DNA of 64,000 bases, taken from positions 496,001-560,000 of the forward strand of contig CP142732.1 in NCBI GenBank assembly GCA_036630325.1, in the 5' to 3' direction. Positions 1-64,000 of the stretch are shown piece after piece. Source of the stretch: Vairimorpha necatrix (lineage: Eukaryota). Each line of letters begins with the position of its first letter. Positions within the stretch are counted from its first letter, which is position 1. The notes beneath the pieces are model-generated. The model was not told the origin of the DNA, searched no databases, and was given only the letters and a program-made list of their open reading frames with translations. A program made the translations under genes and the position numbers.

Positions 1-59
1 GCTTGAATAATATATTGTTTAAAAATTTTTTGGGTTAATGTCAAATGGATAAGACACAG

Positions 60-153
60 CGCAATCATTAAGACATGAAACCAAAGTCTCTCGTATACGC
101 AGATGTTTTGGATTATTATGTAAGGTTTCTCTCTATCTCTTATTTATATAAAA
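60..153 (+). mobile_element. Degenerate 3' remnant of the tRNA-headed SINE family
   Basis: GAAACCAAAGTC..TATACG and TATGTAAGGTTTCTCTCTATCTCTTA match the 3' end of the copy at 45518-46310. Confidence 0.65.
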
Positions 154-448
154 TATATCTGATTTGTTAAGGACGATCTATATATGACTTATAAGGAAGA
201 AAACTTCCAGTAGCAGTCGTGAGTTTGTCTATACCAATATTCTTGCTGTGCTTTATTCATCTACTCAGATTTTAAGATTTTTACTTTACATGTGTTAATC
301 TTCTTTAAAATAAGAAGAATATCAAATGCCTAGTTTGGCTTCTTATTTTAATTGTCTCTTGTCTTTTGCTGTGTTTACTACGGTTCTTCTTAAAACATAA
401 CACTTCATAAACTAGATCTGCTTTCTTTATGTTTTGAAATTTTTTATT

Positions 449-570
449 TATGCAAAATATAAATATTTATAATAAGTTTGTTTTTTATGCAAAATATAAA
501 TATTTATAATAAGTTTGTTTTTATGCAAAATATAAATATTTAAATAAGTTTGTTTTTTATGCAAAATTAA
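449..570. repeat. AT-rich ~37-38-bp tandem repeat (about 3 units) at the gypsy-1 insertion site
   Basis: TATGCAAAATATAAATATTTATAATAAGTTTGTTTTT is repeated. Confidence 0.85.
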
Positions 571-571
571 G

Positions 572-3500
572 TGTCAGGCTGCAGACCTGCACTGACGATA
601 CGGCTTCCAGTTAAACAATAATAATTGGACCTGTCAAACATCTCGAAGTAGTGTAAACAAACATTGAACATTTGACATGCACAAACTAAAAGTAGGAAAA
701 GTGCATGTCACATGAAGTACTACTACTTTAGTAGAACTTTGGTTTCTTGTTTGTTTGTTTACATCTCAAAGAGTTTGACAGTTAATCTAATTAACTATTT
801 AAACGGAATTTACCCCTAACCCACAATTCCGATGAGCAACAAAAAAGATAACAACTCAAATAAATATGTTAACTTAGACTCACCCTCTTCTACTTCGGAT
901 CAGGCTACATGCCGGATCACAAATGGCGACAACGAAGAGATTTGTAAAGAAGAAAATATGGATTCAATACTCTTAAAATTAAAAAATTTAATGTCAATGG
1001 AAAAGTGGATAACTTTTCAAGGACTAAAAACTGAAGATCCAAAGACATTTTTAGGGCAATTCTTAGAATATGAGAAGCAATGGCCTCAGAGCACCCTATA
1101 TGCAAAAGCGACTTCAATGCTTAAGGGAAAAGCCGAACTATGGTTTAGAGCGAACGAAGAATCGATGCTCACATATAAGCAATTTGTTGAAAATTTTAAA
1201 CGTAATTTTATTAAAAGAGAATCAGAAATAGATAAAACTGAAAAATTCTGGGACCTAATCAGGGAAGGCCCAATTCATCCAGATATGCTGTCATACAGTT
1301 ACAGCCTACATATATACGCTGGACAATCAGAATCCTTATTTAAAAGAAGTAAAGAGAAACTCAGAGATTTATTAGATGACGAATACCTTCGCGATGGTAT
1401 AGAAAGATGTCATGATTGGAACGAGTTAGAGGAATACATAAAGTTAAAAGAAGAAAGATTAAACAAAAAAATTCGAATCTTCTATAAAAAACAATATAAA
1501 AATAAAAACGAATATAAAAATAAAAATGAATATAAAAATAAAAATGAATATAAAAGTAGTGAAAGAAAAATAGACTACAGGGGTAACGAGACAAGAGTCA
1601 GCCCCGATTCAAAGCCTTATAAAAAAGAATTATTTAAAAAGAATGAGCAAAAGAAAGCTCTAATTATCTCGGCAAAACTACTAAAAGTAAATGATCGAAG
1701 ACCAAGAGTAAAATTAAATTTTGAAGATCAAGTTATAGTAGCATTATTGGACTCCGGGGCTAACGTATCAGTTATACGTAGAAAAGAAGCGGAAGAGCTG
1801 AGTGATGAAATTCTAAAGGAAAAAGGAGAAATAAAAGGTTTTAATGGAACAAGCAGAGTGATAGGCTCATGTAAACTTAAAATAAAACCAAATAATCGCT
1901 CAGGAGCGGAAACAATTACCTTATTAGTGGTGAATGATATGGAGGAAGCAATAATTCTTGGAATAGAAGAAATTGAAAAATTAAATATGATAGACTATAT
2001 TCCAATAAATCAAAAGAAAGTCGGTAAAAAAAGATCAATACCTAAGAAAAAAAGGATTGTATTAAACGCGGAAGTTACTACAAAGAAGGAAGATAGTAAC
2101 CCGGATTTGAATGAATTAATTAAGAACATCAAATGTGAAAACACACTGTTAAGAAAGAAGTATACACACACTCTTGAAAAATATACTAAACTATTCTCTG
2201 ATGATAATTCTTTAAATAATATCGAGATCGAACACGCGATCGAATTAGTAAATGGAGCTACTATGTCTCCATGCCCAAAGTATAAAAGATCCCCAGAAGA
2301 ACATAAGATCATCCGAGAGGAAGTAAAAAAATTCATTGAAAAGGGTATAATCGAGGAGAGTGAAAGCCAGTATATATCACCAGTGGTACTAATAAAAAAA
2401 AAGGATGGAGGTATTAGGTTTTGTATAGACTTCCGACGATTGAATAAAATAACAATACCATATGAATATCCGATACCAAGGATTGATGAAACCCTGGATC
2501 AACTACAAGGGGCTAAAATATTCAGCACAATGGACGTTGAATCGGCTTATAACCAGATATCTGTAAGGCAAGAAGATAGATTTAAGACTGCTTTCTACAC
2601 ACGAGAAGGAATCTATCAATGGAGAAAAATGCCTTTCGGGTTAATTAATGCACCCTTTACATTTCAAAAGATCATGAATAAATACTTTGCGAAATATATG
2701 CACAAATTTGTAACAATATACTTAGATGATATTTTAGTATATTCAAACGATCATGATAGCCATCTACAACATTTAGAGACTATTCTGAGTATAATTAAGA
2801 AGGTAGGGCTGAAACTAAACAAGAAAAAATGTCAATTTGTACAGGAAAGTGTGGAATTTCTTGGATTTAGTGTGTGCAACGGAGAGATTTCAATACCATT
2901 GCAGCAAAAGATGCGTTCAATCAATTGGCCCGAACCGAAGACAAAAAGAGATGTCAGGGCTTTTAATGGATATTCTTCATTTTTTAGCAAGTTTATTAAT
3001 AATTACGCAGATAAAATGAATCCATTATACGATACGATTAAGGGAGCTAAAAATTCAAAACTGAAAATGACAGAAGAAGCTTTGCAAGCATTTAATAATA
3101 TGAAAAAAGAAATCGCCAATGCATCTGGCTTGAAACTACCAGATTTTAGAAAGAAATTTTACTTATATACAGATGCATCGAATTTGGCATTGGGAGCAGT
3201 ATTACAACAAGAAGATGAACATGGAGAATTGAGACCCATTATATGCATCTCAAGAACTTTGAGCCCAGCGGAAATTAACTACACGGTAACAGAAAAGGAG
3301 TGCCTAGGTGTAGTATGGGGAGTTAAAAAACTACGAGTTTATCTAACACAACAGTTTATAATAAGGACGGATCATCAAGCATTAAAATGGCTACTAAATT
3401 TAAAAGAGGCTACAGGTAGACTAATGAGATGGATATTGACCTTACAAGAGTATAAGTATATAATTGAATACATACCTGAAGAAATACGTGCAAAAGAAAT

Positions 3501-4107
3501 AACAAAGGTTAAAAAAGGTAGAAGCCCTGACGATAGTGAAGAAAATGATTACGTAAGAAGGAAAAAATTGTTAACTGAAAAAGAGAATAAGTTAGATGCA
3601 AACTTTGACGGAATCTATAAAGTCATAAAAAAAGGGAAGAATGGAAACTATGAAATTGAAGGTTTAAATGGAATGCGATACTCAGTGAATCGAAAAGACT
3701 TAATGAAAATTGAAGAGTCAGATCCAATAGATTGGATTCTTTCGAAGGAGGGGAGAGTGTCAGGCTGCAGACCTGCACTGACGATACGGCTTCCAGTTAA
3801 ACAATAATAATTGGACCTGTCAAACATCTCGAAGTAGTGTAAACAAACATTGAACATTTGACATGCACAAACTAAAAGTAGGAAAAGTGCATGTCACATG
3901 AAGTACTACTACTTTAGTAGAACTTTGGTTTCTTGTTTGTTTGTTTACATCTCAAAGAGTTTGACAGTTAATCTAATTAACTATTTAAACGGAATTTACC
4001 CCTAACCCACAATTCCGATGAGCAACAAAAAAGATAACAACTCAAATAAATATGTTAACTTAGACTCACCCTCTTCTACTTCGGATCAGGCTACATGCCG
4101 GATCACA
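572..4107 (+). mobile_element. Ty3/gypsy LTR retrotransposon 1 (recent; integrase core deleted)
   Basis: 350-bp LTRs 572-921 and 3758-4107, identical by eye, TG..CA ends; TSD TTAAG (567-571, 4108-4112); PBS TGGCGACAAC at 924; PPT GAAGGAGGGGAGAG 3744-3757. Confidence 0.97.
832..3807 (+). CDS. Gag-Pol polyprotein (gag, aspartic protease, RT, truncated RNase H, integrase C-terminal remnant)
   Basis: LLDSGA protease, YLDD RT, YTDAS RNase H; no HHCC or DDE integrase; ORF starts in the 5' LTR and ends in the 3' LTR. Confidence 0.93.
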   Translation: MSNKKDNNSNKYVNLDSPSSTSDQATCRITNGDNEEICKEENMDSILLKLKNLMSMEKWITFQGLKTEDPKTFLGQFLEYEKQWPQSTLYAKATSMLKGKAELWFRANEESMLTYKQFVENFKRNFIKRESEIDKTEKFWDLIREGPIHPDMLSYSYSLHIYAGQSESLFKRSKEKLRDLLDDEYLRDGIERCHDWNELEEYIKLKEERLNKKIRIFYKKQYKNKNEYKNKNEYKNKNEYKSSERKIDYRGNETRVSPDSKPYKKELFKKNEQKKALIISAKLLKVNDRRPRVKLNFEDQVIVALLDSGANVSVIRRKEAEELSDEILKEKGEIKGFNGTSRVIGSCKLKIKPNNRSGAETITLLVVNDMEEAIILGIEEIEKLNMIDYIPINQKKVGKKRSIPKKKRIVLNAEVTTKKEDSNPDLNELIKNIKCENTLLRKKYTHTLEKYTKLFSDDNSLNNIEIEHAIELVNGATMSPCPKYKRSPEEHKIIREEVKKFIEKGIIEESESQYISPVVLIKKKDGGIRFCIDFRRLNKITIPYEYPIPRIDETLDQLQGAKIFSTMDVESAYNQISVRQEDRFKTAFYTREGIYQWRKMPFGLINAPFTFQKIMNKYFAKYMHKFVTIYLDDILVYSNDHDSHLQHLETILSIIKKVGLKLNKKKCQFVQESVEFLGFSVCNGEISIPLQQKMRSINWPEPKTKRDVRAFNGYSSFFSKFINNYADKMNPLYDTIKGAKNSKLKMTEEALQAFNNMKKEIANASGLKLPDFRKKFYLYTDASNLALGAVLQQEDEHGELRPIICISRTLSPAEINYTVTEKECLGVVWGVKKLRVYLTQQFIIRTDHQALKWLLNLKEATGRLMRWILTLQEYKYIIEYIPEEIRAKEITKVKKGRSPDDSEENDYVRRKKLLTEKENKLDANFDGIYKVIKKGKNGNYEIEGLNGMRYSVNRKDLMKIEESDPIDWILSKEGRVSGCRPALTIRLPVKQ

Positions 4108-4196
4108 TTAAGTTTATTATAAATTTAAATTGAGTTTGTTTATAAATTTAAATTGAGTTTGTTTATAAATTTCTAAATATTTATTAACTTGTTAAG

Positions 4197-6332
4197 TTAT
4201 AAATATGTCACTGTGTTCTCTTCCGTACTCTTAAATATCTTACACTTATTTATCTTTTTATTCAATACATCTTTAATACACCCTTCTTTACACATATTCT
4301 CCAATACTATACACTCATTAATATTCAGTTTATTAATAAATACTTCTAGACAAGGTATCTCATTTTCCCCTACTAAATATTTCAAATTATTAAATATTAG
4401 TCTTTGTTCTGTATCTTTAAATTTCATATTTATAATTTTAGATATCTTCAAAATTACAGGGAAATCTTTATAATCAAAAATACTCAGAAATTTGAAGAAA
4501 GATTTGACCAAATTCGACTTGTTTTTAGAGACAGAAAAAAGATTAAGAAAATCTTCCTCGTTTTTTATATATTTGTAGATTAAATATATTTGATCTTCTA
4601 AGATTTTCTCTTCATTGAATTTGTATAAGAAATCTAATAAATCTGAATCATCTAAATTTATTTTGTCTAGTAAATCGAGGTATAAAATTTTCAGGCCTGT
4701 TTTTTTATCAAGACAAGTGCTTTCTTCTAGTGAATTTATAGTGTCAGATATTTGACTATGAAGATACAGAAGAATATTACAAAGATCTTTCTTGTTAAAA
4801 ATGTCGTATTTCTTATTATTAAATCTTAAGATTTTCTCATAATCTTCATTTATAATATTCCACAGATTTTTATAAATTTGTGTCTCTAAAAAATCTTCAT
4901 CTGTGACGTGTTCTTTAATATCAAAATATTTAATAATAATATTTTTAAAGTACTTTTTATCATCTATAATATTATTAGATCTATCAATTAGATTATTGTA
5001 TATCAGTTTATGAATGTAATTCTCTATTATTGATTTATAATCTTCTTCTATCTTTTTAAAAAATTCACATATCTTTTCAAATATCTTCTCAGAATCTTTA
5101 CTTTTCTCAAGTACTAAAATAATCTCATCTATAAACTTAATAAATATTTCTGTATTATCAATTTCACTATAAATTAATAAACCCATAATAGATTTGAGAC
5201 TATTTATATTATTTTTATAAAAATAATATAAATCTGTCAATTTAAAAGATTTCTTCTGTTTCTCAATAATCTTAAAATAACAATTAATTTCACAATCACA
5301 TTCAAAATATTCAACATCTAAAATATCAAAATAATCAGAACAAAATTCTATAAATTTGTGTATAGTCTCAAATTTGTTAATTTTTAATAAATTAATAAAC
5401 AAATCTTTAAGAAACTTATTCAAATCCTTATTTTCTAATTTATCAGTACCAGAATTACATTTCAAAATGTCAAATATAACTTCAGGTCTAATTTTATCTT
5501 CTTTTATAAATTCACATATCAATTTTATAGTTTCTATTCTTATATTCTTGTTTCTATCAAATTTTGATAAATTAATTAAACATTCTTCATTAATAAAAAG
5601 TCTTTTATGACGCATAGAAGAAATTATAGATTTTCTGACTATGTCTTGTTTATCATTAAGTGCTTTAATTAATAAAGACTTGTGTTTATTAAACATCTTA
5701 ATATTTAAACTTATAAAATCTACTAAAAATTCATATGAATGAGATCTGATAATTGGATCAATGTCTTTGTATCTTTTAAGAAAGACATTTTTAAATAAAT
5801 CATTTATCTTATTTGTGTCATTGTCTTTATATCTGGAAATTATAAATTTGTAAACAAATCTTGTGGAAATTTGTCTAAAAAGTCTGTTTTTGTTGAGTGT
5901 CAAATTTGAAATTTCTGAGATATCAAAATTTGACAGTTTTAAGAAATATTTGATTAATTTGTCAGTTTTAGAAATGGAGATGTTTTTTATAAGGGAAATA
6001 AGAAATGAAGTGGAATCTTCTAAGGAGGCAATTTTAGCGAGAAATAATTTGGGGCTTGAATTATTAAAAAAGTCCAAGTCTTTTTCTTCTTGATTTGAAT
6101 TTTGATTTAAATTTTGATCATTTTGAATTAAACTTTGATCATTTTGATTATCTTGAATTAAATTTTGATCATTTTGATTATCTTGATCTAAATTGTTTTC
6201 GTGTTTATTATTATCGTCTTCATGTATATTTGATGTTTCTTCATTAAATTTTATATTTCCATGTGATGCTTCTTCTAATAATTTAGAATTTTTCTTTAAA
6301 TTTTCTTTCTCTTTTTTTCTTATTTTTCTCAT
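4197..6332 (-). CDS. Cohesin subunit Scc3/STAG-like HEAT protein (likely start 6332; open frame extends to 6371)
   Basis: FLKRYKDIDPIIRS matches the stromalin conserved domain motif, followed by a HEAT-like region; CCC immediately precedes ATG 6332. Confidence 0.75.
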   Translation of the reverse strand: MRKIRKKEKENLKKNSKLLEEASHGNIKFNEETSNIHEDDNNKHENNLDQDNQNDQNLIQDNQNDQSLIQNDQNLNQNSNQEEKDLDFFNNSSPKLFLAKIASLEDSTSFLISLIKNISISKTDKLIKYFLKLSNFDISEISNLTLNKNRLFRQISTRFVYKFIISRYKDNDTNKINDLFKNVFLKRYKDIDPIIRSHSYEFLVDFISLNIKMFNKHKSLLIKALNDKQDIVRKSIISSMRHKRLFINEECLINLSKFDRNKNIRIETIKLICEFIKEDKIRPEVIFDILKCNSGTDKLENKDLNKFLKDLFINLLKINKFETIHKFIEFCSDYFDILDVEYFECDCEINCYFKIIEKQKKSFKLTDLYYFYKNNINSLKSIMGLLIYSEIDNTEIFIKFIDEIILVLEKSKDSEKIFEKICEFFKKIEEDYKSIIENYIHKLIYNNLIDRSNNIIDDKKYFKNIIIKYFDIKEHVTDEDFLETQIYKNLWNIINEDYEKILRFNNKKYDIFNKKDLCNILLYLHSQISDTINSLEESTCLDKKTGLKILYLDLLDKINLDDSDLLDFLYKFNEEKILEDQIYLIYKYIKNEEDFLNLFSVSKNKSNLVKSFFKFLSIFDYKDFPVILKISKIINMKFKDTEQRLIFNNLKYLVGENEIPCLEVFINKLNINECIVLENMCKEGCIKDVLNKKINKCKIFKSTEENTVTYL

Positions 6333-6749
6333 GGGCATAAAAAAGCAGGAATTTTTATAGATTTTTTGCATAAACTTTGAATAAAGAAAACCTTGTATAT
6401 TTTAAGAAAAGTTACAATAAAATTAAAGTGTAATTTTTATTTACTAAGAATAATCTAGATTATTAAATTATTTTCTTTATAAATTTCTTATTTAAAATGT
6501 AAAACTAGAAGAGATTAATATGGTGTATAAACTTATGTGTTTACTTTTATAAATATGAGTTATGTCATTTAAAGAACTAATTTTATTACGAGAAAAACAA
6601 TCTTGGACCCAAAATCTAACTTTTGTTGAACTTGCACATAATTATTATTTTACCCTTTTCAGAAAAATACTCAAAAATTGAACCGCCTACCAGGTTTAAG
6701 TAGAGTGATCTTTAAGTAACTTGGTTTTGAAATGCTACAAATTTAAAAG

Positions 6750-6907
6750 CTTTAGTAGTTCATGATTTTTGAATTTTAAAATTTTTGACAGTTAATATAA
6801 TTAACTATTTCATAGGCCAAGTACCCCTAGACAAAAAACATACGAGGATATAGAATAATAAACACAGAATTGAATACGTCATAGATTTATTAAATGGTGC
6901 CCCAATG
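6750..6907 (+). mobile_element. Eroded remnant related to gypsy-1 (LTR piece fused to a pre-RT piece)
   Basis: TTTGACAGTTAATATAATTAACTATTT..TACCCCTA resembles LTR 774-818; GAATTGAATACGTCATAGATTTATTAAATGGTGC resembles 2225-2260. Confidence 0.6.
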
Positions 6908-6970
6908 ATCAAATAAGCAAATAATATTTTCCTTAAAGTACGGCGATATACAAAATAATTTGGTCATTGA

Positions 6971-7385
6971 TTGCCATAAGAAGTAGGCAACTCTTAAATA
7001 TGGATAAAGGGATTCAGTAACATGTTCATTAATATATACGTGAGGCACTTACTTGTTAACTTCCATTTAAACATTTTGCCCATGCAAAATGTTTATTTCA
7101 TATTGATTCCGACTCCTCTAAAAAGGTGGTTTGTGTCGCGTCCGGATAGATTTTCTGCAATATTATTATGGAATCAATTTGAAATTCCTGAGAAGAACAT
7201 TATCGTGCTAAGTCAAAAATTTTTACAGTCGCTTTAATCTCGCAGATGTCTGCTTACATGATCACATCATCGATCCTGCATTACACATAGCGAGTTTACC
7301 TTATTTTGCTATATTGTTATCCAACGCACAGAATAAATAAATAAGGTAGGGACCAGCGCCCCTGTTCTGCTTGTCTAGTCCATTT
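6971..7385 (-). mobile_element. Old SINE copy (3' half), back-to-back with the next copy
   Basis: Collinear matches to the reverse complement of 45518-46310, e.g. TAAGAAGTAGG, TCGCGTCC, GAACATTATCGTGCTAAGTCAA, CTTGTCTAGTC. Confidence 0.65.
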
Positions 7386-7571
7386 TATGTTACTTGAAAA
7401 TTTCAAAGTGATTAAAGTTCTTGTATCTGCAATAAAGAAAATTACGCACACTGAAAGGTACCGAACCTACATTATTTTAGTCATAAATGATATTTTGCAA
7501 CTACAAGTAAATTCCTTGTATCTGAATGCATACAGATTTTATTGTTCTATAACAAATACGTGAATACTTTT

Positions 7572-8341
7572 GGTCTCCTTTAGCTTAGTGGTCGAAGGCG
7601 ACGCTTCCAATGAGCAATGGCTAGTATAAATTTCAGAGACACCAAAATTGTTGATACTTTTCAAGATGCTGTTGGAACACCTCATATGATATAAATGTCC
7701 ACGATAATCATCAAATTGATTCAATGAAACTTGGGTGCGCCAATTTATAAGAGGATTAACATCTAGTGTAGAAACACATCGTAAGGCTAGAAACAGGTAT
7801 CCTTTGTGGAAACTTAATGATACATAAATGTACCTGTTTGTAACTAATTGGAGATTGTGTAATTTAGGTAGGATCCTAAAGCCAACTAAAAGACTAGACG
7901 AAGTAGAGCAAATGAAGTTCTGTGGACCCTATCTTACAAGTTTTGTAACACGGTAGTCAAAACTAGCTGGGACTAGAGGTAAATGCTGTCCAATAAAAAT
8001 ATCGAGCGGTGATATGGTGGTGTAATAAGCTGTTTGTGCGACACAGGAAATCTCAGGGACCTTTAAGTTAGTACAATAATTTATTTTTTCTGTGTATAGA
8101 AAATTATAACCGTTAAGTATATCCGCTCTGAGGTCACTCTGGGTTTGATTTATGATTTCTTTGATGACAGATTCTACTGGTGCCAAGTTCATGCATATTG
8201 CGGAGCTTGCTGCATCGGTAAGTTTGAATAGAGGAAGTGTTATAAGGTAAGATTAACCAATACCAGCTGGATAAAAATCTCGGCCGTTTTCCTTTGGTCC
8301 TTATAAAAGGGGTCGTTCCCTCTTACATATGAAGGAAAAAA
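7572..8341 (+). mobile_element. Full-length tRNA-headed SINE copy
   Basis: A-box TAGCTTAGTGG, collinear body, A-rich tail; flanking direct repeat ACGTGAATA (7558-7566, 8344-8352). Confidence 0.85.
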
Positions 8342-8360
8342 CAACGTGAATATATTTTAT

Positions 8361-9015
8361 GGTACATTATCGTTTGGAACCCGCTTTGGGAAAATGAACC
8401 CGCATTGAAAAAATTCAAAAAAGGGATAAATAAAAAAAATTTAAAAAAAAGGGACTTGATATTTATTTTAAATAATGACAGAAGACAATTTATTTGGTGA
8501 TTTTTGAGAATTTGGAAAGCCCCGTGGAACTGTAAAAGGTACTCATAGTGTTCCTTTTTGTTTATATCTAGATCGAATATCTCTTATAGAAATGAGCCAA
8601 CCCCACCTAAATTATATGGCATTGTGACTCAGAATCGAAAGAGGTTGCAGCATTTATAAATTGATTATTAGTACTGTGCTTCATTCCTCTGCTTAGCTAA
8701 TGTGGCATCATATGCTACCCATTGATTGGAGATCATAATAGAAACAGGTTATACGTTTTCTTGTATTACATTACCTCAAGGGAAAAGCAGCATTTCTAGT
8801 AGTTACAGAAACGAGCAAGGCACACGCCGATTCAGCATCAAATGTTTCCAAAATAAACTTTTCTTTGTATTCCATGTATAAATACATTTCATCACTAAAA
8901 ACCTGATCTACCTCAAAAAACATTGTTTTTGCCAATTTTGCCATTTTTTTATAGGGGGTCCTTTAAAATTTCAAAACGGGTTTATCCCAAAGCGGGTTCC
9001 AAACGGTCATGTACC
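8361..9015 (-). mobile_element. Non-autonomous Merlin-like DNA transposon
   Basis: ~30-40-bp TIRs GGTACAT(T/G)A(T/C)CGTTTGGAACCCGCTTTGGGA; 8-bp TSD TATTTTAT/CATTTTAT; decayed minus-strand ORF start at 8944 preceded by CCC. Confidence 0.8.
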
Positions 9016-10229
9016 CATTTTATTACTAGAGGAAGTTCAACACATCTAAGTATTTGAATATAATGACCGATTAGGTCTTATACATAACTAAAATTGTTAT
9101 AACTAAGTTACATGGAATTTATATGTCCTAATTAATTCATACATGGGTCATCTAATTACAAATATTTTATTGCAGTTCCTAAATTAGCAAATATTCAACC
9201 TGAAGAATGTGTTACATATTAGTGTCTACTCAAATTAAATGTCTTCTTGTGCCATATTTTTGGCAAAATATGCTTTATAAATCAACGTCATTTCTTTTGT
9301 GTTGATGTTTACACAGTAAATAAATCAATTTAACAATTCCCTTAACAGAGCCTCTTTATAACTACTGAACGCTCTAATGTATCAAAAACAATAGGGAGGC
9401 AGTTAAAAATTGCCAGATTTTTTGTTTAAATATATTGCTTTCGACCCCAAAGCGCTTCGTTTTCAACATATTTAGTTTTCAGATGTGCGTTTTTAATCTA
9501 TCATTACACATGAAAACAATCCATATGCACATTCATACTCTAAATACAAATAAACTACCATCGAGAAATCAATCGATTTTTCATTTTAAATTCACAATAT
9601 ATATATTTATCAGTAAACATTAATTTTTTTTATTTAAAGACTGGTAATCTAAAAAGATACGTAGTCTTTGTTTATTTTATACCCCGAAACTCCTTAAAGA
9701 AAAAACTTAACAAATGTTTGTGCGTCATTATCAAAAATTTAATTGTAATTTTTTTATTTTACCTGAAAAAAATTACAATAAAATTATATCTATAATTTAT
9801 AAATAGAAATTCTCAGTAAAATTTAACGATATAAACTCATTGCAAAATTGGCAGTGCTTTTCACAAGTTAATAAATCTTTTACTTATTAATTTTTTTGCC
9901 TCCATGTACATTGTAAATTAGTTAACTCACTTTTCAATCATAATTTCGCAAAAAAAAAAATCAGATTTTTTACAAGCTTTGTATATTTCTAAAAACATTG
10001 ATTCGTTGTTTATAGTAGCATTATTAGGATTTTATTTCAATCAAAAAATGATTCATATTCCTCAAATCATCGTCATAAATTTTCTACCATATAATATTCC
10101 TAAAACTTATTTTTCACACAATTTACTTAAATTACGATTTTTGCGCAAAGAAAAGATGAGACTTTCGTCGTATGATACTTTTTATCAAAATCAGTTTTAC
10201 TATTTTAGTAATCTTACATATTATTAAAC

Positions 10230-10233
<4 letters not shown>

Positions 10234-10263
<30 letters not shown>
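10234..10263. repeat. (TA)n microsatellite
   Basis: Run of about 15 TA units. Confidence 0.95.
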
Positions 10264-10269
<6 letters not shown>

Positions 10270-10607
10270 CAACAAACTAAATTTTAAGGGATATTTCATT
10301 TGTCTTATAAAATAAATATAATATTTTTATTCGTTTATTAGTTTTCCCACAAAAATTTTCTATTGAATATGCTTTAATAAGTGTTTGACAAAATGTGTAA
10401 AGTTTTTAAAATAGATTATAAACATAAAAAAATTTCTTTTTTTATTTATGGCCAACTTTAATTTTTTTTGCAAAAAATTTTTATAAATGTGTTGTTATTG
10501 ATTGATCAATTTTTTTAGATTGCATTAAAACATACAAAAAAAATATATAAAAAGCATTCATTTGTTTTATTTCAAAAAAATTTCTTTATATATTGTAAAT
10601 TAAAAAT

Positions 10608-11027
10608 TTAATAGACAAGTATTTCACTTATATCTTCATATTCCGAATAGTAAATGTCTTTCAACTTTTTTCCAATAGCGTACTTTTTCATTATTTTCGA
10701 CCATTTTCTGCATTTTATAATATTTTGACCAATATCAAATAAAAATGAACCATCATTATCGATTACTATTCTTTGAATTTTTTTTATTTTCATATCTTCG
10801 ATCATATCATGAATTTCAGCAATTTTTTTTTGTTGCATGTTTACTTTATGAATTTTGTATTGTGAAACGAAACTATTCAACGCATTTTCCTTGTAATTGG
10901 TATTGTATGATTTTGTTTCTAAATTATGAAGTTTATTTAAATTATATTTGTAAATATTTTCCAATTCTTTTAATGAAAAGTATCCTCTACTAAATATTAG
11001 AGATATAAACAAATTGCCGATCACCAT
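10608..11027 (-). CDS. Hypothetical small secreted protein (likely start MVIGNLFISLIFS at 11027)
   Basis: CCCCT directly before ATG 11027; hydrophobic N-terminus; in frame with ORF 10608..11144. Confidence 0.6.
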   Translation of the reverse strand: MVIGNLFISLIFSRGYFSLKELENIYKYNLNKLHNLETKSYNTNYKENALNSFVSQYKIHKVNMQQKKIAEIHDMIEDMKIKKIQRIVIDNDGSFLFDIGQNIIKCRKWSKIMKKYAIGKKLKDIYYSEYEDISEILVY

Positions 11028-13024
11028 AGGGGAAAATTCAAAAGAATAATTATTTGATATATTAAAAAAAATCAACAAACGAAACATGCTTTTTCTAAGA
11101 TACTTTTTTTTTTGATTGTTCCGGACCATGCACAGTATCAACAAATAGCCGAGTATTGTTTCTTATAGATAAATATAATTTTTATAATACAGAAGTCGAA
11201 TTGTGCAATTTTTCAGCTCATTTAGTCTTTGACAGCAATCTAAAAAATCATGTCTTTTTGCCATGAAAAGTGAACTCCAAATTTTAATTTTTAGAAAACA
11301 ATATGTGTAAGTTTATTTTATATAATTTTAATGCTAGGTATCTCACCTTTATTGTTATTATAACGTCAATGTTTGACACTTTGCAAATGACCTTTGATAA
11401 TTGTAATTTATCTAAAAAATTATTTTGTAGAAAAGAATTTTTTGTTAATGAAAAATCGCAATAATACTATTCGCGATAACATGTTAGAAGTAAACTTTTT
11501 TCTAAGCAATAAAAGATAAAATTGTGCACTTTGTTTGTAAGATCCTTAGTATGTAAATAACAAGCTAAATAAAATCTTGTCGATGGCACTGACCTTAAGC
11601 AAAATTTTGTTATAAGTTGGCATTTAGATCTTACTTACTCTACTAATGATTTTAAGACGTCACAAAAGTTTATAAGTTACTATAAATAATATAATTGCGA
11701 TAAACTTCGCACCTATAATCAATGTATTTAGAATAAAATTAAAATGCTGATTGTTTTAGTTTTTGTTAAAGTAAATGAAGTTTTTCTATTAGACTTTAGC
11801 ATTTGCTTGTATCAACACAGGTCGAATCGCATCCGGTGCTTGTGACGTACTTCTGGCTGTAAGTAAGAAAAATAATGTTAATAGTAGATGCCTCAAACAT
11901 CGCAAAATTATATTTAAATTGCAAAACTTTATATTTTAGGATCATATTCTTTGAGCGCTAGTATAAGCTTAAAAATTTGTGCAAGATTGGTCAAAAACGC
12001 AATACCATTATTTTTATACCATCTAAAAATATTTATTAATTGCTAATATGCCATAAAAGGAATTCAATAAAAATAAATGAATAAAAATCGGAATATTATG
12101 AAAGTAAAAAATATTTCACCAAACGTATGAATAGTGATAAAATTATTTTAATCAGGTTTATTATTTGTTTTTCTCATAAAAAATTTCCCTTCAGTCTTCT
12201 AAACATCTTCTTGTTAAATGCAACTTCTTTTGCGCACTCGATAAATTGAGGTTATGAAATATTTTAATGATAAATTTAATCAATTATATAAGATGAATTC
12301 ACCACCGAGGTTGCTATAATTGGAGACTACATAATGCAATATATATTTTTTATTTTTTCACCTTAATTGCTATTTAAAATCTTGTTTTTTCAAACTTCTT
12401 TTGATCTAAGCTTTTATCATTTAATCTGTGTTCTGTATTATGATTGAAAGAATCCTCTATTTGTATGCAGAATTGACTCTTTACTGCAGCTATTATTCAT
12501 ATTGTTAAGTAAGTCATTACTTTGACTGTCGTTTGCAGAAACTATTGCAAGTTTTAAGGAAGAGCTTGACATATTTGCATATGACGATTATTTTGTTTTT
12601 AACTCATACTTTAAATTCAATAATATAATGTAAAGTCTGTTTACTTTAATTAAAGATAAAAAAGATTTTAAATTGTAATATATATTATATATCTAAAATT
12701 ACATCACAGCGGTTTTATAAATTAAAGGATATATCATGTGGTAAATGCGCAACCCCCCCCCCCATTTTACCATTTATTACATACAATTTTTTTCTGTGTC
12801 ATTAATTGACGATATGACATTGTAATTTTTAAGTTAGAGTTCAAAAAATAATTTAAGACTAAAATTTATAATATTTGTAATAAAATTTTGATTGTCAGAG
12901 TCGAAAAAATCAGGAAAATAAGCAAAATATCCTAAAAAAATATAAAGTTAATTTACATATCTATAAAATTTATAAATTACTGAAAAATATGTTTGTTCAT
13001 TAATACAAAATGTATATGCGTATG

Positions 13025-16000
13025 TGTCGTAACCTCGGGTGAGGTGTCCGAAACGAAGTTGTTGTTCTATGAATGAACAAATAAAGGGTTTTGTTTTAAT
13101 TAAGTGTTTATTTTTATGATCTCTCTGTGGAGTCATGTTTACTTGTTGTCTCTCTGAGCTATTATATCTTTGCATCTTTTAGTGTGCCCTTCTTTTCATA
13201 TTTTTTTATTTATAGAAAATATTTTCTAAAAATTCACTTTTTCTAAAAATTGAAAATATAAAAAATTTAAGAAATAATTGTGGTGGATACCACATCCTGC
13301 CTCTCTCATGGTTTGACGTTTCTTACGTGAACCCAATCTTCAATTCCTTGTACCTTTATCCATCGCTGCTTTTTGCCTACTTCTGTTATGTAGTACGGTC
13401 CGATGTATTCCTTATCCGTAAGCTTAGTATTTTGATTCTTAATGTAAACTTCTTGTCCTATCTGATATTTTTCCTTGACTTCTGAAGACGCAGTATGGGG
13501 CTTATAAGTAATCGGGGTTTGGTCTAAATCAAAGAAATTATATCCTCTTAATATTATTTTAGGTGACAGCTTGATTGTCCTATTCGTATTCTCATTAAGT
13601 CTAAAGTTTATCTTTCTTGTTATTGATTTAATCTCTTTTCCTTTATTCATTTTTATCACTTCCGTGATCGTCTTATTAATCGCCTCACTTATTCCATTTG
13701 CATAAGGCGCATAAGGGGGAATAAGTATGTGAATGATGTCGTTTTCTGTTAAGTATTGTTCGACTTCTTTATTCCTAAACTCGGTACCATTATCTGATAT
13801 AAGTGATTTAGGTTTCTTATGTTTATTAATCCATTTATTTAAACATGATAACACACTTTCGCTATTTGCATTATATGTAAAGTAAACTCTTGATAACCTT
13901 GTGAATATGTCCGTTATAGTTATGTAATATCCTTTTTCGGTAACTTCATCGTGTGATATTCCTTCTAAACTGAATGGTCCGTATGTATCTGTAGAGATCT
14001 TTTCAAAAATATTAGAGGCTCTTATATTAACGCTTGGCCTTTTCTTTTCATGTTTTATCTTATAGTGTTTACACTTCCTGCACTCTCGAATTACTTCTAC
14101 AACTTTAAGTTTTATATTTTCAATTTTGTAATATCGATAAATGTTTTCGTACGTCTTCGTAACCCCTACGTGTCCACTAAACTTATGAATTAACTTTATA
14201 AAGCGGAGGTCCTTTTCCTGTTTAATAATTCTCCTGTTTTTCTCGTCTCTTTCTCCTGTTAAAAATTCTTTTACTCTTTTTGCAAACTTTCCTTCTTTCG
14301 TCAGTTTTATTTGATTTATCATTGTTAATCTTGATAATGTATCAGCTACGTTATTTTTGCTCCCTTCTATTTTGACTAGTTCAACATTGAAGTCTTGTAA
14401 TAGCAAATGCCATCTTTTCATTCTGGATGTCGCTGCCGTGTTTATTGTAATACAATTTTTATTATCCGAATAGATTATGGTGTGATAACCTTGTACTATA
14501 TTTCTGAAGAATAACACGCATTTTGTTATTGCATATAATTCCTTTTCGACGATGGAGTAGTTCTTTTCTGTGCTATTCAATTTTTTACTATAATAACCTA
14601 ATGTTCCATGATCTTGGTAAAGTATGCCTCCAATACCTATGTTAGAAGCGTCGCATTCCAATTTAAAAACTCTTGAAAAGTCGGGGAACTTCAAGGCACT
14701 TCCTTCCTTAATTTCGTTGCATATCTTTTGTATGCATTTGTTATGGTCCTCGTTTATTTTTATTTCCTTTGATTTTAATAAATCTGTTATTTTATTGATC
14801 CGTGTACTTAAATCTTTCACAAATGGTCTATACCAATTTAAAAGTCCTATTAGGCATTGTAAATCTCTTTTAGTTTTTATTTCTTTATTGAATATCTTAT
14901 GTTCTAAATATTTTAAGTCGGGTTCTATGCCTCGTGAAGATATGAGATATCCTAAAAGGGTTATCTTTTCCTGGTGAAAATGAGATTTGCCTAGATTGAT
15001 TTGTATATTATTGTTTCCTAATCGTGTAATAACCTCTTCTAATATTTTGTCGTGTTCGTGTATTGTATTCGCAAAAATTACTATATCATCAATGTAAACG
15101 AAAACATTAGGTATGTCTCCGAGAACACTCAAAATTACTCGTTGGAAAAGTTTCGGTCCTATCTTTAACCCAAATGGTATCCTTACATATTGATAGCGTT
15201 GATTGAAGAGTACAAATGTAGTTAGGGGTCGCGACTCTTTGGCCAGCGGTATCTGGTTAAAACTATTTTTTAAATCTAATTGCGTAAATATCTTCTTTTC
15301 TCCAATACCTTTTATGTTTTCTAAAATGTTTGGGATACTGCAAGGTTCATCAATTAAATAATTATTTAAGTAACGGTAGTCTATGACAAGTCGTACTTGT
15401 CCATTTTTCTTACAAATCAAAAATCCTGGTGACGTAATGTGGCTCTCAGATTTCTCTATAATGCCTTCGTGGATTAACCGTGTTATCTCTTCTTGAGCCG
15501 GTATTTTAAATTTTTCTGGTACCGGATAGTTCTTATATTGAGTAACTATGTCCTGTTCCGTTATATTTAGATTTATTGGTTTCATATATATAGGTTGACT
15601 TGTATTTAGCTTTTCAGTATACTCTTTAAGTAATTTGTCAGTAAATTCATGTTCTGTATCAAATTCTCGATGACAAGCGAATTTTTCGAAAAAAATCTTG
15701 TCTGGTTCTGACACTTCCTCTTGTGGTTGACTTTCGTGAATCAACGGTATTTTTATTTTTTTCAATCTCATTTCATAATTCTCATAGTCAATTATGCATC
15801 CATTGTTGCTTAAAAATACATTTCCTAGTATTAAATGATGTGCTGGATTATCCATAAGGTAAAATTCACTAATGAAGGGTTCCGCGCATTCCTTAGTCAT
15901 AAATTTCATATCTGCCGTTTCATTTAAGGTAATTACTTGGCTGTTCCCGAATAATACCTTAATTTGCTGATTTTCGCGTTTATCAAGGTTAAGTCTTTCT

Positions 16001-17208
16001 ACTAGATTTGCACTAACGATGTTTCTAGTGGACGCCGTGTCTATTAATGCGGTAATTTCTTCATTGTTGATCAATTTTACTTTTATAAAAATATCTGTTA
16101 TTGGCTCTGTGGGTTCAAATATCATCGTATTATGTCGTTCAGTTTTTCTAAATGTCTTATTTTCGGCACTATGACCAACATAGTTTTGCTTCTTCTTAGG
16201 TAATATGCTAGAATTTGACGCGTTAAATTTTACTGGGTTATTGGTTTTCCCGTTTTCATTCCAGCTTTTTGTAGCGGAATATTTTTTTTGATTTTCTAAT
16301 TGAAGATTACAGATGTTTAGATTGCTTAACTCTTGTTCTAGTAAGTTGTTAATTAATTTCTTCTCGTAGTTTAATAGGTAATTATAAAGTGTATCAAAAT
16401 CTTCATCCTTCTCCAGGGATTGGACGTGGAGTTTTGTAAACCGTCCTAGGTTATTTAAAAAGGTGTCATGTAATTTTCTAGCGTACTCAGTTTTGGTGGT
16501 TTTTATTAAGGTGGTATAAATCTTCAGGCAAGTCTCTATCTCTTGCAAATATTCTTTAATAGTTTTGTAGTTATTTTGGTAGATTCTGTCTAGTTTCTTG
16601 GCGATCAAGGAGTAGGAACTCTTTGGGTACTTTAGTTTCACTAATTCTTCTTTCATGCTTTCGTAGCTCTTAGAAAATATATCTCGATCCACGTCTGGAT
16701 CTCGGAATAGATTGTTTAAAATTAGCTGAAGGTTTTCTTCTGTCCAAGATTGCTGTTTCATAAGGGATTCAAATTCTTTGAACCAGTGGAAAATATCAAC
16801 ATTCTCTAGATCATCTACCTGTAATATATCGACAGTGAATTTAGTCGTTTGCCCGGGGATTGGGACTTCAAATTTTACGTATTTCTTATTCTTTGTAGTT
16901 TCGTTCATGGGATCTTTTTTCTTATTTGATATCAAATTGTCGTAACCTCGGGTGAGGTGTCCGAAACATAGTTGTTGTTCTATGAATGAACAAATAAAGG
17001 GGTTTGTTTTAATTAAGTGTTTATTTTTATGATCTCTCTGTGGAGTCATGTTTACTTGTTGTCTCTCTGAGCTATTATATCTTTGCATCTTTTAGTGTGC
17101 CCTTCTTTTCATATTTTTTTATTTATAGAAAATATTTTCTAAAAATTCACTTTTTCTAAAAATTGAAAAATATGAAAAATTTAAGAAATAATTGTGGTGG
17201 ATACCACA
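13025..17208 (-). mobile_element. Ty3/gypsy LTR retrotransposon 2, apparently intact
   Basis: LTRs 13025-13294 and 16938-17208 (270/271 bp, about 5 differences), TG..CA ends; TSD GTATG on both sides; PPT at 13295-13308. Confidence 0.97.
13306..17088 (-). CDS. Gag-Pol polyprotein (gag, PR, RT, RNase H, integrase); likely start 16908
   Basis: LIDTAS, YIDD, ECDAS/ADTLSR, HHCC zinc finger, STDTYG/SDNGTEF/SEAIN DDE triad; single open frame; CCC precedes ATG 16908. Confidence 0.95.
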   Translation of the reverse strand: MQRYNSSERQQVNMTPQRDHKNKHLIKTNPFICSFIEQQLCFGHLTRGYDNLISNKKKDPMNETTKNKKYVKFEVPIPGQTTKFTVDILQVDDLENVDIFHWFKEFESLMKQQSWTEENLQLILNNLFRDPDVDRDIFSKSYESMKEELVKLKYPKSSYSLIAKKLDRIYQNNYKTIKEYLQEIETCLKIYTTLIKTTKTEYARKLHDTFLNNLGRFTKLHVQSLEKDEDFDTLYNYLLNYEKKLINNLLEQELSNLNICNLQLENQKKYSATKSWNENGKTNNPVKFNASNSSILPKKKQNYVGHSAENKTFRKTERHNTMIFEPTEPITDIFIKVKLINNEEITALIDTASTRNIVSANLVERLNLDKRENQQIKVLFGNSQVITLNETADMKFMTKECAEPFISEFYLMDNPAHHLILGNVFLSNNGCIIDYENYEMRLKKIKIPLIHESQPQEEVSEPDKIFFEKFACHREFDTEHEFTDKLLKEYTEKLNTSQPIYMKPINLNITEQDIVTQYKNYPVPEKFKIPAQEEITRLIHEGIIEKSESHITSPGFLICKKNGQVRLVIDYRYLNNYLIDEPCSIPNILENIKGIGEKKIFTQLDLKNSFNQIPLAKESRPLTTFVLFNQRYQYVRIPFGLKIGPKLFQRVILSVLGDIPNVFVYIDDIVIFANTIHEHDKILEEVITRLGNNNIQINLGKSHFHQEKITLLGYLISSRGIEPDLKYLEHKIFNKEIKTKRDLQCLIGLLNWYRPFVKDLSTRINKITDLLKSKEIKINEDHNKCIQKICNEIKEGSALKFPDFSRVFKLECDASNIGIGGILYQDHGTLGYYSKKLNSTEKNYSIVEKELYAITKCVLFFRNIVQGYHTIIYSDNKNCITINTAATSRMKRWHLLLQDFNVELVKIEGSKNNVADTLSRLTMINQIKLTKEGKFAKRVKEFLTGERDEKNRRIIKQEKDLRFIKLIHKFSGHVGVTKTYENIYRYYKIENIKLKVVEVIRECRKCKHYKIKHEKKRPSVNIRASNIFEKISTDTYGPFSLEGISHDEVTEKGYYITITDIFTRLSRVYFTYNANSESVLSCLNKWINKHKKPKSLISDNGTEFRNKEVEQYLTENDIIHILIPPYAPYANGISEAINKTITEVIKMNKGKEIKSITRKINFRLNENTNRTIKLSPKIILRGYNFFDLDQTPITYKPHTASSEVKEKYQIGQEVYIKNQNTKLTDKEYIGPYYITEVGKKQRWIKVQGIEDWVHVRNVKP

Positions 17209-19874
17209 GTATGATAAATAGTTTAGAAATATCATCCAACCAACTGATAATTTGTATTTTACAAATTAATGTAATTTTTTTACATTTTAGATTTAGCAAG
17301 ACAGTTTGTTGAAATAAAAAAAAATTAAACCAAATTTAATCCATTATATGTATCTTATATTTATGTCCACTATTCACAGTGTTTTTTAATAATATTTTTA
17401 TTCTTTACTACGCATATAACATCTATTTTTTATATCTATACTATAATTTTATGAATTTTTATACTCATATTTGCATTGTAATCAATATATATTTAGTGGC
17501 ATTTGCATAATTTTAGTCAGATTGTTCATTATTAGTCTAAGGAAAGGCCTTTAAGTAAAATAGTATCTAGTATATACAGCAATTGTCTTGAATTATTTTC
17601 AAAGTTCTGTTGAGAGCCTCATAGATTCTTTTAAAGACATGAACAAATGCAAAAAGTTAAAGTGGAACGGAGAAAATCAGTAGCTGATGATCTTGTCAGA
17701 TTTGTGTAAAAATTACTTCTACAATTACATAAAAGGAACAAGGTTGCATTTCGTGTAAATCTGTTAGATCTTACTGGCTTGAAGATTTTATCAAAAAAAG
17801 CTAATAAATGCAAAATTCGAAGAATAACAGATTTTAAATGTTTATACAAATGAATTAGTTCCTTGGGGATATACTAAGCCAATCTAGTGATGCAAATTTT
17901 AAGATTGTGTAGATTGAAATTTTAAAAACAACAAAAAAATATGGTTTTTTTTAAAATTAAAAATATAAAAAGCGTAATACTTTTATTCCTCTTGTTAATT
18001 CAATATAAGTATAAAAACGCGGCTAAAAACGTTTATAATCTCAAGAATGTGCTTTAAAATGAAGTTTATAGTTTGAACTGATTGAGTGCGCTTATAAATT
18101 TTTTATTTTGTCTACTCGACATTTCAAAAGACTGCCATTTCCTCATTCAACGATCAAAATAATTAATTAAAATTCACCATATCTATGACGCCAATAAGAT
18201 TAGAATGCAATTGAAATGTAAATAAATATTTATAAAAATTCAATATAAATTAAGATATGAATAGATTCTTTGGGTTAATTCACAATTTTTAAATAATTGA
18301 TGAACCCATTAAAACTTGCTGTAAAACGCCACATTTAATGTGTTCATAATATTCGTGGGATCTATGAAGATTAAAGCTTTTAAAAAAGGTTGTTTATTTA
18401 ATTACCGATATAATGAACTTTCTAAATACGTTTATTGATATCTAAATTTTTTTACATTGATACTATGTAAAGAAGTATAGTTTTTACTATCAGTAGAGAG
18501 TATAAAATTGCAATCTAATCTGTACCGCAAACAAGAGTTTGTAAAAATTTCATCTATAAATTTCACAAGTCAATGTAACATAATTTTTTTTCCTATAAGT
18601 TAGCATCTCACATACAATATGTTTCTATTATGTCCTCATCTAGATATTGTGTACATATGAATAAAACTAAAAGGAATATATATTCTTTAATATTATTGTG
18701 ACTAGTGCAAAATTAAACAAAGCTGATTTTATTTGGACAAAAAACGAGTCAGAAAGAAAATTATGATGTATAAATACGATTTTATACTACTGGCTTACTT
18801 GTAGTTTTTTATAAAATTTCAAATGATTAATTTGAGTATGTCAAATTAGTTCTCTCTTTGATCGGGATTGGTTATAAAAACTATTATATACACATTAGAC
18901 TCGTAAATGAAAGAACATAAATTGTTAAACCTGTCGATACTGTAATTTTAATAATTATAAGAATGCTTTTAGAGTTAGAAATGGATTATTGTCAACCTTA
19001 TATAAATTTAATCGAAAGCCATGTAAAAAGGAAATGCTCATTATGTGTATGAAAATAAAAAAATTGTATTTAATTTGTTCTTAATCTTTATAAGTTACTT
19101 ACTTAAATTTGGACCGAATTTTTTTTGAATAATATAAAAATTTTATACTATAAAAACATTGTCCATGTTAAGTTTCAAAAAAAAATTAGAGAAATGTATT
19201 GATTTTTTTACTTTGTTTGAAATTTATTATCGAAAGCCCCGAGGAGTTAAACATTGGTAAAAATCCCAACCATCTTATCCAGTTATTTACAGAAGTTTAT
19301 AAAGTAAAATAGTCTCATATTCGTTCGAAACGAAAATATAATTACTTTTTAGTAAATATACTTAGTAGGTAGCCAAACTATAAATAGTTGTGTATATAGA
19401 TACTTTTTAATTCTTATTTGAGAACGACAGACGTTTAATCTGTTTTTATGTGCAAGATAGGAGATATAAATGCGGCATTCTTTTCTTTTACTTTGACTCT
19501 AGTGCACAGAGAAATTGTATTCTGTAATCAAATTATTAGCTAATATTGGGATTTTTTATAACTAAGCGAGACGTCGTAGATTGATGTCTTTTGGAGCAAA
19601 TCAACACAAGTAAAACTGGGCTTAATGTTATAAAGTTATTGTATGAGAAATCCTAATAGTGTCTAGATTATAGTGCGGCGATATTGAAGAATATTAGTTT
19701 TTGATTTCTATTAATGAAATAGTGTATATGTCAAGCTATATCGCACATTATTTTTTGTAAATTGGGATATTAAAAAAAACTGCTTCTATTTAACAAAATT
19801 GAATTTAAATAAGAAACAGGGCTCTTATTATGCTTTTATTGTATCTTAAAATAATCTTCATTCTTTTTGTAATA

Positions 19875-20276
19875 TTATATTATTATGGAAAACCAACAAA
19901 TGCAGACATATATAATTCTATATAAGATTGTGAGATTAAATGTTAAAAGGGGCAATACAAAATAGTTTATATATTGAGATTCCATATAATAATTAACCAG
20001 GTATCCTAAAATTTTCAAAGGTGCATAATTCAATTTTTTAAGAATTCTTTTACATGAACGTATAAACCCAGTTTTAGGTTTAAAGATCTTAATCTTCTCG
20101 TAGTCGTCTACTATTATAATACAAATACCTTCTTCATTGTTAATTATATGAATTTCATGTATTCTCAATTTATTCATATTTTTTTGTAATTTATAGCTCA
20201 GATTATCGCTAAAGACAGTTGTTAATAATTCATCTATGAATGCTGTACATATTCCTATGTAAAACGCAAAAATCAT
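19875..20276 (-). CDS. Hypothetical protein with signal peptide and C-terminal hydrophobic segments (paralog A)
   Basis: Clear paralog of 23452..23808 (AFIDELLTTVF, IHIINN, FKPKTGFI). Confidence 0.75.
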   Translation of the reverse strand: MIFAFYIGICTAFIDELLTTVFSDNLSYKLQKNMNKLRIHEIHIINNEEGICIIIVDDYEKIKIFKPKTGFIRSCKRILKKLNYAPLKILGYLVNYYMESQYINYFVLPLLTFNLTILYRIIYVCICWFSIII

Positions 20277-21779
20277 TTTTGTTTGGATAAGTTTTTTGAG
20301 ATTTTATAGATGTTCTGATACAAAATCAACAAATGATAAAGTAAAAAATAGATCTTTTTATTTTTGCAATATTAGTGGTTAATCAATTATAGATCAGTTA
20401 TTATCTCTTATATATTTTCTCGTTTCATGATTTATTATTTAAAATATATATGACTAATAATCAAACAAAACGCTATATTTTATAATCATAAAATTTCTGA
20501 AATAGATTTTTAACTTTTTTTAAAATCCTTTATTATATTAAATTTATCAGTAATCGATTACGATATAAAAATTTCTTAGATAGACGATGATGATAATGAT
20601 TAAGATTTTTAATTATATTTAAAATAATTTTCAAATATTAAGATTGTCATATTCCCCAAACCCTATTTAAAATGTATCTCGCTGCAATTCTTAATCTGTT
20701 TTGTAATCTCAAGCAATCGAACATGAAACGTAATGTTTCACAAACAAATAACACAAGATGATGCTTCAGTATATATACCGCTACAATACAGAATATAAAA
20801 AAAGAAGCGTACAGGCTTAAAAAGCTATTTTTAAAAAAGAACTTACGAAATATTTATTTTTTTATGTCAATTGAAAAAAAAAAGGATTTCGCTTTCTCCG
20901 GTTAAAGATAATTCATTTCATTTGAAGATAAAATAAACAACGTTGTATTTATTTTAAATCATAGCTAATCACATATTATATATTTATTTAAAATCCATTA
21001 ATTACGTCACAATTTCTTGTATCAACATCTGTTCATCATAGGTTCTATATCCATAAACTTATCACTTGAAAGGTGTTTATATGCATCCTTTACAAAAATA
21101 TTGCACATACCCGACGATAACTGGCAGATGCTATCAGACCCGAGTTTTATTTGGACCTATGAGAGATTATGGCCTTAAATCGTACTGCTGATTATAATTT
21201 ATCTTCCGTTCCAATGTGCAGACCACCTCAATTCGATATCTCTAATCCAGAAGGTCTTATGTTAAAATTTCTTTAAAAGGTAACCAAATTATACACAAAT
21301 GGGCTTTCTCAGTTACGACTAATTGGCGTGCCAATATACTATTGGCATGTCTTCTTTCAATATAGCATAAATTACATATATCCGTCCAAAGAATATATCT
21401 TATTATACTATTTTATTGACAAAAATTTTTAGGAAAAGTGCTTTTTTAGCTTTAAGATTTTGATCTAAAGATTGATGAAGTTAAGATCTAATTCAGAAGA
21501 ACGCGCTTTGTAATGGTCAAAATCATATGTAATTTACAAAGAGTTGGGCACGATTTGACAAGTACGAAAAAATTTAGTTACAAGATTTTGAATCCTTTCG
21601 AATGAGAATTGTAACGATGCAAATTGAGAATATTGTATGCGATAAAATTTCTTGGGGATGTATGTATATGCGGAAAACGTATCTTAATGTTGAAAATAAA
21701 CAAGCTTGTGTGCTAATCTGTTGTATGCAAAGCAATAATTGGTTAAAAGGCACTTGGCTGATAAATTTGGAAATTTTTT

Positions 21780-21920
21780 CAAGCCAGAACAAGATAACAG
21801 ACAAAGTAGAGTAACAGATCTCGTTGATTTTATGATACAAGATTCTTTACACTAGGCCAAAACTTATGAAAGAATGATGGTTAAAACAGCTCAAAAATGC
21901 GGGAAGTTGGTAAGAATGGG
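21780..21920 (+). mobile_element. Old internal fragment of the SINE family
   Basis: CAGACAAAGTAGAG..TCTCGT..TACAAGATTCTTTACACTAGGCCAAAACT matches 45855-45926. Confidence 0.55.
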
Positions 21921-23451
21921 CACGCCCTTGCATAGATGCAGTCAATGTCGTAAATTTTCCGTTTTGGTGCGACGATTATCAAGATAAAATTTTTTTTTTG
22001 TATCGTACCGAACGATTTTATTTCTGTGAATATTTATTGAACAAAAATAAAATAATATAAAGCTGAGTTTACTAGATCAAACATCCAATGGAAAAAGTGC
22101 TACTTCTGGACCGAAAAGCTTAAAGATTGATTAGTTGTAAACTCTACAATATCATCCGAATCGTTTTAATTGATAACAATGCCTAACTAAAAAAATTCCT
22201 AACATTTCTTTGTATGATAGGAAAATTAAACAATAGCCTTTCTAAAAAAAACAATTCAAGATCTTGCATGCAAAAATGATTTTGTAAAGATATCCAAGCA
22301 ACTATTGTCTACGAAACAAAAACTCAGCTGTCAAAATGGCAAACACACTGTAAAGGATTCAGATTATAATTTGAAATTTTAATGTTCGTAATAACTAAAA
22401 AAGGTTACAGATTTAATTGTTTTAAGGAAATATACGGACATAAAATAACTATAAAAATGCTGAAAAGGTATTAAAATTGATGTTCAAGGAATTTTATGCA
22501 CAATTTGCATTTATACGTTATAAATAATTTTTTTAACCATGCCATAGGTCCTATTATATGATTTTTACATATAATAAATTGGGATTGCCCGTTTTGCCAA
22601 TTGTTTAACTTTAAAATATAGCATTATAAATATCAAACTAGTTTAGCTGCAAAATAGAATGTAAAATCGGCAGGGAAAACTCAAAGACACATTGACCGTA
22701 TGCGTTTAGTATATACAATAGATTAAAATCAATAAAAAACATATAAGAGCCTTTGTTTTTTCTTTCACAAAGCATAAATTTCATATTTAAAAGCCTTGAG
22801 AGTAATTTTACAGCTTAAAATTTAAATGCTATTTCGTAATCGTTAATAAAGTTTCTCGACATATTTTTGAAATAAAATCTAAAATAAGTGTGCAGTGATT
22901 ACCGCACTTAGTTGCGCAACGATCGCTGTATCTGTAAAAGCAAGCGGTATAGATTTGTTATTATAAGTGATTAAAATTTAGTTTCATGGGAGTATGAGAT
23001 CTTTAAACTGCTCAGAAAAATCACATATTTAATCATAAACTTTAAAGAACTATGATTTTTTAGCATAGATTTATTTTATGTTCTTATATGTTTTCTCGAC
23101 TAAGCGAGAGGTATTGTGGTCGATGGCATTTTAATATTAAAATTATGATATTCTTTATGTTAAAATAAAAATCAAATAGCAAGGTTCGTCAATAGATATG
23201 TACAAGACAAATTATTTGAACTATGAAACTGCTGATATGCGCTATACAAATGGCTTCATTAAGTAAACAAAAATATTAATTTTTTGAAGTTACTGTCAGT
23301 TATTAAAGTTGAATTTATAATTAGTACGGATAAAAACAAAATATTTATTTTCTTTTTATGCTTTGATTTTGGCCCAGTATGTTTTGAGGTAGGGATTTTT
23401 TGTGAGACAAGTTATTTTTGATTTTCTTGAAAATATATACTGATTAAAACC

Positions 23452-23808
23452 TTAGAAAATTGGAGAATAAAAAGTCATTATAGGCAAGAAAATATTGTTT
23501 CTAATATATTGTGCAACAATATAAATAAATATGGTGCCTAAAATTTCTATAGGTACATCTTTTAGCTTTTTTAGAATTTTATAACATGAATGTATAAAAC
23601 CAGTTTTAGGTTTGAATAGTTTTATTGTCTCATATGTGTCCACTAAAGTGACATAAAGACCTTCATCGTTATTTATAATATGTATTTCGTTTATTCTCCT
23701 TTCATCCATTTTCTTTATTAATTCATTTCTTAGAATATCGTTAAAAACAGTAGTTAACAATTCATCTATAAATGCCTTACATATTGTCATGTAGAATCCA
23801 AGAATCAT
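23452..23808 (-). CDS. Hypothetical protein, paralog B (likely start MILGFY at 23808)
   Basis: Aligns with 19875..20276 from this ATG. Confidence 0.75.
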   Translation of the reverse strand: MILGFYMTICKAFIDELLTTVFNDILRNELIKKMDERRINEIHIINNDEGLYVTLVDTYETIKLFKPKTGFIHSCYKILKKLKDVPIEILGTIFIYIVAQYIRNNIFLPIMTFYSPIF

Positions 23809-25543
23809 TTTTGTTAGGATTGATTTTTTGTTTTTATTTATTTTCTGATACAAATCAACAAAGATATGGAAAAGTAATATTTTTATTTTATGTTATATTA
23901 GTGATTTATCAATTAAGTTAAGGTATTTATCTAATTTTAATTTTCCCATTTTTTATGTATTTTTATAAATATAAATGACGAAATATTCAAGATAAAACAT
24001 TAATAAACACACCAATAAATTTATAAATGTATGTTTTTTTTGTTTAAAGCTTTGATATTAACTTTTTTTTTGCGGCAAATAAATACAATATAAAAATTCA
24101 TTAGATAGTTTTTTGCGATAAATAATTTAATTAAAAAATTGATTGAAGGACTTAAGATAATCGTGTTGCACCAAACTTTTTGACAATTTTTTGGTGTTAT
24201 GAGTATTTGAAGATTTGTAAATTGTATTATCGTGCATGAAACGTAATGTTTTATAAATTGTTTTAAATGATATGATGGTTAGATAGTTACCACGTCACAA
24301 ACCGATTTTGAGATATATTGTGAAAATACGAGCTTAGTCGGCAATTTTGCTGTTTATATTTTTGTATAGTTTTCAACAATTTTAATTAAAAGTGAGGAGA
24401 AATTCAAAAATTAGAAATTAAAAATATTTTAAAGAAAAATATTTAGACTAAAAAAAATAAAATTGTCTACAGCGTAATTTTAAATACAGAATCTATGTTA
24501 TAGACTGTTGTATAATAGTAAAATAAGATCTAAATTTAAGATATTTATATTAATTATCTTGTAGTACTACAAATACTAAAAATAGGTCTAATATTTATAT
24601 CAAAAGAAATAAATTTTTATATTTAAGATATTGTATAAATAATTGTAACAAACATTTAAAAATTAATTTAATGAACGGTTATATAGATTTTATCAGCATT
24701 TAAGCATATTAGAGGTTCAAATATTTTTATAAAAATTGATAAAAAAGATTTAGAAAAATAAAAATTATAGAGGTAAACAAGTAAGATGGTTCTTGTGTTA
24801 TGACATATTAAATGTACACTATAAGAACGGGGAGTTTAATAACATTTTTAATAAGTTTTGCTTAACATCACTGCGTAGTTTAAGTTTGTTAAAAGCCCCC
24901 TTCATGACCTTGCTACTGGTCTTCTTGTCAGAAGTACAACGAGATGCCCTCAATAGTCTCCTTAATGATCATCGTTTGGATATACGCTTAATTTCGCTCA
25001 GACATTTTTTTTTAATTTTGTATATTCCATGTACTTACAGACTATGAACCTGAGCATTATTTTTTTTTCTTTTTTACCATGTTATTTTTTAAAAGTTAAG
25101 GTTCTTTACTATATATCAATAACTCACACCAATTATAACATAATTTATTTCTTATTTGGTTTCTAACTAGCGTAATGATAAAAAGAGTCTAAATTTACTT
25201 ATATTCCACCGAGTTAACTGTATAACATAATTATATTTTTGTAATATTTTATTTATACTTATTTAACAAAAAAAAAATTGTTAATTATACGGCCTGTTAT
25301 GTGATACAAATTCGTAAACGATATGCAGTTTTTTTCGTTTTGCCAATAAAAAAATAAGGTCTATTGGTCAAGACCATGAGATAAATATGATATTACTTTA
25401 TTTTTGCTGTACTTTAAAATTCGATAACCACATACTATGTTATGTATCCATTTTTTTAAGCTACTGTAAATATAACGATAATCCTATAAGAGGTATAAGC
25501 TTGTAAAAGGCATATCACACAATACAAAAAGTAAATAGGATAT

Positions 25544-26319
25544 GGTGCCTTAGCATAATGGTCGAAAACGATGTGTCCATCGAGCAATGGCTGGGTTCAA
25601 ATCACGACACTAAAGTTGTTTCTACTTTTTATAATGTAGTTGGAACAACTCAGATATAGGAAATGTCTACGATAATCATTAAGTTGATTCAATGAAGCTG
25701 TGTGTTTAGCCACAAGGGGATTAGCATCTAGTGTAGAAACGCACCTCAAGGCCGAAAACAATATCAATCTTGTGGTGACTTAATGGTACTAAAAAAAATC
25801 TGATAGGTATGGGGTAGGTGGACCTCATGGCCGGTGCACTCTAGAGTGGGACCCTAATGCTTACTTAGAGACTGGACGAAGATGGGCAATAGAAGTTCTC
25901 GTGGACCCTACCCTTCAAGATTTTGTAACACGGTACCCGAAACTAGCGGTAGACTGGTGATCAACCTAGCACAATAAAAATGCCGGGCTAGTGGTTTCGA
26001 GGTGTAAGTAGCCGTGTATGGATACAGATAATTGTAGGGACTTTTGAATAGTACGATTATTCTATCCTCGGGTTATAGATACCTATGCCAGTTAAGTATA
26101 TCCGCCATGAGGTCACTATGGATGCGATTTGAGGTATAAATGGAAAATGTTCTCCTGGGGCCAAAATACAAGGTATACGGCAGAGCTTGCTGCACCGCAA
26201 GTTGTATAAGGGAGTTTAGTGAATAAGAATCTCATATTATCAGTTGGATCAAGATCACACTCAAATCCCTCTAATCCCTATGTAAGGTTTCTCCCCACCT
26301 CTACTTGCAAGAAAAAAAA
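25544..26319 (+). mobile_element. Full-length tRNA-headed SINE copy with long TSD
   Basis: GGTGCCTTAGCATAATGG..GGGTTCAAATC head; CTTGCAAG(A)n tail; TSD AAAAAGTAAATAGGATAT (25526-25543) / AAAAAGTAAATTGGAGAC (26315-26332). Confidence 0.9.
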
Positions 26320-27707
26320 GTAAATTGGAGACAGTCTAAGATACATAAAGACTGGTAAAAATTATAACATGAAGTCAATAAAGTAGCAATGTTCTTGGTG
26401 GATCTTCACAAACATGTGTAATATTGGACTTACATTATAGACAGTGTTAAAAAAAATATATTTATCAAAATGGTTCAGAAATGGGTTTCCCAACCTGCAA
26501 TTTAACGTTTAAAGCGTTTGTCTTCCTGATGTATAACATATGTGATTTAGTTATCGAGAACCTCAGAACGCATGCTATTAGAATATTTTTTGATTATGTT
26601 TTTATACAAATAATATGACAGGGGTTGAAACGTATTTCGCTGCCTGGCTGAGATTTTTGACATATGGCGGTCCCAATATCCATTTCAGGTAAATTTTAAC
26701 TTTAAATGTCCTATACCTTTGTGAAATTAAGTTACAACTTTTTACTGTTGTTTTTTTTTTAATATTAGAATGATTTTTAAGGATTTTTTTGTTAAAAATT
26801 GGGACCCTAAAGATTTTTTGCGACTTTTTGATAGCTTTTCAACATCACAAGATTTACAAAATATAACATTTTTACATATATTAAGATTATCATCTCAATT
26901 ATTGCTAAAGTAGTTAATAAGATCTTAATATTAATTCTATTAAATTTTTTTTAGTCTTAAACTATTCACAACAATAATCATCTTCAATACTTTACAAAAC
27001 CACCTAAACTGGAAATATTCAATGAAATTTATTTAATAACACTTAGCCAAAGCAATGATTAAAGCTTTCCATAAGGTCAAAATCAATGGCCAGAAATAAT
27101 TACAGACTTTTTCAATTAGCTACTACATTATATTCATCGATATTTTATGTTGACGAAGTTTAGCTATTCAAAGTTTTTAGATTTCGTATGTTTTTAAGTA
27201 AAGATTGCTTTGTTTTCATTATGACATCTATTGTTAGATTTATTATTATAGAAATCTTTTCTTATAATTTTCCTATAAATTCAAAGAGTAACGAAAAATG
27301 CTTTGTATTTATTTCGCTCTTTAATTCCTAGTTTCCTGATTGAATACCAATATTTATGGGAATTTGATGCTTATCTATCAGCGTAATTCAAAATTATTCT
27401 TGCTATACGCATAATCCGGCGATCGTCTTATATATTATCAATTCTCTTGTAAAATGAACAGATAGCAGATACCTGATTTCAAATGTATCTAATCTTTTTT
27501 ATTTAGATTTATCAAGACTTATCAATTTTTTTTAATAACTTTTATTTAGATTCCTTTTCATTTATTTGATCAGCAATTAATACCCTCTAAAATAAAAATA
27601 TTTTTTTAAATTTTTCACACTTCGACACTCATACTCATCAAAAATTATTTTTCATCATTAGTTCAGTTGTTTTGTCACAAATTTTTTTCTCATCTCACCC
27701 CTTTTAA

Positions 27708-28748
27708 ATGTTTTTATCTTTTGTTCTAGTATCAGCAGTCAGGAAATTTTTTAATATTTCCGAATTGCACACACAACAATATTTTTATTTAGGAATGTAT
27801 GACAATAATCTATTCTCAGATAATTGTAAAATAATGCTCACTGAATATTTTTGCAACGATTTGTCATTTTTTGAAAATCAGAACGAACAAAAATTTGAGT
27901 TATCAAATAAAAATCTCGTTTTTAAAGGGAGAGATTTTTTAAACAGATTTACAAATAAAAAAATAAAAATCATCAAAAGAAAAAGCGAGAAATTGCTTAA
28001 TGATTCATTAGATGTAGCTAAAAAACTAGATGATTTTATTAAAATACATAAAAATATTTTTTCTAAAATTTTATGTGATAAAAAACAAACAATGTATCAA
28101 ATAGAAGCTTACATTTATGATGTTAAAGGTAGACAAATTGCACATATGATAAGTCCATATTTTTTGTTGAATAAAAAAAATGAAATTTATAATTTGCAGA
28201 TTCGAGATAAATCTCAATGGAATGTTGTAAAAAATATCCAATTTTTTTGTGAACCTAAACAACAAGTGGATGATTCCTTGTCCGAATTTGTAGACGAAAA
28301 AGGCGACAAAAATTCATGTGCAAATAAAAATGAAGAGGTTTCGCATAAAAACACACAAGAAGGGCTTAACTCAAAAACGAGAACTAGAAATAATTTATCT
28401 CGTATACACTTTCAAAAAAATAATGAAGATGAAGCAACTGAAACTAAAAATACATCAACGCCAGATAGAAACTTATACTATCCTGTTGATTATATCTTTG
28501 CTACTGCATCAGAAAATAACACAACTCCTATATTAGACAATCAAAAAAATATAAATATCCAAGAAGAGGAAATAAGTGACGAGGGGGTTGCTGAAAACAA
28601 TCCTCCACCTGAAGATGATGAAAATAAGAATAATAGAATACCGCAAAATGAAAAAAGATTCTACAATAATTTTAATTGCTTTATATTAATCTTTATTTGT
28701 GGGGCTACTGTAGTGATTATCTTTATAATAAAAAAAATAAAACAATGA
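27708..28748 (+). CDS. Hypothetical type I membrane or surface protein
   Basis: 346-aa ORF; short N-terminal signal, low-complexity stalk, C-terminal TM followed by KKIKQ; CCC motif upstream. Confidence 0.8.
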   Translation: MFLSFVLVSAVRKFFNISELHTQQYFYLGMYDNNLFSDNCKIMLTEYFCNDLSFFENQNEQKFELSNKNLVFKGRDFLNRFTNKKIKIIKRKSEKLLNDSLDVAKKLDDFIKIHKNIFSKILCDKKQTMYQIEAYIYDVKGRQIAHMISPYFLLNKKNEIYNLQIRDKSQWNVVKNIQFFCEPKQQVDDSLSEFVDEKGDKNSCANKNEEVSHKNTQEGLNSKTRTRNNLSRIHFQKNNEDEATETKNTSTPDRNLYYPVDYIFATASENNTTPILDNQKNINIQEEEISDEGVAENNPPPEDDENKNNRIPQNEKRFYNNFNCFILIFICGATVVIIFIIKKIKQ

Positions 28749-29763
28749 AAAAAAAATTTATTGATTTTTTTTTTGAATTTCTTATTTTGGATTGTTGATA
28801 AATTAAATATTTTTCTCGTAATTCCAAATCATTTTTGATAGGCGTCAAATTCGATTATTTTGTCATGTTGGATATTGTTTAGAATATATTTTTAAAAATT
28901 TAACCCTTAACTTACAATAATCATTAACATAAAAAAAAAATTTTTTCAACAAAAAACAAAATAAGTGGTTGTAAGTTCCATCGAGGCATGAGACGTAAAA
29001 ATGCAGTATAGGTTAGAATGGGATGGTTAGTCGTCTAACAGAAGAGAAGGAGATAACTTGCATCAGTCGAAGGACACGGATAGGCAAAAACTTAGAGGAG
29101 CTATGAAGAAACATTTTTGGACATAAAAAGATCTGGCACAAAACATGTCCAGATGTAGTTTGTGGTACATTCCACTTTTAACAAATAAAGCTATCGTGGC
29201 AAGATATCTGAATCATTATTGCTCAAAAATCTAGAGAAATTTAAAAAAAGAAAAAATAAAAAGAAACTGTGTTGTTGTTGAAGAACGCGATAGAAGGATA
29301 AACATCGGTTCCATTGTTGGGAAGACACATGTAAAAAAAATCATATGCTTATAAACTTTATGTATTACAACGTGGAAAGAAAGTACCGTAAAGACCAATA
29401 CAAGTAGGGTTATTAAGACTTAAAAGCTTAAAGCGCAGCCCACGGCCAATCAACATAAAAATTTACATTTATTTCGAGGGCCAAGTTGTAGACGCACAAT
29501 TAGTAAAGAAAATTACATTACTCAAATTTAGCGCGGGGATGTTGAGAATATGCATATAATAATTAACCCCCTAACTTTTAATTATCTTTACCAGATAAAA
29601 TCAAATTAAGATACCTTTTTTTGATTTTAAATCTCGTTAGATTGCTATAATTGTGCGTTTATAAATGTCATCATGTTTTGACGTGAAGTTTAAATATTTC
29701 ATATTGATTTTATAATTAACAAATTTTTTTTTTTTATTTATTTTATTCTATATTTGACACGAA

Positions 29764-30153
29764 CTATATATTATTATCCATCATAAATTCCACAAACCTA
29801 CTATTTTGCACCAAATTACTAAGATTCTTGTCTCTTATTATATGTTTATCCTTCATAAAAATACATTCTTTATTATAATCAATTATTATTTTATTTACGT
29901 TGTATTTATTAGCCATCATTATAATTAAAAAGATTCTTTTATGTTGTGTCTCTAGTTCAATTAAGTTGTCTACTGGGGGTATATTGTTTTTTATAGTATG
30001 TATAGATGTAATAGTGTTTTTTATAGTATCTAGCGGCATTACTTTGGTTTTTAGCTTACTAATTTTATACGTTAAGAAGACGAATTTACAATCTAGTTCA
30101 CTCATAGTAAACAACATCATTAAAGATTTGCCGAAGAAGAATAGAAAGAGCAT
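29764..30153 (-). CDS. Hypothetical small secreted protein
   Basis: CCC motif (GCCCTCT-ATG); hydrophobic N-terminus; weak similarity to 10608..11027. Confidence 0.6.
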   Translation of the reverse strand: MLFLFFFGKSLMMLFTMSELDCKFVFLTYKISKLKTKVMPLDTIKNTITSIHTIKNNIPPVDNLIELETQHKRIFLIIMMANKYNVNKIIIDYNKECIFMKDKHIIRDKNLSNLVQNSRFVEFMMDNNI

Positions 30154-30937
30154 AGAGGGCTAAAATAATATATTTTTATTTATAGTACTCTAATTTACTC
30201 GTAGAGAAAGAAAAATCATATCATGGAAATTAATACATTATACAGCTAAAAAACAAATTTTAATATAATTTTATATATTATTATATTTATAAATAAAAAT
30301 TATGTGAAGTGTTTGTAACCAGCATATATTTTAACAGGGGAAAATACAGGCAGATCAACTGTGATTTGCATTTTCGAAAGAATTAGTTGTATGTATTCAG
30401 GTCTAATAAAAGACTAGGAAAAAATTTGACAGTTGACGGGTCAAAACTTCAAGACCTAATTATACAATAAAGGCCTGTAGAGATGCTTATTTGACAACTG
30501 TTTTTCAGATGTCAAATTTCTCCAATGTGTCGCCAGCAATTAATTACCATTTACACCCCTGAGGGGATAACATCGAAATAGGAAATAAAACTAAGAAGTC
30601 TTAAAAAAGCAATAAACAATCTACTATTAAATACAATATTATGTCGGTATGCAGAAGCGAGACTCAAAAATAAAATCAGTATAAAATGTTATTATGATTT
30701 CTGATAAATTATATACATTTCTTAGTTTCTTATTTGTACACTATCTCGCACATGCCTAAGAGACTTGTTGTCCTGCAAGTGACAATTTCATTCGAATTTA
30801 TTTTTCAGCATGTTGCCACACATGAACTTGTGCATGTGATCGATAGCGCTAATGAGGTACTAGTTCTATATATGTTCTCCAAAATTAGAAAATAATGCCT
30901 AAAAAGATATAATATCTTAGTAAGACCATTAATGGAC

Positions 30938-31703
30938 TTTTTTCTTTGCAAGTAAAAGGCAGGGAGAAACTTTAATAGGGACTAAAAGGATTTGGGTGTT
31001 TTCCTATCTAACTGGTACTGCGAGATTCTTACTCACTAAAACTCCCTCCATACAACTTGTTTGTCCATACAGTTCCGCCGTATCCATTGGATTTTGGTTC
31101 CAGAAGAACATTTTACATTTATACCCTAAATTGTGTCCGGTGTGATCTCACAGCGATGTGTTAAGCGGGCGTAGTTTGCACGGAGGATAAGCATCATTGT
31201 ACTAACTCAAAGCTCCCCACAATCATTTCTATCGCACACACGGCTCCTCACGCCTCCACATCTCCAGCCCAGTATTTTTATTGGACTGCATTTACAGCAA
31301 TCTCCCACTAGTTTTGGCCATCGTGTCACAATTTCGTGTAGGATAGAGTCCACGCGACATTCTACAGCCCCACTTCATCTAGTCTCTTTTTAACTCTCAG
31401 ATCCTATGCTAAGGCGCACCAGCCATGAGCTTCAACTGAGCTGTACCCATCAGATACTTTTATATATCATTTTTTCATTCAAAAGTGATGCTGTTTTTTC
31501 GGCCTTGAGGTGCGTTTATACACTAGATGCTAATCCTCATATGGCAAAGGGAACAAATTTCATTGAATCTACTTAAAAATTATCAGTTACATTTCTTTTG
31601 AGTTTTTCCAACTGCATTATAGAAAGTAGAAACAATTTTGGTGCATTAAGATTCGATCCATGCTAATGGAAGCATCGTCTTCAAACACTAAGCTAAGGGC
31701 ACT
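30938..31703 (-). mobile_element. Full-length SINE copy (reverse)
   Basis: Reverse strand begins AGTGCCCTTAGCTTAGTG and ends TTACTTGCAAAG(A)n; body collinear with other copies. Confidence 0.88.
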
Positions 31704-32012
31704 TCCGCCAAACTTATGGTCCTTTAGTATTTCTTAATATTTCAAAAAGCGGAAGTTTGTTCAAATGCATCTTCATCTTTGTATTTATATCATTATTTTT
31801 TTCAATATTTATATAAAAGTATCGTTACTTTGTTTTTTCCATACGTTTCCTCCCTTGGTCTTCTTATATAATATCATTCTTTTTTTTAATTTCTTGTTTA
31901 TATCAAAGTATCTATCTTTGTCATTTTTCCCTACATTCTTAAGATGCTTGAAATTTTTCTTTTTTCTTTCCTCATTTTCTTTATGCTTGATTTTTTTTGC
32001 CCTCATTTTTAA

Positions 32013-32384
32013 ATGGCCAAAAAAGTTCAAGAGACCAAAGAAAAGAAAGCTTTAAAAGCCGCCTCAACATCAAAAAAGGAAAAGAAAAAATGGACAGAAA
32101 TAAAAAAGAAAGACGAGGCCCGTAAAGTGTTTACAGTTTCAGATGAGCTTTTACAGAAAGTAGAGAAAGAAGTTAAGAAGATGAAGATTGTTACTATTTT
32201 TTCTTTAGGTAGTAAAATGAATTTGACTTTGAGTGTTTCTAAGAATTTATTGAGACATTGTGTCAATAAAGGGATTATTTCTTTAATACATAAAAGTCAA
32301 CAGACAAGTATTTATGGACAACCAATAGAAGTACAAGCACCTGTAGAGAGTGTAGTACCAGTAGAAGAAGTAGTAACAGAATAA
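32013..32384 (+). CDS. RPS25: 40S ribosomal protein S25 (eS25)
   Basis: Lysine-rich N-terminus with KKKW, then [21 protein letters not shown] winged-helix pattern. Confidence 0.9.
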
Positions 32385-32502
32385 ATTATCTATATTAATT
32401 AATATAAATGTTGAATATTCATTTTTACATATTAATTTTGTTTCATCTTTTGAAACTTCTGTTTCAAGTTTTTCTTTTATATTTTACACTGTAAATTCCC
32501 CT

Positions 32503-32808
32503 ATGGATAATTCTACAGATACTCAAATAATAGAAGATTCTTTAAAGCATGACGATTTACTAAACAGACTTGAGAAATTAAGCGTATTTTTAGACAATTT
32601 AGTAAATCAAATTACTGAAGACGATGTGCCCGAGGAAGATGTCTCCAAGATTGTAGACCATATTAAATTACAGAAGAAGATTTACGAGCAAGCCCACGAG
32701 TTGTACGACTCAGTAAAGGAGGAAGTCTATGACAAAGAAATAGCAGATAAAAATTTAAACAATTTAAAGTCTTCAATTGAGGAATATAAAAAATATAAAG
32801 CAGAATAA
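32503..32808 (+). CDS. Hypothetical coiled-coil protein
   Basis: 101-aa ORF; CCC directly upstream of ATG; AATAAA overlapping the stop. Confidence 0.7.
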   Translation: MDNSTDTQIIEDSLKHDDLLNRLEKLSVFLDNLVNQITEDDVPEEDVSKIVDHIKLQKKIYEQAHELYDSVKEEVYDKEIADKNLNNLKSSIEEYKKYKAE

Positions 32809-33338
32809 AAATAAATGTAAAATGTTTTATTAATTAAATTTATGCATAATATAGTCATTTATTATATATATAAAAAATAAAAAAAAATATGCATAAATAA
32901 TTTATTTCAAGGCAGTAGACAAAAAACATAAACACAAGAATGGAAGCGAGTCTAGGTAAATTACAAGAATACATAAGAAAAAATGAACTTACCACTAAGA
33001 AGCCACAAATAAATCCACTCAATGAGCTTACACAGATCATATGAGACGACACTACACTTCTTGAATTGTTTTTAAACAGGAAATAATAAAAAGGAATATT
33101 CCGCAATATTAATAAGAAAAGAGATACAAACAAAATACAACTTGCTGGCAAACTTTGTTGGTTCTTACAAACCACATCTTCTTCTTATGTAAAGGTCTAA
33201 GAACCTTTTATAACTGATTTTATACGCACATACTTAAGAGCTCTAATTTTAGTCATAAACTGAATCATATACGTGAATTCTCAAGATGACTATTAATCCA
33301 AGCAGACATGACTTCAATATAAAAAATGGCCTATCCAA

Positions 33339-33995
33339 TTTTTTTTGCAAGTTAGCGGCAAGCCCTTGAATGGGGACCAATATGAATTTGCCGATGCTCA
33401 TCCAGCTGGTACTGTTAGATTCTTACTTATAAGACACCATTATATATCAAGCTCCGCCGTATCCATTGGACTTTGGCTCCTGTAGCATATTTTCTATCTA
33501 TACCTCAAATAGCGTCCAGAGTGACCTCACAGCAGATATACTTAATGGATATGATTATCATGAACCCAAGAAACATCGTCGTACTGACTCAAAGAGATAT
33601 AACTCAAATGCACTCACACAAGGCCAAATCACAAGCTCGGTCTTATATTAGGTTGGACTGACCCCTTGTCCCCTTGACCGCCGGGTACAGAAGCTTGTAC
33701 ATAGAGCCATCGTATATACCTCGTGATTCATTTAATTATCACTGGAATTCCCAGAGTGCACTAGCAAATACTTCAAATAATATTCCACAAGAAAATGTCA
33801 ATTTTAGTTTAGACACTTTTGAACTAATGCCAAGTTCTTTATGGCTTAACGAACAATAAAGTAGATCCAAACTAGATATTATCTTAGATTTTATCGCCTG
33901 AGTTGTTCCAACTGCATCATAGAAAATTTTAGGCCCCCGAGATAAACCTGCCAGCTCAATTAGGAGACTCTTGCACTTTTGCTAGGCTGCGCCTC
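33339..33995 (-). mobile_element. Diverged SINE copy (reverse)
   Basis: T-run plus TTGCAAG at 33339; CAAGCTCCGCCGTATCCATTGGACTTTGGCTCC and GAGTTGTTCCAACTGCATCATAGAAA match the reverse complement of 45518-46310. Confidence 0.85.
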
Positions 33996-34215
33996 CGAGA
34001 AAATAAAAGAAGATCATTTCATATGCCGATACAATAGAAGGTAGATATTTTTAAAAAATGTTTATTTTAAACTAGTAGACACAGTTTTTATATTTGATCT
34101 TCTGGCGTCCGTATTGATAGACCTTCTTTATTTTTCTGTAAATAAAGCTCTTATAAAAAAGTCTTAAATAGATCTAATATAAGCTTATAATATAAAATTC
34201 TAAATTAATTGTTGT

Positions 34216-34776
34216 TTATTCCACATTAGTTTTAAATATAAATTTGTACCCTGATATCCTCACCCCTTTATCTTTATCTATTAAATCTTCTGTAGTCTTA
34301 AGTCTCAATATCATATTCTTCCTAGTCACACATTTCTTCTTTACCACTTCCTCTTCTTCTTCTACATTCCCTTTAGTTTTCCTCTGCTCATGAAATAATA
34401 ATAATTCACATGCTAATCCATGTTCTTCTCTCTCATTTGTCTCTTCTAGAGTACTCAGTTCACTCAGACATCTTTCTACATCTTTTTCTAAATCTAAACT
34501 GTCAAGTGTGTGCATAAACATGTAGTCTTCATATAAATAAGGATAGAATATGTGGAAAGATATAAAAATATCATAAGCGTGTTGTAAACTCTCAAATTGT
34601 CTTAGATCTGGATTAGTGAACTGTGTAATATCTTTATTTAAGAAGCCTAGTACTTTTAGTTTTCTATTGTAAATTAGTTCATAGAAATTACCAAATTCCC
34701 TTGTGTCGCCTAATTTATTTAAAATCATCCCATTTGTAAAATATTTTCTCTCGTCTTCTTCAAAATTATTTTTCAT
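34216..34776 (-). CDS. Putative GLTSCR1/BICRA-domain protein
   Basis: NPDLRQFESLQHAYDIFISFHIF resembles the GLTSCR1 motif PDY..PF.SL.DA..RLLPYHV; GGG motif upstream. Confidence 0.5.
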   Translation of the reverse strand: MKNNFEEDERKYFTNGMILNKLGDTREFGNFYELIYNRKLKVLGFLNKDITQFTNPDLRQFESLQHAYDIFISFHIFYPYLYEDYMFMHTLDSLDLEKDVERCLSELSTLEETNEREEHGLACELLLFHEQRKTKGNVEEEEEVVKKKCVTRKNMILRLKTTEDLIDKDKGVRISGYKFIFKTNVE

Positions 34777-34987
34777 ATTTTTTAACCCCTAAAAAATGAA
34801 AAAATAAATAATTTTAAAAAAAAAACCAAAATTTACCCTAAAAAAAATATCCTTAAAAAAAGGATCTATCATTGTAAAATAATATATTATATATTTTATT
34901 ATGTACCATATATATAATAATTATAATAATCAGATTACACATAATTACTTTATTCTATAAAATATTTTATATTTATTAGATCACTTT

Positions 34988-37498
34988 CTAGTTCCATTTA
35001 TTTGGACTGTCATTACTTATGTCTTTTATATTTGGAAATATCTCGGCCACATTTATGTCGTCACATAAATTAAAATATTTCTCTAAAATCTCATGTCTCT
35101 GTTGACACACTTTGTCATTCAGCCCACTGTCTTTACAATACTCAGGCTCAATAAAAAGGACCGAATCTTCTTCATCTGATTTTATATGAGGAATTATTGT
35201 ACTGGACTTGTAGTCATTTTGAGATAAACATTTTCTCTGGCTGTCGATTACTCGTCTGTAAAGATCATTTTTAATAATCGAGGGGTCTCTTAGAAATCTA
35301 GAGCTTTTTACATCGTAGACTTTATTCTTCTCGGGACTGAGTCTCAAATTAGGCGAGTCAAGATTCTTCATAATCTTCTTTATATTAATTTCTAGATCTT
35401 TACTGCTTGGTGGCTTAACTTTGTCATCTACGAAGACAGAGTTCCTTTTTATTTCGATCTTGTTTTTCTCTTTCTTAAATATGCTTTTTAATAAATCATT
35501 TCTCGCTTTGAGATTGAGTTTCTGTGGGGGATCGTTCACTAGATTTGTGGGGTCTTTTTCTTTTTTGACTATTTTTACAGTTAAACAATCCGCGGGCCTA
35601 ATTTCATCATTCACAATATTATCGACATTTACAAGCTTGCTTTCTACTGGCTTATTTTCGTGTACTATATTATAGTTTACTATATTTTCGTCTAATGGCT
35701 TGTCTTCTTTTACTACATTGACCTCCACTGGCTTATTTTCTTTTTCATTTAAAATGGGGTTTACACTGGTCTCCTTATCCATAATTATGTCTTTTTCTTT
35801 CTCTAAGTTTATTTCTTCGTCTTGTTCTTTTATTATGTCTTCTTCTTTCTCTTTTACTATGTTTTCTTCGGATTTTCTTCTGCCTAGTTTTATAACACGG
35901 AGTTTTTCGTTTATGTTGCTCATTGTTGTTTTCTGTCTATTTCTCTTTTTTGCATTCATCGTGATGCCTTTCTTACGTGTTTTGATTGTTTTCTTTGGTT
36001 TTGATTTAATTTGATTAGCTACTAAATCTTCTTCCCTTTTAATTGCAGTGGCTTCTTTGTTTATTATTTCAGGGATACTGAAATTGCCTTTTATTAGTGT
36101 CTTAGATACTTTTGAGACTTGATGTTCTAGTTTCTCCCCAGGTAGCTTTTCTGCATTTATCTCATTTTGTACTTGAGGGAGGGGCTTCTCGTCATCCTCA
36201 GTACTTTTAAAATGATCATTGTATCTTTTTCTTCTTTGTACTACGGATTTCTTAGTATTATTCTTTACTATTAAATCTTCATTAATTATTTCTATAATTT
36301 CCTCATTTTTAATAATTTTATCTTCTTTACTAGTTTCCTCATTTTTTATATTTTCATTTACATTTTCCTTTCCTAAATTTTCAGTCTCTGCTTTGCTGAT
36401 TTCATTTTTGACATTTTTCCTGTTGACCTTCTTCTTGGTATTTTTAAAGTTTTCCTTTCCTAAATTTTCAGTCTCTGCTTTGCTGATTTCATTTTCGTTT
36501 AATTTCTTCCTTCTCGTATTTGTTGCTTGTAGGATCTCCTTTTCTTTACTATCTTTTTTAATGCTTTTATTCTCGTTATTTATATTCTTCTTTCTCGTAT
36601 TTGTGTTGACTTGTTTTATAATCTCCTTTTTAGTGTTTTCATCTTCTTTACTAATGTTCTCACTTACATCATCTTTTCTCAATTTTACGCGGTCATTTTT
36701 AATATTTTCAGTTTTCACATTTTTCAATTCTTTTTTGTTGGTTTCTTTATTTGAGTTTTCTTGTTTGACGCTCTTGATTTTAGAATTTAAACTTTTTATA
36801 TTCCCTTCACTCTCTTTTAATGAATTTTCCTTTAGTTTCTCGGTTTCATTTCCTGCTTTTTTCCTTCTTATGTTTGCACTCTCTTTTATTGGAAGATTCT
36901 TGACATTTTTCGTTTTTATATTTGCTGTTTCTTTTTTTATGCCTTCGCTCTCTTTTAATGTTTTTTCCTTTATAATTTCGCTTTCATTTTTTGTATTAAA
37001 CCTTCCCACGTTTGCTGTCTCTTTTTTAATGTGTTCACTCTCTTTTTCTAAATTTCCTTTTATGTTTTTCCTTCTCAAAATTGCTGTTTCTTTTATTTTC
37101 TCTTCGCTCTCTTTTAATGTACTTTCCTTTAAATTGCTTTTGGTTAAATTTCTTGTCTCTTTTTCTAAACTTCCTTTTATGTTTTTTCTTCCCAAGTTTG
37201 CTTTTTCTTTTTTAATGAGTTCACTCTCTTTTATTAGATTTCCCTTTATGTTTTTCCTTCTTGAGTTTGGTGTTTCTTTTTTATCACTTTCTTTTAAACC
37301 TTCACTCTCTTTTAATATTATTTCTTCTTTCGTTTCTAAAGAGTTCTCTCTCCGAAGTCTTTTTACTCTCCTACTTTGCTCGATCTTAAGTTTCAAAGGC
37401 ACAAGTGAAGACCTCCTTCTTGTTCTTTTTTCACTAATTGTTTCAATGTAAAATGTGTGCCACTGGTCCAGAATCTTTTCTAAAATGGATTTTATCAT
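34988..37498 (-). CDS. INCENP/Sli15-like chromosomal passenger protein
   Basis: Long charged, repeat-rich body; C-terminal IN-box-like segment SDEED..EPEYC..L..QQ..EKYF..INVAEIF..SPNKW. Confidence 0.7.
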   Translation of the reverse strand: MIKSILEKILDQWHTFYIETISEKRTRRRSSLVPLKLKIEQSRRVKRLRRENSLETKEEIILKESEGLKESDKKETPNSRRKNIKGNLIKESELIKKEKANLGRKNIKGSLEKETRNLTKSNLKESTLKESEEKIKETAILRRKNIKGNLEKESEHIKKETANVGRFNTKNESEIIKEKTLKESEGIKKETANIKTKNVKNLPIKESANIRRKKAGNETEKLKENSLKESEGNIKSLNSKIKSVKQENSNKETNKKELKNVKTENIKNDRVKLRKDDVSENISKEDENTKKEIIKQVNTNTRKKNINNENKSIKKDSKEKEILQATNTRRKKLNENEISKAETENLGKENFKNTKKKVNRKNVKNEISKAETENLGKENVNENIKNEETSKEDKIIKNEEIIEIINEDLIVKNNTKKSVVQRRKRYNDHFKSTEDDEKPLPQVQNEINAEKLPGEKLEHQVSKVSKTLIKGNFSIPEIINKEATAIKREEDLVANQIKSKPKKTIKTRKKGITMNAKKRNRQKTTMSNINEKLRVIKLGRRKSEENIVKEKEEDIIKEQDEEINLEKEKDIIMDKETSVNPILNEKENKPVEVNVVKEDKPLDENIVNYNIVHENKPVESKLVNVDNIVNDEIRPADCLTVKIVKKEKDPTNLVNDPPQKLNLKARNDLLKSIFKKEKNKIEIKRNSVFVDDKVKPPSSKDLEINIKKIMKNLDSPNLRLSPEKNKVYDVKSSRFLRDPSIIKNDLYRRVIDSQRKCLSQNDYKSSTIIPHIKSDEEDSVLFIEPEYCKDSGLNDKVCQQRHEILEKYFNLCDDINVAEIFPNIKDISNDSPNKWN

Positions 37499-37768
37499 AA
37501 TTGAGGGCTAGAAATTAATTTAAAAATGTAGTCAAGAACAAATAATTTCCCGCCCAATTCTGACGAATATAAAAGAGCGAATATTTTTTGACAGTTTTTT
37601 AAATTTATCTTGGCGAATATTTTCTGACAGTTTTTTAAATTAATACTTGAATTTTGATTTTTTTGAGTCTCATACTTTTAAAAATCTTTGTCACATTAAA
37701 ATTCAAAACATTTCCCGCCTTAGTCCTCAAATTTCTTATAATCTTTCTTATTTACACATATCTGTTTT

Positions 37769-39373
37769 TTAGTAATCTTGATCATATTGAAATATTTCCT
37801 TGGCTTCATCTAGCCGCTTCTTAAAATCTTGTATATTTCTAGTTCTACTCCAATATAGTCCATTCCTATAATTATTGATATTATAAACTGCTTTTATAAT
37901 ATTTATATTAATATTATAAATATACATAATTATCAATGAATCTCCATTTACAATCTCAAAATCTTCTTTCCCCGTCTTCCTATTACTTTTGTACTTATAC
38001 AAGTAGTAATATTTATTATTAAGTTTACAAGTCTTATTTTCTAAGTAACACATTTCTTGTTCTAGTAAATCCCAGTTTATATTCTTCTTTACTAATTTCT
38101 TCTTAAACTTGCTCAAATATTTGTAACTATTTCCTCCAGATTTTCTGGTAATTATATAATTCTCATAATAAATCTCATCATTTAGAGTGTCCTCATACAA
38201 AATTGTAGGGTTGTTTGACATCTTCTGATACCTGAGATATGCCAATTTACAAGGTATATTTTTATATTTTTCAACTGCTTCCTTGTATAAATTTAATATA
38301 TCTTCTCTAGTATCACGACTTTGTTGGTTTATTTCTCTAGTATCTCGATTTTGTTGTTTTATCCAAACAAATAGTAGAAAATGTTTATAACTGTAAATAT
38401 CTTCTCTAAGATTTCTTACACATTTCTCATAGTTCAAATAATATTCCAATTTATATTTTAAAATATTTTTAGTATTTCTTAGTAGTAAATATCCTTCTAG
38501 GTATTTTCCCATGTAAAATAAGACTTTACCAACTAGAAGCTTGTTCTGGTCTCCTGTTAAATATTTCAGAATATCAGTTTGTCCTGTGATCGAGTATAAT
38601 TTGTAATATTCTTTGATCTGGAATATTTTGTAATCTGAGATATTTACATATAATAAATCTATAATAAATGAAGGATTTAGAATAGACGAGATCTTGTTGT
38701 AAATCTTGTAGAATAATTTAGGAGTGATTTCTTTAGACTTAAGAAATAGGAAAAGAGACGGGCTTGATATTTTTATATTCGGCATGATTTCTATGCTCAC
38801 ATTAATTTCTTGTAATTTAATATCTTGTAGATCGAGATTTGTATATTTTGAAGCGAAACTTACGAGGGCATCAAAAGACTTTTCAGCAGCGTATTTTACA
38901 AAATTATTTTTGTCGTCTATCATATTTTCAGCGTGTTTATTTTCTAAATGGAAATTTTCATCTATAGATTTTTCAAATATTGAATTTATATTGCGTAATT
39001 CAATAATTTTCTCTTCTGTAGACAACCTATTAAAATCTCTTGGATCTTTGAGTTCTTTTGTATCTTCTTGATTAATTAAGGCTTGTGTATCTCCGGGTCT
39101 TTTTAACTTATTAATACGATTAGAATTTTCTAATATTTTCAAAAAATCAATTCGGGCAATGGGCTGTCTGTTTAGATCGTAAATGACATCAAAACATAAA
39201 AGATCATTGTCTTGTACAGGACCCTGTAGATTTTTAACAGCATCCCGTGAAGGATTAGAAAGATGATATTGTTCTGATGCTTTAAAAATTTTTGATTTCT
39301 TTTGTATCTTTCTTTCTATTTCATAAAGACATTCTAATTCTTCTCTTTCGTGTTTATTTTTTTTCTTATGCAT
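37769..39373 (-). CDS. Prp6-like pre-mRNA splicing factor (HAT/TPR repeats)
   Basis: N-terminal EELECLYEIERKI resembles PRP1_N; C-terminal NGDSL..Y and YRNGLYW resemble Prp6 GDAW..Y and PRHGELW. Confidence 0.55.
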   Translation of the reverse strand: MHKKKNKHEREELECLYEIERKIQKKSKIFKASEQYHLSNPSRDAVKNLQGPVQDNDLLCFDVIYDLNRQPIARIDFLKILENSNRINKLKRPGDTQALINQEDTKELKDPRDFNRLSTEEKIIELRNINSIFEKSIDENFHLENKHAENMIDDKNNFVKYAAEKSFDALVSFASKYTNLDLQDIKLQEINVSIEIMPNIKISSPSLFLFLKSKEITPKLFYKIYNKISSILNPSFIIDLLYVNISDYKIFQIKEYYKLYSITGQTDILKYLTGDQNKLLVGKVLFYMGKYLEGYLLLRNTKNILKYKLEYYLNYEKCVRNLREDIYSYKHFLLFVWIKQQNRDTREINQQSRDTREDILNLYKEAVEKYKNIPCKLAYLRYQKMSNNPTILYEDTLNDEIYYENYIITRKSGGNSYKYLSKFKKKLVKKNINWDLLEQEMCYLENKTCKLNNKYYYLYKYKSNRKTGKEDFEIVNGDSLIIMYIYNININIIKAVYNINNYRNGLYWSRTRNIQDFKKRLDEAKEIFQYDQDY

Positions 39374-39530
39374 TTTGACCCTAAGATGGAAAATTTGTTT
39401 ATGCAGAAAAAAATTTTAGTTTTTATTTATAGTAAAAAAAAAATACAAATTTATCAGTGGTAAAAAAAAGAATTTAATTAGGGTATGCTCATTGTAATTT
39501 ATATTTATAGTTTAACAAGGTTGGGCTCCT

Positions 39531-40260
39531 TTAGAGTCTCCTGCCGTGTAGGTGACTTTTAGTCTCCATAGTCCTTTCCACATCGGCTTCGTCTCCTCTC
39601 CTTCGGTAGTCCAGATAAATGCTTTCAGGCGTCTTCTTTGGCGTGATCATCTTGATGTACGCTGTTATCTTCTTCAAAATTTCGAATCTTGTGGTATAAG
39701 ATTTGTGAAATTTAGTCACTATACCGTCCCAAGTGATTACATAGGGAATTATTTCTGTTTTAAAACCATACATTAGGCCCAGTTCGTTTGCAAGGACATC
39801 ATACTTTCTTAACTTATCGTTTTCTATTTGCTGTAGATTCTCTTGTGATGTGACGCCCATTTCGATTATTCTGATCAATTTGTTCTTTTTATCTACTACG
39901 ACAATATTCAGTTTATTATATTTGATCTTTATGTCTGTTTTTACCGTTGTGTCTATTCTTATTTTCACATCTTTGTTGGCAACTATCTGTTGTACTGAGT
40001 GGTTTCTTAATCTCTTCTTAGGCTGCACTTTATATTTTTCACACAGTAGTAAGTGGATGCATTTAACATTTCATTATGCCTCATCATATAGTCGTGTCCT
40101 AGCATTTTTTTACCTTGTCGCTAGATGATCCACGGTCTTTGCTGATTTATTGCCTGGGGCAATTTCCAATTAAAAATAAAATATATTTTGGCCTTGTAGG
40201 GCACATAGCTTACCTTCTGTCCTGGCATTCGTGTTAACTACTTTAAGCCATAGTGATGAA
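39531..40260 (-). pseudogene. 3' fragment of an RLE-type (R4/Dong-like) non-LTR retrotransposon
   Basis: KTVDHLATR knuckle remnant, then IVVVDK..IIEMGV..KLRKY..IIPYVITWDG endonuclease motifs; stops and frameshifts. Confidence 0.85.
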
Positions 40261-40706
40261 TTTTTAATTTTTTGGATTTATAAAAAGATTTATTTTTATT
40301 GCATTAATAGATATTTGTGAGAATCGCGCCAAACTACCGTATGTTTTAAGCAGAAACGATGCGAAACATAAAAATGTCATATAACATGCTTAATCATTCA
40401 TGATGATTTTTTAAAGTAGTACTATAAGGACAAAAATGGCATCTTCATTTCTATTTTTTCTTGCTAATAATAGGTTAATTTTCATTAACACCAATCTGTA
40501 TTTATTTTAAATTTTATAATTTTTTTTTAATAAAAAAACATAAACAATTATAATTGGTATGTATCTTACATGGGTTAATGATTCCAACTTGATATAAACT
40601 TAAGATTTTTATCAAAAAATACTTTTTCTATAAGGTTCTAAAAATTTTTAAGAATTCATTTGCAATCTGCATTTTAGGATGTTCTTAAACATCTATTTAA
40701 TGTATA

Positions 40707-41941
40707 CAGGGGGTTGAATCGTTATAGTGCGATGTTTGAATTTCTATATTCCCATGTTTAAATTTCTATAGTGCTATAAAAAGTTGAAATTTAAAAATTT
40801 AAAAAAAAATTTATTAAATAAAGTCTTCTCTTGCTCTTGCCTTTTCTTTCCACTCCATCATATTTCTATAAAATCCAGGACACTCACGGCTAGAATTTAA
40901 ACTCAAAACATTATCAAGGCTTGTTTCAATTTGACTTTCTGCATTATGAAAAGATATAAACCTTGCCTTGAGCATCGAAAAGAATTCTTCGATGGGATTT
41001 AATTGTGGAGACTAAAGAGGCAGAAATTTATGATTGATCCCTAGACTGTTTAATTTTAGTAAAACTTCCTGCGAATGATGAAAACTAGCATTATCCATAA
41101 TTAGAATTTTACCCGGATTATTCCTAAAGAACATAGACAATTTATTCTCCACAAAGTTCATAAAACTCTCAGAGTTATGCGCTCCACGTTTAAACTCAAA
41201 TGGCCTGCAATCCATTTATTGTAATTACGCACATGCAGCTGATATTTTGGCTGCGATTTGCTGGCACATTCTTATAGGCTTTGGTGGTTTTCTCTGAGTA
41301 TCCATAACTACGGGTCGTATGGGCGTTGAACCCAGTTTCGTCATGGAAAACTAGTTTTTCAACAGAATACCTACTAATTCCAGATGCATAGATACTTCTT
41401 TTATTTAACTTGTTTAAAGAATTACGTTCAACAGGAATTAATGAAATTTTTTATATTGTTATACCTAGTTTTTTAAGTTTTTTCGATATTGAAGATATGG
41501 TCAAATTTACTCCTGTTCGTGTATTTAGCTCGTCGAAAATTTCTTTCAAAGTCATATCATTTGCACAATCAACTATGTTTTTTATAACACGCCCTGTGTT
41601 TGAAAGTATTTAGCTTTCACCCAACTGCGGGAAAGGGCCAACGGATTGATTGTGCTGTCTTTTTATGATAGATGCAACGGTTTTACAATGTAAATCAACC
41701 ATCCTCGATATTTAGGCCATGGATCGTTTTCATCTTTCGCTAATTCCAAAACTACATTTCTTAATTCAGTAGTTATGGTTTTTCTTTCTTTTCTAACCAT
41801 AAAGGGGCATAAAAAATGAAAATTTTTATGGAACTTAGAAATTCAAACATGGCACTATAGAAATTCAAACATGGCACTATAAAAATTCAAACATGGGAAT
41901 ATAGAAATTTCAACATGCCTTTATAGAAATTCAAACCCCTG
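40707..41941 (-). mobile_element. Tc1/IS630-type DD34E DNA transposon with decayed transposase (40814..41800)
   Basis: TA|CAGGGG...CCCCTG|TA ends; 21-bp subterminal repeats; FHDETGF, MDNASFH and SPQLNPIE with 34-residue D-E spacing; stops and frameshifts. Confidence 0.93.
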
Positions 41942-42689
41942 TAAAACAAAATTATGATAATTTTCATTCTTTAATAAACTATTGTTGCGTACAGTGTATA
42001 CAAAGTCAAGATTAATAGTAAAATCTCAAAAATGTTCTGTAGATTTATAGTAAGGATGCATATATATGTTTATGTATTGCGAATGGAAAAGGATTGTGTA
42101 AAGCGCCATCTTTTTTCTTGATTTTCGACTTTTTGTCGATCATGTAACACGCGATATGACATAAAAGACAGCTATTTGCCTAACTATAATATAAATCGCT
42201 CTTAATTTTTTTTTCAATATTGCGGGACATTTATTGTCGTCTATAATCAATATCTTAACAATTAGTATATTATTGACAATACTTTGAATGTATTTTTTTT
42301 TCAATTGTTTTATTGTTAGTATAGCACAAAGATTAAGCGCTAAAATTGGTAAATTTTTACATAATTAACATTTTAGTGCTAGTTGAGTTGCATCGTTTTT
42401 TCGAAAAACTTAATTCATTTGAAGGTTCAATGAATTTTGTCTGTGGATGTTACTTGCTTGTTCAATTATTAATGTCCAAGTTCAACACGTTATATAGCTT
42501 ATGATAGTATTTCGAATTGATACCTTAAATTATAATGACGATAAGATGTAAACAATTTGCTAAAATACTTAATCAAGACTGATTATGATTTTAATTTAAT
42601 TTTTTGAAAAAATTTAACCAACATGAAAAATCAAGATTCAATTGCATATCCAAGGAAATCTTTAGATGATTTTAAATAGTCTTCTTAAC

Positions 42690-42865
42690 AACACAAGTGG
42701 ACTAAAAAAACAAGCTTTGTTTCTGATTTAATTTTTACTCCTTTCACGATCCTTCAAAAAAGTTCGTGTATACAGATGTGTCTAGATCCACGAAATTAAA
42801 GCAGAGTTGATAACATAATGTCTTGAAATATGCTTATATAGACCATTGTAACCTTTCCAACCTTT
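42690..42865 (-). pseudogene. Merlin/IS1595 transposase remnant
   Basis: Reverse translation GWKGYNGL..H..IN / NFVDLDTSVYTNFFEGS* matches the Merlin pattern WKGY..H..VNH..FVDP..HTN.IE..W. Confidence 0.6.
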
Positions 42866-43617
42866 GGTGTGGAATAAATATCTCCTTAGCATTATTGCCA
42901 TCTGACATAACTTTTACTGCACGTTTTAACTTGCTTTAAAATGCCTGCAAATCTTGGTCCTTTTCCCTGCTATATCTATCACCTTTCTTTCAACTTTTTT
43001 GTTCGCAAGAAAGAAATCCAATTTGTGGAACATTTTTTATAGATTCAATTTCTATCCGAAACCGGTCCAGTAAGGGGTAAGTGTACTCGGTGTATCAGAT
43101 ATAAAAATAGCCGTATATTTATTCTGAGAGTTTATAATGCAAACCGAATGGTCATGGATAGCTTTAATATTTATATAGTTTTAACATTTTTTTACAATTT
43201 TTTTTCAAAAAAACTAAAATCTTCTATTAAATTACAGATAGGATTTTGATCGTTCCATTTCGTTCATTAGTGCTGAAAATACAACAATAACTCGGTGCCT
43301 AATTTTATAGCTTCGAAGTGTTCTTCGTTAACTATTCCAAGAAATAGTAAAAGGAGCATGCGGACCTACATCTGAACGTATTTGTAATATTTTTTTCTAG
43401 AAAAGCACAAATTAATTAAAAGTTTTGTTGACGTTTTATTACCAAATCAGGATGAGCAATATTTTAGATAAAGCATTCATAATTTTTGTGGAATTTTTAT
43501 AACACATTGATGTCATTTCTTTATACAAAGAAATGTGATCAGAATTTTATTTCTTTGAATAAAATTGATTATTATGAATCAAATAATTAATATTTAAAAC
43601 AATCAATTTGTACACCC

Positions 43618-44556
43618 ATGCATTCGTTATTAAGTATTATTGTTTTCACGACAATTTTTTTAGAAGCAAGTGAAGATAATTATGAGAGCCTTAGTGAATT
43701 TTTCAGATTTACTAGTGTAGAAGATGTTTGTAATAAATTTAATCGTTGGTTACACAAGACAGATATTACGTCAAAAGATTTAAATTTGTGGAGTAGACTG
43801 GTTTGGGATGAAGTAACTACAAATGATATTTTTAAAAATATGACCCAGAGTGCTAAATTTCAAAACCGTTCAGATTATATAAAATTTGAATATTTGAAAT
43901 ACATCAATAATAAGTACATTTTACTCAAAAAAGGATATAGCAGTTTAACATCATCAGACAAGAAATTTATTAAAAATCTCATTCATATTACTTTAGATAC
44001 GTACAAAACGTATGTTTCCTGTGATAAAGATTTACATGATAATGATTTATCTTTTGAAAAAAATTTTAAAAACAAGCTTAAAAATAATATATGTTTTGGG
44101 ATAAATGAAGGAAATGAATTGCCTATTGTTATTATGAAAAAGTGTGAAAGCATTGAACCATTGTATGAAACTTGTTTAGATATAAATTCATCCGAAGGTA
44201 ATTTTGGATTAAAAGTTTTTTTGCACGATATTAAAGTCAACCAAAATCATGTTTGGAATGCAAATTGCACCAATCAAGTTTATGACTATAAAGATGTTTA
44301 CATACCCAATGTAAATAATTTGGCCGAATTATGTAATAGTGAAAATGGTACGTATAATAAAATAACAAACGTTATTGCAAAATTATGTAAGCAATTGAAT
44401 ATTTTGAAACTTTGTGATTCAGAAAACATGAATGAAGAATGTATCAATTCTTATCAATATTCACCTGATACTTTTGGCTATGCTGAGATCTTCAAAATAT
44501 TTTTCGGGATACTTTTTATTCTATACATAATTGTAATTTTAAAGCCAAAAAGATGA
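43618..44556 (+). CDS. Hypothetical Cys-rich type I membrane or surface protein
   Basis: 312-aa ORF; CCC-ATG; signal peptide, multiple Cys, C-terminal TM followed by KPKR. Confidence 0.8.
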   Translation: MHSLLSIIVFTTIFLEASEDNYESLSEFFRFTSVEDVCNKFNRWLHKTDITSKDLNLWSRLVWDEVTTNDIFKNMTQSAKFQNRSDYIKFEYLKYINNKYILLKKGYSSLTSSDKKFIKNLIHITLDTYKTYVSCDKDLHDNDLSFEKNFKNKLKNNICFGINEGNELPIVIMKKCESIEPLYETCLDINSSEGNFGLKVFLHDIKVNQNHVWNANCTNQVYDYKDVYIPNVNNLAELCNSENGTYNKITNVIAKLCKQLNILKLCDSENMNEECINSYQYSPDTFGYAEIFKIFFGILFILYIIVILKPKR

Positions 44557-45517
44557 CGATGACGACAATTGTTGTTGAAATAAAAATTTTCAAGTTTTAA
44601 CGATAATTGTAACGCTTATTTTTAATTTATATTCAATTTTATTTCAGCTTTTATAGATATCTGATCACAATTCAATTTTTTTCGCATTATATATATTCAC
44701 TTCACATTAATTCATCATAAGAATTATATCATTATTATCTATTTCTTTGATCAAATGTCACAATAATACAAAAAAATAGATGAAACTAAGGTATATACGT
44801 GAGAAAATATACGTAATTTTTATAAATCTGGTTTATTCCCGTAATACAATTGTTTTATATAAAAGTTATCTCATTTAAGTTAAATAACAATTAATTGATT
44901 TTTTTTAAGTATAATATCTTAAATTACGTTTACTTTATAGCACACAAGCTCACTTTTATCAATATTAGACACTGGATTTTCCTATATATCTTCCATTTGG
45001 CTCTAAAATAGCCTTTCCTTATCAATATCAGCGCATGTCTGCTTGATAAAAATGAGATTTCTGCGGTCATTTAAGGACTCTTTTTATCCGCTCGAATTCA
45101 AATAAGCTGTTTTTATGAGTGCGGTGGTATTTATTTATACGACATCTTGAAATAACATATATGTAATAATTGTAGGTATATTTGTATGCCGAAGCTACGT
45201 CGTCTGCCAGCACAAAAAAAACTTTTAACCATTAACAGTGCTAAAAAACATTGGTCATATTTTTATTTTGATTATATATATGGTCGACAGAAACTAAAGG
45301 CTATTATTCAGAATCAAAATTCCAAGAGGCCATATAATCCTCGAAAGAAGATTTTAATGTACTTTTATCTACTTAAGAACTTACAAAAGCCAAAATTATC
45401 TACGAATGCGAGCAGAAACACTAAATAATAGCGGAGAGAAGTCTTTCTATCATATGTTTGTAAGTTGAATAAGATTTGGAATTTTAAGAGATGTACAACG
45501 ATGCTAAAAGAACCGCA

Positions 45518-46310
45518 GGAGCCCTTAGCACAGTAGTAGAATGCAATGCTTCCATTAAGCAATGGCTGGGTTCGATTCCCAGGGGCACCAAAAATTGTTT
45601 CTACTTTCTATGATGCAGTTGGAACAACTCAGTTGATGAAAATGTCCACGATAATCATTAAGTTGATTCAATGAAACTTGTGTGTGTCCAGCCACAAGGG
45701 GTTTAGCATCTAGTGTAGGAACGCACCTCAAAGCCAAAAATCAGTATCACCCTTTGGTGACTTAATGATACATAAAAGTATCTAATGGGTACGAGCTAGT
45801 TGGAGCCCATGGCTGGTGCACTCTAGAGTGGGATCCTAGAGCTAACTAAGAGACTAGACGAAGTAGGGCAATAGAAGGTCTCGTGGACGCTATTCTACAA
45901 GATTCTGTAACACGGTGGCCGAAACTAGTGTGAGACTGGTGGTCAACGCAGCCCAATAAAAACGCCGTGCTGGGGATGTGGTCGTGTAAGGAGCGTGTGT
46001 GCAATACAAATGATTGTAGTGACCTTGAGTCAGTACGATGATGTCTCTCCTCGGGTTATAGATAACTATGCCCGTTAAGTATATCCGCTGTGAGGTCACT
46101 CTGGACGCGATTTGAGGTATGAATGGAAAGTGTCTCCTGGAGCCAAAGTCCAATGGATACGGCGGAGCTTGCTGCACCGGCAAGTTGTATGGAGGGAGTT
46201 TTAGTGAATAAGAATCTCACAGTACTAGTTGGACGAGGATCACACCCAAATCCCCCTGGTCCCTATGTAAGGTTTCTCCCTACCTCTTACTTGCAAGAAA
46301 AAAAAAAAAA
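45518..46310 (+). mobile_element. Best-preserved tRNA-headed SINE copy
   Basis: tRNA-like head 45518-45590 (GGAGCCC/GGGCACC acceptor, CTGGG-TTCGATT-CCCAG T-arm), ~700-bp body, 3' hairpin, A13 tail. Confidence 0.92.
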
Positions 46311-46486
46311 TTACAAAGAAGACACTAATGAGCATCTCTTTTGAACATGTTAAGGATTTGTCGGAGAGGAACTGAAATTAAGAACATAGTAGAGATAGAT
46401 AGAAGGTGGTGTGTTTAGAGAGAGTGCGCGGTAGTGGAAGTAAACTGAAGAAAGCAAACCAAACAATAGGTTCAAAAAATGATTTA

Positions 46487-49400
46487 TGTCTTTATTTATC
46501 ATAAATTGGGGTCAATAATATTACAGAATATAACATCCCCCTCCAAGACGGTTAGTCTCATACTTACTCAAACCCCCTTTAAATCATAATGTCTTTTCTT
46601 CACCAGCCGTCCTGTTTCCAATCGTACAATATAAGAATCACCTCCACAAATCGCGTAAATTTTTCCCTTCTCCATAAATCGTCCTTTTTCATATTTAGTA
46701 CATCCTTCAAATTTTCCTTTTTCGCTACTCGTACTTTCTGATTCCTGTAAAACTTTTCTCTCTTCCATTTAACAAACTTCTTACTGTATCTTCCTTCAGG
46801 ACCATTTTCTATCATAACTTTTCCACTAGTATCCATAATTGCCTCTTTCGGTGTACAATCTAACCCACTGTGGTAACTATTATTATACATATCAATCGCT
46901 CTCATAACCTTATCGTCAAAATCATCGCCTTTCATTTTCATAATAGCTTCTCTCAATGTTCCTATTACTCTCTCTACACGTCCATTACTACGGTGGCTTT
47001 CTATGCTTATCTTCCTGTGAGCAATATCTAATCTTCTACATAATATCCTAAGATCCCCCCATTAACAAATTCCTTGCCATTATCGGTTATTATTTCCTCT
47101 GGTCGGTTTCCGTTCCTACATAAACTTTCTATAAACCAAGCAACATTCTGAGCCTTTTTTTCCTTCATGCTTACTCCCCAAATCAATCTAGTATGGTAAT
47201 CAACACCAATCAAAACGTAATTACATTCGTCGCGAAATTCAATCAAATCAAAAGCTACTTTCTATAAATATCTACTGGTACTAATAAAATCACATCCGCC
47301 CGACTTCTTCCTATTATAAATTTGACATCTTTCACACTTCAATAACTCATTATAAATCTCCGACTTCATCCCTAACCAATAGTAAAGCTTCTTCATCGCA
47401 TAATAAACACTTCCAACACTACGAGGGCCTCCATTTTCGTGATATTCCATTATTAATTTTGCCCCATTTCCTCCTTTAGTATCTCTGCTCTTATACCACT
47501 ATCAAAGACCCAGTATTCCTTTCCATCTTCATATACTGTATGTTTCTTCTCTTTTCCTTCGATTTGTTTCACTGTTCTTTTCTTTATCATTTCCTCTTTC
47601 TCAGTCTCTTCAACGGGCGCTCTACTTAACGCATCGGCCACTACCATTATATCTGGCTTCATGTACTTAATTGTAAAATCGAACTCTTGAATCTCCTCTA
47701 TCCACCTATTAATCCTATTAATATCAAAATGTGGCTTTCACCTGATTTCTATCAAAGCTTTATGGTATGTTTCAACTTTAAATTTACGACCTCTTAATTC
47801 ATATTCGAACTTTTTGATTCCCCAGTAGACCGCATATATCTCTTTCTCGCTTATTCCGTATCTTGATTCCGTGGGAGTAAACTTTTTCGAAGCCCACTGT
47901 ACCATCACCCACTCCTCTTCGTCATTCTTTTGCATTAATACCGCGCCCATTCCTATGTTTGACGCATCTGTTCTCAATAAAAACTCCTTTTCAAAATTAA
48001 CTATCTTCAACTTTCCCAATGTCTTAACCTTTCCTTTCAACTTAACAAATTCATCTTTCATATTTTCTGTCCATTTCCATTCGTTCTTACCCTTCAAACT
48101 GTCGGTCAAATGTACCGTTAAATCCGCATAATTTTTTATAAAGCTTCTAAACCATTCTGTTAATCCTAAAAATCTCCTTACTTCTGACACGTTTTGTGGC
48201 TCTGGGAATTCTAACGCTTCGTTTTGTTTTATTTCAGACGGTGTTATCTCTAAACCATTTAGTGTAAACCTCAATAGCTTTACCTCCTTCAAGCATAACT
48301 GTACCTTATTAATATTAATCCTCATCTTATTATCTTCCAACTTCCTAAGTGCTTCTCCTTACATTATATCGTGCTTCTCTCTCGTCGCTGCATGTATTCC
48401 AATATCATCCATATACACTTCTATTCCATTTCCCAAGTGTCTCTCAAACAATTTATTCATTATTTTTTGTAAAATCTGCGGGGAGTTCTTGCATCCCATA
48501 ACCATACTATTCCATTCATAAACCCTTCTATTAAATTCACTTGCAGTTTTATGTTTATCTGCCTCGTCGATCTCAATACTATAAAATCCTTCCTTTAAGT
48601 CAATTACCGTAAAATATTTTGAACTCTGTGTATTCCTAATTATGTCTCTTATATTAACTAATTCATAAGGATCCTTTTCAACCAAATCATTCAAGGCCAT
48701 CAAATTACTCACTAGCCTCATTCCGCAATCTGGCTTTCTTAACGCTCTTATTGGATTTCTCCATTCCGAATTCGACCTTCATATTACCTTCCTCTTTTCC
48801 AGGCCTTTAATAAAATTTTCAGTATCCTCCATTAATGCTTGAGGTATGCACTGTCCTTTCTTCACTACTTTAGCACCCTCTTGTGTTTTTATCTTACATT
48901 TCTCAATCGTACAATATTCTATAACCTCGTCTCCCGAACTAAACACTTTCCTATATTTTGTCTTCAGTTCTTCAAGTCCTAAAATGCTTCCAGCTGCCTC
49001 AACTTCATTTTTTCTTTTTAAAGTTCTCTACTTGTAGGCTTCTTTTGCCTCTTCGCGGCTGCTGTCGTCCTATATCCACTCCGCTCACTAACACTACTAT
49101 CATCTTCGTAGACTGCATTGCACTCCTTTTTATCTTTTCCTTTATATTTGTAATAACATCTATCTCTCTTATGTCCCATTCTCTGACACTCATAACATCT
49201 TATAACTCTTCTTCTCACAGCCCAACGCCTCTGCTATTCAATCTCTCCTCTTACCTCTCTGACGATTCTCACCGTCATCTCCTTCAACATCTCTTTCTCT
49301 CCTCTCTGCTCTTCCTCTACTATATACATCTCTTCTAAAACTTTCCCCATTTTCTCAATTCCGTCCTCCTTCCTCACATATTCTACCATAAAATTTCTCA

Positions 49401-49605
49401 AATCCTCTGAACCCAAACTATAAATATCTTTCAATTCAATCCCTTCCTGTTCTCTCAATCTCAAATCATACATAATAATACAAAACTCATTTTATAACGT
49501 TCTGATCACCTGACCACAGTCCTCACTTGCTGACTTTTTGTTTCTTGTGTTCGCCATGTCTTTATTTATCATAAATTGGGGTCAATCATATTATAGAATA
49601 TAACA
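46487..49605 (-). mobile_element. Ty3/gypsy LTR retrotransposon 3 with 49-bp LTRs; decayed gag-pol
   Basis: LTRs 46487-46535 and 49557-49605 (47/49 identical, TG..CA); PBS TGGCGAAC abuts the 5' LTR; PPT GGAGGGGGA abuts the 3' LTR; TSD ATTTA/ATTTC; fragments show CX2CX4HX4C, YMDD, RTDAS/ADALSR and TDNGKEF. Confidence 0.92.
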
Positions 49606-49642
49606 ATTTCTGCATATTTAAATCTAAAACTGCCCAAAATTG

Positions 49643-50939
49643 GGCGCTACTAAAAAATTCGCACCCCCTAAAAAATACGTTCACTGAAAAAAAATTATTT
49701 GGTATAAAATGAGATAAAATCAAATTTTAAAGGATTTTTTTCCGGGGGGGTGCGAATTTTAAAGTAATGGTATTTTGAACGTGAAATTTTTTTTATTTTA
49801 TCTATCCCTTATAATGAACAGGATGATGGACGAAATGCTCCAATTCAATCCATACAATCCTATTTTCACTGATGATTACAGGGCAATCGACTACGGATTG
49901 AAGAACAACTTGTTATATCCTTGTATTCCCTGTACTAATGATCAGTGCAAAGGAATTATGTTTATTCAAAACATATCTTTGTTTTCTCAAGGAAAGGGGT
50001 ACAAATGTAGCAAAAAATTTTGTAAACGAAGATGTTCATTAAATAAAGGTTCTAAATTTGAATCTTTAGATATTGAATTTAAAAAAAAATTTCGTTGCAT
50101 TTATTGTTGGTGTTTGTCATATACTAATTTTCAGGCTATCAACATGTGTGAAACTTCTGAACCAACATATATTTCTGTAAAAGAAATAATAATGGAAACA
50201 ATTTCCAAGTCTTCTACTGTTTTTAAAACGATAGGTGGAGTTGGTCAGAGGATACAAATAGACGAAACAACCATTTGTAATGGAATTATAGTATCGAATC
50301 CGTCTAGTCGATTGGATTCTGAACCTGGAATTCAGTGGATAATAGGAGGTGTATTAAAAGAAAAATGTAGAAAGTTTTTTGTGGAACTAATACCCAATTG
50401 AAAATGGGAAACGATTTTACTAGTACAAAAAAAATGTGTAAAAGTAGGCACGGATATAATAACTGATGGTTATCTATCCATCCTATCCACGTGCTATAAG
50501 TGAATTTGGTTCTCACCATAGTGTGGTAAATCACTCTATGGGATTTTGTAATGAAGAAGGACAAAATACAAATTATGTAGAAAATATGTGGTCGCATCTT
50601 AAGCATGATTATAGAAAGCGTGGAGGAATGAATAAAATAAGAATTAAATGTTGGTTAGATGAGTTTAAATGGAAAAAAAAATATGGAATAGTCAAAACCA
50701 TTTACAATCAAATTAGCCTCGTAAAAATAATTGATATTTTTTCTATGTTAAAGTAATTAAATTTTTAAACTAAATAATATGTTATAACTGTTTTTTTAAA
50801 TATTTTAACTTTTGTAAATTCATATTTTCATAAAAATATTGTTTTAAATATAATTTTAAGGGTTAAATTTTTTTTTTTTATATAAATTTAATTGGTCAAT
50901 GTAATTTTTTTTAGGGGGTGCAATTTTTTAAGTAACGCC
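49643..50939 (+). mobile_element. Merlin (IS1595/ISXO2-like) DNA transposon; transposase pseudogene 49814..50756
   Basis: ~33-bp TIRs GGCG(C/T)TACT..GCACCCCCTAAAAAA; 8-bp TSD CAAAATTG/TTAAATTG; QIDET, ITDG, VNHS..TNYVENMW motifs; internal stop at 50399 and a frameshift near 50472. Confidence 0.92.
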
Positions 50940-53003
50940 TTAAATTGTATACTAATTCGAATATAACTACTAAATAATAATATAAAGAAACATTTTCGCC
51001 ATATCATAATTAATCTTAACTGGATTTTGCATGGATTTATGAATGATATTTTACACAAATTCTAATAGAACCGCAGAAAAAGGAGTGAGAAATATATGAT
51101 ATCCTAAACTAAATTTAACATATTAAATATCTCTAGGTCAAGTCAATTAGTAAACAGGCAGATTTTTAACTTATCTAGTTAATATAAATAATTAAGCTAG
51201 GTTCAAGCTATTTACGTACGATACAAGCTAGCCATACATATATGTATATATGTATTATAAACAAGAGAAAAATGTTACAAAATTATCTCATAGATAAATT
51301 GTGAATCATTTAGATAATAAGATGACGAGATTTCGTTTTGATTACAAAAAGACAAGTCTTAATCGTTAGATGTATAAATTCGACTATAGGTTGTAAGCAG
51401 AGTCTAAGATGTCAATATAGATACATTGCGCTCTTTTCATATTATATTGTATGAAAGTTTGAAAAAAATAGAAACGAATCGCTATTGAGTAATATAAATA
51501 TAAATACTCACTTGATTTCATAAGAATAAAGGCCAATGGCTAATTGTATAATTTGATACAAGCAATTTCATCTACTCTTTGGTTTGAAAAGATATATAAT
51601 GTTAATTTTTTATCAATAAACTCGTTATAAATAACTTCGAACAAAAATAATCCTAAATGTAATTAAATGCTATAGAATGATTAGAGAATGTCAGAGGACG
51701 CACGTATAGATGCAAAAAACACCCAGTCAAAATATCCAAAGAAATTATTGCGCTACAATTGATCCAAGTTCATCGTTTTGAATAAGGTAGGTGCCCCAGA
51801 TAAAAGATTTAGAACTCTATGTTACTAGCCTGTAAGGAAACTGTTAAAGACGAGGTTAAACGGAAGAACACTAGTATATTTTCTAGTTATGAGTATGCAA
51901 ATTGTATGCCGCACCAAAAAAACCCTTTATAAATCCATAAAGGTTTAAAATTCTCAATATACAATGTATTTTTTCATGGTTCAAAATTGCACATTTATCT
52001 GTACTCAAATAATTTATTCTTAAGTTTTCATAATTTGTGTAACTACACTTCTTGAAAATGTAGTTGAATTTTAGATTTTTTATTATTAAAAACATGAGCA
52101 TTTCTAATTACCTCTAAATCAATAGAAATAAATATTTTTTTTTTTACTCAATTGTCGAAAGTCGAAGCGAGAAAAACGTAAAAAAACAAAAGCAAGTTGC
52201 GGGAATTCGCACAATAATTAAAGTTAGTTTTATAATTTTGTAATATTTCCCTTTTCCAGCTATTTGAAAAAAGACATATATTATAGGCATTATTATTATA
52301 AGTATATTAGATTGTATAAATGACAGTGCTTCAAAACATAGACACTTTAGATTTTACTCTCAATTTGGAATTATACATATCTTGTAAAAATGATGTAATA
52401 CATGACTTAAACATGCTTTAAGTATAAACATTGATTTAACTTCATCTTTTATATAAAAAATAAAAATATTTTGTATCTTCAAATATTGTAATAATAAGTT
52501 TCAAAACTATTTAAAAATTGTAAAATGAATGAAAATGACACAAGAACAAAAGAGATCACAACAAGTTTACAAAATTTAGACACATATTAAGCCTTATTAT
52601 AGGTTTAAAAATTATTAAAAAGATTTCATTTTTTTTCTTGCGCTTTAGGATCAATTAGATCCAAATGAAAGAATTTTCGTGATATAATATTTTCTCTCTC
52701 CGTTATGGTCGCTTTGACTTTCTAAAGCTCGGTTAAATTATTAAAATTTTTAAATATTGGTAAGCTCTGATAAATCATAATAAAACACTTTAATATCTGT
52801 TAATTTCGAAATTACATTTAGCTTGCTAAATAAAGAAACTTATTTACAATTTATATATTTTTCATATAATTGTCCGTATAAAGATTAATCTTAAGTACTT
52901 TGTATTTTAAACATTTTTCTTTTATTTTTCGAGGGCAGAGTTTTTGTTTGTCTGACAAACAAATTCCCCGAGAAAAAAATAAAAAGAAAAAAAGGGCATA
53001 AAA

Positions 53004-54491
53004 ATGGAAGAAAATAAAAAAAAACAAAGAAGAGTTTCTTTTGCATCTGAAGCACCAGAACAAAATGTTTACGAAAAAGAACTAGACATAACATCTCTAA
53101 CAGCTGAAGACTTCACTGCCGACTTGACCTGTGAGCAAACCAAAGTTGGTAAATCTTTTTATGAAAAAGAAGAAGAAAACAAAGAAAATGATTCAATAAT
53201 GTCAAATAATACAGCGGTATTTGATGAACTTGTCAATACACAATATATTCGTAAAATTGTACCACAAGAACAAGTTGTACAAATTAATATTAATGAGTTA
53301 CTTATAGAACATGGTATAAGATTTCTAGATGATATTGTTGTCTCTTCTACAAGAAGAGACACTTTAAGTAAATCAAAAAAAGAAGTAGATCCTAAAAATT
53401 TAATTTATTATGAACATTTTCTCAGTCACAGAATTAAGTTCTTTGAAGATTTTAGTGAATATTTAAAAAATGAGTTAATATCTCTAAGTGAACAATTAAA
53501 AGAAATAGAAATGAATTTTAATATAAAAAATACACTATTAGAAAAAGAAGATAAATCAAAATTAAGAAGTTTAAAAACAGATTGTAGAAATCGAGCTAAT
53601 GTAAGTTGGTATGAATTAAGAGCTAAAAAAGAATTAGAATTTAATGAATTAATTTGTAAAATTAAGAATGATTTGAATAATGAATTTAATAAAAAAGAAA
53701 CTGAGTACGAACAAATTAGAAAAGATTTAGAAGATACAGAATTAAATATAAAATTGATTAATGAGAAGATACAAAATATTAATTCTCATGAAATATTAAA
53801 TGTAACAAATCAAAGTATTGATAAATTACAACAAGACATTTTAAATCACGAAGAAGTTTTAGAAGATTATTTAGCAGAATATGAAAAATTAAGAATAGAT
53901 GTAAATAATAAAAAGATAAATGAAGAATCAAATGAATTAAAATATAAAAATTTACAAGATGAGATTTCAGAATTAGAAAAACAGTTTAGAACTGTCAGTG
54001 TAAATGAAAATGATTTAAATGAAGTTAAAAATGAATATGAAAAATTGACATCAATTTTAGGTCTTGAAATTTTAGAATTTAAAAATGATAAAATCAAAAT
54101 TAAGTTTTTAAATTTTGAGATAATTTTGACTAGAGAAGATTTTAAGATGGAAAATGTTGTTTTTCTTGGTAGTAAAAGTATTATTCATGAGTATGGAGTA
54201 CTTGTATCGAAAAATTATTTTGATTTTTTAGAAGTGATAAATTTACTAAATATTATAAATGAAATTTATAAAGAAATTCAATATATTTTAGTAAATAATT
54301 CAGTAGATATTTTTATAGAAAATGAAGAATTAAGAATTTCGATCAGTGCGCACGATTTATCAAATTTCAAGAATTTTAGTATAAAAATTAATATAAAAAG
54401 TAATTTAGAGATGAAAATAGAAAAAGACAATGAGTCATATTTTTATGATTTACATAAAGACAAAGGATGCATCATTAGTCATTTAGAATAA
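53004..54491 (+). CDS. Kinetochore protein Spc105/Spc7/KNL1-like
   Basis: N-terminal RRVSF PP1-docking motif, MELT-like LDIT/ADLT, GIRFLDD Spc7 motif, coiled coil and RWD-like C-terminus. Confidence 0.85.
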   Translation: MEENKKKQRRVSFASEAPEQNVYEKELDITSLTAEDFTADLTCEQTKVGKSFYEKEEENKENDSIMSNNTAVFDELVNTQYIRKIVPQEQVVQININELLIEHGIRFLDDIVVSSTRRDTLSKSKKEVDPKNLIYYEHFLSHRIKFFEDFSEYLKNELISLSEQLKEIEMNFNIKNTLLEKEDKSKLRSLKTDCRNRANVSWYELRAKKELEFNELICKIKNDLNNEFNKKETEYEQIRKDLEDTELNIKLINEKIQNINSHEILNVTNQSIDKLQQDILNHEEVLEDYLAEYEKLRIDVNNKKINEESNELKYKNLQDEISELEKQFRTVSVNENDLNEVKNEYEKLTSILGLEILEFKNDKIKIKFLNFEIILTREDFKMENVVFLGSKSIIHEYGVLVSKNYFDFLEVINLLNIINEIYKEIQYILVNNSVDIFIENEELRISISAHDLSNFKNFSIKINIKSNLEMKIEKDNESYFYDLHKDKGCIISHLE

Positions 54492-54801
54492 AAGACTAGA
54501 AATTAATATAATAAAGTGTTATACTTAATTCTTAATGTTTAAAATTAATTGTTAAGCGTCATTCGCTCGTAATTTTCAATAAACAACATCATTATTAACA
54601 TAATAACTTAATAAAGCTAAACATAAATACAAGCTAAACAATAATAATTTAATATATTATAAATTACAAGAACAAATATAGTGCTTAATTTCATGATATA
54701 CAGTGAATGTTATTAATTTATAAAAAATCAAATTATTTTTTGATTTTTGATCTTTTTTTCTCATTTATTTTTATTTTTGGTTTTTTTCAAGCCCTTTTTA
54801 A

Positions 54802-55743
54802 ATGGAAAAAAGGATTCTTGATTACATTAAAAAAAATAATGAAACTTACAATAGGCACCTTGAAGATTTCGAAATCGACGAAATCTTCAGGACCTATTTG
54901 GAACTGCACAAAGTTTTCGATGAGGCCCTTCTAATTGGGCACATCGAAAACTTTCAAAATGAAAAAAACTCCAGGAGCCGAACACCCCAAGAGGTCGAAA
55001 GCGCCAAAAACTGGAGGCAGGCACGAAGGGCAAGTGTCTGTTCAGAGAGAATCATCCCCAATGATTTCTCCTCTGTAAGCTTCCCTAAGACCAGGGAAAC
55101 CTTCAAATTTCTAAATGATGTCTTGATTTCTGACATTCCCTTTGGGCTCCTGACGCCAAGGCAGAAAGACAAGCTCATCGACATCATGGAATGTATCGAT
55201 GTAGAAGAAGGGGAGGTCTTAATTAGGGAAGGCGAAAAGGGCAGTACCATGTATGTGGTAGATGAAGGCATTTTTGATGTTTACATTAAAAATGTAAGGA
55301 TCAAGTCCCTTGAAAGAGGTGACATTTTCGGTGAAATTGCCCTATTTCACAATATTAACAGGACTGCCACTGTTATTAGTAGGGTAAAATCAAAAATATG
55401 GGTCATAGAGCAGAAGATGTTTGGAGGCCTGAGGGCCTCCGACAGAAATAAGAATAAAGGCATAGTTCTCGACGGGATAACACAAATGAAGTTATATCCC
55501 GATCTTACGGAGAGAGAACTCATAAGCTTTGTGAATACCTTAACTTTTGATTACCTCAAAATGGGCAGTTCTGTTGTCGTGAATTCTGACGAAGTTTTCT
55601 TTTTTACTGTAGCAGGCGTAATAAAAATAGACGGAGAAGAAAAAGAAGTAAAACAGAAAGAAATCATAAGAAGTGGATTTGTGTGTGTCTCAGTCATAGA
55701 AGGGACAGTAATGAAGACTAGACAAAGGAAATTATATTATTAA
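54802..55743 (+). CDS. Cyclic nucleotide-dependent protein kinase regulatory subunit
   Basis: RRASVCSE inhibitor site; CNB domain with FGEIAL..RTAT phosphate-binding cassette; second CNB degenerate. Confidence 0.85.
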   Translation: MEKRILDYIKKNNETYNRHLEDFEIDEIFRTYLELHKVFDEALLIGHIENFQNEKNSRSRTPQEVESAKNWRQARRASVCSERIIPNDFSSVSFPKTRETFKFLNDVLISDIPFGLLTPRQKDKLIDIMECIDVEEGEVLIREGEKGSTMYVVDEGIFDVYIKNVRIKSLERGDIFGEIALFHNINRTATVISRVKSKIWVIEQKMFGGLRASDRNKNKGIVLDGITQMKLYPDLTERELISFVNTLTFDYLKMGSSVVVNSDEVFFFTVAGVIKIDGEEKEVKQKEIIRSGFVCVSVIEGTVMKTRQRKLYY

Positions 55744-56242
55744 GGTAGAAAAAAGAATAAATAATTTATTTGTGGGTTATTTTAATTTTAGACTTAAGCC
55801 TTAAAATGCCCTGTCTTTCTTTAGGAACAATTAAGAAGAATAAAATAAAATAAAAATGTCTTTTTTTGTTTAGAATGTAAAATAAAACATGTTACTTAAA
55901 ATTGTAAAGGTTATAAAATCTACGCTTACATAATTAAAATGTTTATTGATAAAGTACAAACTCAAGTTTACTGTTAAGTTTAAATTTGGTCATTTATAAT
56001 TAAAATGCATGATTTTAGTACTTTGTTGGTTTTTAAAATTGACTCTATTTTATTGACCGTTAGTCGTTTTTAATTTGACATCTAAAACTCTAAAAATTCA
56101 TCAAAATCTTATCTAATTGGTCATCTATCTTCTTAACCTACTAATAATTTCATTTTATTAAATCTTATTGGTCAGTTATAAATCCCTCCTTTTTCTTACA
56201 AATTTAAATATTAATCAAATCTCATCCCCTTAATTTTCATAA

Positions 56243-56494
56243 ATGAGATTTTACAACGAAGAAAATGACGAGACAACTGACGACAAAGAGAATTTTAATC
56301 CACTTGTGAAACAATACAGTCCATTAAAGAGTATTGCTAAAAAAAGGAACACAATATTGAAAGAAATAACAGATAAAAACAGAATAAGAATGAGTATAGA
56401 AAATAAAGAGAAAGGAGAAGAAAGTGAACTGGGGAATTTATTTAATAATATGGAGAATATTACAAGGAAAAAGAGATTTGGAAGAGAAATGTAG
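56243..56494 (+). CDS. Small protein with KEN box and D-box-like motif
   Basis: DKENFNP and RNTILKEIT; CCC motif upstream. Confidence 0.65.
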   Translation: MRFYNEENDETTDDKENFNPLVKQYSPLKSIAKKRNTILKEITDKNRIRMSIENKEKGEESELGNLFNNMENITRKKRFGREM

Positions 56495-57301
56495 AAAAAA
56501 ATGTGACTAAAAACAAAAATAAAAATACTTAAAATAACATTTTATAAAAATTTAAAATTCATTTTACAGTTTGTTTGTTTTAGCATAATTTGTTTATGCT
56601 GAAAAAAAACTATAAATAGAAAGTTTTTAGCATAAACAATGAAATCATAAGATGAAAAATATTTCGATTTTTATATTAGTAAAAAATAAGGATAAAACTT
56701 ATTTACATTTTAGTGTAGCATCAACAAAGTAAATAATGACTACTTGCCAAAACAAGACTGATTATATACAAGGCCCTGTGTATAATTTACAAGCTACCTT
56801 AGATCTTATTAGCGCTCATATTCCCAAGGCATTAATAAAATAAATAGAAAATTTGTTTAGAAAAAGGCATCAATCATGTCTTTGAATTCACAAAAGGGCT
56901 GTTTTAAGCAGCCTCAGAATCGAGTACTTTAAGCTTTTATCCAGTTTACTCTTCGAGAAAACTTTTATGGTCGCCAATTGTCAAGCTTATCAAAGTCTTT
57001 TTGATGATCCTTGTCTCAGTAGGGATTTTTAGATACTATAGTGTTAATTGTGGTCCACAAATTTACTAGGCCCTTCAATTATTTTTTTAGTGCAATTACA
57101 TCTCTAGCCACTTTCAGTATCTTCCTGATGGTATTCTCATATGATCCATAGAGATAGACTTTGTGTCTTTTTAGAAATGTGAAATTGACTATTACGCCAT
57201 TGTTTTATAATTATATACACTTATATACACTTATATATATATATGATAATTATTGTTATATATAAATTTTGTTTATTTATATATAAAATTCTGACTCATA
57301 T

Positions 57302-58066
57302 TTATTCATATGACTTTTTCTTTGTATATTTGTTATGTGCTTTTATAAATCCATTACTATCTACAATTACACTATTCCCAGATTCCAAGATAATCAACTC
57401 TACTAATCTTTCACAATCTTCCATCTTCAGATTAGTCAAAATCCCTATAAGATTTACACTCGCTTCTCTATCTTTCCCATACAACTTCTTTATTAGTACT
57501 TCGATTTTACAAGGAATCTTTTTATATTTCAGATATTCTGTACATTTAAAAAATCCATTTCTATCACCAACTACAAATTTGTTATTCTCTACATGTTTGT
57601 TATCATTGAATGGTTGTGCATCTTCGATCTTACTACTTTCCAGATCTTTAGTATCAAAAATATCATTGAGTTTTTGCGAGTTTAAGAAATCTGGTATCTC
57701 ATTAATTATTTCATAATTAATGAAATCTCTGTCATAATCTCTCTTGATTTTTGTTCCTACTAATTCGTTATTATTGATTTTTTCTTGCATTTCTGATTTA
57801 GTGTATGGGCCTAGTATGACGTCATCTTTAGATTTTATAAGCCATCTGTCGTCTTCAAATTGTTTTATATTTTTCTTTTGATAATATTTTTGTGGTCTTA
57901 TAAGTGGAGCTATAATTTTTCTTTTAAATATTAGATATTTTTCTTCTGCTGTAAATGGTTCTAATGTTTTTATATTGTGACTTGTGATGTCTAATATTTT
58001 GATATTAGAATTCCATACTAGTGGTTTCTCAGATTTGTAGTCTAAAATTCTGTGAAGATCTTTCAT
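57302..58066 (-). CDS. GYF-like domain protein
   Basis: WLIKSKDDVILGPYTKSEMQEKI matches the GYF pattern W.Y.D..G..QGPF...M..W; CCC motif upstream. Confidence 0.6.
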   Translation of the reverse strand: MKDLHRILDYKSEKPLVWNSNIKILDITSHNIKTLEPFTAEEKYLIFKRKIIAPLIRPQKYYQKKNIKQFEDDRWLIKSKDDVILGPYTKSEMQEKINNNELVGTKIKRDYDRDFINYEIINEIPDFLNSQKLNDIFDTKDLESSKIEDAQPFNDNKHVENNKFVVGDRNGFFKCTEYLKYKKIPCKIEVLIKKLYGKDREASVNLIGILTNLKMEDCERLVELIILESGNSVIVDSNGFIKAHNKYTKKKSYE

Positions 58067-58295
58067 TTTTATAAGGGGGAATATTTTCCAAAAAAATATA
58101 AACAGAAAAATGATCTTAAAATAATATATGATTTGAAGTATAAAACATGATCTAGATTATAAAGCAATATACAGTGGGAAATATGATTTATACGATAAAT
58201 TATATAATACAAAGTATAATATCTGAACTATAAAATATAATATAAGAGTTTATAAATACTTCATACAAGGAAATATTTTCATAACACATAGAGAT

Positions 58296-64000: not shown

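Follow-up and report, generated by a model that had tools for sequence, protein, structure and literature searches.

A repeated unit of ~780 bp in the genome of a Nosema-like microsporidian is probably a tRNA-derived, LINE-dependent SINE, and thus a non-autonomous non-LTR retroposon. It resembles tRNA-derived SINEs in carrying a head that looks like a tRNA and contains A and B boxes, an unrelated and apparently non-coding body and an A-rich 3′ end, and also in its target-site duplications (TSDs), its 5′ truncation and the dispersal of its copies on both strands. What distinguishes it from most SINEs is its length of ~780 bp and its microsporidian host. Elements of this type (SINE2) are known from fungi, for example Mg-SINE of Magnaporthe. 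For the unit described here, we infer transcription by RNA polymerase III (Pol III) and dependence on a LINE. The preliminary description of this DNA had already favored a SINE, and that interpretation is supported, because every structural hallmark open to testing within the window (the whole 64-kb stretch of DNA that was analyzed) was found.

Ten places in the window bear the unit, six as strong copies and four as relics, distributed over both strands. They were located by BLASTN with positions 45518-46310 as the query, by an nhmmer profile made from the aligned copies, and by lenient BLASTN against the majority consensus, which was used to extend the relics. For the relics, 80 shuffled controls were run, of which the best reached an E value of 0.012. 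The same ten places had been listed in the preliminary description, and all of them indeed carry the unit, each relic scoring better than the best shuffled control. The copies, in window positions, are these:

45518..46310, plus strand: best-preserved full-length copy, 793 bp, with its head at 45518-45590 and its B box at 45569-45579.
25541..26314, plus strand: full-length copy, 82% identical to the reference, with a 15-bp TSD.
7572..8341, plus strand: old full-length copy, 70-73% identity, with an A box matching at 9/9 positions, a decayed B box and tail, and a TSD of ~21 bp.
30938..31702, minus strand: full-length copy, 77% identity, complete from the head through the body to the tail motif and the A run.
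33339..33996, minus strand: divergent mosaic copy (E 4.9e-149), with the tail motif and A8 as in other copies.
62533..63079, plus strand: 5′-truncated copy covering profile positions 212-786, with an intact tail motif and A run.
6971..7380, minus strand: decayed relic, in which 6971-7282 corresponds to consensus positions 777-440 (BLASTN, E 3e-11).
21791..22260, plus strand: decayed relic, with a firm part at 21791-21897 (E 1.5e-9) and collinear pieces at E 0.084 and 0.23.
58829..58925, plus strand: relic with internal deletions, consisting of collinear pieces at 58829-58851 (E 4.6e-5) and 58902-58925 (E 9e-4).
37..145, plus strand: relic of a copy's 3′ end, with a firm part at 117-145 (89.7% over 29 bp, E 0.004).

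The nhmmer profile yielded six long matches, with E values from 3.5e-146 to 9.7e-256, and in addition a segment of the minus-strand relic at 7187-7380 (profile positions 325-529, E 1.2e-6). With the reference copy 45518-46310 as the query, BLASTN aligned 7577-8242 at 73%, 25548-26319 at 82%, 30938-31700 on the minus strand at 77% and 62622-63079 at 76% identity, and also returned short matches at 117-145, 21791-21897 and 58829-58852. The least secure piece of the relic at 37..145, at positions 37-60, scores only E 0.52. Full-length copies measure 765-793 bp, and the six strong copies together amount to ~4.3 kb, or 6.7% of the window, with boundaries read from the alignments. The minus-strand relic at 6971-7380 and the plus-strand full-length copy at 7572-8341 stand head to head, and the TSD of the younger copy lies at their junction.

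Two of the strong copies depart from the common plan. The mosaic copy at 33339-33996 contains blocks (BLASTN, 33393-33925, minus strand) that are 84-85% identical to the reference, including one short stretch aligned as identical, and differs from it in the head and the middle. This pattern hints at subfamilies that may have exchanged modules. The copy at 62533 begins near profile position 212-230. Because the first ~210-230 positions are absent and the tail is kept, it represents a 5′ truncation, in agreement with an earlier claim that one copy is truncated in this way. Close to its 5′ end, a small stretch of the copy looked duplicated by eye; TRF did not report this tandem duplication. The unit is therefore dispersed and multi-copy, with a uniform 5′ end and one 5′ truncation, as a SINE should be.

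The surrounding genes speak to the identity of the host. For a CAF1 deadenylase gene at 60556-61335 on the minus strand, the best named match is from Nosema granulosis (81% identity), and Encephalitozoon species come next. The window also contains genes for ribosomal proteins S25 and S4, eIF4E, a ubiquitin-conjugating enzyme and a cNMP-binding protein. The preliminary description had proposed a microsporidian host, and the relationship of the CAF1 gene confirms this, with the host appearing to be Nosema-like. The unit had also been described as richer in GC than its surroundings, which is accurate: GC content is 45.5% in copy 45518 and 37.6-41.7% in the other copies (37.6-45.5% overall) and 43% in the consensus, compared with 20-39% in the 1-kb bins of the window.

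The head of the unit is tRNA-like. ARAGORN identifies 45518-45590 as tRNA-Met(CAT), which is its sole tRNA call in the window, with an anticodon loop that is non-canonical and differs between copies. The Rfam tRNA model aligns end to end with this head, but its 22.6 bits fall short of the gathering score of 29. The E value is 0.055 for 1 kb × 4227 families, equivalent to ~1e-5 if the tRNA model is considered by itself. A permissive Rfam scan of the whole window detects tRNA nowhere else, and no family reaches its Rfam gathering score anywhere in the 64 kb. In the other three of the four full-length heads, no tRNA was recognized by ARAGORN or Rfam, and ARAGORN likewise calls no tRNA in the majority consensus of the six copies.

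The A box starts at unit position 9, and 9/9, 8/9, 8/9 and 8/9 of its specified positions are matched in the four full-length copies. The B box starts at unit position 52, with 4/9, 7/9, 7/9 and 9/9 matches. Copy 45518 retains the full B box, and the exact B-box pattern occurs once in the 64 kb, compared with 0.09 occurrences expected. A specific A-box string had previously been noted in the 7572 copy and a specific B box in the 45518 copy, and both are present. In all four full-length copies, the start lies no more than a few bases from the tRNA +1 position, and the sequence upstream of this point is not shared in the alignment. The head thus has the A and B boxes at tRNA spacing that are expected of a tRNA-derived SINE, even though only one of the four heads is detected by tRNA finders.

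Target-site duplications were sought by comparing the 32 bases that precede each head to the 34 that follow each tail, with 30 mismatched flank pairs serving as background. All 30 mismatched pairings score 8 or less. Two copies clearly exceed this level. Copy 25541 scores 13 and is flanked by 25526-25540 and 26315-26329, a duplication of 15 bp with one mismatch and an A run at its start, and copy 7572 scores 11, with a duplication of ~21 bp containing mismatches (7551-7571 and about 8338-8358). The first of these corresponds to the A-rich TSD of 18 bp that had been reported earlier, a length that is roughly reached if the A run is counted. The other four of the six strong copies, including the best copy 45518, score 6-7, which equals background. 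Among them, copy 30938 on the minus strand has a weak TSD at a plausible position, with a background-level score of 6.

Both clear TSDs begin A-rich and flank head and body together. Because they enclose both parts, the head moves with the unit and is not a neighboring tRNA gene. The preliminary description had held that the copies should share a consistent 5′ start, an A tail and TSDs. When tabulated across the window, the start is uniform in 4/4 full-length copies, the tail is present in 5/6 strong copies and clear TSDs border 2/6, which together provide the A-rich 3′ end and the target-site duplications of a SINE.

The 3′ end is formed by a tail motif and, directly behind it, 6-13 A residues, and this arrangement closes five of the six strong copies; in the sixth (7572) the tail has decayed. 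In the best copy, the A box at unit position 9 is followed by the body, the tail motif and finally A13 at 46298-46310. The tail motif and A run had also been recognized in the preliminary description, and they hold up well: allowing up to two mismatches, the motif occurs nine times in the window compared with 1.33 expected, and none of 100 shuffles reaches nine. Although one change in the tails looked compensatory by eye, a conserved 3′ stem-loop is unsupported, with a consensus fold of seven tails that comprises six pairs at -1.57 kcal/mol and one compensatory pair.

The body between head and tail appears to be non-coding, given the indels between copies and the finding that no Pfam family matches any ORF of at least 55 aa inside them. 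Within the unit, only tRNA scores credibly in permissive Rfam scans, and the body is therefore not derived from 5S, 7SL, snRNA or rRNA. The fold of the whole unit as an RNA is not unusual, with z values of -0.86 for the sense and +0.13 for the antisense strand (20 shuffles each).

Several features of the body and tail bear on the polymerase that would transcribe the unit. At ~780 bp, the unit exceeds the usual length range of SINEs, and such a length is atypical of what Pol III transcribes. Near unit position 681 there is a conserved T4 run, and runs of this kind could stop Pol III in some organisms. An AATAAA also occurs internally, near unit position 440. These observations would fit an alternative in which the unit is a LINE-dependent, non-autonomous retroposon that is transcribed by Pol II, with a tRNA-like 5′ end that is a relic and not a working promoter. 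The preliminary description had argued for Pol III on the grounds that the best copy has no run of five or more T. The observation is correct, but it carries no weight as an argument, because among 5000 shuffles that preserve the composition of this copy, 2552 likewise have no such run.

A model for Pol II transcription is available in Eg-R1 of Blumeria graminis. As portrayed in PMC6022598, this SINE-like element has no A or B box, contains internal poly(T), lacks a genomic poly(A) and is expressed as a polyadenylated RNA that encodes a peptide, which establishes that such elements exist in fungi. Like Eg-R1, the unit is a long, SINE-like, non-autonomous retroelement that is abundant in an obligate biotrophic fungal parasite. 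Unlike Eg-R1 as portrayed there, the unit has both boxes, a genomic A run and no Pfam match in its ORFs. Eg-R1 is accordingly a functional rival model and not a relative of the unit. Transcription by Pol II nevertheless seems unlikely to us, because all four full-length copies have their A and B boxes precisely at the 5′ boundary and with the canonical spacing of a tRNA, the best copy keeps its full B box, and the genomic A run follows directly after the tail motif in five of six copies, with no polyadenylation signal just upstream of it.

The window also contains other mobile elements and is rich in those of the gypsy type:

570-4107, plus strand: Ty3/gypsy element with LTRs at 570-921 and 3756-4107 (352 bp, 100% identical).
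13025-17208, minus strand: second gypsy element, with LTRs at 13025-13294 and 16938-17208 (98% identical).
46571-48778 and 63370-63999, minus strand: decayed gypsy pol pieces with integrase, RNase H and RT domains.
40817-41450, minus strand: decayed DNA transposon, in which three adjacent ORF pieces match DDE_3 (Tc1/mariner-type).

The first gypsy element has a 991-aa ORF (832-3807) with gag, protease, RT and RNase H, and Pfam finds no integrase domain in it; the element may be young and devoid of integrase. The second has an intact 1260-aa gag-pol that includes integrase. The decayed pol pieces at 46571-48778 and 63370-63999 are located directly beside the SINE copies at 45518-46310 and 62533-63079, respectively, either by chance or because of a shared landing zone. 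Just upstream of one gypsy LTR, at 421-560 on the plus strand, a unit of ~37-40 bases is tandemly repeated three to four times. A weak match to an IS1595/ISXO2-like DDE transposase at 50463-50753 on the plus strand (E 3.8e-4, below the cut-off) is possibly a Merlin-type remnant. A further pair of repeats, at 19951-20583 and 23483-24108, is 72% identical over ~640 bp on the same strand and contains ORFs without a Pfam match. Finally, internal imperfect repeats occupy 36363-37324 within an 836-aa ORF (34988-37498, minus strand) that has no Pfam match.

With gypsy elements so plentiful in the window, and with copies 45518 and 62533 directly adjoining gypsy pol remnants, the unit could be imagined to be a solo LTR, a part of an LTR retrotransposon (TRIM or LARD) or a MITE. 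We regard this as extremely improbable. The unit differs in sequence from the LTR pairs of both intact gypsy elements. Neither direct nor inverted repeats are present at its termini, an A run closes its 3′ end, and no pair of copies flanks a coding region; its TSDs, moreover, measure 15-21 bp and not 4-6 bp. The LTR, TRIM and MITE readings were rejected for the absence of terminal repeats, for the differing gypsy LTRs and for TSDs far longer than those of LTR elements and most DNA transposons. The preliminary description had itself named an LTR identity as the outcome that would speak against a SINE, and the comparison with the two intact gypsy elements, together with the absence of terminal repeats, speaks clearly against that identity.

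For a tRNA-derived SINE, the route of amplification would be an ordinary one. A source copy would be transcribed, presumably by RNA polymerase III, from the A and B boxes in its head, and the transcript would extend across the body into the A-rich end. The reverse transcriptase/endonuclease of a LINE elsewhere in the genome would then nick an A/T-rich target, prime on the A tail and, by target-primed reverse transcription, insert a DNA copy of the RNA into the chromosome. Integration of this kind would leave behind an A run, a target-site duplication of 15-21 bp and, at times, a 5′-truncated copy.

The LINE partner would have to be encoded outside the window. Among the 126 ORF translations scanned from the window, Pfam finds no non-LTR reverse transcriptase or LINE-type endonuclease, and thus these translations reveal neither a partner nor a shared LINE/SINE 3′ end. 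Wherever Pfam does find a reverse transcriptase among them, it accompanies RNase H and integrase domains of the gypsy type. Partners are plausible in the Nosema clade, however, since Table 1 of PMC4202319 covers four Nosema species and gives every one of them 4-15 non-LTR families, and Table 2 of PMC3614468 assigns 1.4% of the N. bombycis genome to LINEs.

The copies in the window differ widely in age. Pairwise identity among them ranges from 60% to 82%, corresponding to K2P distances of 0.21-0.59, which bears out an earlier remark on their varied divergence, and the relics are ~40% diverged. Each of the other five strong copies is more closely related to copy 45518 than to any other; this copy is also the GC-richest, and it can be read as the least decayed one. 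The ~40% diverged relics, the wide divergence and the closeness of the best copy to all others fit a family that was probably active over a long time, as do pieces ~97% identical to that copy in another sequencing run, where they adjoin different flanks.

The unit is also found in other sequencing runs. Five public sequencing runs carry 0.05-0.15 of the sampled words of the window; none of these is recorded as RNA, and none contains the locus itself. Contigs from four runs were aligned to the region at 80% likeness, yielding 275, 17, 492 (X3) and 1 (X4). The foreign contigs cover only the bins at 45505-46324, which is to say the unit, and their depth is zero on the left flank at 45300-45504. 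The lower contig depth beyond 46325 reflects some other repeat, with 46325-46488 being repeated in other runs at lower depth. The boundaries of the unit are independently confirmed by these contigs.

The loose contig ends beyond 46306/46307 differ from one another, and one contig of run X2 extends to the left of the head into sequence that is not that of the window. Because the contig ends differ and the left flank in X2 is unlike that of the window, the foreign copies occupy different insertion sites. Two X2 pieces of 308 and 241 bases show nine and five differences, respectively, from copy 45518; this identity of ~97% is far closer than that of any paralog in the window, and the pieces adjoin different flanks. 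At more than 20 places, nearly all X1 and X3 contigs share a letter other than that of copy 45518, and because they agree so consistently, these letters are private changes of copy 45518. Summed contig depth rises toward the 3′ end in X3 and is flat in X1; the rise could reflect 5′ truncation or a tail that other elements have in common with the unit, but contig depth is not equivalent to copy number. Of the patterns made from conserved blocks, two gave zero matches in metagenome contigs, and one also gave zero in genome and viral contigs.

These data show an abundant family in at least two other labeled organisms and a bat gut metagenome; a freshwater metagenome (X4), with its single contig, adds little. 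Such a distribution raises the question of origin, as distinct from mechanism, in that the SINE might have come from outside by horizontal acquisition, for example from an arthropod host, and might now be shared by several organisms. Its consensus, at 43% GC, stands apart from a genome of roughly 20-39% GC, the runs of the two other labeled organisms and of the bat gut and freshwater metagenomes have many pieces of the unit and not of its flank, and 108 of the 492 X3 contigs are at least 99% alike. The other labeled organisms may, however, simply be related microsporidia or infected hosts, and the age of the window's copies, with K2P values reaching 0.59, means that they have long been resident. 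We consider an outside origin to be quite improbable.

Microsporidia are a textbook case of genome reduction. Surveys of their transposons have mostly been protein-based and were therefore unable to detect SINEs. Consistent with this, neither "SINE" nor "SINEs" appears in the main text of the protein-based survey PMC4202319, and both words are also absent from PMC7313128. The repeat table of N. bombycis (PMC3614468, Table 2) assigns 0.18% of the genome to SINEs in addition to the 1.4% for LINEs, and 14% to unknown repeats. Although this SINE class belongs to the same microsporidian clade, it is represented in that source by a line of the table, with which no family, structure or sequence was found, and its 0.18% of a genome compares with the 6.7% of this window that is made up by six strong copies. 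The present family may be counted in this class or among the unknown repeats. That line is the sole mention of SINEs that we found for microsporidia. Full-text searches of the literature revealed no paper describing such a family in Nosema, in Vairimorpha or elsewhere among microsporidia, although an entry may exist in a catalog such as Repbase, Dfam or SINEBase.

The mechanism proposed for the unit is ordinary, but the SINE is apparently undescribed, reaches local abundance and occurs in a lineage noted for reduced genomes. It is conceivable, although we hold this broader view with some doubt, that it constitutes the first characterized SINE family of Microsporidia: ~780 bp long, GC-rich and tRNA-headed, making up several percent of a Nosema-like genome, active from ancient to recent times, and perhaps having crossed species between parasites or between parasite and host. 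A well-defined SINE would account for part of the large fraction of "unknown repeats" in such genomes, would show that LINE machinery has acted in trans, and would offer a Pol III-type promoter for study in microsporidia. Its insertions would likewise provide presence/absence markers for the typing of strains and species among the Nosema-like parasites of insects.
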